From: an uncultured virus (IMG/VR IMGVR_UViG_2875535316_000004)
Lineage: Duplodnaviria; Heunggongvirae; Uroviricota; Caudoviricetes
Length of the DNA stretch: 64,000 nucleotides
Strand: one strand, 5' to 3'
Virus record (IMG/VR): IMGVR_UViG_2875535316_000004
The stretch's first letter is position 1. Each line of letters opens with the position of its first letter. The translations under genes were made by a program, and so were the position numbers. The notes beneath the pieces are model-generated. The model made no database searches. It saw only the letters and a program-made list of their open reading frames with translations, and was not told where the DNA came from. This document shows positions 1 through 64,000 of this stretch, piece after piece.

Positions 1-249
1 TCAGAAGCTGTCAGGTGGGCTCTTTTCGAACTTCCACTTGGTCATCTTTTTGGCAGCATGGAAGCTCTTGCAGTTGGCGATGAACTCATTGCGGTCCCAC
101 TCCTTGGAGAGGCTCGCCAGGATTTGCTCATAGGTTTCACCCGAGCAATTCGCTTCGTTGGGTTCAGGCACCCTGTCTTCGGCAATGGCTGTAACGCTCA
201 CGGCAACGCCACGCGCTGCAACCAGACGTGCAAAAGGCACACTGGGCAT
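1..249 (-). CDS. small exported protein, possibly TrbK/entry-exclusion-like
   Basis: 82-aa ORF with hydrophobic N-terminus, PEPNEANC...EFIANC...FEKSP pattern; outside the att repeat. Confidence 0.4.
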   Translation of the reverse strand: MPSVPFARLVAARGVAVSVTAIAEDRVPEPNEANCSGETYEQILASLSKEWDRNEFIANCKSFHAAKKMTKWKFEKSPPDSF

Positions 250-295
250 TCACTCACTCCTTTGAATGAACCCGCTTCAGAAGCCCGTTTTACAG

Positions 296-363
296 GCCCC
301 AAAAACGCAAAAAGCCCTGAATAATCAGGGCTTTGAATATGGCGGAAGCGTAGAGATTCGAAC
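296..363. repeat. att direct repeat, left copy
   Basis: GCCCCAAAAACGCAAAAAGCCCTGAATAATCAGGGCTTTGAATATGGCGGAAGCGTAGAGATTCGAAC matches 57630-57697 with 2 mismatches. Confidence 0.95.
311..334. terminator. hairpin downstream of the tRNA 3' fragment
   Basis: AAAGCCCTGA-ATAA-TCAGGGCTTT perfect inverted repeat with flanking A/T runs. Confidence 0.7.
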
Positions 364-400
364 TCTAGGATAGTTGCCCATCGACGGTTTTCAAGACCGT
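340..400 (-). pseudogene. 3' fragment of tRNA-Ser(UGA), anticodon arm to CCA
   Basis: Minus strand ACGGTCTTGAAAACCGT, long variable arm, GTTCGAATC T-loop, ends GCCA; 5' half absent. Confidence 0.85.
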
Positions 401-609
401 GGTATAAGCGCCCGATCCATGCAGCGTCAGCGGCGAAATCGATTCCAAAACAAAGACGAAACGGCACGGCTACAGGCCGCATACTGCAAGGGTCGTCCTT
501 TCAGTTTTGGAATCGAAAATTGAAATGATTTGCCTGTTGCGGGTCATGCCGATCCGGGGCACGCTCTGTAGTGGCATCGTGCCCAATTGCTTTACCAATG
601 GAGATGGAA

Positions 610-873
610 ATGGCAGTGATCACCCGGGGTGACTTGAAGTATCAATACCGTTGGAGCGCCGACAAAGGCGACAACCCCCAATACGTAGGAAAGCTGGACC
701 GAGACAAGGTCGATCGGGATGAGGGCTACGAGGTACTGTACTTCCTAAATTCCGTCTGCAAAGAAAAGGACCAGGCTCTTAAAGCCGAACGGCTCATCAA
801 AATGAAGCTTCCTGGCAGTGTCCAAGGCCGTGCTGAGATTCTGAAATGGCTCCAGGATAACTGGAACTCGTAA
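610..873 (+). CDS. hypothetical protein (87 aa)
   Basis: ORF with GGAG RBS before ATG 610. Confidence 0.6.
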   Translation: MAVITRGDLKYQYRWSADKGDNPQYVGKLDRDKVDRDEGYEVLYFLNSVCKEKDQALKAERLIKMKLPGSVQGRAEILKWLQDNWNS

Positions 874-1058
874 CCGTTGTCCGCGTCAGCTCGCGTAGCC
901 GACGCGGAATCTTCCAGTAATGCAGCAGTAGCGTGAGAATCGAACCTCAGGCCGCGCCGCTAGCGGCCTGCGAATCGCAACTGTCTAATACGGTTTGGCC
1001 AGTTTCAGCGACTTTCGCCCAGTAAAACCGAGAAGCTTTCGAGCAGTTTTAGACAGTC

Positions 1059-1364
1059 TCAGCACCCCCACCCCGGCGTTCTGCCTACGATGATCCGTCC
1101 TGGCTCGTCGCCATCCCATTTACCTGAAATCTCATAACTGAACAGGCCGATGTGATACGCCTCATCGACCTCCACCAAGGCCCAACCCTTTGCGGCCTCG
1201 GACAGCTCCAACATGTCGACCAGGTGCTCTGCACTGACCTCGCCCCTGCGATGGGCGGCATACGCCATCTCATCCAGCACCGCGGAGCGGCCTTCGGGAT
1301 CGGTGACCAAGGCAAAATGGTCATTCAGTTCATACAGCCAAGCCTGCGGTATCCCGGCCATCAT
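1059..1364 (-). CDS. hypothetical phage protein
   Basis: ATGA overlap with upstream ORF; acidic protein. Confidence 0.6.
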
Positions 1365-1654
1365 TCTGCCCTGCACCACCAGGACTGCGCATACAGCACG
1401 CCGTCGACCTCTTCCACCCCGTTTATGTTGATGCCTAGCTGGGCCATCCCATTGACCTTCGCGTCATGCAGCCGGGGGATCACATCAGGCCCTGGCGTGG
1501 GGTTAAACACCCAGGCCTGTGTCGATACCCGGCCCAACGGCTCACTGTGGTGGTCACCGATGTGCACATCTGCGCGGAGGGGCTGAATTTTGCGGAGATG
1601 ATCAGAGGGTATGGCTGCACCATGCTCGCGGCGTCGAACGAGAAGGAAATACAT
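1361..1654 (-). CDS. hypothetical phage protein, putatively LexA-regulated
   Basis: 97-aa ORF directly downstream of a consensus SOS box. Confidence 0.65.
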
Positions 1655-1667
1655 AGGGGCACCGATA

Positions 1668-1683
1668 CTGTATAAAAAAACAG
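1668..1683. promoter_or_regulatory. LexA (SOS) box
   Basis: CTGTATAAAAAAACAG fits CTGT-N8-ACAG. Confidence 0.8.
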
Positions 1684-1728
1684 TATCGTATAGGCGGACC
1701 TGATCGTGGGCAATTGCCGATCAGCGGA

Positions 1729-1953
1729 TCAGTGAAGAGGCGGCAGCTCCTTGCCTCGAGCCTTGGCAACAGCGCGAAGCTGGTAGTCGGAGACCGCTTG
1801 GAAAAGCGACTCGGCTAGCAAGCGCAGGCGCTCGATTTCCTCCGTAGGCGCGCCATTATCCTGCGCTTGGTGATAAAGGCGCATGGCGTCGATCGCCTGC
1901 TGAATCAGCGGCTCGCCGGCCTCAACCATCCCGATGAAAGTCCGCTCATCCAT
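1729..1953 (-). CDS. hypothetical protein (74 aa)
   Basis: Helical ORF, MDERTF start. Confidence 0.55.
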   Translation of the reverse strand: MDERTFIGMVEAGEPLIQQAIDAMRLYHQAQDNGAPTEEIERLRLLAESLFQAVSDYQLRAVAKARGKELPPLH

Positions 1954-2089
1954 TCCTAAGCTCCTAGCAGGATATTGCAGGGTTTGGTAAGTAGCCCACG
2001 TTGAAGCCCCATTCAAATGTGAAACCTCCAGAGCTAAGATTAGGCTGCTTCAAAGAAAAAACCAGCAAGCAGCCTATTGCGTGATCACT

Positions 2090-3163
2090 CTAGCGCTGCA
2101 CTTCAATAGCTGTGCCGGCCTTAAGGGATGAGCGTGAAATTTTTTTTGCAAGCTTCAGCAGATATTTCTCCACAAGAAGGTAGCATACAATTCCACCTAG
2201 CAACCCAGCAGTCACGGCGCCTACCGCGTACCACACTGCCATCACTAGGCTGGATATCTGCCCAAAAGCCGTTACAAATAACACATACCAGATTCGTTGA
2301 GAAATTGGATGCGACAAATACAGTGAATAAGATGCCTCACCAAATAACAGAGCGACTCTATTAGCATTTGACCGAATGTACTTCTCAATCGAAATGAATC
2401 CTGCGACTAAGAAAAATGCCGGGACGCCATATACTAAAGACCGAGTGAATATAGTGAAATCAGCCAATACCAGCGCCACACTGCTGGCGCCAACCATTAT
2501 GCTTGTCGGCAACAACCCGATACTCACCCAGCGCTGCCTGGTGACCCCTAGCAAGACGCCAAGCAGAAATTCAATGATGATCGGGCTTGTGTAGGTTTTG
2601 CCCAGTGGACCTTCTGGAGCCAAAGCAGACCCAACAATAGCAAGCGTAACTATAACTGCAGCTATGAACATAAGCCTCAGTCTTAGGTTTTGCAATGCCA
2701 AGGAGAGACCGAATATCGCGTAAAAGAACATCTCATATGTGAGGGTCCACCCAATGGTGTATACAGGCGTGATATCACCAACATCTGGGTTTTGGGCGGG
2801 AATAAAAAACAGCGACTTAAGAAGGAATACTGGATCGAGTCCGCGGGAGTTGAAAAACAAGCTTGGCATTAATAACGCAGCAGCGACAAGCACAAAGGTG
2901 AACAACCAGTATAAAGGCGCCACTCTCAATATCCGTGAGGCCCAGAACTCTCTTATACTTTTATTCTTACCCTCTGTGGTGACCCACATTACGAACCCGG
3001 ATATTACAAAGAATATATCTACACCAAAATCACCCACCGGATTATCGAAGTATGGCGCTACAGCAATCATCACCATGGAGTGGTAGATGATAACTAGGCC
3101 AGCTGCGATGCCTCTCAAGTATTGTATTCCGTAGAATTTTTCCACGCGTACAGTCCATTGCAA
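2090..3163 (-). CDS. acyltransferase-3 (OafA-like) membrane O-acyltransferase, moron
   Basis: LRGIAA..H, GVDIFFVISGF, RILRVAPLY, WTLTYEMFFY, GEASYSLYLSH motifs; multiple TM segments; AT-rich; true start may be GTG near 3145. Confidence 0.9.
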   Translation of the reverse strand: MQWTVRVEKFYGIQYLRGIAAGLVIIYHSMVMIAVAPYFDNPVGDFGVDIFFVISGFVMWVTTEGKNKSIREFWASRILRVAPLYWLFTFVLVAAALLMPSLFFNSRGLDPVFLLKSLFFIPAQNPDVGDITPVYTIGWTLTYEMFFYAIFGLSLALQNLRLRLMFIAAVIVTLAIVGSALAPEGPLGKTYTSPIIIEFLLGVLLGVTRQRWVSIGLLPTSIMVGASSVALVLADFTIFTRSLVYGVPAFFLVAGFISIEKYIRSNANRVALLFGEASYSLYLSHPISQRIWYVLFVTAFGQISSLVMAVWYAVGAVTAGLLGGIVCYLLVEKYLLKLAKKISRSSLKAGTAIEVQR

Positions 3164-3183
3164 ATTTGTGAGATTAATTCGCC

Positions 3184-3212
3184 ATTATCGCTAGGTACGT
3201 GGCATTTCTCAA
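3184..3212 (-). promoter_or_regulatory. sigma70 promoter of the acyltransferase moron
   Basis: TTGAGA-N17-GATAAT on minus strand. Confidence 0.6.
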
Positions 3213-3240
3213 TGTCTTGAGAGGCTGAAGTCTGAGATGG

Positions 3241-3738
3241 CTATCTTCGCGCGAGTGCGTCATAGGACGCTTCGCACTGATGACCGGCTATTCGTGCCCG
3301 GTCAAAAGCCCGCGCCAACTCTCCCGCTCGTTCATCAGCCCGTGAGAGCAGCTCGGAGAGCACCATGGCGGCGCGGATGGCTGCCTGGCCTCGGGCGATA
3401 GCGGCGGTATCCGTGCCGGAGCAACTGACGGCGGAAGCGAGCTTTCCGGCTTCGTGGCGCAACCGCTGGCCAGCAGCATCGGCGCCAGCAGCGCCAGCAT
3501 CAGCAACCTTTCTTTCTTCATAGCCTTTTACCCTCGCCTCTTGTTGCGCATCTGTGCTGCGGTGTTCTTCCAGACGCGCCGCACGCTCGCCAATCACTTC
3601 GGCGAGTCGGTCGCCGCTATCCCGTTTCGCTGATTTCTGGCCAGCCTGGGCAAGTTCAACCGATCGACCGTGTTCGTACGCCGCCCAGTGGGTCACCAGC
3701 AACAGCGCCAACACTCCAGACAGCACCCAGCCGTTCAC
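3241..3738 (-). CDS. i-spanin (Rz-like, DUF2514-type)
   Basis: N-terminal TM plus coiled coil, follows endolysin. Confidence 0.8.
   Translation of the reverse strand: MNGWVLSGVLALLLVTHWAAYEHGRSVELAQAGQKSAKRDSGDRLAEVIGERAARLEEHRSTDAQQEARVKGYEERKVADAGAAGADAAGQRLRHEAGKLASAVSCSGTDTAAIARGQAAIRAAMVLSELLSRADERAGELARAFDRARIAGHQCEASYDALARR
3288..3521 (-). CDS. o-spanin (Rz1-like lipoprotein) nested in Rz
   Basis: Lipobox LASGC followed by Pro-rich body, in alternate frame inside Rz. Confidence 0.75.
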   Translation of the reverse strand: MKKERLLMLALLAPMLLASGCATKPESSLPPSVAPARIPPLSPEARQPSAPPWCSPSCSHGLMNERESWRGLLTGHE

Positions 3739-4166
3739 GCTGCCCCCAGGAACAGATCTCGCTCAGCGGCCCGCCGGCGGACCAGGCCGGCCAGCACCTG
3801 CCCGCCAGCCTTGTTCCAGCGCGGGAACTGCTCTGCAGCAGATGCGTAGTTGCCAGCATTCAGCAACCGGCGGAGCGTGGACGATTCGAGATTCGCAGCA
3901 CCCAGGTTGTAGGTGAAGCTCATCAGGGCGTCCCACTGGTTTTGGCTCAGCGGAACAGTGATCAAGCGCTGCACTTCTGGCTCGAACCGCTGTACGTCGT
4001 TCAGCAGCATGCGCTCGGCCTGCTCCTTGCTGATCTTCATGCCGGCCTTCACGCCGCGGGTAGCACCGTAGCCAATGGTCCAGACGCCGACTGAATCCTG
4101 ATAGGCCTGCAGGCGCAGTCCCTCGAACGACTTGATGAGGCTCAAGCCGCGTTGCGATGTTCGCAT
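3735..4166 (-). CDS. endolysin, GH24 phage lysozyme
   Basis: FEGLRLQAYQDSVGVWTIGYG catalytic E/D/T motif; GLVRRRAAE C-terminus. Confidence 0.92.
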   Translation of the reverse strand: MRTSQRGLSLIKSFEGLRLQAYQDSVGVWTIGYGATRGVKAGMKISKEQAERMLLNDVQRFEPEVQRLITVPLSQNQWDALMSFTYNLGAANLESSTLRRLLNAGNYASAAEQFPRWNKAGGQVLAGLVRRRAAERDLFLGAA

Positions 4167-4182
4167 TTGGGTTTTCTCCAGA

Positions 4183-6060
4183 ATCGAGTAGGGTGAGGGA
4201 TTTTTTTTCCCTCAGCCCTCTCACACCACCGTACGTGCGGTTCCGCATACGGCGGTTCAACTAATACGCTGGAGTCCCTGCACAGTGCTGCGCAGCGAGA
4301 CCAGCCCCATTTTGGCGAAGTACAACGTCGGTACTGCCTGATTCATGTGTTTGGATGCCGAGTTCCACCAAGGCCCTCGCCCGTTTACACTCGACTTCCA
4401 CGCCCGCTCAGGCCTAAGCCCAAGCAAGATGAGTCGTCGTTCGCGGGTCTTCGGGGTTTTCCACTGTCGCCAGAGCAGGCAACGTAGTTTTCGACGCAGC
4501 CACCAATCGAGTTCCTCCAGCATCCGCATGTTCGCGGTAAGCCGAAAGTAGTTTGCCCAACCCCGCAACACGGGATTTAGCATCTCTATAGTGTGAGACA
4601 AGGACCGTCCTCGCCCCTTGCGCAGCAACTCACGAACTCGATCCATCAGTCTTCGCAGGCTTTCGGGGGCAGGTCGCACCCGTGTCTCTTGGCGATAGAT
4701 CGTAATCGCGTAGCCCAGAAACTTTCGCTTCCAAGGCCGTGCTACTGCGCTTTTCTGCTCGTTGATACGTAGCTTCAGATGACCCTCCAGGAAGGCTCTG
4801 ATGTTCGCCATCGCCCGTTGCCCTGCGCCTTCACTGCCGATGTAGATATTGCAGTCGTCAGCATATCGGCAGAACTTCAACTGCCGCCTTTCCAGCTCTC
4901 GATCAAGATCGGTCAGCAGGATATTCGACAGTAATGGGGACAGCGGCCCACCCTGAGGCGTACCCTCGCTGCGGGGTTGAATCACGCCATTAGCCATCAT
5001 CCCCGCCTCTAAGAAGCGCCGGATCAGCTTGAGTACGCGACCATCCCTCACTCGATAGGCGAGTCGAGCCATCAACACGTCGTGGTTGACCCGGTCGAAG
5101 AATTTCTCCAGGTCGATGTCCACTACCCAGTGCTTTCCTTCGGCCACATACTCTTTCGCCTTGACGACCGCATCGAGCGCACTTCTCTGCGGACGAAAGC
5201 CGTAGCTGCCATCGGAGAAGGTTGGCTCGAAGATCGGTTGCAGTACTTGATGGAGCGCCTGCTGGATAAGCCGATCCACCACCGTGGGTACGCCGAGTGT
5301 TCTAACCCCGCCATTAGGCTTGGGAATGTCCACTCGGCGCACCGCCCGTGGCAGGTACCGATCCTCCAGCAGTGCCGCCTTCACACTTGGCCAGTGCACC
5401 AACAGCCAGTCCTTCAGTTCCTCAACCGTCAAGCGATCAACGCCTGGCGCGCCTCGGTTCTTCAGGACGCGCTTGTACGCTCGTCGCATGTTGCTGGGTT
5501 CGACCACCTGCTCCATGAGCCGGTAGTCCTCCGATTTCGTTCGCCCAGCCGTCGCCGCAACCCCCTCAGCACCTTGCGGGCTTCTTTCCGGATTCCGTCC
5601 GGCCATGGCAGGCAGGCCTCCCGTGTCGGGAGCTTCTGCGTCATCGTGGGTTGTCGAGATCAGCTGTTCTACTCTCGGTATTAATCGTTCAGGCCTTCAG
5701 TCTCGCGACCTACTATGCCCTCTGCTGACTTCTGCACAGTCATTCCAGCACCTCGCGGTGCCGGTAGCCCTGACGGGCAACCGTGCAGATCTCCCCGGGT
5801 ATTGCGCACCCACTTTCACGCTTATGCCTGTCGGATCTACGTCATGGCGTTCTGTGCAAGTATTGGGTTTCGCAGATTTCGGACTGCTTACCCCGCCATG
5901 CCGCCTCGTATCCGCTTCCTGTTCGTCAGGCCAGCGATTTGCCTCGGGCTTCCTTCAGACTCGCAGTCGCCCGCGAAACCCTTGCCTCTAGCTAGCACTT
6001 CCCCTTGCCGGGTGTGCGGGGGACTTCCACCCCTGAGTGAGCGCGCCCTGCCGGGCGCAC
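4183..6060 (-). mobile_element. group II intron, class IIC
   Basis: 5' end GTGCGCCCGG at 6060; short domain V GAACCGCCGTATGCGGAACCGCACGTACGGTGGTG, domain VI, 3' end ACTCGAT at 4183; inserted right after a terminator hairpin. Confidence 0.92.
4257..5606 (-). CDS. ltrA: group II intron reverse transcriptase/maturase, no endonuclease domain
   Basis: APGVD, IPKPNGGVRTLGVP, GTPQGGPLSPLL, YADD, maturase region GWANYF; exact start uncertain. Confidence 0.93.
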   Translation of the reverse strand: MAGRNPERSPQGAEGVAATAGRTKSEDYRLMEQVVEPSNMRRAYKRVLKNRGAPGVDRLTVEELKDWLLVHWPSVKAALLEDRYLPRAVRRVDIPKPNGGVRTLGVPTVVDRLIQQALHQVLQPIFEPTFSDGSYGFRPQRSALDAVVKAKEYVAEGKHWVVDIDLEKFFDRVNHDVLMARLAYRVRDGRVLKLIRRFLEAGMMANGVIQPRSEGTPQGGPLSPLLSNILLTDLDRELERRQLKFCRYADDCNIYIGSEGAGQRAMANIRAFLEGHLKLRINEQKSAVARPWKRKFLGYAITIYRQETRVRPAPESLRRLMDRVRELLRKGRGRSLSHTIEMLNPVLRGWANYFRLTANMRMLEELDWWLRRKLRCLLWRQWKTPKTRERRLILLGLRPERAWKSSVNGRGPWWNSASKHMNQAVPTLYFAKMGLVSLRSTVQGLQRIS

Positions 6061-6061
6061 C

Positions 6062-6087
6062 AAAAAGAAGCCCGCTCGATGGCGGGC
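6062..6087 (-). terminator. intrinsic terminator, target of the IIC intron
   Basis: GCCCGCCATCGAGCGGGC-TTCTTTTT immediately 5' of the intron. Confidence 0.8.
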
Positions 6088-6107
6088 ATTGGGTAGTTGG
6101 CTTGGGT

Positions 6108-6278
6108 TCAAGCCTTGGGGTATTGCTGCTTGATCTGCTGCAGGGTCGAGAAAAACGGCTCTGCCTTGGGCATATGCCCTTGATTCATGGCATGCCACAG
6201 CATGTCCAGTTGTTCCTCCACCGGCGGATACTCGGCCGCACGACGCTTGGAGTGGTCGCACTTATGCTGAATTTTCAA
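6108..6278 (-). CDS. small tail-associated protein (56 aa)
   Basis: AGGAG RBS, TTG start; RAAEYPPVEEQLDMLWH. Confidence 0.6.
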   Translation of the reverse strand: MKIQHKCDHSKRRAAEYPPVEEQLDMLWHAMNQGHMPKAEPFFSTLQQIKQQYPKA

Positions 6279-6642
6279 AGGTGAACTCCTGATCGCGGTA
6301 GGGCCAAAGGCTGACCGTGACGTGGTAGGTGCCCGGCGCCGAGAATTCCAGCTCGATGTCACTGCCGTCAGCGGTGTAGGTTTCGCTCTCGATGTTGACG
6401 GTGGCACCTTCGTGGACCCCCTTCAACCAGTGCCCTTGGAGAACCGCCCCCATCTGGGGGCGCTCCTTGAGCATCTGGCCAATGACGAAGTGTTCGGCCG
6501 GCCGTGCCGGTGTGGCCACCTGGATGAAAGGCCGGTCGGTGTTGAGCCTGATGATCTTCTTCCCGTGTTCTGGCGGGCAGCTGACGACAAACACGATCCG
6601 GCCGTCAGTCTCATGGGCGGCAAAGTGCCCAATTTTGCTCAT
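6262..6642 (-). CDS. tail-associated hypothetical protein
   Basis: Translationally coupled downstream of the tail fibre gene. Confidence 0.65.
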   Translation of the reverse strand: MSKIGHFAAHETDGRIVFVVSCPPEHGKKIIRLNTDRPFIQVATPARPAEHFVIGQMLKERPQMGAVLQGHWLKGVHEGATVNIESETYTADGSDIELEFSAPGTYHVTVSLWPYRDQEFTFENSA

Positions 6643-9600
6643 CGTTTGGTTCCCATTGCATAGAGGGTGTGGTTTTTAACGCCAACACCCGAGTTCTCCC
6701 CCCACCACTTCACTGTGATAACGAAGTAACCAGGCGCTACGCCGATTGATCCCATCAGGTTGGGGAAGCTATCCGCCCAGTCGCCACCACCTTCCGCGAT
6801 CACCAGGCCGTTGATATCCATCTGGAACTGGTACTTACGGATACCACTGCCAAACCCTTGGTAGCAGCTGTACTGGGCCGTGATGAAACCGCCCTCGTCC
6901 ATTTGCACACCGACGGCGATCAGGTTTTGCCATTGCCCTACACCGGCCCCAAGCAAGTTTGCGGGGTTGCTCGCCGATACCGGGACCGTGACGGCGTTGC
7001 CACGGATACGCAGCGTGTCGATTTCGGCCACGCCGATCTTGGCGGCCGTTATGGCACCGTTCGCGATCTTGGCGTTACTGATCGCCCCGTCTGCGATCTT
7101 CGCGTTACTGATACTCGCAGCCCGAATGTACGCGTCATCGACAAAGGTCTGACCGCCTACGATGGAGAATGGCGACGAAAGCCCGCTACTCGAATTCAGC
7201 AAGACAAACTTGTCCGCATTGATCACAAACGCAGACTGGACAATGCCGTTCTGCGAGTTGATGCCAATACCGAATCCGGCGAAGACGTGCGCGCCATATT
7301 GGTTGTTGACCTGCACCCGCAGGGTGTATTGGGCATTCAGCATCGTTTTCATGTCGGCCTGGGCGGTCGCCACCTGCTGCACCGACGCATTGGTCGTGCC
7401 CAGCGATGCTTGGGTGTTCTGGATCTGCTTGCTTAGCGCGCCCTCTCCATCGGCCCGGGCCTTGGCTTCATTCTGAATCGCCGCGTTGGCATCGCCTACG
7501 GCGGTGTACAACCCATCGATCCGCTGCCCCTCGGCGGTGAGCTTGCCGCCCTGCTCGGTAACGTTGCTCTCCAAGCTAGCCACCGCCTGCGCCGAAGCAG
7601 CCGCCGAGCGACGGCCAACCGCGATGTAGGCAATGTCGATTTCGCCCGACGAGTCCACCGAGTTCATCATGTCCAGGCGAATGGCGATGATGTTTTTCCC
7701 GTTCCACCCGGCGTGGCCAGACAGATCAAACTCAATATCTTGCCAATCGTTGGTGGTCAGACTGATGGTCCACGCCATGCGGCGGGCCTCGGCCAGGCCA
7801 CCGTCCTCGTTTGCCCAATACATCTGGGCGCCCGCGCGGGTGGTGTTGCGTCGACGCAGCCGGATACGCAGGTAAGGGTTCTCAGCGCCGGCAATCGCCG
7901 GGGTGAAGTTGCACTGCAGGTTCGTCCACTTGCTTATCGTGGCGAACAGCGGGCCAGCGGTGAAGGTCGAACCGGCGGTGGTGCTTGCCCATCCCAAGGT
8001 AGAACCGATGAACTCCCAGGACTTGCCTGCCACGAAGGGCTGGGCCGTGCCGATGCTGTTTTTCAGCTGGGTGATATCGCTGCTGTTGCTGCTGAGCGTA
8101 CCTTCGGCGCTGTTCACCCGGTTGGTCAGCGAGTTCACGGCCGATGCCTCGGCCTTGGTGGCGACCTGACTGAGCGCACTGGCGGCTGCGGCGGCCGCGT
8201 CCGTGGCTACCTTGTCGCTCACCGCCACCCAGGCGCTGCCGTTCCAGCGCTTGGGCGTGTTAGCGTTGCCGGTGGTATCGATCCACAAGTTTTGCGTCAG
8301 GCGCTTGTCAGCGGCCGGCGCGGTGCTGCCATAGATCACCTCCCCCTTGGCGCCCGCCGCTGTCGCGGCCGCCTGCGCGGCCTGCTGGGCCGTGGTCACG
8401 TTGCCATTGGTGGTGGCAAGGCTGTTCTCCAGGCTTGTGGTCCTCCCGGCCACACTGCTCAGGTTGCTGCCTTGCTGGTTCACCGTCGAGGTCAGATTAT
8501 CGACGGCGGCCGAGGTGGCCGCGTTGTCCGCCGCGTTCACCTGGCCACTGTCCCGCCAGCCAGATGCACGAGAACCGTACTCGACCTGCGGTCGGGCCAG
8601 CTCAACCGTACCGTTGGTTGCGGTCGAGGTCGCCCCATGCACCCGGTAATACACAACGGCGGCAACTGCATCGGCGGGTGCGGCCGCAGTCAGGGTGTGG
8701 CGACTACCGTCAACGCTGACTGGGTTGAGCGTCGAGAACGGGGCTGAAATCACCCCTCCCGAAGCATTCAACCACTGGATGTACAGACGCAGGGAAAGCA
8801 GGCCAGAGGTGGCTGCGCGCCGGGCGTAAATCGACGACGTAACGGACTGTGAACCACCGACCTTTACCCTTCGCGTCGTAGCAGGGATAAGCGACAGGTA
8901 CGGCGAGCCACTGGTAACCCCCGTCAGGGCCGACCTGAAAGCGCGCTCTCCAGCATTCAGCCAGGACTCGACCATGCTGGAATTGTTCTGCGCTGCACCA
9001 TCTCTGGTCCAACCGTCAGGCACATTCGGATCGACAGCGTTGACCTTGGTGAAAGCCGGGTTGTAGAGCAGGTTTTCCCCGCCTGCATCACCAATAGAAG
9101 CATCTATTGCCGTGAGCGCCTGGCCTTTGGCGATCAGGTCCTGACCCTGCTGGGTTACCGTGTTGGTCAGGCTCTGAACGGTCGAGGCATCGGCTTTCTT
9201 GGCCACTTCCGTCAAGGCCGACTGCGCTGCTGCAGCCGCATCGGTGGCCACCTTGTCGGTCACAGCCACCCAGGCGCTGCCGCTCCAGCGCTTGGGCGTG
9301 TTGGCGTTGCCGGTGGTGTCGATCCACAGGTTCTGTGCCAGCCGCTTGTCAGCCGCCGGCGCGGTCGCCCCGTAGATCACTTCACCTTTGGCGCCGGCTG
9401 CCGTGGCGGCCGCCTGCGCGGCCTGCTGGGCAGCGGTGACGTTCTGGTTGGTCGTGGCAAGACTGCCCTGCAGGCCCGTAATCGACTGGCCCTGCGTGGT
9501 CAGCTTGCCTTCGTTATCGCTGACCTTGCTGCTCAGGGTCTGCACCACCGAGGCATCGGCTTTGCTTTGGGCAACCGTCAAGGCATTGGCCGCAGCGGCC

Positions 9601-12600
9601 GCCGCGTCCGTGGCGATCTTGTCCGTTACCGTAACCCACGCGCTGCCGTTCCAGCGTTTCGGCGTGTTGGCATTACCGGTGGTATCGATCCACAAGTTCT
9701 GCGCCAGGCGCTTATCCGCTGCAGGTGCGGTCGGTCCATAGATGACCTCACCCTTGGCGCCGGCCGCCGTAGCGGCTTCCTGCGCGGCCTGCTGGGCGGC
9801 GGTCACGCCTTGCTTGGTGGTGGTCAACCCACCTTCAAGCGAGACGATCGACTGCCCTTGCGACACCAGTCCCTGCTCGGTCTGGCCAACTCGGCCGGTC
9901 AGCAGGTTGGTGGCCGAGACGTTCGCGGCGATTTCACCTGCCGCAACCTGCCCATTGTCACGCCATCCCGTTGCGCGGGAACCGTACTCAGCCTGCGGCC
10001 TGGCCAGCTCCAAAGTGCCGTTTACAGCCGCTGCCGTCTGGCTGTGAACACGGAAATAGACGTTGAATCGAACAGCCCCCTCAGGGGCCACCGCCGTGAA
10101 CGAGTGCCGGCTACCTTCAACCGTGATCGGCATGAACCCGTTGGCCGGCGCCGAGATTACCGTGCCGGCTTCGTTTATCCACTGGTAGATGATGCGCAGG
10201 GCCAGCAAGCCCGCCTCCGCCATGCGGCGGGCGTTGACCGATGTGGTGACGCTCTGCCCGCCCGCTACCCTTGGCCGCTGGGTCGACTGGGTGACCAGCG
10301 AAAAATAAGGACTCGCGTTCGTGACGCCGGTGACCGCGACCCGAAACGCCCGCTCTCCCGCGTTCAACCAGGACGGCACCATGCTTGGGTTTCGGGGTGC
10401 ACTACCCTCCAGCACCCAACCATCTGGCACGTTGGCATCGGCCGCGCTGGCACGATTGAACGTGGGGTTGTACAGCAGGTTCTCCCCGCCCACCTCGGCG
10501 ATCGCGGCGTCAATCGCCGTCATCGCCTGACCTTGGGCGGTAATGTCCTGGCCATGCTGGGCGACCGTGTTGGACAGGTTTTGCACCGTCGACGCATCGG
10601 CCTTCTTTGCCACCTCGGCCAGCGCCGATTGGGCTGCTGCAGCTGCATCGGTGGCAACCTTGTCGCTCACTGCGACCCAGGCGCTACCGCTCCAGCGTTT
10701 CGGCGTATTGGCGTTGCCGGTGGTGTCGATCCACAGGTTTTGCGCCAAACGCTTATCCGCTGCAGGCGCGGACGATCCATAGATCACCTCGCCTTTGGCA
10801 CCTGCGGCTGTCGCTGCCGCCTGCGCGGCTTGCTGGGCAGCAGTCACGCCCTGATTGGTCGTGGTCAGACCGTTCTGCAAGCTGACGATCGACTGGCCCT
10901 GCGTGACCAGCTTGCCATCGGCGTCACTGACAGCACTGCTCAGGTTGGATACGGCTTCCGCCGAGGCCGCAATCGAACGGCGTCCCACCGCGATATAGGC
11001 AATGTCGATTTCGCCGGTGGTATCCGACGCACTCATCATGTCCAGACGAATCGCCAGAATGTTCTTGCCGTTCCAGCCTGCGTGGCCAGACAAGTCAATC
11101 TCAATATCCTGCCAGTCGGTCGTGGTGGTATTGATCGTCCAGGGCATGCGCCGGGCTTCGGCCAGCCCGCCATCTTCGTTCGCCCAGTACATCTGCGCGC
11201 CGGCGCGGGCCGTGTTACGCCGACGCAGCCGGATGCGCAGGAAAGGGTTCTCGGCGCCCGGGAACGTCGGGGTGAAGTTGCACTGCAGGTTAGGGCAGTT
11301 GCCAGACGTGGCGAACAGTGGGCCGGCAACAAAGGTCGAACCGCTGAGGGTACCGAACCAACCCCGCGTCGAACCGGTGAACTCCCAAGCCTTGCCGGCC
11401 ACGAACGACTGCGCGGCACTCAGGCTGTTCTTGAGCTGGGTGATGTCGCTGCTGTAGCTGGTCAGCACACCCTCGGCATTGCTGACGCGGTTGGTCAGCA
11501 GATTGACCGCCGACGCGTCGGCTTTGGTCGCGGCCAGCGCATTGGCGGCGGCGGCAGCGGCGGCGGCATCGGTGGCCACCTTGTCGCTCACCGCCACCCA
11601 GGTGCTGCCGTTCCAGCGCTTCGGCGTGTTGGCATTGCCCGTGGTGTCGATCCACAAGTTTTGCGTCAGGCGCTTGTCAGCGGCCGGCGCCGTAGCGCCA
11701 TAGATCACTTCCCCTTTGGCGCCGGCCGCCGTGGCGGCTGCCTGCGCGGCTTGCTGAGCGGCCGTCACATCCTGCTTGGTGGTTGTGAGGCTCGACTGCA
11801 GGCCGGTCATGGCCTGCCCCTGCGCACTCACAGCGCCTTCCACATCGGTTACCCGGGTGGTCACGCTCTGAACGGCCTGGGCATCCGCCTTGGTCTGTGC
11901 CACAGCCAGGGCATTGGCGGCGGCCGCAGCGGCGTCGGTGGCCACCTTGTCCGTAACCGCCACCCAGGTGTTGCCGTTCCAGCGCTTCGGCGTATTCGCA
12001 TTGCCGGTGGTGTCGATCCACAGGTTTTGCGCCAAGCGCTTGTCGGCCGCCGGCGCCGTGGCGCCATAGATCACCTCACCCTTGGCGCCGGCTGCCGTGG
12101 CGGCCGCCTGCGCGGCCTGCTGGGCGGCCGTTACGTTGCCATTGGTGGTGGTCAAGCCAGACTGCAGGCCCTCAATCTTGGAGGCTTGCGCCGTGCTCGT
12201 ACCGTTGAGGGTAGAAACGTCCGTTTCGACCTTGCCCACGCGCGTGGCGGTGCCGGCCGCCGTCACGATGGCCTGCCCAACATCGGTCCAGTAGGTCGCG
12301 TTCGGCGGCGGGTTGTTCTTCGGTACCGCTTTTAGCGCCTGATACAGCTTGCCATCGGCGCCCAGTACGCCCTGATTGAGCGTATAGGCCTTGTCCTTGT
12401 TGTAAGGCAACGAGCCGGCCAACGCGGACACGGTATTGATCTGCTGCTGCAGCTCGGACCGGGCCGCATCGACTTCCTGATCAACTGCCGCAAGCTGCTG
12501 TTGCAATTCATCACGAGCCGTCAATACCGACGATTTGACCGTCTCGACCGCGTTATTGACCTCGGAAACCTGCTCACTCAGCTGATTACGCGCCTCGTCC

Positions 12601-15179
12601 ACACGCTCGTTCACCGACCCGGGGCCATTCTTATCGATCAGATCAATACGGCTGAGCAGTTCCTTCCCCAGTTCGCTTTCGGTGATCTGATCCTTGATCT
12701 GCTCGAGGATCGCGCCAGCATCTGCGCTGGCCATTCCGGCAACCACTGCCGGGGCTACAGGGAAGAATGGGCCAAGGTTACTGGAACGATCGACCAGGCG
12801 AGCCCAGAAGTAGAACTGTTGGCCCGCGCGCAAGCCCTGCATCACGTACTCGTTCTGCGGGTAGGCCAGGTCTGCCAGCTTGGTGGCATTGCCCAAGTCT
12901 GTACCTTCGCTGTACCACAACTCGGTACGCTGGGTGTCGCTGGAGCCAGCAGGAAAGCCCCACTTGATGCCGATGCCGAACAGCAGGCTTTCCGTATCCA
13001 GGAAGGAAACAGCCGGCGGCAGGCCTTCCTTGCCATTCAGCTGAGTGAGGGTCGAGCTTTTCCAGATCGACGTAATGTCGAAGGAGCTCACAGCGCGTAC
13101 GCGTGCAAGGTAGGAACCCGCGTAAATGCCGACCACGTCTGCCGATGTTGCGCCGGTGCGCTGCAGGCGAACCCAGTTGCCGTTGTCCTTGCGCCACTCC
13201 ACGTCATAGGCGACAGCGCCCTCCACCGCCGGCCAGGCGATGGTCATCGTGCTGACCGCGATACCCTGGTCGATCATGTGGGCGGAAGACAAGGTCACGC
13301 TCGCGGGGGGCTGCACAGTGGTCACCGGGATAACGCTGATCGGGCGCTCGTCCAACTTGGCGCCGGTGTCGATCGCAGCGAACTTGCTCGGGTTGAACTC
13401 GAGCGCGGTGATCTCGTACTCCCCCTCTTGGGTGCGGGTTGTCTTCAGCACCCGGAACAGCTGTACCGCCAGGTCATGGTAATCGATTGCCCACTGCAGT
13501 TCCGGCTCGGGCTGCACGCCATACGCGGTCGTTACCGTCACCGCGCGGCCGGCCACCGACTGCACCGTGCGTGCCTGGGCGGTGCCGTTCGGCAGGTTCA
13601 AGATCAGCCGGTCGCCAGACTTGATCGGCGTGTCACGGTCCAAGGTCACAATGCGGCCGGCAGCCGCCGAGATCCGGCCGCCGTTTGGACGGCCCGCAAC
13701 CAGCTCGTCTGCGACGGGAATGACGTAGCCAGGCAGCGGAATGCGCCCTTCCATGCCGGTTTTGAAAGTGACGGTGCGGTCCTGGCTGTTACTCAGCAGC
13801 GCCCACTTGCCACGGCGCTGTGCCTCGGATGCACGGGTGCAGCCGATGGCCGAAATCTCCACCGGACGGTCTCGGTACCGGCGCTGGAGAGCGTTGTCGG
13901 TGACCGGGATGACATCTGTGTCGTAGTTGTTGGCCGGGTTGTCGTAGCTGACCAGAGCCCGGCTGTAGTGCGTGTTACGCTCGGCACCGCCGTATACGAA
14001 CTCACCGTCGATGACGTTGGCCCGGGTGAACACGTAGTCGATATCCTGGGCGCGCGGCATGTCTGCCTGCATGAACAGCGATCCATGGGCCCAGTACACC
14101 ATGCCCCGGTAAATCGCGGAGAGGTCGCGCAGCAAGGTCCAGGCTTCGGCGCGGCCCTGAAGGTTCATGTCGCACAGGAAACGCGCCTCCTGACCGCCCT
14201 GCCCATTCGGCACCTGCTGGTCGCAGTACTGGGCGATGCGGTACATCTCCCACTTATCGACCATCCACGACTTGATGCGTTTGCCCAAGCCAAAACGGTC
14301 CTCGACGCACAGACCGTAGGTCACAAACGCCGGGTTGTTGGTCCACGCCTGCTTGAAGGTGCCGTCCCATACGCCGGCATAGGTGCGCGCAACGGGATCG
14401 TAGTTGGTCGGCACCGGCCAGCGCTTGGCCTTGCACTTCACGGTTACCGCAGGGATGTTCTGGAACTGCTGGGCGTCGAACTCGATGTACAGCAGCGCGG
14501 TGTTCGGGTAACGCAGCTTCTGGTCGATGATCTCGGTGTAGCCAGCGATGGTCATCGTATCGGCCACGGTTCCGCTGTTGGCGTTCGGAGTGATACGGCG
14601 CACGCGCAGCATCCAGCCGGAGGTTGCCTTGGGTAGGTTGACGCGTACCGAGCGCTGGTAGCCGTTGGTGGTCTTGCCGTCCACTGCCCCCAGGTGCGCC
14701 TCGACATAGGCGCCACCATCGGTAGCGATATCGATGGCGTATTCAATGCGGTAGCCATTGGTATTGCCACTGCTGTCCTGCTGCGCCAGGCGCGGCCAGA
14801 CCATTCGCACGCGCACAGCCGAGAGCTGGGTGTTGCTTAGAGCACGGGCAAATGGATTGTCGCTGCGCAGCTCCACATTAACGGTGGTCTCGTTCTCGAT
14901 CGCAGGGATCCCCTGGATGTAGTCCTGCTCGACCGCGCCCGAGCGCCACTCCCACTGCACCCCAGGGAAATTCACGCTGCCGCTGGCATCCATGATCGGG
15001 GTGTTATCAAGGTAGATGTCACGATCCGTCGGCTCACCGTCGAACTCACCCTCCCCCACCGCAATCAGAATCTTGCCGATGTTGGTCGACTGCAGGCTAT
15101 CGGGCGCCTCTACAGGCGATTTCGGCTTGCTGCTGCCGCCCTTGGCGCCAGTGATATCCACGTGATCTGCTGGGCCCAT
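6639..15179 (-). CDS. central tail fibre/host specificity protein J (TipJ) with repeated modules (~2846 aa)
   Basis: GAKGG N-terminus, WTNNPA, FnIII-like region, internal repeats, DUF1983-like C-terminal region; start reassigned to MGPADH with GGAGG RBS. Confidence 0.92.
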   Translation of the reverse strand: MGPADHVDITGAKGGSSKPKSPVEAPDSLQSTNIGKILIAVGEGEFDGEPTDRDIYLDNTPIMDASGSVNFPGVQWEWRSGAVEQDYIQGIPAIENETTVNVELRSDNPFARALSNTQLSAVRVRMVWPRLAQQDSSGNTNGYRIEYAIDIATDGGAYVEAHLGAVDGKTTNGYQRSVRVNLPKATSGWMLRVRRITPNANSGTVADTMTIAGYTEIIDQKLRYPNTALLYIEFDAQQFQNIPAVTVKCKAKRWPVPTNYDPVARTYAGVWDGTFKQAWTNNPAFVTYGLCVEDRFGLGKRIKSWMVDKWEMYRIAQYCDQQVPNGQGGQEARFLCDMNLQGRAEAWTLLRDLSAIYRGMVYWAHGSLFMQADMPRAQDIDYVFTRANVIDGEFVYGGAERNTHYSRALVSYDNPANNYDTDVIPVTDNALQRRYRDRPVEISAIGCTRASEAQRRGKWALLSNSQDRTVTFKTGMEGRIPLPGYVIPVADELVAGRPNGGRISAAAGRIVTLDRDTPIKSGDRLILNLPNGTAQARTVQSVAGRAVTVTTAYGVQPEPELQWAIDYHDLAVQLFRVLKTTRTQEGEYEITALEFNPSKFAAIDTGAKLDERPISVIPVTTVQPPASVTLSSAHMIDQGIAVSTMTIAWPAVEGAVAYDVEWRKDNGNWVRLQRTGATSADVVGIYAGSYLARVRAVSSFDITSIWKSSTLTQLNGKEGLPPAVSFLDTESLLFGIGIKWGFPAGSSDTQRTELWYSEGTDLGNATKLADLAYPQNEYVMQGLRAGQQFYFWARLVDRSSNLGPFFPVAPAVVAGMASADAGAILEQIKDQITESELGKELLSRIDLIDKNGPGSVNERVDEARNQLSEQVSEVNNAVETVKSSVLTARDELQQQLAAVDQEVDAARSELQQQINTVSALAGSLPYNKDKAYTLNQGVLGADGKLYQALKAVPKNNPPPNATYWTDVGQAIVTAAGTATRVGKVETDVSTLNGTSTAQASKIEGLQSGLTTTNGNVTAAQQAAQAAATAAGAKGEVIYGATAPAADKRLAQNLWIDTTGNANTPKRWNGNTWVAVTDKVATDAAAAAANALAVAQTKADAQAVQSVTTRVTDVEGAVSAQGQAMTGLQSSLTTTKQDVTAAQQAAQAAATAAGAKGEVIYGATAPAADKRLTQNLWIDTTGNANTPKRWNGSTWVAVSDKVATDAAAAAAAANALAATKADASAVNLLTNRVSNAEGVLTSYSSDITQLKNSLSAAQSFVAGKAWEFTGSTRGWFGTLSGSTFVAGPLFATSGNCPNLQCNFTPTFPGAENPFLRIRLRRRNTARAGAQMYWANEDGGLAEARRMPWTINTTTTDWQDIEIDLSGHAGWNGKNILAIRLDMMSASDTTGEIDIAYIAVGRRSIAASAEAVSNLSSAVSDADGKLVTQGQSIVSLQNGLTTTNQGVTAAQQAAQAAATAAGAKGEVIYGSSAPAADKRLAQNLWIDTTGNANTPKRWSGSAWVAVSDKVATDAAAAAQSALAEVAKKADASTVQNLSNTVAQHGQDITAQGQAMTAIDAAIAEVGGENLLYNPTFNRASAADANVPDGWVLEGSAPRNPSMVPSWLNAGERAFRVAVTGVTNASPYFSLVTQSTQRPRVAGGQSVTTSVNARRMAEAGLLALRIIYQWINEAGTVISAPANGFMPITVEGSRHSFTAVAPEGAVRFNVYFRVHSQTAAAVNGTLELARPQAEYGSRATGWRDNGQVAAGEIAANVSATNLLTGRVGQTEQGLVSQGQSIVSLEGGLTTTKQGVTAAQQAAQEAATAAGAKGEVIYGPTAPAADKRLAQNLWIDTTGNANTPKRWNGSAWVTVTDKIATDAAAAAANALTVAQSKADASVVQTLSSKVSDNEGKLTTQGQSITGLQGSLATTNQNVTAAQQAAQAAATAAGAKGEVIYGATAPAADKRLAQNLWIDTTGNANTPKRWSGSAWVAVTDKVATDAAAAAQSALTEVAKKADASTVQSLTNTVTQQGQDLIAKGQALTAIDASIGDAGGENLLYNPAFTKVNAVDPNVPDGWTRDGAAQNNSSMVESWLNAGERAFRSALTGVTSGSPYLSLIPATTRRVKVGGSQSVTSSIYARRAATSGLLSLRLYIQWLNASGGVISAPFSTLNPVSVDGSRHTLTAAAPADAVAAVVYYRVHGATSTATNGTVELARPQVEYGSRASGWRDSGQVNAADNAATSAAVDNLTSTVNQQGSNLSSVAGRTTSLENSLATTNGNVTTAQQAAQAAATAAGAKGEVIYGSTAPAADKRLTQNLWIDTTGNANTPKRWNGSAWVAVSDKVATDAAAAAASALSQVATKAEASAVNSLTNRVNSAEGTLSSNSSDITQLKNSIGTAQPFVAGKSWEFIGSTLGWASTTAGSTFTAGPLFATISKWTNLQCNFTPAIAGAENPYLRIRLRRRNTTRAGAQMYWANEDGGLAEARRMAWTISLTTNDWQDIEFDLSGHAGWNGKNIIAIRLDMMNSVDSSGEIDIAYIAVGRRSAAASAQAVASLESNVTEQGGKLTAEGQRIDGLYTAVGDANAAIQNEAKARADGEGALSKQIQNTQASLGTTNASVQQVATAQADMKTMLNAQYTLRVQVNNQYGAHVFAGFGIGINSQNGIVQSAFVINADKFVLLNSSSGLSSPFSIVGGQTFVDDAYIRAASISNAKIADGAISNAKIANGAITAAKIGVAEIDTLRIRGNAVTVPVSASNPANLLGAGVGQWQNLIAVGVQMDEGGFITAQYSCYQGFGSGIRKYQFQMDINGLVIAEGGGDWADSFPNLMGSIGVAPGYFVITVKWWGENSGVGVKNHTLYAMGTKR

Positions 15180-15235
15180 GCTTTCCTCCGGGCAATAAAA
15201 AACCGCCCGGAGGCGGTCTGCTTGCTGAATCGGCC

Positions 15236-15823
15236 CTAGGCCTTGTCTTGCGCCTCGATCGAGGCAGAGATGATTGCCCCACCCCAGCGGCGTTCGCCGA
15301 TGCAAATCGGGACGGGGTTACCGCTGGCTGTGGTGTTCTTGGCGCTGCCGAAGGCGTACGACGGCAGGTTTTCAGGGGCGGCGCTCTGGGATAGTCCCTT
15401 GGCCTGGGGGCTGAGCATCTGCACAACTCCGCCCAGCGTCATAGAAAGGCCAGCATAAAATGCAGACGGGCCTAGCCATATGGAGGACACCATCAAGGCT
15501 ATGCCAATGATGGTTTGAAGAATCCCACCGCGTTTGCTGCCATGAACAACCGGCACGATTCGAACTTCCTGTGTGCCTCGAAGGCTCATTTGGTCCGGGC
15601 CAATGTTCTTTCGATTACGAAAGATGGCAAAGCGCAATCCCAGCCCATCGAGTCGCCGAATTTCCTCTTCGAAACCTTGCAGGGTGGATTGGAGAGCTTT
15701 GAAAGCTTCCCAAGTAGCGCCGCTCTCAAGCTGACGACGATGCGTTCGCCCAAACTTTCGAGCCAAGGATCCCGATAGTTTGATAATAGTCATCGGCTGA
15801 TAGTAAGCCGCTGTGGCTGCCAT
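15236..15823 (-). CDS. tail assembly protein I
   Basis: GSKRGG.LQ, SYAFG..NTTASGNPVP, GGAIISA motifs. Confidence 0.88.
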   Translation of the reverse strand: MAATAAYYQPMTIIKLSGSLARKFGRTHRRQLESGATWEAFKALQSTLQGFEEEIRRLDGLGLRFAIFRNRKNIGPDQMSLRGTQEVRIVPVVHGSKRGGILQTIIGIALMVSSIWLGPSAFYAGLSMTLGGVVQMLSPQAKGLSQSAAPENLPSYAFGSAKNTTASGNPVPICIGERRWGGAIISASIEAQDKA

Positions 15824-15838
15824 GGTTCCTCCAGTCAT

Positions 15839-15862
15839 AAAAAAACCGCACTAAGGCGGTTT
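15839..15862 (-). terminator. terminator after lipoprotein moron
   Basis: AAACCGCCTTAGTGCGGTTTTTT. Confidence 0.6.
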
Positions 15863-15873
15863 GTGATGAGCGA

Positions 15874-16218
15874 TTAAAGACATGACCTAACGGCGCGCTC
15901 CACCGCAGAGCGACCAGGCATCGCTGACCAAGGCATGCGCTGCCGAAGGGCTATTGAACTACCGGTCGGTAATCTCGTGATATCAAGCAACTCATCTGCC
16001 ATGCTGCTATTCGCTACCCAGAGTCGGTAGCCATTTTCGGTCTCCACCATGGAGGACTCAGTTCTGGCAGCCTGCCATTTCGGAAATACGCATAGGGCAT
16101 ATTGCTTTGGGTCTTTGTGCGTCTCAGCGCTAATCGAAGGCTCGTTGCCTTCCAAATCTGCGGTTGTCACGCACCCTGCCAGCAGCGCAAGCGCCACCGT
16201 ACCGATCAGAATTCGCAT
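15874..16218 (-). CDS. lipoprotein moron between tail genes K and I
   Basis: Lipobox LLAGC, own RBS and terminator. Confidence 0.75.
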   Translation of the reverse strand: MRILIGTVALALLAGCVTTADLEGNEPSISAETHKDPKQYALCVFPKWQAARTESSMVETENGYRLWVANSSMADELLDITRLPTGSSIALRQRMPWSAMPGRSAVERAVRSCL

Positions 16219-16248
16219 GTGATCCCTCCCTGAAAAGCGCTGAATGTA

Positions 16249-17004
16249 TCACTTGGCGTCTCGGTGACGCAGCACAAGGCGAGCCCGGTCTAGCCAAGGG
16301 CCGCCGAACACGATGATTTCTGATGGCCGCCCCAGCAGGTGGTGCAGCATGAAAGGCCCATGACCGAAGACCTGGGCATGTTCCTCAGGCAGTTGCGCAT
16401 GCGCGCCCAGATAAATACCGGCGTGATTGGGATGGGCGGTGCGCCCCACAGCCATGACGACCATGTCGCCTCGCTGCGGCCGGCTCACCTGGTAAAAGCC
16501 GGCCGCTCCGTATGCCTGCTCATAGAGGCTCGGGCCGTCCGTCTGTTCCCACCACCCTTCTTCCCGGGCATAGGCTGGGAATTCCAGCCCCCACTCGCGG
16601 TTGTACCAGTCCGCGCAGACCTGCCAGCAATCCCAGGCGCCGTGCACGAAAGGACGGCCCAGCAGCGGCGTGTGACCGGTTGGCGTGATAGTGCGCAGAT
16701 CACCTTCAGGCCACGACAGGATGTGCCAGGGCAAACCGGTGGCCTCACACATGGCCAGATCCCGCGGCGACGGTCTGCTGGTGGCGTCCGGATGTGAGTG
16801 CACGATGCCGATCACCTCGCCCTTGTCCTCGGCCGCCGCGTAGTCTTCCGGCGAGATACGGAACTCCTCGGCGGGATCGGTCGCGGTGTTATCGCATGGG
16901 ATGTAGCGGTGGGAGCGGCCAACGGCGATGATCAGCCCGCAGCACTCGCGTGGGTATTCTGCCGCAGCGTGCGCTTGCACGGCGGCGAGGATGTGTTTGC
17001 GCAT
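16249..17004 (-). CDS. tail assembly protein K (JAB + NlpC/P60)
   Basis: ECCG, HSHPD, DCW, NHAGIY motifs. Confidence 0.9.
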   Translation of the reverse strand: MRKHILAAVQAHAAAEYPRECCGLIIAVGRSHRYIPCDNTATDPAEEFRISPEDYAAAEDKGEVIGIVHSHPDATSRPSPRDLAMCEATGLPWHILSWPEGDLRTITPTGHTPLLGRPFVHGAWDCWQVCADWYNREWGLEFPAYAREEGWWEQTDGPSLYEQAYGAAGFYQVSRPQRGDMVVMAVGRTAHPNHAGIYLGAHAQLPEEHAQVFGHGPFMLHHLLGRPSEIIVFGGPWLDRARLVLRHRDAK

Positions 17005-17006
17005 GA

Positions 17007-17756
17007 TCAACTCCGTGCGATCAAGGATACAGCCGGGAAGCCGCCAAACGGCAGTTGGTTGCCCTGCCCGTGGCGAACGGTGCACCCCGTGTCGAGGCAG
17101 CCATTGCACTGGTCCTTGACCGGGTCGTCGGTGGGATTGCCGTCAAGGTCGAAGTAGGGACCGGTGTAGCCGCAGTTCGGGCCACGGTAGCCGGCGGTCA
17201 TTGCCCAGTGGCACAACTGGGTCATCTGCCGGCCAATCGTTTCCCCACCGACATCGCCAGGACTGGCCAGCTCCCAACCAACAGTGGTGCCGCTCTCCAA
17301 AACCTTCTGGTCGATATACCAGACTTCGATGGCTTCCTCGGCCGGGTCCGCAGTCGGGTTGCCGGCCGGGAAATTCGCTGCATCCAAATACTCACCCAAG
17401 GTATGGCGAATCGTCAGCTTGAACTCGAGCAGGTCTTCGTATGCGAGACACAGGGCAGTGATCCTGCCGTTGACGTTACCAACAGTCAGCGTGGGCCGAA
17501 CGGCGGTGCCGTCCGAGTTCGCCTCGATGCCGTCGATCTGCATGGGCCAGGCACCATATTCGTTGCCCTGCCACCAGATCGACTTGGCCGGCAGCTGGTC
17601 GGCGTTCGCGCCAGCGGCGGCCAGTTCCTGTGCGCTGTGCGGTATTGCATGCCCATGGAACCGCAACATATCGGCGCCAAAATCCGAGCCATCCAGCTCG
17701 AACAGCAGGATCTCAGCGCCCGGTTCAAGCTTCTGCAGCTGTGTGATCAAGCTCAT
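17007..17756 (-). CDS. minor tail protein L
   Basis: Cys pattern and FGGFPA C-terminus. Confidence 0.9.
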   Translation of the reverse strand: MSLITQLQKLEPGAEILLFELDGSDFGADMLRFHGHAIPHSAQELAAAGANADQLPAKSIWWQGNEYGAWPMQIDGIEANSDGTAVRPTLTVGNVNGRITALCLAYEDLLEFKLTIRHTLGEYLDAANFPAGNPTADPAEEAIEVWYIDQKVLESGTTVGWELASPGDVGGETIGRQMTQLCHWAMTAGYRGPNCGYTGPYFDLDGNPTDDPVKDQCNGCLDTGCTVRHGQGNQLPFGGFPAVSLIARS

Positions 17757-18091
17757 GGGTGATACGCCCTTCCAAAGGTTGCGGTGAGCAGGATCACGGC
17801 GCCCGGCTTACGCTGCTGACGGAAGGATTCGCACCGGTACAAACCGAGCACGCCTTCGGGATTGGTCCATAAGAATGACTTGGCACCGCGATGGCGACGG
17901 ATGAAAGCCAGGATGGGCGCGATCTCGTCAGCCAAGCCGCCGAACGACAGCGACCAGCTATCTGATTCGGCGTTCAGGCCATCGGTGGACACCTGTGCAT
18001 AGTTGTCGCCAAACTGCGACTTCCGGGTCCGGAGGGTGCTGTCGCCACCGGCCTCATCGTCAGGTGTCCAGGTGAAAGTTTCGATCGCCAT
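17753..18091 (-). CDS. minor tail protein M
   Basis: FGDNYAQ..DGLN, F.WTNP motifs; synteny. Confidence 0.88.
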   Translation of the reverse strand: MAIETFTWTPDDEAGGDSTLRTRKSQFGDNYAQVSTDGLNAESDSWSLSFGGLADEIAPILAFIRRHRGAKSFLWTNPEGVLGLYRCESFRQQRKPGAVILLTATFGRAYHP

Positions 18092-21000
18092 CAGTGCCTC
18101 CCATTACTGTTTCGATGGCTCAAACCCCCGGCTCGCCAGGAATCAGAAATAGCCCGTTCCGCTACTCCTCTCATTTGCCGTTCCATGTTCTGCTGCAGCG
18201 CGGCGCTGTCCAACTCCATGCCATCCCCGCTCCGATCTTCCAAAGTCACGGCAACCGGAATACTGAGTTGAAGCACTGTCGAACCACCGCTGGCGCCGCC
18301 GACCATCTGCACACCAAGAGACCCATCGGGACCCCGCGCCAGTGGCATGATTGCCTCGGGCCCATCTTCACCAGCGACGCCAAGTCCACCGTTGCCCATG
18401 CCGAACATCGTCGGGGTGTTCAGGACGGAATTGGTAGCGAACCCTGCGCCCTTGGCGAAAAGCTGCACACCGCCAGACCAAGCGCCGCCCAATGCCTGCG
18501 GAAAATACGCACTGCCATAGCCAGCTTGTGACGCACCAAGATTCGACGAGACGGCGCCTGCAGACCCGGGAGCCATGCCGTTACCCCCACCACCGCCGAA
18601 GTAGCTCCCCACCGCAGATACGCCCAGCCCGACCAACCCACTTAGCAGCGAGCTAGCTGCCTGCTGGCTTGCAATCCTGGCCATGTCAGAGATCACACTT
18701 ACGGCGAAGCTCTTGAAGTTGGCCTTACCCGTCATGGCGAACTCGGCCACAGCATCGCGAGCCGAGTTGAAGCCGGTGGTAAGCATGTCGTCGGTTGCCC
18801 CCGCCACGTTCGCGGCGTCCGACTGGATGTTCGCCCAGGCGCGTTTGGCGCCGTTGCGATAGTCGCGCTGAGCTTCAAGGCGGGCCTCGAAGCCGTCGAC
18901 CTCCATTTGCAGTTCCCGTGCCTGGTAGTCGGCGAGGTCGGCCAGCCGCTGCTGATAGGCGTCCTGGCTGAGCCGACGCGAGACATCCTCCTGCTGTTCC
19001 TCCAACTGGCGGCGTGACTCGGCATACTTTTGCCGGACCGCGTTCAGCCGATCGGCCTCCTCGCGCTGGTCGTCGCCCATGCCGACGCCGGACACGTCTG
19101 CGTCGATGGCGTCTTGCCGGGTCTGCAGCACCACTTCCATAGCCTTGCGATAGGCCTCAGCGCTGTTGCGGCGGATCTCTGCAAGCTTCTTCTCCTCCTC
19201 GGCACGCTTCTGCAAAACCGGGTCGGCGTAGGCCGTGTTCAGATTCTTGATGCCAAGTTCCATCTCGGCGGCGGTGATCTTGCCCGCAGCTTGCGCCTTG
19301 CGCAGCCCCTGCACACCCTCCGCCAGATCCTCCAGCCGCTTTTTCTCCGGCAACGCGCGGTCGATGATCGCGTCGAGGGCCTTGATCTCATCCTTCAGCG
19401 CCTTCGTGCGGCCCTTGCTGCCCTCAGTAGCATCCTTGTTGGCCTTCTTCTGCGACTCGATCGCGCTGGCCGCCGAAAGAATCGCCTGGCGATCTGTTTC
19501 GGTGAGGTCAGCGTTTTCCGCGATGTAGCGGTTGGCGATTTTCGTCGCATCGCCGTTGTCCTGGAGGCCGGCTAGCTGCTTCTGCAGCGTCTCCAGGTAG
19601 GTCTGCCCCGCCGAGCTCATGCCAACCTTCGCGGCGTTGTTCGCCTGGGTGGCCGAGGTGTTTTCTTGGGTGAGGCCGGTGAGCACCCGCAGCGTTTCGG
19701 CGATCAGGTTCGAGCGTTGGTCGGCGTCGCTGACCGCACCGGCCTGGGTAATCCACTGCTGCACCGTGCTGGACGGCAGCTGAAGACGGTTGCCGACCTC
19801 TTGCAGGATCGGCGAAAGCCCTTGGCCCGCCGTGCGCGCTTCGTTGAGCCGATCAACCAGGCCTTGGTACTCAGCCAACTGCCGGTTGTACTGACCACCG
19901 GAGTCACGCGCCGGCGCAGTGACCACGGCAGAGCGGATGGACTGGGCCAGGTCGCCATACGCATCCTTGACCTTGTCCGCCGAGGAGATCTGTTCCTGCT
20001 GCCACTTGACCAGCGATGCTTCGCGCTGGTCCTTGTTGAGCTTTGCGAATTCCTCCCGAAGCTGGGCGACCGGCTTGCCCAGATCCTCCAGGCTAACGCC
20101 TGCCTGATCGACGTTGTTGCTCAGTAGCAGGAAGCTGGCAGCCGCCGTGCCGGCCAACAGGGCAAGCCCCATCGGGCCGCCCAGAACGCTGAGCAGGCCT
20201 GCACTGACTGTCCGAAGGCCGGCCTGGGCAGTTGCTACCGCGGTGGTAGCAGCTGCTTCGCGCTGCCGCGCCTGCGCCAGTTGGATGGACATTTGGGTCT
20301 GTACAGCAGTGCCACGCGCCGCCACTGCTTCGCGAGCTGCCAGGATGGTAGCGGTTTCGGCTTTGCGCTGATCGGCTAAGGCAGCCTGCAACACCGCTTC
20401 GGCCTGAGCGATACGCGCGGCGCGGTCGGCCAGCGCCGCTTTTACGGCCAATCCAGACTTAGCGACGTAGTTGGTCAACGCGGCGACGCCAGCTCCCCCC
20501 ATGGCCACGGCCACCAGGTCGACGTTGTCGGCCAGCGCAATCAGCACATTCGACAGGCCTGCTACGGCGCCGGTCTGCTCTTCCATCCCTCCGAGGAAGG
20601 TCTGCACGGCGTTGCCGATGTTCACCAAGGCGTCCTGTACGCTAGTGGACATATCAGCCGCAGCCTTACGGTTGGCCTCAACGGTGCGCAGCAGCCCGGT
20701 ATTGATGTCGTCAAGCGATAGCTTGCCCTGCACCCCCAGCTTGCGGATCTCTTCAGCGCTCTTGCCGGTGGCGTTGGCGATAGCCGTGACGATCGTCGGC
20801 ATGGCCTCCTGAATGGACACCCAGCCGTCGGCCTCGACTTTGCCGGTTTGCAGCGCTTTCGAGTAAGCATCCAGCGCTGAGCCTGCCTTGTCGGCGGCGG
20901 CGGCGTTGGTCACCAGCAGGAAGCTGAAGCTGTCGGTGATGTCGAGCGTCTGCTGGGTGTTGAAGCCCAGGCTGCGCATGACATCGGCAGTGCGAATGTA

Positions 21001-21381
21001 CAGCTCTTGGGCCTCGGCCAGGGGGCGGTAGGTTTCCTGGGCCGTGCGCAGCAGGTGTTCCTGCACCATCTGGTATTCGCCAGCACTGCCGGCGGCAGCC
21101 TTCATCCGATCCGACATCTGCCCGTAGGCGTCGACCTGCTTGATGATGCTGCCGATGATGCCAGCACCGGCCACGGCGGCAAAGGCGCCGCGGATGAGCA
21201 CGCCAGCCTGCTGGGCCGCGCCACCTGCGCTATCAAACGCGGAGTCGACTTGGGCCAGATTGCGGTCGATCGAATCAGTGGTGCGGGCCACCACCTGGTC
21301 AGCACTGGCCAGCTCCCGGCGCAGCTGAGCCGTTGTGGCCTCGATCTGGACCAGCATCCCCTGGACTTGTTGGTCGGCCAT
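18091..21381 (-). CDS. tape measure protein
   Basis: ~1096-aa Ala-rich helical protein, GEDGPEAIMPL C-terminal motif. Confidence 0.92.
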   Translation of the reverse strand: MADQQVQGMLVQIEATTAQLRRELASADQVVARTTDSIDRNLAQVDSAFDSAGGAAQQAGVLIRGAFAAVAGAGIIGSIIKQVDAYGQMSDRMKAAAGSAGEYQMVQEHLLRTAQETYRPLAEAQELYIRTADVMRSLGFNTQQTLDITDSFSFLLVTNAAAADKAGSALDAYSKALQTGKVEADGWVSIQEAMPTIVTAIANATGKSAEEIRKLGVQGKLSLDDINTGLLRTVEANRKAAADMSTSVQDALVNIGNAVQTFLGGMEEQTGAVAGLSNVLIALADNVDLVAVAMGGAGVAALTNYVAKSGLAVKAALADRAARIAQAEAVLQAALADQRKAETATILAAREAVAARGTAVQTQMSIQLAQARQREAAATTAVATAQAGLRTVSAGLLSVLGGPMGLALLAGTAAASFLLLSNNVDQAGVSLEDLGKPVAQLREEFAKLNKDQREASLVKWQQEQISSADKVKDAYGDLAQSIRSAVVTAPARDSGGQYNRQLAEYQGLVDRLNEARTAGQGLSPILQEVGNRLQLPSSTVQQWITQAGAVSDADQRSNLIAETLRVLTGLTQENTSATQANNAAKVGMSSAGQTYLETLQKQLAGLQDNGDATKIANRYIAENADLTETDRQAILSAASAIESQKKANKDATEGSKGRTKALKDEIKALDAIIDRALPEKKRLEDLAEGVQGLRKAQAAGKITAAEMELGIKNLNTAYADPVLQKRAEEEKKLAEIRRNSAEAYRKAMEVVLQTRQDAIDADVSGVGMGDDQREEADRLNAVRQKYAESRRQLEEQQEDVSRRLSQDAYQQRLADLADYQARELQMEVDGFEARLEAQRDYRNGAKRAWANIQSDAANVAGATDDMLTTGFNSARDAVAEFAMTGKANFKSFAVSVISDMARIASQQAASSLLSGLVGLGVSAVGSYFGGGGGNGMAPGSAGAVSSNLGASQAGYGSAYFPQALGGAWSGGVQLFAKGAGFATNSVLNTPTMFGMGNGGLGVAGEDGPEAIMPLARGPDGSLGVQMVGGASGGSTVLQLSIPVAVTLEDRSGDGMELDSAALQQNMERQMRGVAERAISDSWRAGGLSHRNSNGRH

Positions 21382-21426
21382 GCAAATCTCCAAGCACAAA
21401 AAAACCGCCCGGAGGCGGCACGCTAT

Positions 21427-21663
21427 CTACTGTTTAGGCCTCCCCCGCAGGAAGTTTTTGAGCTTTTCGGCGACGCTCTCCCGCTTCTGGGGCGCAGCTT
21501 GGGCTTTTCCTTGGTCAGCCTGCCCGCGCCCTGTCCAGTCGAGGTGGGCATCGAGCGCAAGCATGATCTGCGGGATGGGGGTCTGCCACGCGGTGTCAGG
21601 CGGCCAGCCAAGCCAGCCGGTGGCTACGCCGAATAGGTAATCGACGTAGCTGCCGTTCTTCAC
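21427..21663 (-). CDS. tail assembly chaperone, gpT-like (-1 frameshift portion)
   Basis: LGWPP.TAW motif; in -1 frame from the slippery site. Confidence 0.75.
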   Translation of the reverse strand: MKNGSYVDYLFGVATGWLGWPPDTAWQTPIPQIMLALDAHLDWTGRGQADQGKAQAAPQKRESVAEKLKNFLRGRPKQ

Positions 21664-22004
21664 TGCGCTGTGCTGGCCGCCTCGTCCTTTCCCCGGGCGG
21701 CAACGCTCGGCGGCACAGGGTTGAGTAGGACAGTGATGAACTCGGTCAGCTGACCGGACACTTTGGCTACACCGGAGTGGAATACTTCACCGGCGATGGC
21801 CGGGTGCTGATCGGGCTTTAGGTCGGCGCCGGCGATGACGATGTCTGCGCAAGCAGCAATGCTCATCAGGCGCATGGACTCCAGGGCTGCGCGCAACCCG
21901 CCAAAGCGGGCCTCAATGCGCAGGGCCGCATCCAACGTAGGCTTGAGGGTGTAACTGCGCGCACCGATCACCAGCGTGACGGTGCCATGCAAGGCTTCGC
22001 TCAT
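21660..22004 (-). CDS. tail assembly chaperone, gpG-like
   Basis: Between tail tube and tape measure genes. Confidence 0.8.
   Translation of the reverse strand: MSEALHGTVTLVIGARSYTLKPTLDAALRIEARFGGLRAALESMRLMSIAACADIVIAGADLKPDQHPAIAGEVFHSGVAKVSGQLTEFITVLLNPVPPSVAARGKDEAASTAQ
21687..21693 (-). other. -1 ribosomal frameshift slippery site G GGA AAG
   Basis: Same heptamer as lambda G-T; -1 frame reads open into 21427-21663. Confidence 0.8.
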
Positions 22005-22044
22005 TGGGGTTCTCGCAACGAAGGAAGGGGCTCAGCCCCTTCGG

Positions 22045-22545
22045 TCAAGGGACTGCCGGGCCGGCAGGGATTTCAATGATGTCGGTGTTGATCGCGAACG
22101 TCATATTGCGACGCACCACGTTATCGGCCGCACCTGGAGCCACGGTGTTGTTCATCACCTTCACCCCGAAGTAGAAGGTGGTGGGCAGGATGACAGGGCT
22201 TGCATCTGGGTCACCGTCGTTGAGCGTGACCTTGACGTTGTAGTTGCCCTTGGAGCGGTCCTTGTGCGCCGCCGACACGGCTTTTTGACCAGCATCGCCA
22301 CTGTCCAGACCCACGGTCATGGTCATGTTCCCCGCGTCGGCGGTGCCCTTGTACTTGCGCACGCGGCCATCGCTCAGGGAAGTGAAGTTTACGGCACTGA
22401 AGGTGTCGCCAAATTCGCCCAGGTCTTCGATCTCGCCCACCTGTACGTACGTGTCGGCCTTGTACTTGGTTTCGCTATCGGCACCGGTCTTTCCGCCGAT
22501 GGCAAGGCGGCAGCCCGCGGCTGTGTTGAGGTTGTCGTCGGCCAT
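22045..22545 (-). CDS. major tail (tube) protein
   Basis: GEIEDLGEFGD, KYKGTADAG motifs; synteny. Confidence 0.85.
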   Translation of the reverse strand: MADDNLNTAAGCRLAIGGKTGADSETKYKADTYVQVGEIEDLGEFGDTFSAVNFTSLSDGRVRKYKGTADAGNMTMTVGLDSGDAGQKAVSAAHKDRSKGNYNVKVTLNDGDPDASPVILPTTFYFGVKVMNNTVAPGAADNVVRRNMTFAINTDIIEIPAGPAVP

Positions 22546-22600
22546 GAGGGTTCCTCCAAAGGCACATTGGATAAAAGCCGCGGCGCGGCAGATGGGTAGT

Positions 22601-22987
22601 TCAGTGGGTAGTGATCACGCGGACGGTGATCGAGCCCTGGTAAGTAATGCCGTCGGCGTCGCGCTGAGCGTCGACCTGCTCGACCCGGATGGATACCGCG
22701 CGACCCACCTCCAATGGGAGGCGACGCTCGTCCAAAGCGGCGATGACTTCGCCGTTGATGCGCTTAACCTCGGCCTGACCCACGGCATCGGACCAGACGG
22801 ACAGGTACAACAGGCGCGTTTCGCGCTTGCGGCCAGCGATTGGGCTGCTGTTGACCGATACCTCCCGGTCGATGGATACGTAGGGCATTTCAGCATTCAA
22901 GGGCGCGCCGTCGTATATCGGGCAGCTGACCTCGGCCTGAAGCCTGGCGAAGATGGCCTCCTGCAGTGCCACAGATGGATCAGCCAT
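22601..22987 (-). CDS. tail terminator (DUF3168-like)
   Basis: ALQEAIFARL, PYVSI; synteny. Confidence 0.8.
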   Translation of the reverse strand: MADPSVALQEAIFARLQAEVSCPIYDGAPLNAEMPYVSIDREVSVNSSPIAGRKRETRLLYLSVWSDAVGQAEVKRINGEVIAALDERRLPLEVGRAVSIRVEQVDAQRDADGITYQGSITVRVITTH

Positions 22988-23555
22988 TGCCTACCCCCTG
23001 GCTTGCTTTACGCAGCGTTCGGCGGACTGCTTCCTGCAAATCGGCCATCACAAACTCGCGGTTTACATCCAAAGACGGCCGCAACCATGGGTGCGCCGGC
23101 CTCGCTGGTATGTCCGGGTACTTGCCGAAGAAGTGCTGCCCATCGGACTTGTTCTTCGTGTCGCGCTGGCGTATCGAGTTGCGCCGCCCTTTCAGTTGCG
23201 ACTTGTCGCGGTTGTTGGTGTGCACGCCGCCGATCGCGCTCCGGTCAGCTCGCTGGTACATGCTGCCGGAATAGCCCTTGGTGCCGTACTCAAGGAACCG
23301 CAGGTAAAAGAATCGGCGATTGTCTCGCTTGCCCCGTATGCCCACCTGAGCATCCAGCCCGCTGGGGGTGACGTAGACACGCAGGGCGGCTGCAGCAGCG
23401 CCGGTATCCTTGGGGATCAGCTGTCGCTGGGTTTCGAGTACCCGCGCGGCTGCTTTGGCCATGGCAGGCTGCAACTCGTTGTCCATCGTCTTGTGGATGT
23501 TGCGCAGCGTCCGGCGTAGCCGGATGTCACCGCGAAGGCTCGACCGGCGCGCCAT
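22980..23555 (-). CDS. HK97 gp10-like neck/tail protein
   Basis: PKDTG, FLEYGT, PAHPWLRP motifs. Confidence 0.85.
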   Translation of the reverse strand: MARRSSLRGDIRLRRTLRNIHKTMDNELQPAMAKAAARVLETQRQLIPKDTGAAAAALRVYVTPSGLDAQVGIRGKRDNRRFFYLRFLEYGTKGYSGSMYQRADRSAIGGVHTNNRDKSQLKGRRNSIRQRDTKNKSDGQHFFGKYPDIPARPAHPWLRPSLDVNREFVMADLQEAVRRTLRKASQGVGNG

Positions 23556-23558
23556 ACC

Positions 23559-23729
23559 CTACTCCTTGGCCGGATCAGCCTTTGCGGGCTTCGCGGCCTT
23601 GTCGGTGACCGCTTCGGCGTACCCCCGGGCAATCAGGCCTTCGCCATAGGCCTTGTCGACCTCGAACTCTTCGCCCTTCTCACGCTCACCAGATGCGCCC
23701 GTCAGCGGGCCTAGTGCTCGAATTTTCAT
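23559..23729 (-). CDS. small hypothetical virion-region protein (56 aa, below ORF-track cutoff)
   Basis: MKIRALGPLTG...LIARGYAE with GAGG RBS, fills the gap. Confidence 0.6.
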   Translation of the reverse strand: MKIRALGPLTGASGEREKGEEFEVDKAYGEGLIARGYAEAVTDKAAKPAKADPAKE

Positions 23730-23737
23730 CATTCACC

Positions 23738-24064
23738 TCATGGGTTAGGTACCGATGAGCAGAGAAGCCTCATCAAGGAGTTTTCGTTGTCCGGCAAAAC
23801 GGCCTCAACCTGGTAGGTGATCCCCCGGCGTGTCAGGCGCGATCCTGCGACGATATCTGGGCGCGGCCTGCCGATGATTTCGGCGGTTACAACAGCACTC
23901 AGCTTTTCAGCAACCGCAATGACCCGACCGCTTGGGGTACGAATCTCACCCCACATTTCAGGGCGAGCAGCTGGCAGCCACGTCACTGTGGCGCCCCCGG
24001 ATTTATTCCTCTCCTCGTGTCGATGAGCCACCTGCAGCCGATGACGCAGCGGCCCAGCCCTCAT
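23738..24064 (-). CDS. head closure/head-tail adaptor
   Basis: MRAGPLRHRL start; synteny. Confidence 0.82.
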   Translation of the reverse strand: MRAGPLRHRLQVAHRHEERNKSGGATVTWLPAARPEMWGEIRTPSGRVIAVAEKLSAVVTAEIIGRPRPDIVAGSRLTRRGITYQVEAVLPDNENSLMRLLCSSVPNP

Positions 24065-24402
24065 ATGCCCCACCCGATACGATGCGGCGTCAGGAGCGCC
24101 TTCGAACCTTGCGGCAGTTCGGTGGCGATGGTCCCAATCACAACGTCCTCGCGGTTGGCGTATAGCTGGCCGAGAATCAGCAAGCAGGCAGCCTTGATCT
24201 GCTTATTGCAGACCATGGGGGACTCGCCGGCATCGTCGGCAGCGACAGCTTCGTCCAGCGCTTGCTGATCTGCGTAGAAGCGACGGTTCAGATAGTCCAT
24301 AGCCTGCCCTTCTGCCGCCTCGATCAGGAGCTCCAGGTATTCGTCATCATCGTCGGGATCTCGGAGATGATGCCGGGCAATGGTCAAGCTGATGACCGAC
24401 AT
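24061..24402 (-). CDS. head-tail connector (gp6-like)
   Basis: HLR..DD, ACLLILGQLYANRE. Confidence 0.88.
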   Translation of the reverse strand: MSVISLTIARHHLRDPDDDDEYLELLIEAAEGQAMDYLNRRFYADQQALDEAVAADDAGESPMVCNKQIKAACLLILGQLYANREDVVIGTIATELPQGSKALLTPHRIGWGI

Positions 24403-24406
24403 ACCC

Positions 24407-24952
24407 TCACTCCTTCAGCGGTTCGAGCGATGCCAGATTCCGCTGCACCAGTTCATCCGCATGCCGGCGCGGGACCGTATAAGCAGGCCCGCCACGACGA
24501 CGAAGCTCGCCTTCATCCATGTAAGAGCGCAGCGGATAAATCTGAAGAGTCGCAGGGTTAGGGTTGGCCTGGCCCTCTTGTGCCAACTGATCAGCGCTGG
24601 TGCTGCTATCAGCCAAGGTTGAAGCGGCCTGACTGGCGTCTTCGGATAACGCAGCGTCAGTAGCGGCGATGCCGGAGCTAGCACCCTGATCGCCCGTGAC
24701 GACATCCGAGCCAGTGCCGGCAACTGCCTGTCCTTCTGCCGAAACCACTCCCGAGCTTTCCGCTGACCCTGGAGCAGTTGCAGGAGCCCCCGAATCGCCC
24801 GACCCGCCAGGGTCAACGCTCGCTGGAAGGGGCGCGGCGCCAGGCGAAAGAGGCGAGCCGGCTGTTTCAGAAGAGCCGCCGCTGGAGTCAACGGTAGAGG
24901 CCGGATCCTTCACATCAGCCGTGGATGCTGGTGTTTCCTGTTTACGTGCCAT
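24407..24952 (-). CDS. low-complexity hypothetical protein after capsid
   Basis: Ser/Ala/Gly-rich N-terminus and ordered C-terminus. Confidence 0.6.
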   Translation of the reverse strand: MARKQETPASTADVKDPASTVDSSGGSSETAGSPLSPGAAPLPASVDPGGSGDSGAPATAPGSAESSGVVSAEGQAVAGTGSDVVTGDQGASSGIAATDAALSEDASQAASTLADSSTSADQLAQEGQANPNPATLQIYPLRSYMDEGELRRRGGPAYTVPRRHADELVQRNLASLEPLKE

Positions 24953-25000
24953 TGGATTACTCCATTGGGGCGCCATTTCTGGCGCCACGTTGCGGAAGGT

Positions 25001-26188
25001 TTAAGGAGTGACCAGCGGGCCAGTAACGAACGCTTCGTCGCGATAGATGGCAAAGGCCAGGCGCTCTTCAGCACGAATCGTTGCCATGTTTTTCTCGAAG
25101 TCATCACTGTTCTCGGTCGAGATCAACACTTCGATTTCCATGCGGTCGAAGATCTGAGCGCCGAGCTTGAAGGCACCAACCAGGAAGTCGTTCTGGGTCA
25201 TGGCCTGGGTGGAAACCACCGGACGATTCCACAGCTTCGCGTTGGTGCCTTCTTGCGGTTGACCGATGATGTAGCGGCCTTCCCCGTCCTTGGTCAGCTC
25301 AATGGCCGCCCAGTCGATCGGGTTGAGCACGATGCCGTCCGATGGAAACTCGGCCAGTTCGGCCTGCAGCAGTGCCAGGCGCAGGCGGTCAATGCGCTGC
25401 TCGCCCACTACTGCAACGCCAGCCGGGGCGGCGTACAGTTGAGCAACGGTCATGAGGCCCTGCAGGTTCACACCGGTACCGTTGCCGTAAAGCAGCTGAG
25501 CCTCTTCAGCCATATTCAGGCCGTAGCGTGCACGACCGTCGATGTAGCTCTGCAGGGCCTTGGCATCGTCCAGCATCTGGCGGCTGGCTTTGAACAAATG
25601 GGCGATGGTTCGCACATTCGCAGTGGTCAGGCCGAAAGTGAGATCGGAGTATGGCTTGGCAGTGGTCTCCGCCACGGTGCGGGCGTTGTTGGTGAAGCCT
25701 GTCTCACGGACGTACTCGATCGAGTTCGATTCGGTGGTACCCGGCGCGACCAGGTCGCGAACGGTCAGTCGGCGTTGAGCTGGGGCAATAATCCCCGGCA
25801 GGCGCTGAGTCTGCACCAGGTCACCGCCGGTTGCGGTGGTGATGGCTGCACGCGGCACGGAGACACGACGAGAGCCGCGGAAGGATGAGTTCATGTCCTT
25901 CATTTCTTCGCTTTCGATCACGAGGGCGCCTACAGATTTCTGCGGCTCCTCCTGATGGTTGCGATCCCGGCTTGCGTTCACGAGCTTTTGCTCGGCCTCG
26001 CCCAATCGCGCCTGAAGCTCGCCCTGCTTGGTCAGCAGTTCATCAACCTTGGCGCGGGTTTCGGTATTCATTTCGCCGGAGGCCTTGATCTGCTTCTCGG
26101 TCGCCTCGGCCTGGCTTTTGATCTGATCGCCAATACCCTTGAGGCTGGCGTTGAGTTCCTTGACTTGGGCTTCAAAGTCCATGGTCAC
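25001..26188 (-). CDS. major capsid protein, HK97 family
   Basis: Coiled-coil delta domain; LLYGNGTG, LKDGEGRYI-like, IRAEER. Confidence 0.95.
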   Translation of the reverse strand: MTMDFEAQVKELNASLKGIGDQIKSQAEATEKQIKASGEMNTETRAKVDELLTKQGELQARLGEAEQKLVNASRDRNHQEEPQKSVGALVIESEEMKDMNSSFRGSRRVSVPRAAITTATGGDLVQTQRLPGIIAPAQRRLTVRDLVAPGTTESNSIEYVRETGFTNNARTVAETTAKPYSDLTFGLTTANVRTIAHLFKASRQMLDDAKALQSYIDGRARYGLNMAEEAQLLYGNGTGVNLQGLMTVAQLYAAPAGVAVVGEQRIDRLRLALLQAELAEFPSDGIVLNPIDWAAIELTKDGEGRYIIGQPQEGTNAKLWNRPVVSTQAMTQNDFLVGAFKLGAQIFDRMEIEVLISTENSDDFEKNMATIRAEERLAFAIYRDEAFVTGPLVTP

Positions 26189-27042
26189 TTTCCTTTCAGA
26201 GAATTGAGGAGGTTGGTTGCCGCGCTCAGAGAGGCGGAGAGGTCTGGCGCGACAGCGCGAGGCTTATCGGGCAGGGCAGCGTTATGCGTACCCCCGCCGG
26301 CAGCGCGAGGCATGCCGGACTTGAAACTGGCGAATAGTTCACGGCGCTCGGAACGAGGCATGCCGCCCTTGGCCAGGGCTACATCCATGGCCTTGAGTGC
26401 ATTGGCCTGGGCGGCGTCTTCGGTTTCGCGCTCGGTGACCTCTGTCGACGACAACAGCCCGGTGGCCAGGCCCAGCTCCACGGCGCGCTTGCCACGGATG
26501 TAGGTCTCGTCGTCCATCAGCTCAGCCATGTCCTCTGCCGACTGCCCACTGGTCTCGGCATAGAGGTCGGCCATCGCGGCGTCGAACTCCTGCATGTCGT
26601 CGGCGATATCACGCAGGTAATTGCGATTGCCAGCGAGCCAGGTCCAGCAGTTGTGGATCATGAGGAAGGCGCTGCTGGCCACCTCACGCTTCTTGCCAGC
26701 CAGAAAGACAATCGAAGCAGCGCTGGCGGCCATGCCGAGCACCTTGGTGGTGACCTCATGGCTGTGCTCTTGCAGACGGTTGTAAATGGCGATGCCTTCG
26801 AACATGTCGCCGCCTGGCGAGTTGATGTAGACGGTGACATCTCGCTCGCCGATGGCCCGCAGAGCGGCATCGATTCGCTTCAGTGTGACGCCTTCGCCAT
26901 ACCAGTCTTCGCCGATCACTCCGTAAACAGTGATGGTGTCCGAGGTGTTCTCGACGGCCGCCTGGATCGCGGGATTCCATTTTTCGAGCGCGCGCGGGCT
27001 CATCTCGCTGCGCAGGCCGCGAGACTGGATCTTGTGCTTCAT
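26185..27042 (-). CDS. ClpP-type prohead protease
   Basis: INSPGGD, AASAAS, LMIHN. Confidence 0.92.
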   Translation of the reverse strand: MKHKIQSRGLRSEMSPRALEKWNPAIQAAVENTSDTITVYGVIGEDWYGEGVTLKRIDAALRAIGERDVTVYINSPGGDMFEGIAIYNRLQEHSHEVTTKVLGMAASAASIVFLAGKKREVASSAFLMIHNCWTWLAGNRNYLRDIADDMQEFDAAMADLYAETSGQSAEDMAELMDDETYIRGKRAVELGLATGLLSSTEVTERETEDAAQANALKAMDVALAKGGMPRSERRELFASFKSGMPRAAGGGTHNAALPDKPRAVAPDLSASLSAATNLLNSLKGK

Positions 27043-27058
27043 GGATTGCTCCCGTGAT

Positions 27059-28363
27059 TTACTTTTCCGGCTGTTGGAGCCAGTTCATCAATGCGGCCCT
27101 TGCGGCCTGGCTATCGTTTTGCTTGCCCAGCTGGTCAAGTGGCACCAGGTTGGATTGCACGGTCAGTAGATCGCCACCCGGCATGCTCGGAAGGTTTTCT
27201 TTCCGCCGGCCCTCGTTTCGGGTCATGTAGCCGTTCTGCCCCATCGTGCTGAGATAGGCCGCGCGACCAGCGCTGTCCGCACGCAGGAACGCTTCAAGTG
27301 AGTACTCTGCGTAGAACTTGATCCGGTCAACAGCCGTCATGCACCACTTGTTTACGCACTGCTCGATAGGCGCCGTGAAGGACATGATGCAGTAGGTGAG
27401 AAACGCGATCTGCTGCTGTTCCAGGCCCGTGCCCCAGTTGCTGCCCTTGTCGGTCTTCATCACCATCCAGGGTGGGACGCCGAACCAGCGGCAGATTTCC
27501 TCGATGCTGTGTCCTCTCGACTCCAGCAACTGCGCATCAGCAGGGTTGATGCCGATCATTTCCGGCTTCACACCTTGCTCGAGCACGGGACTCTTGCCAG
27601 CATTCAACGCCCCGGAGATCGTCTTCACGTACTCACGAAACTCGACGCGCTGGGCTGGATTCAGCGTCTTGTCTACCGAAAATGCGACCGTCGGCATCAT
27701 GCCGTTCCGGAAGGTGCTGTTGGCGGCGTCGTCAGCAGACATCGCAGAACCGAAAACATCTGCACCGTACCGAATAGCAGAAAGGCCGACTCGGCCGTCC
27801 AGGGTGAAGGCTGGGATGTGCAGCATGTCCTGCCGCTGGATCTCTCGACGGGCTCCCTTTCGGGGCCTGAAGAAATACCTGAGCCGTCCATCGTCATCGA
27901 ACTCAAGGTCGACTCTCGACGGCATCAGGAAGTCCAAGGCGATGACGCGCCCAGCAGAGCGATGGATCTCGCAGTAGGCGTTGCCCCACAACAGCATCGA
28001 GGCGACGACTGCCTGCCAGAAATGGAAGGCAGCCATGTCTTCGTTGGGGCTGTTGTGCACAACGTCGTACAGCGGGAAATCGCGGGCGCTCTCTCGACTA
28101 CCATCGGGCATCCGCCGGTAGATGCTCAACGGCAAGCCAGCTACCGAAGTCGAGATAATCCGAACGCATGCCCACACGGTGGACAATCGCATGGCCTTAT
28201 CGACGCTGACTGACTTACCACTACTGGACTGGGCTCCGTTGAAAGCACTCCAGAAACCTCCATCCGACAGCTTGATGGTCTTGCCCAGCCATTCACTCAT
28301 ACTGGCTGAAGGCTTGGTGGCAGCAGCCCCCAATGCCTGGGATAGGGTTTTAATCACTGACAA
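27059..28363 (-). CDS. portal protein, HK97 family
   Basis: VWACVRII, LLWGNAY, EEICRWFGVPP, TRNEGRRKENLP. Confidence 0.95.
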   Translation of the reverse strand: MSVIKTLSQALGAAATKPSASMSEWLGKTIKLSDGGFWSAFNGAQSSSGKSVSVDKAMRLSTVWACVRIISTSVAGLPLSIYRRMPDGSRESARDFPLYDVVHNSPNEDMAAFHFWQAVVASMLLWGNAYCEIHRSAGRVIALDFLMPSRVDLEFDDDGRLRYFFRPRKGARREIQRQDMLHIPAFTLDGRVGLSAIRYGADVFGSAMSADDAANSTFRNGMMPTVAFSVDKTLNPAQRVEFREYVKTISGALNAGKSPVLEQGVKPEMIGINPADAQLLESRGHSIEEICRWFGVPPWMVMKTDKGSNWGTGLEQQQIAFLTYCIMSFTAPIEQCVNKWCMTAVDRIKFYAEYSLEAFLRADSAGRAAYLSTMGQNGYMTRNEGRRKENLPSMPGGDLLTVQSNLVPLDQLGKQNDSQAARAALMNWLQQPEK

Positions 28364-28511
28364 GCCCTCTGCGGATGAAGCCGGCGATGCAGAAGAAGCT
28401 CAGCGATCCAGCCAGCAAGGCCCAGCCGGTACCAGCCAGCATCCAGACCCCGCCGCATGCCAAGCAAAAAGCGACTACTGCGCAGGCGATGAAAATATGA
28501 AATGCGTTCAT
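28350..28511 (-). CDS. small membrane protein between terminase and portal (53 aa)
   Basis: Two hydrophobic segments; ATGA overlap with terL. Confidence 0.55.
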   Translation of the reverse strand: MNAFHIFIACAVVAFCLACGGVWMLAGTGWALLAGSLSFFCIAGFIRRGLVSD

Positions 28512-30187
28512 GCGATCAGTGGATCCCGAATGCCTGCCATGAAATTGTCCATCCCGCCCCTGCCCTCTGGATTAAGGCTCAGCAGCGAAACGGCGTTGAA
28601 TGTAGCCATCAGCGGGTCAATCTTTGCGGTGCCCGATGCTTGCTTGGTTATCAAGAAGGCGTTAGCCGAAGGCACTCCCTTGGCATTTCCGCAGGACCAG
28701 GCCATGAGCGGCTGACCACAATGGAGCAGCGAACCCTCGGCAAGCTTGCGTTCCGTCGTTTTGATTGCGCCGGTGAGTTTCCAGCCTTGAGAGATGCCCA
28801 CGATCTTGTCTTCCTCGACGCCGGCATCCGCAAGCGCGTCGAGCACTGCGCCGATGCCGGCCGGGTCGAGGCCAACTTTGTCGAGTAGTCCGGTGCCATT
28901 GACGCGAGCTACGATGGCCGCAAATTGCTCAACGTCATCACCGATGCGTTCCACAATGGTGATGTCGCCAGCCTTTTCTAGGTCCCTCAAGCGTGGTGCT
29001 TCTGACTTGCGGCGCTCCAGAACCGAAGGGTGGGCCCAGGCGTGAGCCCAGTGGAACCACCTGCGAGTTCCCGCCTCCCGGCCCATCACGGCAAGACCGA
29101 GCAAGTCATCAAGCCCGCCGCCGTCACCGCCAACATCAATGACCTCGCATCGCGTGAGGATTTCTTCGAGGCTGAGCCACGCTGCAGCCTGCGCCTCCCA
29201 AAATTCCGCCCCGACCCACGCGTCGGACATCAGCGCCAGGCCGATCTCGATGTTGAGGTGCTTGGCCAGGAACCCACGTAATTCAGCCTCACCGTCCAGC
29301 TCAGCCTGCATAAACAGCCGCTCAAGCGTAGGCCGGTCAACGGAGTAGTCGATGTTCGGATTGACCACGTGGAAGTTCTCAGGCTTCCGCGCCTCGCCGC
29401 TCTTGATCATCTCTTGAGAGAACTCATAGATGATCGGCAGGAAGCGGTTGTCGTCGATCCGGCCATCACGCACGCCGCGTGCATAGTTGAGCTTGGAGCG
29501 GAACACACCCGCCGGCGGCTCATTCGACTGGGTCGTCAGCCAGATGATGAAGCCTTCGGGTCGCGACAGCAGACCGCCAGTGGCCTCGCGGATCATGTCA
29601 GCGGCTTTCGGGTTTTTGCCGAATAGCCAAGCTTCGTCGATGAGGACACCGACGGCTTTCTTGCCGCCCACCACATCGCTATCCGCAGCCACCACCTTCA
29701 AGGTGGCACCGGTCTCGCGATGGGTGATCAACCGCAGGTGCGGCTGAACATGCAGCAACGCTTTCAGCTCGTCGTCATTGTTGACCATGTCTTTGGCCGG
29801 GATGAACGAGTTGTCGGCAATCTCCTTGGTCGGCGCCAGGATGATGAACTCAGCCGAAAGACGCCAGTTGCGGATCAGTGCGGTCAGCATGATCCCTGCA
29901 GCGATCGTAGATTTACTGTTTTTCTTCGGGATGCAGAGCATCACTTCGCGGATCAGACGCTCGCCAGTCTCGCTGTTGTAGCTGCCGAAGATGGCCCCGG
30001 CGAACGCCAAGACCCAGGGTGCGCAGGCAGCCTCAATGGTGGGGCTGCCCGGGGCATCGACGATCTTCAGCCCCTTGAACACATCAAGGCCGGCTTCAGC
30101 CTCGTCTGGAAACAGCGGCTCGGGGATGATTGATTCGCCCGCAGCAAGGCACCTCCACCAATCCGGGCAGGCTGTTGTCCATTGCAT
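28508..30187 (-). CDS. terminase large subunit
   Basis: IPKKNSKST Walker A, VLIDE Walker B, KIDPLMA. Confidence 0.95.
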   Translation of the reverse strand: MQWTTACPDWWRCLAAGESIIPEPLFPDEAEAGLDVFKGLKIVDAPGSPTIEAACAPWVLAFAGAIFGSYNSETGERLIREVMLCIPKKNSKSTIAAGIMLTALIRNWRLSAEFIILAPTKEIADNSFIPAKDMVNNDDELKALLHVQPHLRLITHRETGATLKVVAADSDVVGGKKAVGVLIDEAWLFGKNPKAADMIREATGGLLSRPEGFIIWLTTQSNEPPAGVFRSKLNYARGVRDGRIDDNRFLPIIYEFSQEMIKSGEARKPENFHVVNPNIDYSVDRPTLERLFMQAELDGEAELRGFLAKHLNIEIGLALMSDAWVGAEFWEAQAAAWLSLEEILTRCEVIDVGGDGGGLDDLLGLAVMGREAGTRRWFHWAHAWAHPSVLERRKSEAPRLRDLEKAGDITIVERIGDDVEQFAAIVARVNGTGLLDKVGLDPAGIGAVLDALADAGVEEDKIVGISQGWKLTGAIKTTERKLAEGSLLHCGQPLMAWSCGNAKGVPSANAFLITKQASGTAKIDPLMATFNAVSLLSLNPEGRGGMDNFMAGIRDPLIA

Positions 30188-30190
30188 AGG

Positions 30191-30667
30191 TCAGTTCTTC
30201 ACTACGGAGAGAGGCGGCTTGCCCTGGGAGTACTTGCCTTTACCGACCTGCTTGGCGGCCTCGGCCTTCTGCTCTTTCTTGCCCTGGTCGGCGACCTTGC
30301 CGTGCACATAAGGCATTAACGTCTTGGCCGCTTCCAGCCGCATGCGCATGTCGGCGCCTTCTGCGTTCATCAGCTCAGTGAGAAAGGCTCGCGGGTCGTC
30401 GGTCTCGGTTAACGACAGCTCATCGGCGTGCTGCTCCTGAGGTTGTTCGGCTTTAACTTTTCGAGAGGGTTTAACCTCAGAACTGGAGGCCTGCTTTTGC
30501 TTCAAGCGGCGCCCGACTTCGGCAAGGACATCGGGGTCCTTCGCAAGCTTGGAGCCCGCTTGCGACGCGGTCTTCTCCGAATATCCTGCGGCGATCGCCG
30601 CCTCGCGATTTGTGGCACCCGACAGCAAAGCGTCAACAAACCGCCGCTTCTTGTCGGTTAAAGCCAT
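30191..30667 (-). CDS. terminase small subunit
   Basis: LTDKKRRFV, AAIAAGYSEKTA HTH. Confidence 0.9.
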   Translation of the reverse strand: MALTDKKRRFVDALLSGATNREAAIAAGYSEKTASQAGSKLAKDPDVLAEVGRRLKQKQASSSEVKPSRKVKAEQPQEQHADELSLTETDDPRAFLTELMNAEGADMRMRLEAAKTLMPYVHGKVADQGKKEQKAEAAKQVGKGKYSQGKPPLSVVKN

Positions 30668-30800
30668 AGTTAACTTTTCCTGAAACGGGAAAAAATGTGT
30701 ACGTGGGGTCGGAGGCGGTCTAGCTAGATGAGAATCCTTAGCTTTTGACCCCCCTACCCCTTTTTGATGAGAATTCGTCTCATTAGTGGCGACTCGGACG
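30668..30800. other. probable cos region
   Basis: Non-coding gap between HNH and terS with G-run and ATTCTCATC repeats; cut site not determined. Confidence 0.45.
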
Positions 30801-30906
30801 CTTCAGCGGCCCTTTCGAGGGCCGGTCGCACCAATCCGGGACGAAATGCGGATTTCTACAGCCCTCTTCATCCAATTTTTCTTATAAAAATAAGATTTTT
30901 ATAGCG

Positions 30907-31242
30907 CTATAAGATTCCAGCCGCTTCCTCAGACTGCTTGACAGAGTCGTGGCAGAGCTTGCAGAGGCTCTGCCAGTTGGTCTGATCCCAGAAGAGAACC
31001 ATGTCACCGCGGTGCGCCACGATGTGGTCAACCACCTTTGCGGCAGAAGTTCGGCCGTCCCGCTCGCAAAACACGCAGAGCGGGTGCTCATTGAGGTAAT
31101 GCTCTCGCGCCTTCTGCCATCGGTAGTCGTAGCCACGCTGGGAGCTGGTCATGCCGCTACGCCAGCTACCAGGCGTGACCACCTTGACCCGCGAACTTGC
31201 GCTCTCCTTGATGCGCGCCCCCAAAGTCTTGAGCCTTCCCAT
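30907..31242 (-). CDS. HNH endonuclease (gp74-like terminase cofactor)
   Basis: CxxC, VDHIVAH, NWQSLCKLCH. Confidence 0.9.
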   Translation of the reverse strand: MGRLKTLGARIKESASSRVKVVTPGSWRSGMTSSQRGYDYRWQKAREHYLNEHPLCVFCERDGRTSAAKVVDHIVAHRGDMVLFWDQTNWQSLCKLCHDSVKQSEEAAGIL

Positions 31243-31400
31243 CAGCGCAACTCGACCTTAATGCCGCGCTCTATCCATCGAGAGACGCGACCCATGTCCG
31301 GCTCACGGCCGGTGATACGGGACACGACGAGAACGCCGGCCATGTAGTACTTCAACCACCAGCTATGGCGGTAGACGATCGTGACATACACCTTGTCCAT
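31242..31400 (-). CDS. hypothetical protein (52 aa)
   Basis: GGAG RBS; coupled to HNH start. Confidence 0.5.
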   Translation of the reverse strand: MDKVYVTIVYRHSWWLKYYMAGVLVVSRITGREPDMGRVSRWIERGIKVELR

Positions 31401-31412
31401 GACCGGTGCTCC

Positions 31413-31640
31413 TCATCTCTTGTACCAAGTCAGCTGGTAGCGCCGCGCATCAGGCGGCACCTCAGCAATAGGCCAGCGCAGGCACTGCATGTGCTTGCGC
31501 TCAGGCTTGGCGCGGCTTACTCGAAGCGTCTGCACCAAGTATGCAGACCCGGCTGCGGTGCTGATGAAGTCGCCAACCGCTATGCCATCAGCGCCGTCAA
31601 TGTATAGCTTGCAGGGAGTGTATGGCGCCTTAGCCATCAC
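31413..31640 (-). CDS. hypothetical protein
   Basis: Tiled ORF in late operon. Confidence 0.55.
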   Translation of the reverse strand: MMAKAPYTPCKLYIDGADGIAVGDFISTAAGSAYLVQTLRVSRAKPERKHMQCLRWPIAEVPPDARRYQLTWYKR

Positions 31641-32053
31641 CCTGGCCGAACGGCGTCAAGCTGGATGCTAAGCAGCTGATTCAAATGGCTATTTAGTTTC
31701 TCACTGAGAAACCGATGGCCTGTACGCTGAGCGTCGGTAAAGTTGCTCTCAGATAGGAATATCGCCTGGTCGTTTAGCAGGCCCACCACATCCCGAATTG
31801 CGGACTCCAGGGGGTTTAGACCGGAGCAAACTAACTCGGCCGGCGCAACTTCTGGATGATCAACTTCCGCAGCTTTGCGAGAAGGATGGAACATCAACCG
31901 GCCGCCCATATACCGGTCCGGCCGAAGAACAAGATCCCCGGAATTAAGCAGTGGCTCCAGCAGCAGCATGGCTCGGCGAGCATCCTCGCTGAACTCCACT
32001 GCGCGGCCGCGCCAGTCGCGGCTAACAATGTGGTCGTTATTTTGTTGGCTCAT
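31637..32053 (-). CDS. hypothetical protein
   Basis: GAGAGG RBS; tiled ORF. Confidence 0.55.
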   Translation of the reverse strand: MSQQNNDHIVSRDWRGRAVEFSEDARRAMLLLEPLLNSGDLVLRPDRYMGGRLMFHPSRKAAEVDHPEVAPAELVCSGLNPLESAIRDVVGLLNDQAIFLSESNFTDAQRTGHRFLSEKLNSHLNQLLSIQLDAVRPG

Positions 32054-32080
32054 GGCGCCCTCCTCTCGATTTGTGAATCA

Positions 32081-32299
32081 CTACTCATCTGCAAGACGGA
32101 CATAGGAACCGTCGCAATTGAACTCAACGAGGATCCGAATAACCTCTCCGGCCTCCTGAATGATCTGAACCTTTGACTGGCCTGCTAGAACCTCACCACT
32201 GAAGGCGTCATGAAGGCACAGATATGGGCCATCGCGCTTCACGATCAGGGGCCGGGACGACAACAGGTACTTAAGCTTCGATTGAGCTGCGCTCTTCAT
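32081..32299 (-). CDS. hypothetical protein
   Basis: Tiled ORF with ATGA overlap. Confidence 0.55.
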   Translation of the reverse strand: MKSAAQSKLKYLLSSRPLIVKRDGPYLCLHDAFSGEVLAGQSKVQIIQEAGEVIRILVEFNCDGSYVRLADE

Positions 32300-32493
32300 C
32301 GCGCCTCCTTGATCTGCCGCACAATGTCATCAGCACGATCACGCACCTCAAGCACCTGGCCGTCAAACGTACGGACGATTGCGCAGATGCCGTGCCATTG
32401 GCTGCTGGACCCCGCTTCAGTAACCGAAGCGATGGCAGCTGGGGCCAAGTGAATCGCGTTGCGGTTGATGCCGGTAAGCTGGATCATGGCCAA
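32296..32493 (-). CDS. hypothetical protein
   Basis: GGAGG RBS; tiled ORF. Confidence 0.55.
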   Translation of the reverse strand: MAMIQLTGINRNAIHLAPAAIASVTEAGSSSQWHGICAIVRTFDGQVLEVRDRADDIVRQIKEAR

Positions 32494-32816
32494 GCCTCCG
32501 ATTGGGTGCGGCTCAGAGCCTCGTCAGCCTTGTCTACCGCCTGGGTTGCAGTGGTTGCCGCCCTGGATGCCTTGGTTGCGGCGCTCTCGGCCTTGATTGT
32601 CAGTTCGGCCAAGCGCTTGTCGCGCTCAGCCATCGCTGCGTCATAGGCATCCCGGATCTGCTTCACCTGATTGGCCTGGATGGTGGTCATCGCCCAGTAG
32701 GCGGACTGCCAACCCAGTGCTGCTCCACCAGCAACCAGAAGCACAGCGATGAACCAGACCTCAGCCCTTCGCCACCAGCGTCGGGCAATGAATTGCAGCG
32801 CGCACGTGTCCATCAC
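32484..32816 (-). CDS. membrane protein (one TM + coiled coil), lysis-region
   Basis: TM segment then Ala-rich coil. Confidence 0.6.
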   Translation of the reverse strand: MMDTCALQFIARRWWRRAEVWFIAVLLVAGGAALGWQSAYWAMTTIQANQVKQIRDAYDAAMAERDKRLAELTIKAESAATKASRAATTATQAVDKADEALSRTQSEAWP

Positions 32817-32819
32817 GAT

Positions 32820-33182
32820 TTACCTCCGGGCTTCCCGCAAGCGAGCAATCTCTTCGCTTTGCGCGGTGACTTGCTTGGTGAGTTGGCCGACCTGGCCGGT
32901 CAGCGCCTCGATCTTGCCTTCCAGGCGTCCGACGGTCGCGGCGAGGTCATTTCGCTCCTTGGCGAACTGATCAGCTCTGGCCTCGGCAAGCTTGCGCGCC
33001 TCGCGCTCGGAGTCGAGCAGCTCATTCAGTCTGCGCACAGTGCCGATGTCGGCAGTATCCATGGCGCGATCAGCTGCATCTTTGGACAGGAAGCGGCGCA
33101 CCCAAAGCAGTGCACCCGTTACAACGATGCCACTACCGCCCAGCCAGGTGGCTGTGCCTGGGCCGAGATCGGTCGGATCCAT
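32820..33182 (-). CDS. putative holin-like protein
   Basis: MDPTDLG start, single TM, coiled coil; near start of late operon. Confidence 0.5.
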   Translation of the reverse strand: MDPTDLGPGTATWLGGSGIVVTGALLWVRRFLSKDAADRAMDTADIGTVRRLNELLDSEREARKLAEARADQFAKERNDLAATVGRLEGKIEALTGQVGQLTKQVTAQSEEIARLREARR

Positions 33183-33525
33183 CAGTTGCTCCATTTGGGT
33201 TGGTTAGTGCAGCCCTTGGCGCGGCGCTTGTACCGCAGCAGCTTGCGAAGGTGGGTGGTCCGAGAGGGCCGGACCTTCGAATCCTCTTGGGGCTCCATAC
33301 GGGTAAGCAGGTAATGCGTCTCGTCGATCAAGTTCGAGAGATACACATGGCGCCGGTAGTACTCTCGAATGACGTTCACGCTGGCCGCTCCAGAAACGAA
33401 AAAGGCCCGCCGCCATGGCGAGCCTTCAGATAGATCAGCCCCAACAGCACTCCCAGCTCGGAGCGATGGGCGTGGTGGAGCCGAAAACGAAAAAGGCCCA
33501 CCAGATCGGCGAGCCTTGTAGTTGG

Positions 33526-33631
33526 TGCAGATGGCCGGTGCGTACCCGGCTGACTCCCTCTCGTACTATTTCAGCGGGCCTATTGGGATCGAGCTCCGTA
33601 ATCTGCCATTCAGCCATGGCATTCATCTGCA
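33526..33631 (-). ncRNA. C4-like structured RNA in late leader
   Basis: TGCAGATG/CATCTGCA closing stem, AATGCCATGGCTGAATGGC arm, GCCGGGTACGCACCGGC arm. Confidence 0.5.
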
Positions 33632-33745
33632 TAAACGAAAAAGCCCAGCGCAATGGCCGGGCTTTGTGTGCCACTCCTCAGCAACGCGCAGGAATGACAG
33701 GATGGGGATAATTTCGCTCAGTCGCTCACTGATGTCAACAGGCAA

Positions 33746-34432
33746 TCATGCGGCCTCTTTCATCAGCAACCCTTCAGCCTCCAGAATCACCTTCACGTCA
33801 GCAAGGGCATCATCGACCAGGCCGTCGAGCTTCTCGTTGATTTCAGCCCTCCAACGGCGGCGTGTTGACTCTGGCGTGGCGTCGAGGTCCCAAGTGTTCA
33901 TGTCGTAGAAGCTATCCGGCAGGATGATCACACCCTCTAGCAGCGCCTCGATGCGCTTCTTCTCAGCCTGTCCTGCTGCAACCGCAGCATTGACGGTTGC
34001 GTCACGACGCCATGCGGAGGCATCCAAAGGAATCTCAACCGACACGGACCGCGGCGGCTTGCGTCGAGCCCCTTTGAGCTTCGGGATCGCCCAGGCCGTG
34101 ACCGCCTTGTAGATGAACAACTGCGATGCGGGGCTGGCAATGCGAGGACGCACCAGGGTGATGGCCTGGACCTTTTTCGCCTTGTTCGTGCTGTACTTCG
34201 CCACCAATGCATCCCAGTGCTGCGGCTTGAGCATGTGGTGAAGTCGCGCAGACACCCAAAAGTCGATCTGGGCTTGGTCGAAGCCTCCCGAACCGACGGC
34301 CAGCGACGCCAAGCATCCACCCTCTTCCTCTGCCGCTTTGTACAGCTTCTGCCAGGCCTGGGCCTTCGCTGATCCCTTCTCGCCCGCTGCCAAAGCGGCA
34401 ACCACTGCACCTGATGCGCTGCTGTAGATCAT
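33746..34432 (-). CDS. probable late antiterminator (Q-position protein)
   Basis: Last gene before the late leader; PESTRRRW HTH-like C-terminus. Confidence 0.6.
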   Translation of the reverse strand: MIYSSASGAVVAALAAGEKGSAKAQAWQKLYKAAEEEGGCLASLAVGSGGFDQAQIDFWVSARLHHMLKPQHWDALVAKYSTNKAKKVQAITLVRPRIASPASQLFIYKAVTAWAIPKLKGARRKPPRSVSVEIPLDASAWRRDATVNAAVAAGQAEKKRIEALLEGVIILPDSFYDMNTWDLDATPESTRRRWRAEINEKLDGLVDDALADVKVILEAEGLLMKEAA

Positions 34433-34537
34433 GTCCTTCCCCCTAATTCCCGGTGTAGTTGCTGCCCCCGGCGCCGGCCGGTTGCCTTCCTGATACTGCG
34501 AACCCGGGCCGCTTGAACGACGGCCCGCGGTCATTTC

Positions 34538-34942
34538 TCACTGCAGCGCCTCCAGCAGTGCGCCCATGGAGTGGTAAACGCCTTTTGCCCCTTCCGGCTC
34601 GTAATCGGCCCGTACCCGGTATCGGGCATCGGCAGCCATGGCCACCACGAGCACCGGGAGGCCTCCGGCAAGCTCCAAAGTCAGCGACTCAATGTCTGCC
34701 GGGTTAACTGCCAGCCGTGTACGAGGAAGGATCAGCACCAAGCTGGAGCACCTGAGCAGATCCTTGTGCACGGTTGAAACGTGATCCCAGCTGCCGGCCT
34801 CCTCGAAGACGTCACCGTTGCGCATCCGCACCTCGAGGACTGGCGAGTAATTCACAGTGAAGATGAAGACCGCGCTTATCTGCTCGATGAACTCCTTGGT
34901 TGCCATGCCTGGGAGGTAGGGCTGTCGTGCCGGATTTCTCAT
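34538..34942 (-). CDS. hypothetical protein
   Basis: Coupled to upstream recombinase; start uncertain. Confidence 0.45.
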   Translation of the reverse strand: MRNPARQPYLPGMATKEFIEQISAVFIFTVNYSPVLEVRMRNGDVFEEAGSWDHVSTVHKDLLRCSSLVLILPRTRLAVNPADIESLTLELAGGLPVLVVAMAADARYRVRADYEPEGAKGVYHSMGALLEALQ

Positions 34943-36228
34943 TTCGAATCCTCGCTTATGGTTGATTCCGAAATGTCGGCGCAGCCCGCGCCCTGCAAGG
35001 CCTCGGCGGAGTTACCTGAATACACGGATCTAAAGTGGGTCAAGCCGCGAATCATGGTGAAGCCTTTATGATCAAGGTGTGCATGCCACTTCTCCAGCGC
35101 CTCGCGCTTGCGGGCCATCATGTCGGACTGGATGTACACCTTCACGTTGTGCCCCATGGCATGGTTGACCAGCAGTTCGCCCACCAGGTGGTCAACGCCC
35201 AGGTCAGCCCAGCAAGTGCGAGCCAGCTTGCGCAGGTCGTGGCTGGTCCACTCGCCTTCACTGATGGCTTCGAACACCGTCCACGCTTGAACCTCTCCCA
35301 GCGGCTTGCCCTTCCTGCCCGGGAACAGGAACTGGCCGTCATAATCCTCGCTGCGCTGAATCTCGCGATAGGCCATAAGCACGGCGCATACCGGGGCGGT
35401 CAGTGGCAGGCGATGTTGGACGCGGGTTTTGGTGTGCTCGGCCGGAATGAACCACTCCCGCTCAGCCAGGCTGATATGGCTCCATCGAGCCATGCGGGTC
35501 TCGGCCAGACGCGTTCCATGGAACAGCATCATCAACGCCAGCACGCCATGTTGCGGGTTTTGGGCTAGCGTGCTGAGCAGGCGCGCTACCAGCTGCTCCA
35601 GGTGCACACCCCGCAGTCGGGATGGTTTGACTGTGACCTTGGCCTTGGAGAAGTCCCCGAAGCGGATACCTGCCATAGGGTTGGTACTGATCTTTTCGAG
35701 CTTGAAGGCCTGGCGGAAAGCCAGAGCCAGGAGCTGATACACCAGGCGCACGTAGTCGATCGACAGCGACTCCTGCAGCGGCCACATCAACTCTCGGTCG
35801 AGCAGCGCCTTGTCGATCTGAGCCAGCGGCGTTTCGCCCAGGCGCGGCATCAGGTGCTGTTTGATCGCCGACGCCGCCGTGCTCTTGCGCTTGGCCGAGA
35901 GGTTGCGGTCACGGGACATGCGCTCCGCGAACCAGGCCAGCAGCTCACCAGTCAGCACCCAGCTCGACAGGCTCGAACCCTCCCCGGCCTCCAAGCGCAG
36001 GCGGATATCCGGAAGCGCAGCGGCCACCTTGGCAGCGCTCAGATCCGGGTATGAGCCGATCAAGTTCCACTTGCCCTTGTGGATCAGGTACCAAGACCCG
36101 CGCTCGCGGGAGCGGTGGAACCGGAAGTACAGGCCGTGGTTGCCCAAGGCGCGCAGGTCACGCACCTGGCCGGCGGCCTGCCGGCGGATCTCTGCATCGC
36201 TGATTTTCACAGCGGCGGTATTGGTCAT
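34939..36228 (-). CDS. tyrosine recombinase in nin region
   Basis: GTRLAE (R), KT, HDLRK, NH, VY catalytic set; arm-binding-like N-terminus. Confidence 0.88.
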   Translation of the reverse strand: MTNTAAVKISDAEIRRQAAGQVRDLRALGNHGLYFRFHRSRERGSWYLIHKGKWNLIGSYPDLSAAKVAAALPDIRLRLEAGEGSSLSSWVLTGELLAWFAERMSRDRNLSAKRKSTAASAIKQHLMPRLGETPLAQIDKALLDRELMWPLQESLSIDYVRLVYQLLALAFRQAFKLEKISTNPMAGIRFGDFSKAKVTVKPSRLRGVHLEQLVARLLSTLAQNPQHGVLALMMLFHGTRLAETRMARWSHISLAEREWFIPAEHTKTRVQHRLPLTAPVCAVLMAYREIQRSEDYDGQFLFPGRKGKPLGEVQAWTVFEAISEGEWTSHDLRKLARTCWADLGVDHLVGELLVNHAMGHNVKVYIQSDMMARKREALEKWHAHLDHKGFTMIRGLTHFRSVYSGNSAEALQGAGCADISESTISEDSK

Positions 36229-36653
36229 GCTGCAACCTCCGTTTTTGGCAGAAGCAGGTAGGCCCGCAGCTGCTCCATGGCGTCGAAGTGCCCTCGGCAC
36301 ACGATGGCGAGATAGCCCTGATCATTCAGGCGCCGGATACACGCCTGTTGACTGGGCGAGACGGGCGCCGGGTCAACCGTCGCCTTGAATTCGATGTACA
36401 TGCCGAAGTAGCCGCCCCGAGCCATCGGCAGGACCAGATCAGGTATACCGGCCTTAACGCCCTGGTCTTTCAGCTTTTCAGCAACCTTCTTGTACCGGTG
36501 GCCGCCGTTCGGTACGTGGTAGATCAACTCGAAAACGTCCGGGTAGCGCAGCGCGATTTCTTCCATCAGCGCGGCCTGTTCTGGGCCTTCCCGGTCTACG
36601 GGCTTCGACCGAGGCTTCTTGGCCCTCACCGGCTTCATGATCGCCGGCTTCAC
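36225..36653 (-). CDS. VRR-NUC nuclease
   Basis: HVPNGG, GIPDL, IEFK, SPSQ. Confidence 0.88.
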   Translation of the reverse strand: MKPAIMKPVRAKKPRSKPVDREGPEQAALMEEIALRYPDVFELIYHVPNGGHRYKKVAEKLKDQGVKAGIPDLVLPMARGGYFGMYIEFKATVDPAPVSPSQQACIRRLNDQGYLAIVCRGHFDAMEQLRAYLLLPKTEVAA

Positions 36654-36898
36654 TGTTCAGCCCTCCCAAGCTGGGATTGGATCTTCGCCAGGGCTTCAGG
36701 GGAGACGAACGCCCGGCCGCCCAGCATGATCATCGTGTCGCAAGCGACTTCCTTCGCACGCTGGCGGTAACGAAGGGCCGGAGCGTTCTTCCAGTGGCTC
36801 CACTTCCGTTCTGTCTGCCAGCGAATGGTCTTCGTCTTGGGCAGGTGCTCGCTGACATAGATCGGAATGCCGCTGAACACCATGGCTGGGCTGATCAT
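36650..36898 (-). CDS. hypothetical protein
   Basis: Tiled ORF with overlaps. Confidence 0.55.
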   Translation of the reverse strand: MISPAMVFSGIPIYVSEHLPKTKTIRWQTERKWSHWKNAPALRYRQRAKEVACDTMIMLGGRAFVSPEALAKIQSQLGRAEQ

Positions 36899-37194
36899 GC
36901 GGCCACCTTCCCTTCGCTCACGAGGATGTCGAGCATTCGCACCACGCCTTCCAGGTGCATCAACCGCAGCTCTTCGTGGCTGAAAGTGGTCTTCCTGCGC
37001 GAATCGACAGCGTCATGGCAGGCGCTGCAAGACCAGGCGGCCTGCAGGTCGTTCGGTTTGATACCCAAGCCGCAGGTGCCCGCCAGGCGGTAGTGCGCCA
37101 AGACGGTGGTCTCTGGGTTGCCGTTGCACACGCCCGGAATTCGCACCTGGCACTCGCGGCCGCGGGCGGCCTTGGTCAATTTGGTCTGCCGCAT
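36895..37194 (-). CDS. DUF1364/YbcO-like protein
   Basis: ARGRECQVRIPGVCN, LAHYR, CSACHD. Confidence 0.85.
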   Translation of the reverse strand: MRQTKLTKAARGRECQVRIPGVCNGNPETTVLAHYRLAGTCGLGIKPNDLQAAWSCSACHDAVDSRRKTTFSHEELRLMHLEGVVRMLDILVSEGKVAA

Positions 37195-37196
37195 CT

Positions 37197-37991
37197 TCAC
37201 AGATCCTCCTTGCCGCGCTGCGACTCCCAAGTGAACGGCAACACGATCACCCCACCCTCGCGGAGTCGATCGGCAGAGCGCTCACCCATCGCCGCGGGCA
37301 GTTCCTTAACGCCCAAGTTGGAGATCACGATGGTCGGCAGCATCTTCTCGTAGCGGCCATTGATGATCGAAAACAGGCGGCTCAGCTCGAATTCGCTGGG
37401 GGTCTCTCTGCTCGCCCCAACCTCGTCCAGCACAAGAAGCGTTGGCTTGATCAGACCATCGAGAATGCTGCCCTCGGATTGGCCGGAGCTTCCGTCGAAA
37501 GTCGCGCGGATGGACTGCAGGATGCCACCAAGGGTGCGGTACACCGCTGTGTGGCCGGTTGAAGCCATGACCGCCTGGGCAATGGAGACGCCGAGGTGAG
37601 TCTTACCAGTGCCGGGATTGCCGACCAGGATCATGCATCGCCCAGCCTCCAGGTTCTGCTCAAACTCTTCGGCGTACAGGTGGCAGCGGGCCTTGGCCTT
37701 GATCTGACCGGGGTTGTTGGCCTGGTAGGCCGCGAACGTCTTGCCCTTGAAACGCTTCGGGATCAAGGCGTCACCAAGCTTCCAGGCCAGCTCATGGCGC
37801 TCACGCTCGACCGCCAGCGCAGTTTCCTTCTCCGTTTGCAGCCGCTTGCACTCTGGGCATGGCGACCGAAATGTGCGGCTAAGGACATGGGTAACGGTCG
37901 CCAGATACTCGCCGTGATCCTCGCACATAGCCATCGAAGTGGATTGCGGCGTAGCCATGCTGGACAAATGAACAACCTTCTCAGAACGCAT
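37197..37991 (-). CDS. DnaC/IstB-like AAA+ helicase loader
   Basis: Zn finger, GNPGTGKT, LLVLDE, ISN. Confidence 0.9.
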   Translation of the reverse strand: MRSEKVVHLSSMATPQSTSMAMCEDHGEYLATVTHVLSRTFRSPCPECKRLQTEKETALAVERERHELAWKLGDALIPKRFKGKTFAAYQANNPGQIKAKARCHLYAEEFEQNLEAGRCMILVGNPGTGKTHLGVSIAQAVMASTGHTAVYRTLGGILQSIRATFDGSSGQSEGSILDGLIKPTLLVLDEVGASRETPSEFELSRLFSIINGRYEKMLPTIVISNLGVKELPAAMGERSADRLREGGVIVLPFTWESQRGKEDL

Positions 37992-38847
37992 AGGAACCAT
38001 CCTCACGAGGGATCAAGCCGTCGGTGTAATCGCGGCCAGCGAAGCCGTGGTGGTTAGATTTGGCAGGGGGAGCCTTGCGGCGGTTGTCGTTCACACGGTT
38101 GATCACCCAGTCGGCCTTGAATCCCTGCCAGCCGGCGGATAGGGCCTCGGTGATAGCGGTAACCGCCGTGATCCCAGCCTCAGCGCACTTGCCCAACTCG
38201 TCGTTCACGGTCGCCCATACTGTTTCGCTGACAGCGGCGCGCTTGGCTTTGCGCAGAGCAAGCCAGTCGACCAGGAGCTGCCTCGGGATCTGATGCGGGT
38301 TGTCGGCCATCAGTTGGGTCAGGCCGAATGGCGTCTTGCGGTCAGGTTTTGGCTCAGGATCGAGATCGCCCCCGACAGCCCCTATGGGGGGGCATGAAAC
38401 ATCTTCCGAAGGAAGATTTTCATAGGGGGTTTCTTTCTTAGAATAAAGAAGGGAGTCGGAGGTTTTGGTCTGTTTCGACTCCGAGCCGATTCGGACCACT
38501 TCAGCCGAGTCGGCTGTTTTGGTCTGTTTCGGATCAACGTAGATCCAGTCTTTTGGATCATTCACGCCGATGTCACCCCGGGCTCCACCCTCACGGAATA
38601 GGACGCGACGACGCAGCAGGCTGGAAACCGCCTTGGACACGGTGTCTGGGTGAGCGTGGATAGCTTTCGCGATGTCGGTAGCCGGGATGCGTTGAGCGCC
38701 CGCGCCGAAGTTGATGGTGGCCTTGGCCACGTACAGCACAATCTTCATCTCCCGAGCAGGGAGATCGATAGCCAGCAGGCCATCCATGAGCTGGTTGTCC
38801 ATACGGGTGAACCCCCTGGACTTGTCAAGTGGGACGATGTTTGTCAT
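37981..38847 (-). CDS. replication initiator (lambda O-like)
   Basis: GFTRMDN N-terminus, GWQGF C-terminal motif. Confidence 0.85.
   Translation of the reverse strand: MTNIVPLDKSRGFTRMDNQLMDGLLAIDLPAREMKIVLYVAKATINFGAGAQRIPATDIAKAIHAHPDTVSKAVSSLLRRRVLFREGGARGDIGVNDPKDWIYVDPKQTKTADSAEVVRIGSESKQTKTSDSLLYSKKETPYENLPSEDVSCPPIGAVGGDLDPEPKPDRKTPFGLTQLMADNPHQIPRQLLVDWLALRKAKRAAVSETVWATVNDELGKCAEAGITAVTAITEALSAGWQGFKADWVINRVNDNRRKAPPAKSNHHGFAGRDYTDGLIPREDGSYAF
38420..38531. repeat. probable replication origin, iterons inside O
   Basis: GAGTCGG..GTTTTGGTCTGTTTCG at 38453-38477 and 38507-38531 next to an A/T-rich tract. Confidence 0.6.
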
Positions 38848-38919
38848 GCTTAAACCCGTTGAAATGCTGTAGAGAAAGCCGCCCTGCCAGGCGGTTTTTT
38901 TTCGTCTGCGATTCCTGTA

Positions 38920-38935
38920 CTGGACGGATTCACAG
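38920..38935. promoter_or_regulatory. LexA-like box between cro and O
   Basis: CTGTGAATCCGTCCAG on minus strand, CTG-N10-CAG. Confidence 0.5.
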
Positions 38936-38985
38936 TTACTTCAGATATCTACTGGCCCAATGCCAGATAGGGGATGATTCAGCTA

Positions 38986-39210
38986 TCAGGCGGCTTCGGG
39001 ATTTCGAGCCGCTGGCGGAAAGGCATCGTCAAGGCTGCACTTGGCGCCTAAGCCGTTCAGCGCAGCGACAATCTTTCGAGCCGCATCCAAGCCGACGCAC
39101 CGTCGACCCGCCTCGTAATTGGCCAGGCGCGACTGGTTCCAGCTGAGCTCCCGGCAAAGACGGGCTTGGCTTATCCCCGCCGCTACCCGGATCTTGCGAA
39201 CGTTGTTCAT
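38986..39210 (-). CDS. Cro-like HTH
   Basis: ISQARLCRELSWNQSRLANYEAG; divergent from cI; GAGG RBS. Confidence 0.88.
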   Translation of the reverse strand: MNNVRKIRVAAGISQARLCRELSWNQSRLANYEAGRRCVGLDAARKIVAALNGLGAKCSLDDAFPPAARNPEAA

Positions 39211-39236
39211 TCGGGGTTCCTCAATGACTAGCACTC

Positions 39237-39279
39237 AGGATAAACACGCATCGTGTTAATATCAATCACAATAAGTGAA
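39237..39279 (-). promoter_or_regulatory. pR promoter with operators
   Basis: TTGATA-N17-TATCCT; operators AACAC-N5-GTGTT (39243-39257) and ATCAC-N5-GTGAA (39265-39279). Confidence 0.75.
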
Positions 39280-39314
39280 AGCCGAGTATTTCATTTCGTG
39301 ATGAAATCCCGCGC

Positions 39315-40121
39315 ATGAATGAATCACTGAGCCAGCGCATTAAGCGCTTGAGAAAAGCGACGGGAATGTCCCAGGCCCAGCTGGCAGATGCTTGCGGCTG
39401 GAAATCGCAGTCACGCGTCGGAAACTATGAAGCCGGTACGCGAGAGCCAACGCTGGCGGATATTGCCGCTATGGCAGCCGCCCTTGGAGTCGACCAATCC
39501 GAGCTGCTCCTGAACTCTGCGGCAGTGACCGAGGTATCGGCGCCCGCCCGGAGCACGACTGATCTTGTCAGGCAGATGCTCGCAAAGAGCGGCAAAGGCA
39601 TTCCGGAAGAGGCCCGTCAGCGCCTCCTTGCTGCGGCTGAAGAGCCGAGCGCCAGCCGTGTCGTCGCGGCTGACTTTGTTCGCCCTGGCCTCGTGGGCGA
39701 TGAGGTGTGGATTGCTCACTACGACGTGCGCGGAGCGATGGGCGATGGTGAAGTAGCTCACGACTTCCCTGAAATGCTGCAGGACATCCGCGTCAGCCCT
39801 ACTCACCTGCGAGAGATGGGGGTCGAGTTCAAGGAGCATTTCCATCTGAAGCTCATAACAGGTGTCGGTCAGTCCATGGCGCCGACCATCAAAAGCCGCG
39901 ACCCGCTGGTCGTTGACATCAGCATCCGTGAATTCGTGGGCGACGGGATCTATTACTTCTCACACCAAGGTCATCAGTACATCAAGCGCCTGCAGAAGAA
40001 AGGGCGCGACTATTTCAAGATGATCTCTGACAACACGAATCATCCACCTGAAGACATTCGGGTTGATGAGACCTATATCCAGGCCCGGGTGTTGCTGGTT
40101 TGGAATGCCCATCTGGTGTAG
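39315..40121 (+). CDS. CI-like repressor (HTH + S24 peptidase)
   Basis: HTH; GQSMAP serine and YIKRL lysine; no RBS so possibly leaderless. Confidence 0.93.
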   Translation: MNESLSQRIKRLRKATGMSQAQLADACGWKSQSRVGNYEAGTREPTLADIAAMAAALGVDQSELLLNSAAVTEVSAPARSTTDLVRQMLAKSGKGIPEEARQRLLAAAEEPSASRVVAADFVRPGLVGDEVWIAHYDVRGAMGDGEVAHDFPEMLQDIRVSPTHLREMGVEFKEHFHLKLITGVGQSMAPTIKSRDPLVVDISIREFVGDGIYYFSHQGHQYIKRLQKKGRDYFKMISDNTNHPPEDIRVDETYIQARVLLVWNAHLV

Positions 40122-40123
40122 CC

Positions 40124-40387
40124 ATGACCCTAACCAAATCCAATCAAGACCTACGGCGCGATCTTCAGGGCCTAGCCTCAGACCTCAAATGGTCAGCGGT
40201 CGAACTGATGCGGATTGCCGAACGACTGAGCCAGGCCGGAAACGAGCATGACGCGCAGGCAGTGATCAGAATCTGCCAAGTGATGCAGGCTGGCGAGGAT
40301 CGCTTGGCGGGGTATGGGGAAGAGGTGAAGGTGGGGCGGATTTCGTGTATGAAAAGTGACCCCGCAAGCTATGGGGGCTGCGGATAG
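40124..40387 (+). CDS. hypothetical protein coupled to cI
   Basis: ATG 2 nt after cI stop. Confidence 0.6.
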   Translation: MTLTKSNQDLRRDLQGLASDLKWSAVELMRIAERLSQAGNEHDAQAVIRICQVMQAGEDRLAGYGEEVKVGRISCMKSDPASYGGCG

Positions 40388-40480
40388 GGCATGGTGTATA
40401 TTGTGGCGGCACTGGCATGCCGCCCTCAATGAATACATCATAAATCAATAAATAATTAAGTTTTTACTGAGCGCATAACA

Positions 40481-42481
40481 ATGGATGGATCCACAGGGTT
40501 TGTTCCAAGGGAGTTTTCTGGTACAACCAAAATCACTGACAGAGGCATACGAAATCACTTTAGCAAGTCAGTATCCCCTTGGAGGCCCCTGGCTGAGCTA
40601 ATTTGGAACGGGTTCGATGCGAAAGCTAAACATGTGACCGTCAACATTGATACAAACAATCTTGGCGGTGTTGAGTCCATCACTGTTCTAGATGATGGTC
40701 ACGGAATTGATGTCGACGGTAGCGACTCTAGCTTCTTTAACTTCCGTGACTCTAAAAAAAAGAGATCACATGACGTTCATGGTGAAAAAGGTATCGGGCG
40801 CCTATATTTTCATAAAATATGCAACCGCGCTGATTGGTACACAAAATCTTCCGGGATAGATGCAAAACTTACTGTTCATAGCGCCGCACTGGACAAGGTT
40901 GAAGCCTCCACAATTCCGTCAGGCAGCCAACATGCATTACTTTCAAATTTAGTCTCGGGAACTTGCGTAGAGCTGACTAGATTCTCTGAGCCATACCTTA
41001 GTCACGAAAATATTGTCAAATGCCTGTCTCTTGAATTTGGCTGGTACTTAGCAATTAACCCTAGCAAAACCATAACTTTGAATGGAGAAAAGATCCTACC
41101 TCCAGATCATAGATCAGCAACAATCTCACTAAACATTGATGGTCAGCTTTTTGAGGTAAAGCTGATTCATTGGGCAGACAAGCCTACTTCGGGAAAGTCA
41201 TACATTTACTACACCTCCTCCAAAGACAAAGTCGTAGACTACGCCCTCAGTAGCCTCAACCAAAAACCGGGTTATCACACAACTCTCGCAGCACGCTCAG
41301 CTTGGTTTGACGCATCCGAAGTCGATAATGATAGCCTAAACCTGTCGTTTGACACATTGACACAGACCAAGATATGGAAATCCCTGCAAAAGCAAATTAG
41401 TGACTTCGGTCAAGAACACTATAAGAAATTTCTTGTTAGCAAAGCCGACGAGCAGCTAGAACAACTCGAGATAGATGGCGAGCTGCCCAGCTTTGAAGGT
41501 GCAAGCAAAGGATATGCAGAATGGCGATTAGGCCACCTCAAAAATATACTTCGAGTCATTCTAATATCCGACCCAAAAGTATTTAAAGACAGTAATAAAA
41601 AACAGAGAAAACTTGTAATAAGATTATTGGACAGGCTCGCCATCTCCAATGAGAATGATGCCATATTCGAGGTTCTCGAAAGCGTACTCGATTTGGATGA
41701 CTCCTCTATGCGCGTTTTCTCTGATCAAATTAGAACAGCGAAACTGAACAACATCGTTAGCACCATCGAAAAACTTCAGCGCCGTGAAGACGCTATATCT
41801 AGAATTTCTGAAATCATGCTACACCACTACAAGGACGTTCTTGAAACCCCTGACCTACAGGGTGTAATTGAGGCGAACACGTGGCTCTTTGGAAGCCAAT
41901 ACGAAACCATTGGCGCAGAAGAGACTACCTTTACTAAAATTGCTCAGAATTTACGAGATAAAGTAAAAGGAATCGACCACGTCTCCGAAGATGATGTTGA
42001 AGATGGTGCAACTGTAGCCGGAGCAAATCGACAAACAGATCTTTTTCTGGTTAGGCGCAGCATGCAGCATGACTCAATAAACAATCAGCCTTATTTCAAA
42101 TGTGTGATCATTGAAATCAAGCGCCCCAGCATTGCGCTCAATAAAAACCACCTGCGACAAATTGATGATTACGCCGGAATATTGGCTAAGCATCCGAGCT
42201 ACCAGGGGATTCAAACCAGATACGAAATAATCCTGCTCGGCCGTAAAATCTCGGCAGTTGATTACGACATTGGAGAAAGACTTGAGCAGCTAGCAGACAG
42301 AAACGACCCCGGACTGGTTGGAGCTGGTTTAATCAAAAAGTATGTGAAGACGTGGCAGTCCATCGTCGAAGAGTTTCGTTTGTCGAATCATTATTTACTC
42401 AACACACTCCAGAGTCAGCGCGATGTGTTAGAGGAGTCCAAGGTTGAGTTGCTCACCAATCTGCAAGCTGGTGCCCACTGA
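40481..42481 (+). CDS. GHKL ATPase fused to PD-(D/E)XK nuclease, candidate defence protein
   Basis: ELIWNGFDA, DDGHG, GEKGIGR, GT boxes; C-terminal TDLFL..IEIKRP..QIDDY; AT-rich. Confidence 0.82.
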   Translation: MDGSTGFVPREFSGTTKITDRGIRNHFSKSVSPWRPLAELIWNGFDAKAKHVTVNIDTNNLGGVESITVLDDGHGIDVDGSDSSFFNFRDSKKKRSHDVHGEKGIGRLYFHKICNRADWYTKSSGIDAKLTVHSAALDKVEASTIPSGSQHALLSNLVSGTCVELTRFSEPYLSHENIVKCLSLEFGWYLAINPSKTITLNGEKILPPDHRSATISLNIDGQLFEVKLIHWADKPTSGKSYIYYTSSKDKVVDYALSSLNQKPGYHTTLAARSAWFDASEVDNDSLNLSFDTLTQTKIWKSLQKQISDFGQEHYKKFLVSKADEQLEQLEIDGELPSFEGASKGYAEWRLGHLKNILRVILISDPKVFKDSNKKQRKLVIRLLDRLAISNENDAIFEVLESVLDLDDSSMRVFSDQIRTAKLNNIVSTIEKLQRREDAISRISEIMLHHYKDVLETPDLQGVIEANTWLFGSQYETIGAEETTFTKIAQNLRDKVKGIDHVSEDDVEDGATVAGANRQTDLFLVRRSMQHDSINNQPYFKCVIIEIKRPSIALNKNHLRQIDDYAGILAKHPSYQGIQTRYEIILLGRKISAVDYDIGERLEQLADRNDPGLVGAGLIKKYVKTWQSIVEEFRLSNHYLLNTLQSQRDVLEESKVELLTNLQAGAH

Positions 42482-42550
42482 TTCTTGTGCTTAACCCAGC
42501 ATCAGGATTGTTGTTTCTGCCCTGACCGTCTTGGCGGGCTTTTTCATGCC

Positions 42551-42640
42551 TTCACGCTTTTTTCACGCCCTACCCTGCACAGTTACGGCGCTCCTTGTGA
42601 GACTCCCTTAGCCCGCCCTCCCCAGCGGGCTTTTCTTTGC
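42551..42640 (+). repeat. unit 1: regulator box + -10 + short transcript + terminator
   Basis: TTCACGCTTTTTTCACGCCC..TGCACAGT..AGCCCGC/GCGGGCTTTTC; paralog at 43273. Confidence 0.7.
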
Positions 42641-42700
42641 ATGCGTGATGGCTGATGGCCAGAGTGGTAGGATGGCAGCTCAAGTCACAGGGAGGTCGCC

Positions 42701-43249
42701 ATGCTTCGCAACATCCATACGTTTCTTCTTGCTGCCGTCGCCGTCGCTTGTGCCGCCGGACCTCAAATTGCGCAGGCCGGATCGGACCTAATAGGTAAAC
42801 GCGTCCAGAACAACTATGACGTGACCCTGTACCTGGATCCCGAGAAAGGCTTGGCCTATGCGTTGAAAGACCCCAAGTTTCAGCGCTATCACATTAGGCC
42901 GCGCAAGATGAAAATCAGCTATGCGATGGATAAGGTCGAAGCGTCACCCATATCAACGCCGGCCGAGCCTGTGGTTGTGGAAATGGCTGCGATGCATGAG
43001 CGCAAGCTGGCCGAGATGAACCTGAGCGAAGAAGATCAGTGCTACGAGGCTTTTACCGCCGTGCTCGGCCGGCTGGTTTTCTCGGCCGCCTCAGCCAAAA
43101 ATCTTCAAGACGAAGAGTATTTCCATCTTGCGAACGTCATCACACTCGATGATGAAAAGGTGCCAGGCGCCCCTGGAGTGATCACCTGCAAGATTCCCGA
43201 TCACGGTTCAATCTTCATGTATGCAAGAGCACAGATCAGCACCGACTAA
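42701..43249 (+). CDS. exported hypothetical protein
   Basis: GGAGG RBS, signal peptide ending AQA, upstream TG-TAGGAT -10. Confidence 0.7.
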   Translation: MLRNIHTFLLAAVAVACAAGPQIAQAGSDLIGKRVQNNYDVTLYLDPEKGLAYALKDPKFQRYHIRPRKMKISYAMDKVEASPISTPAEPVVVEMAAMHERKLAEMNLSEEDQCYEAFTAVLGRLVFSAASAKNLQDEEYFHLANVITLDDEKVPGAPGVITCKIPDHGSIFMYARAQISTD

Positions 43250-43272
43250 CCCTCAGCGCTGAGGTTCGGCCT

Positions 43273-43362
43273 TTCACGCTTTTTTCACGCCCGACCCTGC
43301 ATTGTGACGGCTCATCCGCTTCCCTACGTTTAGCCCGCATAGCAGTGCGGGCTTCTCTTTGC
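43273..43362 (+). repeat. unit 2: regulator box + -10 + short transcript + terminator
   Basis: Identical 20-mer, TGCATTGT, AGCCCGCA/TGCGGGCT hairpin. Confidence 0.7.
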
Positions 43363-43379
43363 TTGATGCTCGCGCCGGA

Positions 43380-43580
43380 TTATACAGACCACTGGATCAA
43401 AGCCCTGTTGGCCGTACGAACCATCTCGAGCCACTCGCCGTGCGATACCTGACGGCGATGCTCCAGGTTCGCAGCCTCAAGCGGCGCCCGATCGTACGCA
43501 GCTTCATCGAGAACGGGCCTACGCATGTGCCGGGACAGCCATGTGATAAATGCTGCAGAGCGGGTTTGGGTGCTATTCAT
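43380..43580 (-). CDS. hypothetical protein
   Basis: GGAGGAG RBS. Confidence 0.55.
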   Translation of the reverse strand: MNSTQTRSAAFITWLSRHMRRPVLDEAAYDRAPLEAANLEHRRQVSHGEWLEMVRTANRALIQWSV

Positions 43581-43675
43581 TGAGCTGCTCCTCCGTGGAA
43601 GGAGGGATTCTACAACACAAGATAATACAAATCATTATCATTTGTGGATCCTCCCGCTCGCCTTGCCCTGCGCAG

Positions 43676-44002
43676 TTAGAACGGCGCCTCTTCCTCCGCC
43701 TTCTCATCCTCCCAATCACGCTCCACGACCAAGTCGTCCCGATCTTCAGCGCTCTGCGCCTCCCACCGCACCGTCACGCTCTCGTCGTCATTGAACGTCA
43801 GGTCCAGCTCAGGCGTTTCAGCCAGCAGCCCCATCACCTCCTCCCACTCCATGTCTCCATCCGTGTCCAGGCGATGAATCGTCACCCAACGCTGCGACTG
43901 CGCAATCGGGTGATTGATCATCGACGAGACCCGCAGCCCGAGCCGCTCTACCCCGGTCATCTCTTGGCGTCCTTGTTGTGCCGTCTTCTTCTGCTTGGAC
44001 AT
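43676..44002 (-). CDS. DUF1654-like protein
   Basis: ERLGLRVSSMINHP.AQ; acidic tail. Confidence 0.7.
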   Translation of the reverse strand: MSKQKKTAQQGRQEMTGVERLGLRVSSMINHPIAQSQRWVTIHRLDTDGDMEWEEVMGLLAETPELDLTFNDDESVTVRWEAQSAEDRDDLVVERDWEDEKAEEEAPF

Positions 44003-44017
44003 AAGCCATCCCCTTTA

Positions 44018-44033
44018 CTGTATATCCATCCAG
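44018..44033. promoter_or_regulatory. LexA box
   Basis: CTGTATATCCATCCAG. Confidence 0.7.
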
Positions 44034-44118
44034 TTATTTCGATGAGCATACATCACACCTCGTGAAACGTGAACCCGCCTCATAGGAAAAATCCTCAACA
44101 CACCATCAGGAAAAATAA

Positions 44119-44160
44119 ATCACATATTGTGTTGACATAAAAAACACGCTGCGTGATATT
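44119..44160 (+). promoter_or_regulatory. pL promoter with operators
   Basis: TTGACA-N17-GATATT; operators ATCAC-N5-GTGTT (44119-44133) and AACAC-N5-GTGAT (44143-44157); another at 44052-44066. Confidence 0.8.
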
Positions 44161-44212
44161 TGCATCAACGCGCAGTCACTCACCAAGGACTGCAGAGGTC
44201 CTCACCGGCCGC

Positions 44213-44221
44213 CGCTCTTTA
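44213..44221 (+). promoter_or_regulatory. boxA antitermination element
   Basis: CGCTCTTTA about 50 nt after pL. Confidence 0.6.
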
Positions 44222-44661
44222 CACAACCAGACGTGACCACCTCGACGCACCCAGGCCATCACCTGGGTCGGGACAAGCTAAGTCGTCGACCACGCAGCCT
44301 CTGGATAGCTGCCGGACTCCCCCATGGGAGGACGCCAAACCATGCGAGCCACCTGATGCGTAGCCAGTTGCTGCAGCAGGCAGAGGTGGGGAAACCCGGC
44401 GACGAGCATGGCGCGGACCAAACAACCATAGGAGGAACGCCATCATGAAGTAGTAAGCGAAACGCCTAACCCAGCCATGGGAAATGGCAGCCTAACCGGA
44501 CGCTACAGAGCCGGTCGCTGGCAGGCCGAGAGAATAGTCGCCCGGAGCGCGCTGGTTGCCACCAGCCCCGATAGCCAGCCGTGAGTGCTGCACAGCGACG
44601 GTCGTTGGCAACGACGCCGGACACGTAACCGGCCCGATCTACCTGGTCCCCATCACCAGGT

Positions 44662-44841
44662 TGCATCGGTGTGTGATCTGAGTGCGCAGGCTGATGCGCA
44701 AGGAAAGACCCAACGGGCTTTGCACGACCTGCCTAACACGCTGCTCGTGCATCGACAGTCCGCAGGGCTACTCATCTACCACTGCCCTTTGATGCGGCAA
44801 GCCGGAAGAAAGCAGCACCGGCCAGATCACACACCCATGCA
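44662..44841 (+). ncRNA. C4 antisense-like RNA
   Basis: GGTGTGTGATCTG/CAGATCACACACC stem, GCGCAGGCTGATGCGC arm, GCCGG..CAGCACCGGC arm. Confidence 0.65.
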
Positions 44842-44996
44842 CCCATTAAGGCTCACCATCGTGCGCTTTACAGCCCCTAACACTCACCACCATCAACCTT
44901 AAAACGACTGCATTGGTCGTGACGTTCGCCCTCCTCTGGTCCGGGAGGTAAGCGGCAGCGAGCGTCACGACCAATGCAGCCCACCGAGGACCAGTC

Positions 44997-45380
44997 ATGG
45001 AAACGATCACTTGCGGCTCATGGATTGGCCAGCTCGGCAAGGCACTGGCTCCCCGTGAGCTGGAAGCCCTGCTGTGGGTTGCCGAAGGACTCACGACGAA
45101 GGAGGTCGCCCGAAAGATGGCGGTCAGCCCTGGAACCGCAGCGAACCGCATCAAGATTGTGCTGTTCAAGCTCGAAGCCGGTCGCCGGATCGAGGCGGTG
45201 AACAAAGCATGGAGGGCCAACATCATCAGCCCCCTCTGCATCTTGCTGGTTGGCCTCATGACCATGCACGCAGCCATAAACGACGGAGACCCGATGCGCC
45301 GCGACCGACGCGCGCCGGAGCGCCGCACCGCCCAAGTTCGAATCGTTCGCAAGGCCGAAGCCTTGGAACTCCATGCCTGA
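44997..45380 (+). CDS. LuxR-type HTH regulator
   Basis: LAPRELEALLWVAEGLTTKEVA. Confidence 0.82.
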   Translation: METITCGSWIGQLGKALAPRELEALLWVAEGLTTKEVARKMAVSPGTAANRIKIVLFKLEAGRRIEAVNKAWRANIISPLCILLVGLMTMHAAINDGDPMRRDRRAPERRTAQVRIVRKAEALELHA

Positions 45381-45397
45381 CCAACAAGGACCAACCC

Positions 45398-45730
45398 ATG
45401 AACGCAGCCATCCGCAATAGCCGTGTGCAATACGCCCAGGTGCAGCAGCAGGCCGAAGCCGCAGCCGCCGAGTTCCGCAGCAACTCCCGGTTCTTCGTCC
45501 AGCAGGGCGAGAACAACAGTTGGGCCATCGTGGGCGCCGACGACAACCGCTTGTATGGCCTGCGCCGTCGGCACGTTGATGCGGTGACATACGCCGAAAG
45601 CCTCGAGCGCGCGGTAAACGCAAAGTCGGTACCGGTGCTGAAGGTCAGCCCGCCTGATGACGCCCGCACCCGCTGGGCGGCCTTGTGGGCGCTGGTGCTG
45701 ATCGTCATGGCCGGAGCGTTTTCGTCATGA
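45398..45730 (+). CDS. hypothetical protein with C-terminal TM
   Basis: AAGGA RBS. Confidence 0.6.
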
Positions 45731-46224
45731 GCCGCGGGGTAAACAAGGTGTTCCTGGTCGGCACCTGTGGCCAGGACCCGGAAGTGCGCTACCTGCCGAA
45801 CGGCAACGCCGTTACCAACCTGAGCCTGGCCACCAGCGAGCAATGGACTGACAAGCAGTCGGGGCAGAAGGTCGAGCGCACCGAATGGCACCGCGTGGTG
45901 CTGTTCGGCAAGGTCGCGGAGATCGCCGGCGAATACCTGCGCAAGGGCTCGCAGTGCTACATCGAAGGCAAGCTGCAAACTCGCGAGTGGGAGAAGGACG
46001 GCATCAAGCGCTACACCACTGAGGTGCACGTCGACATGCGCGGAACGATGCAGCTGCTCGGCAGCCGGCCGCAGGGTCAGCAGCCCGGGCAAGTGCCAGA
46101 TCGGCAGCCGCAGCAGCGCCGGCCACCGCCTCAGCAGCAAAACCAGCAGGCCGCGCCGCCGGATCACGACAGCTTTGACGACGACATCCCGTTCGCCCCG
46201 CTCCACTACCTCGCCGGTGCGTAG
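45727..46224 (+). CDS. ssb: single-stranded DNA-binding protein
   Basis: [20 protein letters not shown]. Confidence 0.95.
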
Positions 46225-46226
46225 AG

Positions 46227-46388
46227 ATGAAGCGCCGGCAGCGTGTTCATCCACCCGCGTACTACCTCGGCCACGCCTGCCGCGACAACAGCCAGTCACG
46301 CGATGCCCAGCCATACGGCTGGATGACAGTGAACTGCGGCTGGTGGCTTGCCGGCTGGCATGACCGAGACATGGAGCTTTCCGCTTGA
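46227..46388 (+). CDS. Rmf/CrpP-like small protein (53 aa, below ORF-track cutoff)
   Basis: MKRRQRVHPPAYYLGHACRDNSQSRDAQPYGWMTVNCGWWLAGWHDRDMELSA. Confidence 0.55.
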   Translation: MKRRQRVHPPAYYLGHACRDNSQSRDAQPYGWMTVNCGWWLAGWHDRDMELSA

Positions 46389-46476
46389 AACGCATCACCG
46401 CGCGCGTCCGCCACGGCCGGCGCCAGCAGCACATCAATCTGCCGCCCAGCGGCATCGTTCACCAGGAGACGCAGCA

Positions 46477-46824
46477 ATGTCCAAGCCCACTGATACCACA
46501 GAGTTTCTGCAGGAACTCAACGGCGGCGCCTTCGCCAGCCAAATCGGTCACGCCCTCTCGGAAGTAGCCGCGGGGGTTGTCGACCACGGCAAGGCCGGCA
46601 AGCTCACCATCACCCTGGACTTCAGCCAGATCGGCGACTCCCACCAGGTAAAGATCAAGCACAAGCTCGACTACAAAGTGCCAACCAAGCGCGGGACGCG
46701 TAGCGAGAACACCAGCCTCGACACGCCGATGTACGTCGGCACCGGCGGGAACATCTCCCTTTTCCCCGAAAAGCATGACCAGCTCTTCAACCGGGACGAA
46801 GCACCAGTACACCCACGCTCCTAA
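46477..46824 (+). CDS. YfdP-like phage protein
   Basis: FLQELNGG, KAGKLTITL; precedes DUF2303 gene. Confidence 0.7.
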   Translation: MSKPTDTTEFLQELNGGAFASQIGHALSEVAAGVVDHGKAGKLTITLDFSQIGDSHQVKIKHKLDYKVPTKRGTRSENTSLDTPMYVGTGGNISLFPEKHDQLFNRDEAPVHPRS

Positions 46825-46850
46825 CTCACAGCACCTACAAGGAATAGCGC

Positions 46851-47666
46851 ATGTCCCTCAGCAAAGAAGCTCTCGAACTGATCCAGGAAAACACCATTGC
46901 CGCAGTAGGCCGCGATCTGCCGGCCTTGGGCCCGGTGGTCGTCGTGCCGCAAAACTTCAACGTGGTTGATCTCGAGCGTTATCAGGAAGGCCGCAACCGC
47001 TTCCGTGGCACCTACTCCACCCACTCGCTGGCTGACTACAGCGCCTACGTTGTTGAGCGCTCCGCCCCAGCAGCCCGCGGCTTCATCGACCAGGACAACA
47101 TGAGCTGCATCGTGCTGTTCAACATCGGCACCGCCGAAGAGCCGGGCCATGCCGATGACCGCGCCGTGCTCCGCCTGAAGGCTTCTGCTGCGTTCGCCGC
47201 CGTTCAGGCGGTGTGCGGCCAGAGCCTGGTGCAGAAGGCCATGAGCGACTGGATCGAAGACTGGAACCAGCACCTGTCGGCGACCGATGAGAATGGCCAG
47301 ACCATGACCATCGCCAAAGCGATCGCCGCAGTTCGCACTATCACCGTGAAGGCCTCGTCGGAAAGCGATCACGCAGTCGGCGAGACCCGCGCCAGCCGCA
47401 GCACCATGGACCAGATTGAGGCCAGCAGCAAAGAGACCCTGCCGGCTTGGCTGGACTTCAAGGTAATTCCGTTTGAAGGCTTGGCCGAGCAAGTGATCCG
47501 CCTGCGCGTTTCGGTCATCACCGGCGGCGCGCAACCAGTGCTCAAACTGCGCTGGATCGGCGAAGAGGCCCAGCGCGAAGCCATCGCCCAAGATTTCAAG
47601 GCCGTGCTCGACGCCAAGGTCGGTAACGCCGCGAAGCTGTCCCTGGGTACCTTCGACGCTAAGTGA
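46851..47666 (+). CDS. DUF2303/YfdQ-like protein
   Basis: RNRFRG, PGHADD, DWIEDW, PFEGL. Confidence 0.8.
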   Translation: MSLSKEALELIQENTIAAVGRDLPALGPVVVVPQNFNVVDLERYQEGRNRFRGTYSTHSLADYSAYVVERSAPAARGFIDQDNMSCIVLFNIGTAEEPGHADDRAVLRLKASAAFAAVQAVCGQSLVQKAMSDWIEDWNQHLSATDENGQTMTIAKAIAAVRTITVKASSESDHAVGETRASRSTMDQIEASSKETLPAWLDFKVIPFEGLAEQVIRLRVSVITGGAQPVLKLRWIGEEAQREAIAQDFKAVLDAKVGNAAKLSLGTFDAK

Positions 47667-47737
47667 CAAGAGCCAGCGCCACCGCCTGCAAGTAACACCT
47701 GTGGCGCTGGGTTCAACCGGAAGAGCATGCTGATGAT

Positions 47738-48064
47738 TCAGCAAGATCCGGGGGACGAGGTTGTCGCCCCAGATTGAAATTGGTGGGAGCGGGAGGAGTT
47801 TAACCCCCTGCGGAACTGTCCGGCAGCTGCACTACTCTCCTCACCCTTCGCAATTTGGATATCGATCGCTCCCAGCGCCGCCCCGCCCCACCCAAATCCT
47901 GCTGTCATAACCATCAACGCCGCTCCTAGGTCAATATGGTTGATAAGGGGTTCACCACCAAGTAATGGAGTTCCCACCAATGTCACTAGGCCCGATGCGA
48001 CAGACAAACCGCTGAAGAGCTTGTGTTTCATGCGAGCTGTTAGTCCGTGCTCTTTGAGCATCAC
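47738..48064 (-). CDS. possible counter-oriented membrane protein
   Basis: Two hydrophobic segments; start uncertain. Confidence 0.35.
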   Translation of the reverse strand: MMLKEHGLTARMKHKLFSGLSVASGLVTLVGTPLLGGEPLINHIDLGAALMVMTAGFGWGGAALGAIDIQIAKGEESSAAAGQFRRGLNSSRSHQFQSGATTSSPGSC

Positions 48065-48156
48065 TGCAAAGCGATGTCGTAATTAGCGGCGATATTACGC
48101 GGCCACCATTTCTTATTCAACTCGCACCGCATCCGGCCACGGAGGGCGGCGCATGC

Positions 48157-48930
48157 ATGGAGAAAGCCATGAACGACGAACAACGCCACCAAGAATGGAT
48201 CGCCCAGCGTAAAGCCGAAGAGGCCAAGCGCCGCGAGCGTGCCGCCGAGTGCTTGAAGGACCACGAATACACCGTCCTGGCTGACACCGATCAGCTGAAG
48301 GCATGGCGCTGCAAAGCCCCGCGCACCACCTGCTACGCCTTCGACATCCTGATCACCCGCTTCGGCATCGCCACTGTCGGCGACATCGACGGCCTGACCT
48401 TCAACGTAGGTCTCTCATACGGAATCGAGTTCCTGGCCGGGGACGACATCGGCTACTACATCCATTCGAAGCTCGAAGAGCATTGCCGTGAGCGCGAGTT
48501 CGATGAGGAAGCTTTCCGCGCAGCACTGGTAACCGGCGTCTGCAGCCAGATCTGTGAAAACACCCATGACGACGAGCTGTACGCCGCCCTGCCCGAGTGG
48601 ATGCGCAACGACGGCGGATGCCACGAGGCTGGTCGCTGGGACGAGCTCCGGAAGTTGGTTAAAGAGCATCTCGCAGCCATTGAATATGGCGGGGATGGCC
48701 GCGACTTCTGGGACTCGCTGAATGACCGCCTGAGCGAGGCCGACGATATCAGCTACGTCGAGCAAGCCAGCATGTTCATGAGCGAGCACCACGAGGAGCT
48801 GGGCCTGGGCTGTGACTACTGGGAGATCACCATCGATAAGCCTCGTGACAGCCTGATCAATCGGCTGTACCTGATCAACCACGCCGCGAAGGCGATCATC
48901 GCTCAGCAGGCCGAAGCGAAAGCTGCCTGA
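48157..48930 (+). CDS. hypothetical phage protein
   Basis: Long ORF, phage-like codon usage. Confidence 0.7.
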   Translation: MEKAMNDEQRHQEWIAQRKAEEAKRRERAAECLKDHEYTVLADTDQLKAWRCKAPRTTCYAFDILITRFGIATVGDIDGLTFNVGLSYGIEFLAGDDIGYYIHSKLEEHCREREFDEEAFRAALVTGVCSQICENTHDDELYAALPEWMRNDGGCHEAGRWDELRKLVKEHLAAIEYGGDGRDFWDSLNDRLSEADDISYVEQASMFMSEHHEELGLGCDYWEITIDKPRDSLINRLYLINHAAKAIIAQQAEAKAA

Positions 48931-48953
48931 CCCTCCGGCGCTACCCGCGAGGC

Positions 48954-49175
48954 TCAGTCGACTGAGCGAGCGTCAACACAAGATGCCACGCATTCGACGA
49001 TCGCCGTGAAGCTACCAGTGAAGCTGTGCCGCAGCTCTCGCGGCATGTCGTATGAGAAGTGGATCAGCCAGGAACCGTCGCCCAATAGCACAGCCTCCCG
49101 ACGGTACTTATCAACCTGATCCTCATCAATTCCGAGAACTGCTGCGACTTCCTGGTTTGTTGGCTCGCGGTCCAT
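48954..49175 (-). CDS. counter-oriented hypothetical protein
   Basis: 73-aa ORF filling the gap. Confidence 0.5.
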   Translation of the reverse strand: MDREPTNQEVAAVLGIDEDQVDKYRREAVLLGDGSWLIHFSYDMPRELRHSFTGSFTAIVECVASCVDARSVD

Positions 49176-49286
49176 CGGGGATTCAACTCGCTGGTCTGGA
49201 ATCACACTAATAGACCAAACGACATCAAATTGCCACTAATAAACGCCTCCCCGGCGAGGGCGGCGCCTGCACGCAAGGACCACAAC

Positions 49287-51179
49287 ATGACCTGTATGAC
49301 CTCCCTCGCCCTGCCCTTCGAAAAGGAGCTGGTTGTCGATCTCTTCGCCGGCGGCGGCGGCGCCAGCAGCGGCATTGCCGAGGCGTACCGCGAACCGGAT
49401 GTGGCGGTGAACCACAACCCAATCGCCCTGGCTGTGCACCGCGCCAACCACCAGCAGACCGAGCACTACGTTGCAGACGTTTTCGAAGTCGACCCGGTCC
49501 TAGCTACCAAAGGTCAGCCGGTCGGCATCTTGTGGGCATCGCCGGACTGCCGGCACCACAGCAAGGCCAAAGGCGGGAAGCCACGCGACCGTAAAATTCG
49601 CGGCCTGGCATGGGTAATCATCCGTTGGGCATACCAGACGCGCCCGCGACTGATCTTCCTCGAAAACGTGGAGGAGTTTGCCGACTGGGGGCCGCTCGAC
49701 GATGAGGGTAAGCCGGTCAAAGCCGAAAAGGGCCGGACATTCCAAGCGTTCGTGAACGTCCTGGGCAAGGGGATTCCAGAGGATCACCCAGACCTGCCTG
49801 AGATCTTGGCCGAGATCGGCGACCACGTACCCAAGGAAGCACTGGTGCGAGGCCTTCGCTACAACTTCGAGCACCAGGTGCGCGTCGCAGCCGACCAAGG
49901 CGCGCCTACGATTCGCAAGCGCTTGTACGGCATCGCCCGGCGCGACGGCAAGCCAATCGTCTGGCCCGCGCCGACGCATCACAGGACCCCCGGCAAGGGT
50001 CAGCAGGCCTGGCGATCCGCCGCCGAGTGCATTGACTGGGAGCTGCAGGGCCGCACGATCTTCCGCGACGATGCTCTGGTGGAGAACACCATGAACCGGA
50101 TCGCCAAAGGCCTGTGGCGCCACACCCTGGCCTGCAACGATCCGTTCATAGTCCCGCTACGCGGAACCTCGAAGTCGCACACCAGCACCCACAGCGTCGC
50201 TGAGCCGGCCTCGACCATCAGCGGTGGCGGTACCCATCACGCCCTAGTACAGCCGACGATGGCGATGGCTGGATGCCTTACTGAGCATGCGAATGGGTCG
50301 AACCAGCGCACCTTTGACACTCTTGAGCCACTACGAACCCAAGTCGCTCAAGTCAAGGGAGGGCACTTTGCGCTGGTCGGCGCACATCTGACGCACCTGA
50401 CGCACCATGGAAATCGATCAGGCTACCCTGCCACGGACCCGGCCATGACGGTGACAGGCGCGAATCGCGGCGAGCAGGCGCTGGTTTCTGCCTCCCTAGT
50501 GACGTTACGCAAGGGCTGCGTGGGTAGTGCCGCAAGCGGCCCTCTCAGTTGCATAACGCAGAACAGCGGTCACCACGCTATTGCGTCCGCCCACCTGGAG
50601 CAGGCCAATGGTGGCTTCTATAAGGGCGACGGCCGCGCAGCTGACGATCCGTTTTCGACCGTCCTGGGCAAAGGCTCAAACCAGCGCCTGGTCACTGCCT
50701 ACATGGTGAAGTACTACGGCGCCGAGAAGGACGGGATCTCACTTCGTGAGCCGGTCCACACGATCCCGTCGAAGGATCGCATGGCTGTGGTCGAAGTCGT
50801 CCAGTTGCACAGCCACACGCTGACAGATGAGCAACTGGCCGGTGCCCGCAAGTGTGCGGAGTTCCTCCGCAAATACCTGCCGCAGCACTTCACCGAGCAC
50901 GCCGATATCGTCATGGTCGGCGACTACGTGCTGATCGACATTACCCTGCGCATGCTGCAGCCGCACGAGTTGAAACGCGCCCAAGGCTTCCGACCCGACT
51001 ACATCATCGACCGAGGCCTGTTCCTCGATGAAGTGACCGGCCAGCTGTACTGGAAAGCCATCAGCAAGACTGACCAGGTGAAGCTGCTGGGCAACAGCGT
51101 CTGCAAGGACGAAGCTCGGGCCCTTGTCGCGGCCAACGCAGCCGACCTCATCGAACTCTACCAGCGCCTGGCGGCCTGA
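49287..51179 (+). CDS. DNA cytosine-C5 methyltransferase
   Basis: DLFAGGGG, SPDC, ENV, RKR, AQGF, LGNSV motifs. Confidence 0.92.
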   Translation: MTCMTSLALPFEKELVVDLFAGGGGASSGIAEAYREPDVAVNHNPIALAVHRANHQQTEHYVADVFEVDPVLATKGQPVGILWASPDCRHHSKAKGGKPRDRKIRGLAWVIIRWAYQTRPRLIFLENVEEFADWGPLDDEGKPVKAEKGRTFQAFVNVLGKGIPEDHPDLPEILAEIGDHVPKEALVRGLRYNFEHQVRVAADQGAPTIRKRLYGIARRDGKPIVWPAPTHHRTPGKGQQAWRSAAECIDWELQGRTIFRDDALVENTMNRIAKGLWRHTLACNDPFIVPLRGTSKSHTSTHSVAEPASTISGGGTHHALVQPTMAMAGCLTEHANGSNQRTFDTLEPLRTQVAQVKGGHFALVGAHLTHLTHHGNRSGYPATDPAMTVTGANRGEQALVSASLVTLRKGCVGSAASGPLSCITQNSGHHAIASAHLEQANGGFYKGDGRAADDPFSTVLGKGSNQRLVTAYMVKYYGAEKDGISLREPVHTIPSKDRMAVVEVVQLHSHTLTDEQLAGARKCAEFLRKYLPQHFTEHADIVMVGDYVLIDITLRMLQPHELKRAQGFRPDYIIDRGLFLDEVTGQLYWKAISKTDQVKLLGNSVCKDEARALVAANAADLIELYQRLAA

Positions 51180-51200
51180 CGCCGCCAGCAGGAGACACCC

Positions 51201-52157
51201 ATGCCCACAGAAAACCGATCCAGCAACATTGAGCAGCATGACCATATCGAGGGGATCATCGATATGGTCAGCGTGCCCGAAGGCTACATGCTGGTAGAGC
51301 GCAGCATCTGGACTGAAAAGCAGGTCGACGCTGCTACAGCGTGCATCACTCGCCTGAAGGGCGTTCCTGCCATGACTGACCGCGCCCTAGCCATGGCAGC
51401 GATTGATGCTGCCCAGTGCACTGCGCCGGATATCGCTCTCACCGACCTACTGCCAATCCCGCAGCCCCACGCCGAGCCCATAGCGTGGATGGTTGGTACT
51501 GCCTTCTGGTGGACCAAAGAAGAGGCGGAGCGGGATGCTGCGGCGACTGGAAAGCGAGTGGTTCCGTTCGGACCGATGACAGTCACCTGCAGTCCAGACG
51601 AGCAGCACCAGGTCGAGCCGGTGGCGCTCCCCGAAAATCTGCCTGGATGCAAAGTAATTGCTGCTGGTTGGAACCAGTGCCTGGACGTAATCGCCAAACT
51701 TGGCCCGCTCTACCCCCGCCCAGCGCAAACAGAGGCCGGGAGAGATAATTCCCCTGCTGACATCGACTGGAATCATGTCACCGAGCTGGAAGCCGAGAAC
51801 TACGCCATGGGCGCCCAGCTGGCCGAGCGGGATGCGCTGCTGCGCGAACTGCTGGCCGATGATGTTCCGCTGCGGTTGGCTTCCAAGATCGAGACAGCCC
51901 TATCCGCCAGCGCAGAGCCGAGGGCGCCGATAGCCTGGCACGTCGGCGGGAACGGCTACGACCGGATCTGCTTCGAGGAGCCCACCGACCTACCGGGCCA
52001 TCCATGCATCCAGCCCCTCCACGACCAGCGCCAACTGATCGAACTCCTCAAGCGCTACGACCTGCGCGACGAAGACGTGCCGCCAGATGAGCGAGCCCAC
52101 GGCATACCGGGCACTTCCTTCCAGCGCCTGAATGCACTCGCCAACCAGGGCGAATGA
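51201..52157 (+). CDS. mosaic early hypothetical protein (Ead/Ea22-like region)
   Basis: MPTENRSS start, EPIAW, GWNQCL segments. Confidence 0.65.
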   Translation: MPTENRSSNIEQHDHIEGIIDMVSVPEGYMLVERSIWTEKQVDAATACITRLKGVPAMTDRALAMAAIDAAQCTAPDIALTDLLPIPQPHAEPIAWMVGTAFWWTKEEAERDAAATGKRVVPFGPMTVTCSPDEQHQVEPVALPENLPGCKVIAAGWNQCLDVIAKLGPLYPRPAQTEAGRDNSPADIDWNHVTELEAENYAMGAQLAERDALLRELLADDVPLRLASKIETALSASAEPRAPIAWHVGGNGYDRICFEEPTDLPGHPCIQPLHDQRQLIELLKRYDLRDEDVPPDERAHGIPGTSFQRLNALANQGE

Positions 52158-52205
52158 CTACAGGAGCACATTTGTACTCCACCCAGCTGTAACCCCCTCG
52201 CCCCT

Positions 52206-52508
52206 CTATTTCGAGCAGGCCGAAAGCTTATTCGTTGCAGCCAGGCCCTCGGTGGCGATTCGACGAGCACGCCCCACGCCCCACGCTAATGCCCTGGTCA
52301 TCGACTCGCCTGGACGAGAGTCGAACGCCTCTTCGTGGAGGGGAGCTCCACCCGCCGCATAAACGCCGAGGAACATCTGCGTGTTGCCCGTGCGCGACAG
52401 TCGCACTTGGACATCTATGAACGTTCCATCGTCGAGTGTTTCGTCATGAGTCCTATGGTGAAGCGTCGGGTCAGCCCAAGACCAAAAAACATCACCGCGA
52501 ATTCTCAT
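52206..52508 (-). CDS. counter-oriented hypothetical protein
   Basis: GGAGGA RBS; flanked by short direct repeats. Confidence 0.65.
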   Translation of the reverse strand: MRIRGDVFWSWADPTLHHRTHDETLDDGTFIDVQVRLSRTGNTQMFLGVYAAGGAPLHEEAFDSRPGESMTRALAWGVGRARRIATEGLAATNKLSACSK

Positions 52509-52680
52509 GCCGTCCTCCTCCGACGTTAGTTGTATGCATCAATCCACCATAGCCAAACCAAAGCGGTTCGCAACCGCATCTGCCTGATTCGTGATCTGAA
52601 TCAGACTATTGGCCATCACCATTCTTGCTAACCCCTCTCCCCTCTATTCACTGCCGCGATATGGCGGCCAAGGCGAAGCT

Positions 52681-53340
52681 ATGTCTCAAGCAAAGGAACG
52701 ACCGATCCTGTTCAGCGGCTCGATGGTCAGCGCCATCTTGGACGGCCGGAAGACGGTCACCCGCCGGCCAATCAAACCAAGCATGCGAGGCTTCGACGTC
52801 TCGTTCGAGCTTCACCAGCAGGAGGACGGTTCTTGGCGACCCATGCACACGTTCGACGAGAGCTGCATGGATGATCAGGGTACGGAGCATCCGGTGATCT
52901 GCCCCTACGGCAAGCCTGGCGACCGCCTGTGGGTGCGCGAGACCTGGTACTGCGATCATTTCGAAGTGATGCGCGGCCCCTATCTCAAGCCGGCTGATCT
53001 GGACGTTACCGAGGCTCGCAGCGACGGGACGCTGGTCTACGCCGCTGATGGGCTAACACCGTTCGAAGCCGATCAGCCCGCTTGGAAACCCAGCATCCAT
53101 ATGCCCCGCTGGGCCAGCCGCATCTTGCTGGAAGTCACCGACGTGGGCGTCGAGCAGCTGCAGGCCATTTCCATCGGCCAGATCTGCAAGGAAGGCCTGG
53201 CGCGCTCGATTTACGAGTTCATCCCTGTGACGACGGCCTTTGACGCTTTCGCCGAGGTGTGGGACTCGATCAACGGGCCTGGAGCATGGGAGGCAAATCC
53301 ATGGGTCTGGGCTGTCGAGTTTAAGCAGGTGCAGTCATGA
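52681..53340 (+). CDS. ASCH/PUA-like phage protein
   Basis: ERPILF, GRKTVTRR, GDRLWVRET, WKPSIHMPRWASRI, WEANPWVW. Confidence 0.8.
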   Translation: MSQAKERPILFSGSMVSAILDGRKTVTRRPIKPSMRGFDVSFELHQQEDGSWRPMHTFDESCMDDQGTEHPVICPYGKPGDRLWVRETWYCDHFEVMRGPYLKPADLDVTEARSDGTLVYAADGLTPFEADQPAWKPSIHMPRWASRILLEVTDVGVEQLQAISIGQICKEGLARSIYEFIPVTTAFDAFAEVWDSINGPGAWEANPWVWAVEFKQVQS

Positions 53341-53603
53341 CCCGCCTCGCACTCTGCCTCCTCCTGCTGGCCGCCGGCGCCAGCGCTGACCCATTGCCGC
53401 ATGGGGTTCGCGTGTTCCATGACGACGAGCGCGGAGCGACCTGTTGGCTCTATGGTTTCAGCTCGCCAGGCGGCATCAGCTGCATCCCCGACAGCCAGCT
53501 GCAGGCCGGCAACGAGCGCCAGCTCTCCCCGCACGAAACACAACCCGAACCTACACCCGCACTGGCGCCTGGGCGCTGGATTGATGAGAGGTATCAGCTG
53601 TGA
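53337..53603 (+). CDS. small exported protein
   Basis: Signal peptide; TCW...GISCIP. Confidence 0.6.
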   Translation: MTRLALCLLLLAAGASADPLPHGVRVFHDDERGATCWLYGFSSPGGISCIPDSQLQAGNERQLSPHETQPEPTPALAPGRWIDERYQL

Positions 53604-53899
53604 GCGAAAAGATGCGTGAGCAGTTCGAGGCGTGGCACCTTGACCGCTACTGCGGCGGTGTCAAGCGCCTGAGGAAGTGCGTGAATGCCGAAGACGTTTA
53701 CTACTACAGCGAAACCCAAACCCGATGGGTGTCATGGCAAGCCTCCCGCGAAGCCGTGGTCATCAAAATGCCAGACATGAAGAGCGAGCAGTACTGGGAG
53801 CAATTCGAGGATGTGGAGGGTGAGTCGTTCATCTTCCCGAAATACCTCGGGCACCTCACTGCTGCGATCAACGCCCTAGGCCTGAAGGTGGCGCCATGA
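53600..53899 (+). CDS. hypothetical protein
   Basis: REQFEAW, WQASR. Confidence 0.65.
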   Translation: MSEKMREQFEAWHLDRYCGGVKRLRKCVNAEDVYYYSETQTRWVSWQASREAVVIKMPDMKSEQYWEQFEDVEGESFIFPKYLGHLTAAINALGLKVAP

Positions 53900-54279
53900 C
53901 CGACCTGATCGAAGTGAAGACGGCAGACCTAGCCGGCGAGGCGCTGGGCTGGGCCGTTGGCAAGGCCGAAGGGCTGAACCTTGAACTGGTCCCGCCGCAG
54001 TACGGCAACCCCTGGCGGGTGTTTGCACGGTATCAGGGCCAGGCCCTCGAGCACACCAAACGCTACAACCCGTGGGAAGACTGGGCGCCGGGCGGGCTGC
54101 TGATCCAGAAGTATCGCGTCGGCTTCGGCCTCTATTCGGATTCGTTCTTTGCCGTCACTGGGCTGGATGAGATGCCGGGGGATGCTGACGGATCGACTCA
54201 CCTTATCGCCGCATGCCGCGCCGTCGTGACCGCCAAGCTCGGCGATACCGTCCAGGTGCCGAAGGAGCTGATGCCGTGA
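53896..54279 (+). CDS. NinX/DUF2591-like protein
   Basis: ALGWAV, YNPWEDW..GGLLI, LIAACRA. Confidence 0.75.
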   Translation: MTDLIEVKTADLAGEALGWAVGKAEGLNLELVPPQYGNPWRVFARYQGQALEHTKRYNPWEDWAPGGLLIQKYRVGFGLYSDSFFAVTGLDEMPGDADGSTHLIAACRAVVTAKLGDTVQVPKELMP

Positions 54280-54470
54280 TCCCGCGCAAAGGCTTGCTCC
54301 GGCGCAAGATCGAGGCAGGCCTGATTCGACTGGCCGCTGCCATCCTGATGGGCCGCAACGTGCCCCGCTCGGCAGTCGTGTCACGTCGCGACAACAACGA
54401 TATGTGGTACATGGCCGAAAAGCTTGAGTCCATCGCCGATCGCATAGCCAGCGGTTATCCAAACGCCTAA
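54276..54470 (+). CDS. hypothetical protein
   Basis: GTGA overlap with upstream stop. Confidence 0.5.
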   Translation: MIPRKGLLRRKIEAGLIRLAAAILMGRNVPRSAVVSRRDNNDMWYMAEKLESIADRIASGYPNA

Positions 54471-54486
54471 CCCCCTCCCATACAAC

Positions 54487-54672
54487 TCAAACCCGTCCAC
54501 GGGTCGTCCAGAAGTGCGTCGCGGCTAGCAACACCCCAGGTATAGCCATGCCCAGGCCGCTGTAGATGAATGCAGGCTGGTCTGACAGCAGCCCGCCCAT
54601 AACGAACCCGATGCCCGTGGGTATGAGCGTGACCGCTACGTAGCCAAACGGCTTCCTGGCTTCCTTTGCCAT
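54487..54672 (-). CDS. counter-oriented small two-TM protein
   Basis: AAGGAG RBS; two hydrophobic helices. Confidence 0.6.
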   Translation of the reverse strand: MAKEARKPFGYVAVTLIPTGIGFVMGGLLSDQPAFIYSGLGMAIPGVLLAATHFWTTRGRV

Positions 54673-54744
54673 TTCAATGCTCCTTGTTTTGGGGGCACTA
54701 TTTAAACATGCGTGCCCGCCGCTGTGCGCGGGCGAGGAACCTCT

Positions 54745-55665
54745 ATGTCTGAACGCAAAACGATGTGCATCTACCATGGCAACTGCGCTGACGGCTTCGG
54801 CGGCGCCTGGGTCGTCCGCAAGGCCTTAGGCGAGCAGGTTGAGTTCGTTGCCGGCGTGCACGGTCAGGAGCCACCTGATGTCACCGACAAAGACGTGATC
54901 ATCGTCGACTTCAGTTACAAGTACGAAGTCATGGCCAGGCTGAGTTGGAAGGCTCACAGCATCATAATCCTCGATCATCACAAGTCGGCGGCCGAGGACC
55001 TTGGCAAGTTCCCGCCCTTCCATGCCGGCGTTCGGCTCGATGGCCGGCACGCCGACGGCACGGTCGCGCTGGGCTGGGAAAGCGCGCACATCTTCATGAG
55101 TTCGCAGAATTCCCCGGCTATCGCCTGCTGCTTCGACATGAACCGCAGCGGCGCCATGCTTGCCTGGGACCACTTCTTCCCCGGGCAAGAACCTCCCATG
55201 CTGCTGCGCCACATCGAGGACCGAGACCTGTGGCTGTTCCAGCTGGACGGCACCCGCGAGATTCAGGACAATCTCTTCAGCTACCCCTATGACTTCGAAG
55301 TCTGGGACACGCTCATGGCGACTGATGTGCAGACCCTCCGCTCGGACGGCGCCGCGATTGAGCGAAAGCACCAGAAGGACGTTGCCGAACTGGTGGCCGT
55401 GACCAAGCGCCGCCTGGTCATCGGAGGTCACGATGTGCCGGTGGCCAGCCTGCCGTACACGCTCACCAGCGATGCGGGTCACCTCATGGCCCAGGGCGAA
55501 CCTTTCGCCGCCTGCTACTGGGACACCCCTGATGGCCGCGTATTCAGCCTGCGCACCACCGACGAGGGCATGGATGCGTCGGAGATCGCCAAGCAGTACG
55601 GCGGCGGTGGCCACCGCAACGCTTCCGGCTTCCGCGTGCCGTTCGGCCACGAACTGACCAAATAA
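54745..55665 (+). CDS. DHH/DHHA1 phosphoesterase
   Basis: YHGNCADG, VDFS, LDHH, SLR, GGGGH. Confidence 0.88.
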   Translation: MSERKTMCIYHGNCADGFGGAWVVRKALGEQVEFVAGVHGQEPPDVTDKDVIIVDFSYKYEVMARLSWKAHSIIILDHHKSAAEDLGKFPPFHAGVRLDGRHADGTVALGWESAHIFMSSQNSPAIACCFDMNRSGAMLAWDHFFPGQEPPMLLRHIEDRDLWLFQLDGTREIQDNLFSYPYDFEVWDTLMATDVQTLRSDGAAIERKHQKDVAELVAVTKRRLVIGGHDVPVASLPYTLTSDAGHLMAQGEPFAACYWDTPDGRVFSLRTTDEGMDASEIAKQYGGGGHRNASGFRVPFGHELTK

Positions 55666-55718
55666 TTCTCTTCTTCCACTCAAGGCCGGCGGCAATGGCT
55701 GCCGGTCGAGGATCACCT

Positions 55719-56216
55719 ATGTCCGCAATAAACCGTTTCCACGAAGTAGCCAACGATGCCCTGGTTCAGATCAGCGACCATCTGGTGCCAGGAGCCAAGC
55801 TCACCTTGGCGATCTACGTACCAGGCGAACCTGAGCAAGACATCGTCCTGATGGGCCCTGGTGTTGCTGCTGATGAGGTCGTGAACACCCTGCGCCGGCG
55901 TGCCGCCCTGAGCCTTGATGGCGACAACGCCTATAAGCGCGGGGTATGCGATGTAGCCGTAGGGGCAATGGCGGCCGGGAAACAGAACAATAACCAGCCG
56001 CCCGGAGGGCACTGGGGCCAGCGGTTCTGGGATATCGGCCGGGCCGAGGGCGCACTGCAGGAAGAACTGATTCAGGCACTCCGCCTCGCCTGCAAAGAGC
56101 TGGACGCCTGCCAGCGGGTGATCCACTACGCCGGCGGATTCGACCCGGCCTACGTCAACAATGCCCAGGCGGCGCTCACGGTAGCCGACGCGGTCCTCGA
56201 CAAGATTCCCGCCTGA
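55719..56216 (+). CDS. hypothetical protein
   Basis: GAGG RBS. Confidence 0.6.
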   Translation: MSAINRFHEVANDALVQISDHLVPGAKLTLAIYVPGEPEQDIVLMGPGVAADEVVNTLRRRAALSLDGDNAYKRGVCDVAVGAMAAGKQNNNQPPGGHWGQRFWDIGRAEGALQEELIQALRLACKELDACQRVIHYAGGFDPAYVNNAQAALTVADAVLDKIPA

Positions 56217-56254
56217 CACCAACCTGCCGCCACCGGCGGCGTGGAGACCATCCC

Positions 56255-56500
56255 ATGGAAACCGAGATTCTTTCGGACGAAGAGCTGGCCGACTTGACCG
56301 GCTACAAAGCCAGGGGCTGGCAGCGCCGCTGGCTCAACGAACGCGGCTGGCACTTTGTCGAGAGCCGCGGCGGCCGCCCCCTGGTAGGCCGCCAATACGC
56401 CCGCATGAAGCTAGGCGTAACCCTTGAGGTGGTGCCACTGGCACCACCACCCCCGCCTCCCGTACCAGCGTGGACGCCAGATTTTTCGAAGGTGAGGTGA
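56255..56500 (+). CDS. excisionase-like (DUF4224)
   Basis: LSDEELADLTGYK..QRRWL, GRPLV; precedes int. Confidence 0.82.
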   Translation: METEILSDEELADLTGYKARGWQRRWLNERGWHFVESRGGRPLVGRQYARMKLGVTLEVVPLAPPPPPPVPAWTPDFSKVR

Positions 56501-56501
56501 T

Positions 56502-57563
56502 ATGCGCCCCCGGAGCACAGAGAACAGGGATTTGCCGCCGGGCGTGTACCGGCGCAAGCGCACCAGTAAAAGCAAGAAGAACCCCGACAAGGCGTGGATC
56601 AGCTACTACTACCGCGACAAGGACGGAAAGGAAATCCCCCTGGGCACAGACCTGAGCCTGGCCAGAATGAAATGGGCAGAGCTGGAAGCCCGTGAAAAAC
56701 CGCGTGACTTGCTTCTGATGGGGGCGATCTTTGATCGCTATGAGCGAGACATTATCCCCAAGAAGGGCGAGCGCACGCAGAAAGACAACCTGGCGGAGCT
56801 CCGCCAGTTGCGGCCGTTCTTTGAGAAGGCCCCGATTGAAGCAATTTCGCCAGCGCTTGTAGCTCAGTATCGAGACGCCCGGTCGGCGCCGGTACGCGCA
56901 AACAGGGAAATCGCCCTGCTCTCCCACTTTTACAACATGGCGCGGGAATGGGGCCTGACGATGAAAGAGAACCCCTGTCAGGGTGTTCGCAAGAACAAGG
57001 AGGCTCCACGGGACTTCTATGCGAACGATGCGATCTGGAGCGCGGTTTACGCGAAAGCAGTGGGTGAGCTAAAGGATGCCATGGACCTGGCGTATTTGAC
57101 CGGCCAGCGTCCGGCGGACGTGCTGGTGATGAGGAGGGATGACATCGAGGATAAAGCCCTCGGCGTAAAACAGAAGAAGACCCACAAGAAGCTGAGGATC
57201 ATGCTTGAGGTGGACGGGGTTGAAAGCGGCTTGGGTGCGTTGATCAGGAAAATGTTGGCGCGGAACGCGCCGCATGGATCGCCATACCTGCTTCTGACCG
57301 AGTCAGGAAAACGCGTAACCGCCGCCATGCTCCGACATCGCTGGGACGATGCCCGGGAGGAAGCAGTGAAGGAAGCAGTAGCCGCTGGCGACCAGGTTCT
57401 GGCTGGCCGTATCAGCCAGTTCCAATTCCGAGACATCCGCCCCAAAGCAGCGTCCGAAATCGTCGATGTCGACCACGCCAGCCTGCTGCTGGGCCACACT
57501 AAGGGCGACATTACCGAGCGGGTTTATCGCCGAGTTGGAGCCTTGGCGAAACCCACCAAGTAG
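56502..57563 (+). CDS. int: prophage integrase
   Basis: TGQR, RDIRPKAAS, LLGH, VY; adjacent to att. Confidence 0.92.
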   Translation: MRPRSTENRDLPPGVYRRKRTSKSKKNPDKAWISYYYRDKDGKEIPLGTDLSLARMKWAELEAREKPRDLLLMGAIFDRYERDIIPKKGERTQKDNLAELRQLRPFFEKAPIEAISPALVAQYRDARSAPVRANREIALLSHFYNMAREWGLTMKENPCQGVRKNKEAPRDFYANDAIWSAVYAKAVGELKDAMDLAYLTGQRPADVLVMRRDDIEDKALGVKQKKTHKKLRIMLEVDGVESGLGALIRKMLARNAPHGSPYLLLTESGKRVTAAMLRHRWDDAREEAVKEAVAAGDQVLAGRISQFQFRDIRPKAASEIVDVDHASLLLGHTKGDITERVYRRVGALAKPTK

Positions 57564-57629
57564 GAAAGTATCGGAAGCGCTTCCGATATAAACCATTCCC
57601 AAGGGTGTTCCCATGGGTAGTTTTTCTAT

Positions 57630-57697
57630 GCCCCAGAAACGCAAAAAGCCCTGAATAATCAGGGCTTTAAATATGGCGGAAGCGTAGAGATTCGAAC
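57630..57697. repeat. att direct repeat, right copy (tRNA-Ser T-loop to CCA plus hairpin)
   Basis: Matches 296-363; tRNA homology stops at the T-loop. Confidence 0.95.
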
Positions 57698-58703
57698 CAT
57701 TATCAAAGGTTCTTCCCTGTATCCTGCATAATTTAATGAGTCTGCTACACCACATTGCGACGCTGAAGATAGCAAATCTGGGTGCTTGGCGCAATCCTCA
57801 CAGCATCAGCAAATATGCATCTGGATGCATGTTTGGGTCAATATATCCAAATTCGCGATCACCGGACTTTGGTAGACGGATTACGCACCACCAGCATCCA
57901 TACACTCAGTGACCTAGCACTGTAGGTATCTGTGCCAACCATACAGTTGAGGGAATCAAGACATGCCTGAAGCTGACGAGCCATAGAGAATTGGTGTGCT
58001 CCATTTGGGAGCCGAACGTTATATGACGTAGCCTCGCCGCAACGCGCACCGATCCGCGAGCAGCGGTGAGCAGCCCTTCCCCGCCCAGCTAGGCTTTCGC
58101 TTTCGGGTGCCCACACCACGTCAAAAACTAATATTGATATCTCTGGCGTGGCGCCCTGGACGAAATGGCACAGGTGACCAGCTCCAGTCATTTTTCGTAC
58201 GGATGGCTACCTGCATTCAGACGGTGACCGAAAACGTACGCCTCAGTTCTCGTGCCTAGCCTGGCAGGTGAATCCAAAGCTCATGCACCATCAGGTGAAG
58301 ACGCTCTCTCAGCTCCAATCGAACGCTCAGTCGACTTCAGGTATCCGCTCTGAATATCATCAAGCGACCGTGCGGGCCTTGTCTCTGCGTAATAACTCCA
58401 TGTTGTCATGAGAAATCCTGACTATATGGCCGGTGCTCTACACGCTTAGCCGGCCCAAGCGGATACCAAAATTCATTGGCCGCAGCGGACAGAACATAAA
58501 TGGGAAAAACCTTATAGAACACCAAATGTACTATTTCCAGCCACACCGCACTCAAACCCCTATTAATCGCGGGATCTAAACACCACAAAATAGTACACCA
58601 CGCGCACTATTACTTTAACTTATAAGCTCAACAACAATTACCACTTGCACGCAACAAGCGCAGCTGGAATCATCCCTGCCTTTTCTGTCGGGATGAGCTC
58701 ACA

Positions 58704-60155
58704 ATGGAATACCAAAAATTTATCAGCAAGTTTGAATACAAGCTATGGCTGAAGCTAATTCCAACTGTGAGAAACGGGCGAAAAACTTTTAGATTCGCTT
58801 CACTAAATAACATGCAAGACCAATTCCTAGACAACTGGGTATATAAACTCAGTCGAGACTATTCGTATCGCACAGTCAAAACTTACTGCTATGCCATAAA
58901 AACTTTTTTAATTTATATCTATACCCTAATCGATCTGGAAGGCGGCATTAGCAATCAACGACTTCAAGAAGCCTTACACAGCTATGAAAGCTACCTTGTA
59001 TTTGGCGTCTCAAGCGATTCTGAGATTGCAAAAAAAGTAGCAATGATAGTAGGTAGCCCCATGCTCGTAGCTGCCTCCGTAATTACAAACCTAGCTGCAG
59101 TCAACAAGTTCATTGATGCTAGCGAGCAACTTCGCCGCGCTCTTGACGAGCTGGAATCTAAAGGCGCTATCGTCTCACGAGACCTTGTGGGTTTTTCACT
59201 TGAGACCTCTGTCGGCACATCTGTCACCAGCACTGTTAGAGCTGCTCTAAGACGCAACACATGGCTTGGAGCATGTATTGCTGGAGGCGCTCATAGAATA
59301 AAGCGAGCTGGCCTTCGCGCAGAATCAAGAGTTCCTGAAATCGCTTACATGGATGAGTTTGGCGGTGATGAGAAGGCATTCCCAATTGATAAATGCGCTG
59401 AATTGATCGATTCGGCACCATCACTTAGAGATAAAGTCCTTTGGAGTCTGACTGCTGCAAGCGGGTGCCGTATCTCAGAAGCACTGAACATGCTGAAAGA
59501 TGACATTGTCTTTAAAGAAAAAGAGCTACACGAGAAAAAAATATTTATAGTCGACCCTGCTACTCGCAGGGACAAGCTCATCGAATACATTCCGGAAACC
59601 ACAATCAATGAACTATCGTATAAAGGCCGCGACAAACCTGACACGTTCTTGATTGAGCCGTTTGCCTCGATCTTCTGGATGCACTTGGCTGAGTATCTTA
59701 TTGAAGAAAAGAACAAAGACAGACTACGAGGAGGGACTTGCCACCACTCGTTTCTAATTCGAAGCATTACAGAGGGTACGCCGATGTGTCTTTCCTACCA
59801 ATCACTAATAGAAAGATTTCAAAAAGTTGCCCTTAAGATTGCGGGTAGGAAATATGGTTTTCATAGTCTTAGACACATGTATGGTTATTACTTGGCTAAT
59901 CACTGCCCAAACCCGAACCCTAACAATCGTCGAGCATTTGGCCTGGATTTACATTTAGTGAAGCAGTACATGGGGCATCGAGACATCGCCACAACTAAGA
60001 AATACGCTAGAGAGGACGCCCAGATGCTCCACGCAGCAATGGCTGCATCTAACCTGATTAGAATGGGCGGTGGCCCTCAGACAGTAAGACAAACACAAAT
60101 TATTTTCTTAAAGCAAGAACTCCAACGTCTTGAAAAACTGGAAGAAGCCGCATGA
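58704..60155 (+). CDS. tyrosine recombinase (GmtY/TnpA-like)
   Basis: LRD..SGCRISEAL, HSLRH, MGH, TTKKY. Confidence 0.88.
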   Translation: MEYQKFISKFEYKLWLKLIPTVRNGRKTFRFASLNNMQDQFLDNWVYKLSRDYSYRTVKTYCYAIKTFLIYIYTLIDLEGGISNQRLQEALHSYESYLVFGVSSDSEIAKKVAMIVGSPMLVAASVITNLAAVNKFIDASEQLRRALDELESKGAIVSRDLVGFSLETSVGTSVTSTVRAALRRNTWLGACIAGGAHRIKRAGLRAESRVPEIAYMDEFGGDEKAFPIDKCAELIDSAPSLRDKVLWSLTAASGCRISEALNMLKDDIVFKEKELHEKKIFIVDPATRRDKLIEYIPETTINELSYKGRDKPDTFLIEPFASIFWMHLAEYLIEEKNKDRLRGGTCHHSFLIRSITEGTPMCLSYQSLIERFQKVALKIAGRKYGFHSLRHMYGYYLANHCPNPNPNNRRAFGLDLHLVKQYMGHRDIATTKKYAREDAQMLHAAMAASNLIRMGGGPQTVRQTQIIFLKQELQRLEKLEEAA

Positions 60156-63100
60156 TACACCTATCCGCGACAACCCCTTTATGGCTCATAGAACCTCATC
60201 AAGTTACATTAGCGTTTGTAGAGGCCATCAGCGAGGTAAGATCCATTTATCGCAAATCTTATCCAGAAGCAAATAGAAATACTTCTTATAAAAAAGTTAT
60301 TAATGCTCTCGATTCAATTGGGCCAATCACGACACGCACTTGGAACTTAAGCCAGATATCTGAAATCATGGGTTGCTGTTTCTGGGGAGGGAATAAGCTT
60401 AATTCACTCCCGGAGTTCAAAAATCGCAAAAACGCATGCAATGCACTAACAAGCTTTTTCAAGTGTACCTTTATTCTTATGTGGGGAAAAAAGCAAGTGA
60501 TGCTTCCCCTAAACTTCAACCTACCCGTCAATCAAGACGCAGTCCTCGATCTAGTAACTGAAAAATGCAACTCCAGGTCATTGGAGCTCGCCCGGTGTGT
60601 CAACCCAAACTCTAAGCTCGTATACAAAGGCACTATGACAAAAGAAGAGCGAGTGCTTCGTGCCAACGCTTGGAATCGTGCAATCCTGTCAACCAACGTT
60701 TACCAACCAGAAGACCTTAGCGCCGAGGACATTCGAGAACTATATTGGGCTAGCACCGGGGCGCGCGGCTCAGTGCTACAGCGGTATTACATCAAAGATC
60801 TTCTCACGTATCTTGGAAAGCATGGTTCCAAAGCAAATGCAGTAACCAGTTTCCTAGAAGCTGAGCATGACGCCAAGGCGGATCAAAAACTTCTAATCTC
60901 AGATATCATCGAAAAAGATAAAGCCGACGCACGCCGAAAAGCGATATCTGATCACACCCTGCTCTTTTTGCAAAGTAAAAATCACACTGTTGAACAACTT
61001 GCGGAGTACTACAGCAGCACTGCATTGATCCGAAAAAGCTTTACCATCCCTGATAACCACGACCTCAATAACATTAGAGGCTTACCGCCAGGTTACAAAT
61101 ACACTACAAAAGAGATTCGCAACCTCTGCATGCTAGTAAGTAAAACTTACGCAAGCCTTGATCGTAAAAACCAACATCAAAACCCTCGAAACCGAAGAGC
61201 ATCCCTGCAGTTTTTATTGTGCTATTGCGCCTTATACCTTTATGCATTTTACAAAAACCGAGACGGGCATCTCGAAAACTACCCGAAAACCCTTAATGAT
61301 CTTTTCCAGCCATGTCACTTCACTGCTGATAGCGAGTTACTAGAGGGAATTACTGAATATGAAATTAAGCAACCGCAGACCTACCTTGAGTACTTTGACT
61401 ATATATGTGAAATCAACAAATGGAGTCCAGAAACTCGAAATCAGAGAATAGGCCACATCGAGGATCTCCATGTTTATATCGAGACAAACAATCTGGCACT
61501 ACCACACGCAGATAAGGTACGAAACTCTTTTAACAAGACTCATTATGCCAGAATAAAGCGTCGTAGCGGCACAATTAAAAAGTCAATTCCAAGGGTTTAC
61601 TTTGCCACCTTCATCAGCATGCTTTATTCATTGGAATACTTAGTTATGCATTTAAATGAAATGGCTTCAGGCACGATGCCGGGCGTATTAAATGACACTC
61701 TTGTTATGTTATCGGCATCGACCCTTTCCACTGATCCGCTATGGGATGGGCTCTGGGGAAAGGGTGAGCTATCTTGCGAGCCTGTTGACTTGAGTGTATT
61801 GAATTACTGCCCAATCGTTTATCACGACGACAAGCCTCACCCTCTGCTTTACATTCCAAGATTCTACCGAATTACTCGCATGAATGTAAAAATGCCAACC
61901 AATACTGGCGAAATAGCCCATGTAAACGAGCCTAGAGTCATAACAAATGATATCCGCTTAACGCAACTAATGTGTGAAACAGGCATTCGCCAGCACCATT
62001 TGATCTGGTTGGATAGAGACGCGTATGACAAGTATGTCCCTGACAGTAAAAATCGACCTCTCGCTCCGCTGTACGTAAGCACCGACAAGGCTCACGGCCC
62101 TTGGAGCGCAATTATTTCACGGTACGTCCTAGATTTATTGGGGCGACAACGCGATTGGTACGATAGCTGTTCGGATCCTAGTTTCGACGACAAGCTGTGG
62201 TATGGAAATCAAAAGGACTCTCCATTTGGAATGCTAAGACCACTGTTCCGAACTCAACAATCTCCTGGATCTTGGACAAACTACCGCAGCTTTCGTCTGC
62301 TACTGGTCGGCATGCAGTATCTTATCCGAATTCAGTTCAAGGACACCAAAACGCGAGAGCTGATTAAGTTTAAGTATGAACGAGGTATCCCCCCCACTTC
62401 AATCGCACACCTTGAAATAGACGACCTCGCCAAGTTGTCACACTTAAAGCTAAATAGCGATATTACACCGCATGGACTTAGGGCCGGATTCGTGTCTGAA
62501 GCCATAAAATTCCTTCCGCCCTCCCTCATTGGACGGTACTTCACGGGGCAGAGTGAAAACCTCGTGTACTACTATCTACTCCTTCACGATGAAGGCGCGC
62601 TCAGCCATGACGAAATGCTATGCGAGATGCTAATGCGTAATCAAAGCAGGGTAATGGATGGGAATGCGCCACTAATGGCCAAAACCATTATTGAGCTCAA
62701 CATGCGCTTACAGAAAGCCATTCTCACAAATCCAGACGAAGCTATTACAACGCATAGACTAATGAGTTTGTCACGCATCAAAAAAGCCCCTAACGGCCTT
62801 GATCTCATCAGAGCCAAAGATGTAACTGAGTTTGCCTTTAACGCCACACATATCTGCCCATTCAATAACACATGCCCTCAAGAAGTTATCCAAATGCTAG
62901 GGGCAACGAATGCATGCGCTCTTTGCCCCTATGCCGTAAGAGGCGTCGAACACATTCCTGCTATCGGGGCTCAAAAAGACCAGTATAAGGAATTTATGGT
63001 AGGCATTCTCACAATGATTCAGGAATTGCTTCGTCGAAAGCCGGATCAGCGAAGTGAGGAAGACATGGAAAAGCTTGAACGTGAGCACGATCATTATGCG

Positions 63101-63547
63101 CGTCAGGCCGTAATGCTTGAGGCCCTCGAGCTACAACTAATCGAAATGACTAATAACGGTCAAGCTAACGCTTTGATTGCGAAAAATGGTCAAGAAATAA
63201 TCGGGCACTATAAAAAAATACAAATCGATTCTGACTCCAAGCTTTTGAAGAGGATCATTGATACTCAAAACTTCCCAGACCTTACCAGCCCCGACCTGGA
63301 CTGCAGGCTTTCTGTGCTTCGGGGAACGTTGCTTATGTATCAAGGAGACATGAGAGAACATCTAAAAATAGGACAACATGATGATTTCACACCTTCCTCC
63401 AAGGCAGCCACTCTGATTTCAAGCCTAGTGCGAAATGAATCCATGAGCACGATGGAAATTTATAAGATCTGCGCATCCGCTGAGCAAATTTATCGAACTG
63501 AAATAAAACCAACCGCCGTAATCTCAAAATATTTGAGCGCAAGCTAA
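60152..63547 (+). CDS. large tyrosine recombinase-like protein (GmtZ/VPA1269-like)
   Basis: ETGIR, TDK, PHGLRAGF, GQ..YYY, Cys cluster CP..CP..CALCPY; ATGA-coupled. Confidence 0.78.
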   Translation: MIHLSATTPLWLIEPHQVTLAFVEAISEVRSIYRKSYPEANRNTSYKKVINALDSIGPITTRTWNLSQISEIMGCCFWGGNKLNSLPEFKNRKNACNALTSFFKCTFILMWGKKQVMLPLNFNLPVNQDAVLDLVTEKCNSRSLELARCVNPNSKLVYKGTMTKEERVLRANAWNRAILSTNVYQPEDLSAEDIRELYWASTGARGSVLQRYYIKDLLTYLGKHGSKANAVTSFLEAEHDAKADQKLLISDIIEKDKADARRKAISDHTLLFLQSKNHTVEQLAEYYSSTALIRKSFTIPDNHDLNNIRGLPPGYKYTTKEIRNLCMLVSKTYASLDRKNQHQNPRNRRASLQFLLCYCALYLYAFYKNRDGHLENYPKTLNDLFQPCHFTADSELLEGITEYEIKQPQTYLEYFDYICEINKWSPETRNQRIGHIEDLHVYIETNNLALPHADKVRNSFNKTHYARIKRRSGTIKKSIPRVYFATFISMLYSLEYLVMHLNEMASGTMPGVLNDTLVMLSASTLSTDPLWDGLWGKGELSCEPVDLSVLNYCPIVYHDDKPHPLLYIPRFYRITRMNVKMPTNTGEIAHVNEPRVITNDIRLTQLMCETGIRQHHLIWLDRDAYDKYVPDSKNRPLAPLYVSTDKAHGPWSAIISRYVLDLLGRQRDWYDSCSDPSFDDKLWYGNQKDSPFGMLRPLFRTQQSPGSWTNYRSFRLLLVGMQYLIRIQFKDTKTRELIKFKYERGIPPTSIAHLEIDDLAKLSHLKLNSDITPHGLRAGFVSEAIKFLPPSLIGRYFTGQSENLVYYYLLLHDEGALSHDEMLCEMLMRNQSRVMDGNAPLMAKTIIELNMRLQKAILTNPDEAITTHRLMSLSRIKKAPNGLDLIRAKDVTEFAFNATHICPFNNTCPQEVIQMLGATNACALCPYAVRGVEHIPAIGAQKDQYKEFMVGILTMIQELLRRKPDQRSEEDMEKLEREHDHYARQAVMLEALELQLIEMTNNGQANALIAKNGQEIIGHYKKIQIDSDSKLLKRIIDTQNFPDLTSPDLDCRLSVLRGTLLMYQGDMREHLKIGQHDDFTPSSKAATLISSLVRNESMSTMEIYKICASAEQIYRTEIKPTAVISKYLSAS

Positions 63548-63563
63548 GATTAAGGATAACACT

Positions 63564-64000
63564 ATGAAATCCTCGGATAAGTCTAGGTTTACGGCTTATA
63601 TCAACAGACGTACAGAGCACAATGAAAAGCTCCTGACTGTGGCGCTCCGCACCCTCGACCCAGAGAAGCACGATGATATAACTTCATACTGCAAAGCTCT
63701 GAGCTTGATAATTTCCGAACTGAGATTGGCAAAGTCGAGTGATGGGGGATCGCCATATCACGGCCGGCAAGTTCGCTCGCAAAGCTACACTACGTTGCTG
63801 CGCAACCCTGCATATAGAAAATTGATTGAAGCCAAATTCTTTCAAGATGCACATCTGCCGACCGCTCCAATCAGCGAGGACATTGAATACTTGCACCTTG
63901 AAATCACTCGACTCCAAGCCGAAAACAATCTACTGACAAACAAGGTGCTGCGCCTCGACTCGAAAAGCACTCACCAAGATATTGAAAACAATTACAGCAC
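63564..64000 (+). CDS. third triad protein (GmtX/TnpC-like), truncated by window end
   Basis: AAGGA RBS; MKSSDKSRF...TLLRNPAYRKLIE...LQAENNLL coiled coil; open to window end; not in ORF track. Confidence 0.65.
   Translation, partial: MKSSDKSRFTAYINRRTEHNEKLLTVALRTLDPEKHDDITSYCKALSLIISELRLAKSSDGGSPYHGRQVRSQSYTTLLRNPAYRKLIEAKFFQDAHLPTAPISEDIEYLHLEITRLQAENNLLTNKVLRLDSKSTHQDIENNYS

Follow-up and report, generated by a model that had tools for sequence, protein, structure and literature searches.

A ColR-type box ahead of a predicted short, terminated RNA: twin units in a lambdoid prophage and their Pseudomonas relatives

In enterobacteria, small RNAs (sRNAs) of 80–100 nt stand under the control of envelope-stress regulators of the OmpR family; OmrA and OmrB are activated by EnvZ-OmpR, and MgrR is activated by PhoQP. 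Prophages and genomic islands also carry sRNAs, among them DicF (Qin), IpeX (DLP12), AgvB and AsxR (EHEC prophages), and PinT, which was horizontally acquired and is activated by PhoP. Morons, as described by Hendrix and colleagues, are autonomous promoter–gene–terminator units that lie between phage operons; the classical ones are protein-coding.

The locus examined here resembles each of these systems in part. It consists of two units in a 64,000-nt stretch of phage DNA (the window), each with a ColR-type box, a −10-like hexamer and a terminator. Like OmrA/OmrB and MgrR, the units combine an envelope-stress promoter of the OmpR-family type, a 5′-terminal or 5′-proximal seed and a Rho-independent terminator, all predicted in the present case; there is no sequence relationship, and the RNA would be only about 50 nt long and prophage-borne. 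As with DicF, IpeX and AgvB/AsxR, a prophage is predicted to carry a short regulatory RNA and to express it in the lysogen, and as with PinT, a foreign sRNA appears to be tied to a two-component regulator of the host. The units differ from these four cases in genus and show no homology to them; their place, next to the immunity region, is fixed, and they have chromosomal relatives with the same promoter design. The RNA unit can be viewed as a minimal, non-coding moron. In contrast to classical morons, the conserved element is a predicted RNA gene, and it also forms a joint for the exchange of protein-coding morons.

The regulator in question belongs to the ColRS two-component system, which controls lipid A/LPS remodelling, metal tolerance and polymyxin resistance, and which abstracts describe as conserved in the genus Pseudomonas. 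For P. putida, the ColR consensus is a 16-bp sequence, (T/C)(T/C)NA(C/G)NN(T/C)TTTTT(C/G)AC, derived from only seven footprinted sites, all of which contain the T-run (Kivistik et al. 2009, PMC2689224). The PP3766/gloA site is one of them; it has a higher affinity for phosphorylated ColR (ColR~P), and the gene is positively regulated by ColR (PMC2689224). The known sites are chromosomal promoters of protein genes, whereas the present box lies in a prophage and is followed only by a predicted, terminated RNA of about 50 nt. The available excerpts of PMC2689224 name no sRNA, and none is linked to ColRS in the titles and abstract openings covered by a literature search. Searches for ColR together with prophage and sRNA gave nothing relevant, and no paper was found that pairs PP3766 with an sRNA or that contains the unit sequences; the 41 ColR sites predicted in PMC2689224 may already include prophage ones.

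Setting and anatomy of the two units

By gene content, the window is a lambdoid prophage of the siphovirus type. The minus strand carries the genes for terminase, portal, capsid, tape measure and a GpJ-like tail tip protein of 2888 aa, along with the replication genes O and DnaC-like (Pfam/PHROG assignments). The region studied is contained at 100% identity in a 58,981-bp IMG/VR provirus record (G001). On the plus strand, a gene for a cI-like repressor (39315..40121; HTH_31 and Peptidase_S24 domains, phrog_4) opens a lysogeny-side operon that points towards the units. It is followed by the gene for a moron-like 666-aa GHKL-ATPase (40481..42481, plus strand; HATPase_c_3, phrog_6203, with a weak REase_II match in PADLOC), located in a stretch with a GC content of 42–49%, compared with about 61% for the phage. 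A degenerate copy of an upstream terminator (GCCC..GGGCTTTTT; 42519..42544, plus strand) directly precedes the first unit; its canonical form, AAGCCCGCCTCGGCGGGCTTTTTCATGCC, precedes the unit in most related loci. Beyond the second unit, two genes converge from the minus strand. The 3′ end of the first, encoding 66 aa (43380..43580), lies just past unit 2, with homologues likewise placed in three related loci (L006, L015, L037); the second encodes a DUF1654 protein (43676..44002; PF07867), a conserved right-hand neighbour that lies on the opposite strand beyond the unit in most related loci. The region had no BLAST match in a phage collection and a single one, of 54 nt, among plasmids.

The units form two direct repeats of about 95 bp (42551–42643 and 43273–43365), 722 bp apart. 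A repeat search reports them as two families with this spacing, of 39 nt (90% identity) and 36 nt (75%), and the middles differ. An earlier note on this DNA had described two units with an identical box, a −10-like hexamer, differing pyrimidine-rich segments and an AGCCCGC terminator, and all of these elements are recovered when the sequence is read again. It had also placed no open reading frame inside; this holds for each unit, which contains short overlapping frames only, but not for the interval between them, where a 182-aa frame (42701–43249) is located.

The box of unit 1 (42551..42568, plus strand) is TTCACGCTTTTTTCACGC, or TTCACGC-TTTT-TTCACGC: two 7-bp direct repeats with four T's between them and a period of 11 bp. 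A direct repeat with an 11-bp period is the design of PhoB/OmpR-family sites. Unit 2 carries the identical 18-mer (43273..43290, plus strand). The −10 hexamers, CACAGT in unit 1 (42578..42583, plus strand) and CATTGT in unit 2 (43300..43305, plus strand), both begin 9 nt past the 18-mer, which in unit 1 is 11 nt past the 16-nt core (42551–42566). Both hexamers are weak, and a scan with the σ70 consensus called no promoter at the units. The units have the layout of a class-II promoter, in which a −10 element with A2 and T6 stands at a fixed distance from the box and there is no −35 consensus.

Past the hexamer, each unit continues into a pyrimidine-rich stretch of about 22 nt, which is predicted to be unpaired, and then into a terminator hairpin, AGCCCGC/GCGGGCT. 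In unit 1 (body GCGCTCCTTGTGAGACTCCCTT, plus strand) the predicted RNA of about 50 nt spans 42588..42640 on the plus strand, with a start uncertain by ±3 nt; it would comprise the unpaired GCGCUCCUUGUGAGACUCCCUU, the hairpin (42610–42631, plus strand; located by a terminator scan) and a U-rich tail (TTTCTTTG). In unit 2 (body GCTCATCCGCTTCCCTACGTTT, plus strand), the predicted RNA, again about 50 nt long, spans 43310..43363 on the plus strand and represents the canonical phage form, with the unpaired GCUCAUCCGCUUCCCUACGUUU, the hairpin (43332–43353, plus strand) and a weaker, interrupted U-tail (TCTCTTTG in the DNA, UCUCUUUG in the RNA). Both hairpins are GC-rich, are followed by a U-run and were scored as terminator-like. 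The folding energies are −14.3 kcal/mol (z −1.9) for unit 1 and −16.3 kcal/mol (z −2.9) for unit 2. In the centroid structures of both, a 5′ part of about 20 nt is unpaired; in unit 1 the minimum-free-energy structure adds a weak 3-bp helix. The anti-Shine-Dalgarno character that the earlier note attributed to both segments is apparent in unit 1 (GCUCCU) and less clear in unit 2 (GCUCAUCC..UCCCUACG).

Several other identities for the units were considered and rejected. A coding function is contradicted by the lack of a conserved open reading frame, and an attachment site by the location of the integrase genes elsewhere. The best Rfam 15 matches of the units reach 17–22 bits against thresholds of 35–50; CRISPR-DR28 (21–22 bits, threshold 35) and the Betaproteobacteria toxic sRNA (17–18 bits, threshold 50) are thus chance matches. 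A group II intron is the only Rfam match at gathering score in the window, away from the units, and there is no Rfam match at the units in four related loci (L216, L076, L110, L215) or for any of the unit types described below.

Match to published ColR sites

The 16-bp consensus quoted in the earlier note agrees with that printed in PMC2689224, and both boxes fit it at 16 of 16 positions. Matches to this consensus (YYNASNNYTTTTTSAC) number two in the 64 kb, against 0.03 expected; the shorter form TTCAC-N6-TTSAC also matches twice in the window (0.12 expected), as does a 20-mer at up to three mismatches (0.00 expected). These counts exclude chance as an explanation of the units. Three of the footprinted sites, PP0737 (TTCACGTTTTTTTCAC), PP3766 (TTCACACTTTTTTCAC) and PP0035 (TTCACTATTTTTTCAC), are close to the box (PMC2689224). 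The PP0737 site differs from the core of the window boxes at one position, and TTCAC-NN-TTTTTTCAC, as found in the window, is present in three of the seven footprinted sites. The units thus share with the P. putida ColR promoters of Kivistik et al. (2009, PMC2689224) both the 16-bp consensus and the TTCAC direct repeat.

The resemblance to PP3766 extends beyond the box. Of 401 Pseudomonas genomes, ten contain the PP3766 site, and in each of them its 16-mer is followed by 11 nt, the hexamer CAGTAT, and a stretch of about 90 nt with two hairpins, the second of which runs into a T-rich tract; from there it is about 90 nt to the start codon of the glyoxalase gene downstream. The ColR-bound PP3766 box therefore has, as judged from these ten genomes, the geometry of the phage units, with the same 11-nt distance from box to hexamer, and also their predicted layout of a short, terminated RNA. 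An 8-nt match between type-A units (AGGCUCAU) and the PP3766 start region (AUGAGCCU) was discounted as too common a start context.

In a genome that carries type-A units (G004), a ColR homologue gene is located about 100 bp from a site that matches the published PP0900 site at 24 of 24 positions, which identifies this homologue as colR. ColR is the best candidate for the regulator of the units. The exact 18-mer also occurs in Vibrio loci; there it has an OmpR-family regulator gene downstream and arnC/arnT-like genes opposite, and 9 nt separate it from the sequence GATCAT. This regulator is the closest Vibrio homologue of ColR (46% identity); compared with two Pseudomonas genomes, its best homologue in each shows 45–46% identity (192–195 bits), and the next best reaches about 150 bits; in G004 the best homologue is the colR product just described.

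Relatives in prophages and in Pseudomonas chromosomes

The exact 18-mer occurs at 44 IMG/VR loci, and 42 of these contain a complete unit. The named hosts all belong to the P. putida group (P. inefficax, P. soli, P. guariconensis, P. folii, P. bharatica and Pseudomonas sp. 286). The surroundings are constant: a cI gene stands first and the convergent DUF1654 gene last, with up to two variable genes ahead of the unit and no more than one after it. The cI proteins of these prophages, where detectable, share between 28% and 99% identity with that of the window, and the box beside them is unchanged. The twin arrangement is real in this phage, but the module is normally single-copy in relatives; the only twin units among the 44 loci are those of L022/L023, a single contig from the same phage (protein identity 99–100%). 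Of 109 matches in the genome collection, 11 are units. BLAST finds a type-A unit in 5 of the 401 Pseudomonas species genomes, and one further genome matched the box only.

Four or more types of unit can be distinguished by their bodies. Type A, comprising unit 2 and about 40 prophages, is characterised by the −10 hexamer CACAGT and a body of GCUCAUCCG, 2–4 variable nucleotides and UCCCUACGUU. Type D is unit 1, with CACAGT and GCGCUCCUUGUGAGACUCCCUU; within IMG/VR it is confined to this phage. Types B and B′ have TATGGT and CAGCUCCUAG.., and type C has TATTCT or TATTGT and CAGCUCCUUC... All of types A–D keep the 18-mer, the terminator and a length of 81–86 nt from box to terminator, and in all of them the hexamer starts 9 nt past the 18-mer. 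Conservation of this spacing had been set beforehand as a test, and it is kept in every homologue examined. The supposedly variable middle is variable in one sense only: it differs between types, but it is highly conserved within the phage lineage of type A. Two further forms are a metagenome locus (L307) that shares GCUCCUUGU and the terminator loop with unit 1 but has a different spacer and the hexamer GATAGT, and a locus with a related RNA body without the box (L202).

A search with the RNA body (CCCTACGTTAGCCCGC), which is independent of the box, yielded 45 loci, 43 of them units. The exact 18-mer is present in 30 of these 43, and the ColR consensus is fitted by 36 and broken in seven. Divergence from the consensus sequence of the 43 units is 4.2% in the box and 0.8% in the −10 hexamer, compared with 9.5% in the spacer and 10% directly after the hexamer; on the upstream side it is 11% next to the box and 28% farther away. 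A2 and T6 are the two most important positions of a −10 hexamer; in an alignment of 55 sequences A2 never varies, and conservation of T6 reaches at least 90%. The terminator stems are nearly invariant, which renders covariation uninformative. Taken as a promoter-plus-terminator, the predicted anatomy is strongly supported by this pattern of conservation.

The family extends to bacterial chromosomes. A type-C unit (L216) lies in a non-phage context, between the gene for a solute-binding protein (SBP) and a convergent PrpF gene. When this unit was used in BLAST searches, 104 of the 401 Pseudomonas genomes matched, often twice; the tally includes one genome flagged as unpublished (G377), and the weaker matches span the terminator part only. 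In all 30 of the chromosomal places examined, exactly 11 nt separate the end of a repeat of the form TTCAC-N6-TTCAC from a TAnnnT hexamer, mostly TATGGT, and both half-sites are exact in 28. The sequence (C)CAGCUCC starts 5–6 nt after the hexamer; CAGCUCC forms the 5′ end in 26 of the 30 places, with variants in the other four. Chromosomal sites make up the majority of matches to this combined form (TTCAC-N6-TTCAC, TAnnnT, CAGCUCC). The fit to the ColR consensus is complete (16/16) in seven of the 30; the other 23 have one to three mismatches, all in the T-run. Several of the relatives are located directly upstream of a glyoxalase-family gene (L224, L226, L244); others lie near LysE, DUF2388 or superinfection-immunity genes, or near an integrase, and two (L218/L219) lie between the SBP gene and PrpF, facing the convergent gene.

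Proposed action of the units and alternative readings

The reading preferred here is that each unit is a self-contained sRNA gene, in which a class-II promoter activated by ColR~P gives rise to an RNA of about 50 nt, composed of a seed and a terminator, that probably acts by pairing in trans. A rough probability of 0.55 is assigned to it. In this scheme, the ColRS system of the host would sense excess Zn, Fe, Mn or Cd, or membrane stress, leading to phosphorylation of ColR, an OmpR-family protein. ColR~P would then bind the TTCAC-N6-TTCAC direct repeat, which takes the place of a −35 element, and recruit σ70 RNA polymerase to the −10 hexamer, a weak one that lies 11 nt further on, much as in class-II activation at a PhoB box. 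Transcription would start about 7 nt past the −10 hexamer and end at the AGCCCGC/GCGGGCU terminator, and the product would open with a mostly unpaired, pyrimidine-rich 5′ segment, about 20 nt long, and close with the terminator hairpin. The prediction in the earlier note of a short, terminated RNA after box and hexamer gains from the comparison with homologues and with published ColR sites.

Base-pairing in trans is the most likely mode of action for such an RNA. Unit 2 and at least eight related loci directly abut a convergent gene; there is then no co-oriented gene downstream, so that at these loci the RNA is not a leader. This context argues for a trans-acting sRNA while leaving room for read-through at unit 1. 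The phage would deploy two seeds. That of unit 1, with GCUCCUU, resembles the chromosomal Pseudomonas family (5′ end CAGCUCCU), and that of unit 2 is specific to the phage lineage (GCUCAUCCG..UCCCUACG).

Searches for pairing partners, in the window and in five related genomes, found no target above the level of chance. In the window, no antisense copy of either seed was found beyond the units themselves, and a duplex scan of the whole window gave a best value of −31 kcal/mol, within the range of shuffled seeds (−28 to −36). A two-block complement, AGGGA-N2–6-CGGATGAG, was found in five host-group genomes only at the units and at the start of one SDR gene, the latter no more than chance would give. 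Complements of 9 nt number 18–31 per strand and genome, against 6–19 for the control; this comparison is uninformative. None of the sequencing runs listed for the stretch is recorded as RNA. Three RNA runs with the same species label, of which X1 is probably DNA, contain zero reads from the units and provide no gauge of expression.

If the units are transcribed as predicted, ColRS would gain an sRNA arm comparable to that of OmpR with OmrA/B or of PhoP with MgrR; the literature searched attributes no sRNA to this system. They would also show plainly that a prophage can connect a non-coding gene to a two-component sensor of its host, and the "PP3766 promoter" might be re-read as an sRNA promoter. 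A broader proposal, offered tentatively and with the odds against it, is that the units belong to an undescribed Pseudomonas family of ColR-box sRNAs of about 50–90 nt, present in about a quarter of the sampled species and constituting a missing post-transcriptional arm of ColRS. Prophages of the P. putida group would have captured members of this family beside the immunity region, and the phage might then re-tune the envelope of the lysogen (LPS or receptor genes), or the host's ColR sRNA network, whenever ColRS fires.

The unit could instead be a leader or attenuator. Its ColR-type promoter would then serve conditional read-through into the downstream gene, which after unit 1 is ORF182, so that ColRS would govern an exported protein of the prophage, with the short RNA only a terminated by-product. 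A co-oriented gene for an exported protein or a lipoprotein does follow 14 of the 44 units, and the chromosomal relatives in front of glyoxalase genes (L224, L226, L244) are likewise co-oriented with them. In P. putida, a "PP3766 promoter" fusion responded to ColR (PMC2689224); since a terminator stands between box and gene in the ten genomes with this site, the response suggests some read-through, provided that the fusion spanned the region. This reading is nonetheless unlikely, as the morons have a conserved promoter-like sequence of their own past the terminator, a convergent gene faces unit 2, at least eight related units and chromosomal units such as L218/L219, and the RNA body (type A, or the CAGCUCC 5′ end in 26 of 30 chromosomal places) is kept whatever follows.

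Another improbable reading keeps the short RNA as predicted but assigns the box to a regulator different from ColR, be it a further host member of the OmpR family with a TTCAC half-site or a protein of the phage. The 23 chromosomal relatives that lack the T-run common to all seven footprinted ColR sites make such a second host regulator conceivable; the consensus comes from those seven sites only, and each Pseudomonas genome searched encodes more than 20 homologous regulators. On the other hand, the window boxes fit the consensus throughout (16 of 16) and show near-identity to footprinted sites, and PP3766, with the same architecture, is both bound and activated by ColR (PMC2689224). As for a phage protein, a cI/Cro operator is rejected: the repeat is direct, it has no copy at the cI-cro switch or elsewhere in the window, and it remains unchanged beside cI proteins of 28–99% identity.

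That the units have no RNA function at all, being conserved terminators and mosaic-boundary sequence kept by recombination with an incidental likeness to ColR sites, is the least probable reading: the flanks are indeed mosaic, morons are swapped exactly at the units, and part of the conservation reflects recent common descent given that type-A units are about 95% alike, but across types A–D and 30 chromosomal relatives the half-sites persist, as do the distance of 11 nt, A2/T6 and the 5′ end of the RNA, while the intervening sequence changes, box and −10 diverge less than their surroundings, and a boundary sequence needs no 16/16 match to a regulator site.

Moron exchange and the probable origin of the twin

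The gene enclosed by the two units, ORF182 (42701..43249, plus strand), encodes a secreted hypothetical protein with a signal peptide. It belongs to no Pfam, PHROG or PADLOC family; 19 homologue clusters were found, and every named source is a Pseudomonas hypothetical protein. Ahead of it lies a conserved, promoter-like sequence, GCGTGATGGC..GGCCAGAGTGgTAGGAT (42644..42673, plus strand), with an extended −10 element, TGgTAGGAT, at 42665–42673. The same sequence follows 14 of the 44 units, where it precedes varied genes for exported proteins or lipoproteins, ORF182 and 13 others. With a predicted promoter of its own, terminators on both sides, a lysogeny-side position and a GC content of 51–57% (about 61% for the phage), the ORF182 cassette has the features of a moron.

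A related prophage (L036) offers the single-unit counterpart. It encodes the same ATPase (98% identity) and carries a single type-A unit, the moron promoter sequence and a different secreted protein of 141 aa. Downstream of the moron gene, the terminator tail recurs and runs into sequence that in three other loci (L028, L044, L070) directly follows the unit. The comparison of single and twin arrangements, together with the swapped morons, supports the suggestion in the earlier note that the units serve as swap points. The best reading of the twin is that a cassette, made up of the type-D body, its terminator, the promoter and ORF182, went in ahead of a type-A unit that was already resident. 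Insertion would have occurred by recombination, with the left joint in the box/−10 region shared with the resident unit. The unit marks a precise slot at which phages exchange morons for exported proteins. Between the stop codon of ORF182 and unit 2 lies a small palindrome, CCTCAGCGCTGAGG (43251..43264, plus strand).

A putative moron slot after the units

Immediately 3' of the first of its two units (modules of about 95 bp, each with an 18-mer box of ColR type and an intrinsic terminator), the window carries a promoter-like conserved sequence, GCGTGATGGC..GGCCAGAGTGgTAGGAT (42644-42760). The same sequence directly follows the units at eleven other loci (L002, L012, L014, L016, L031, L033, L034, L036, L039, L040 and L045). 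The gene that it precedes varies from locus to locus and encodes an exported protein or a lipoprotein. Several proteins encoded after units have in common the signal peptide MLR(N/H)IH(T/R)FLLAAV; their mature parts differ. The slot after the units thus looks like a moron slot, that is, a site of inserted gene cassettes, with a mosaic boundary within the signal peptide.

One P. putida-group genome (G004) harbours three units of type A, the canonical phage form: two on contig C167 (39743-39832 and ~51167), separated by about 11 kb, and one on contig C150 (1683-1771). This number and spacing suggest that there may be multiple related prophages in this genome, or a second slot for the unit.

The box and ColR sites in other genomes

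The exact 18-mer is also found in other Gammaproteobacteria, in the conserved context TTCACGCTTTTTTCACGCCTGTCGAGACGG..CTCACGG..CTATAAATG 5' of a small gene, and in Alphaproteobacteria and Clostridia, in promoter-like contexts; examples come from genome and metagenome loci (L061, L065, L067, L080, L126, L130, L131, L267, L313 and L355). Related regulators may read this box far outside Pseudomonas.

In 10 Pseudomonas genomes (L248-L257), an RNA-like stretch of ~90 nt, ACAGCUAAAGGACUAGC.., follows the published ColR site and precedes the PP3766-type glyoxalase gene. It contains two hairpins, the first with an AAGGA loop that appears to resemble an RsmA/CsrA binding motif.

Other features of the window

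Directly 3' of cI, a position like that of rex-like defence genes, the window encodes a 666-aa GHKL ATPase (phrog_6203; 40481-42481, + strand; GC 42-49%), for which PADLOC gave only a weak match, to type II restriction enzymes. Of three tyrosine-recombinase genes (34939-36300, - strand; 56502-57563 and 58704-60155, + strand), the last lies in a block of 45% GC at 58-64 kb, together with an 1131-aa ORF that matched no Pfam family; this block is perhaps a second mobile element adjoining the prophage.

The remaining features are on the - strand. A stretch of low GC (47%) close to the end of the prophage holds an Acyl_transf_3 gene (2090-3163) that may encode an O-antigen acetylase for lysogenic conversion. 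Adjoining the tail-fibre end is a group II intron (4183-5976; Rfam matches to D1-D4 and domain V/VI) with a 449-aa reverse transcriptase/maturase ORF (4257-5606). The tail tip/GpJ-like protein (6639-15305) is unusually long at 2888 aa; the only domains that Pfam recognised in it are FNIII-A_GpJ at the N-terminus and a tail-tip fibre domain at the C-terminus.
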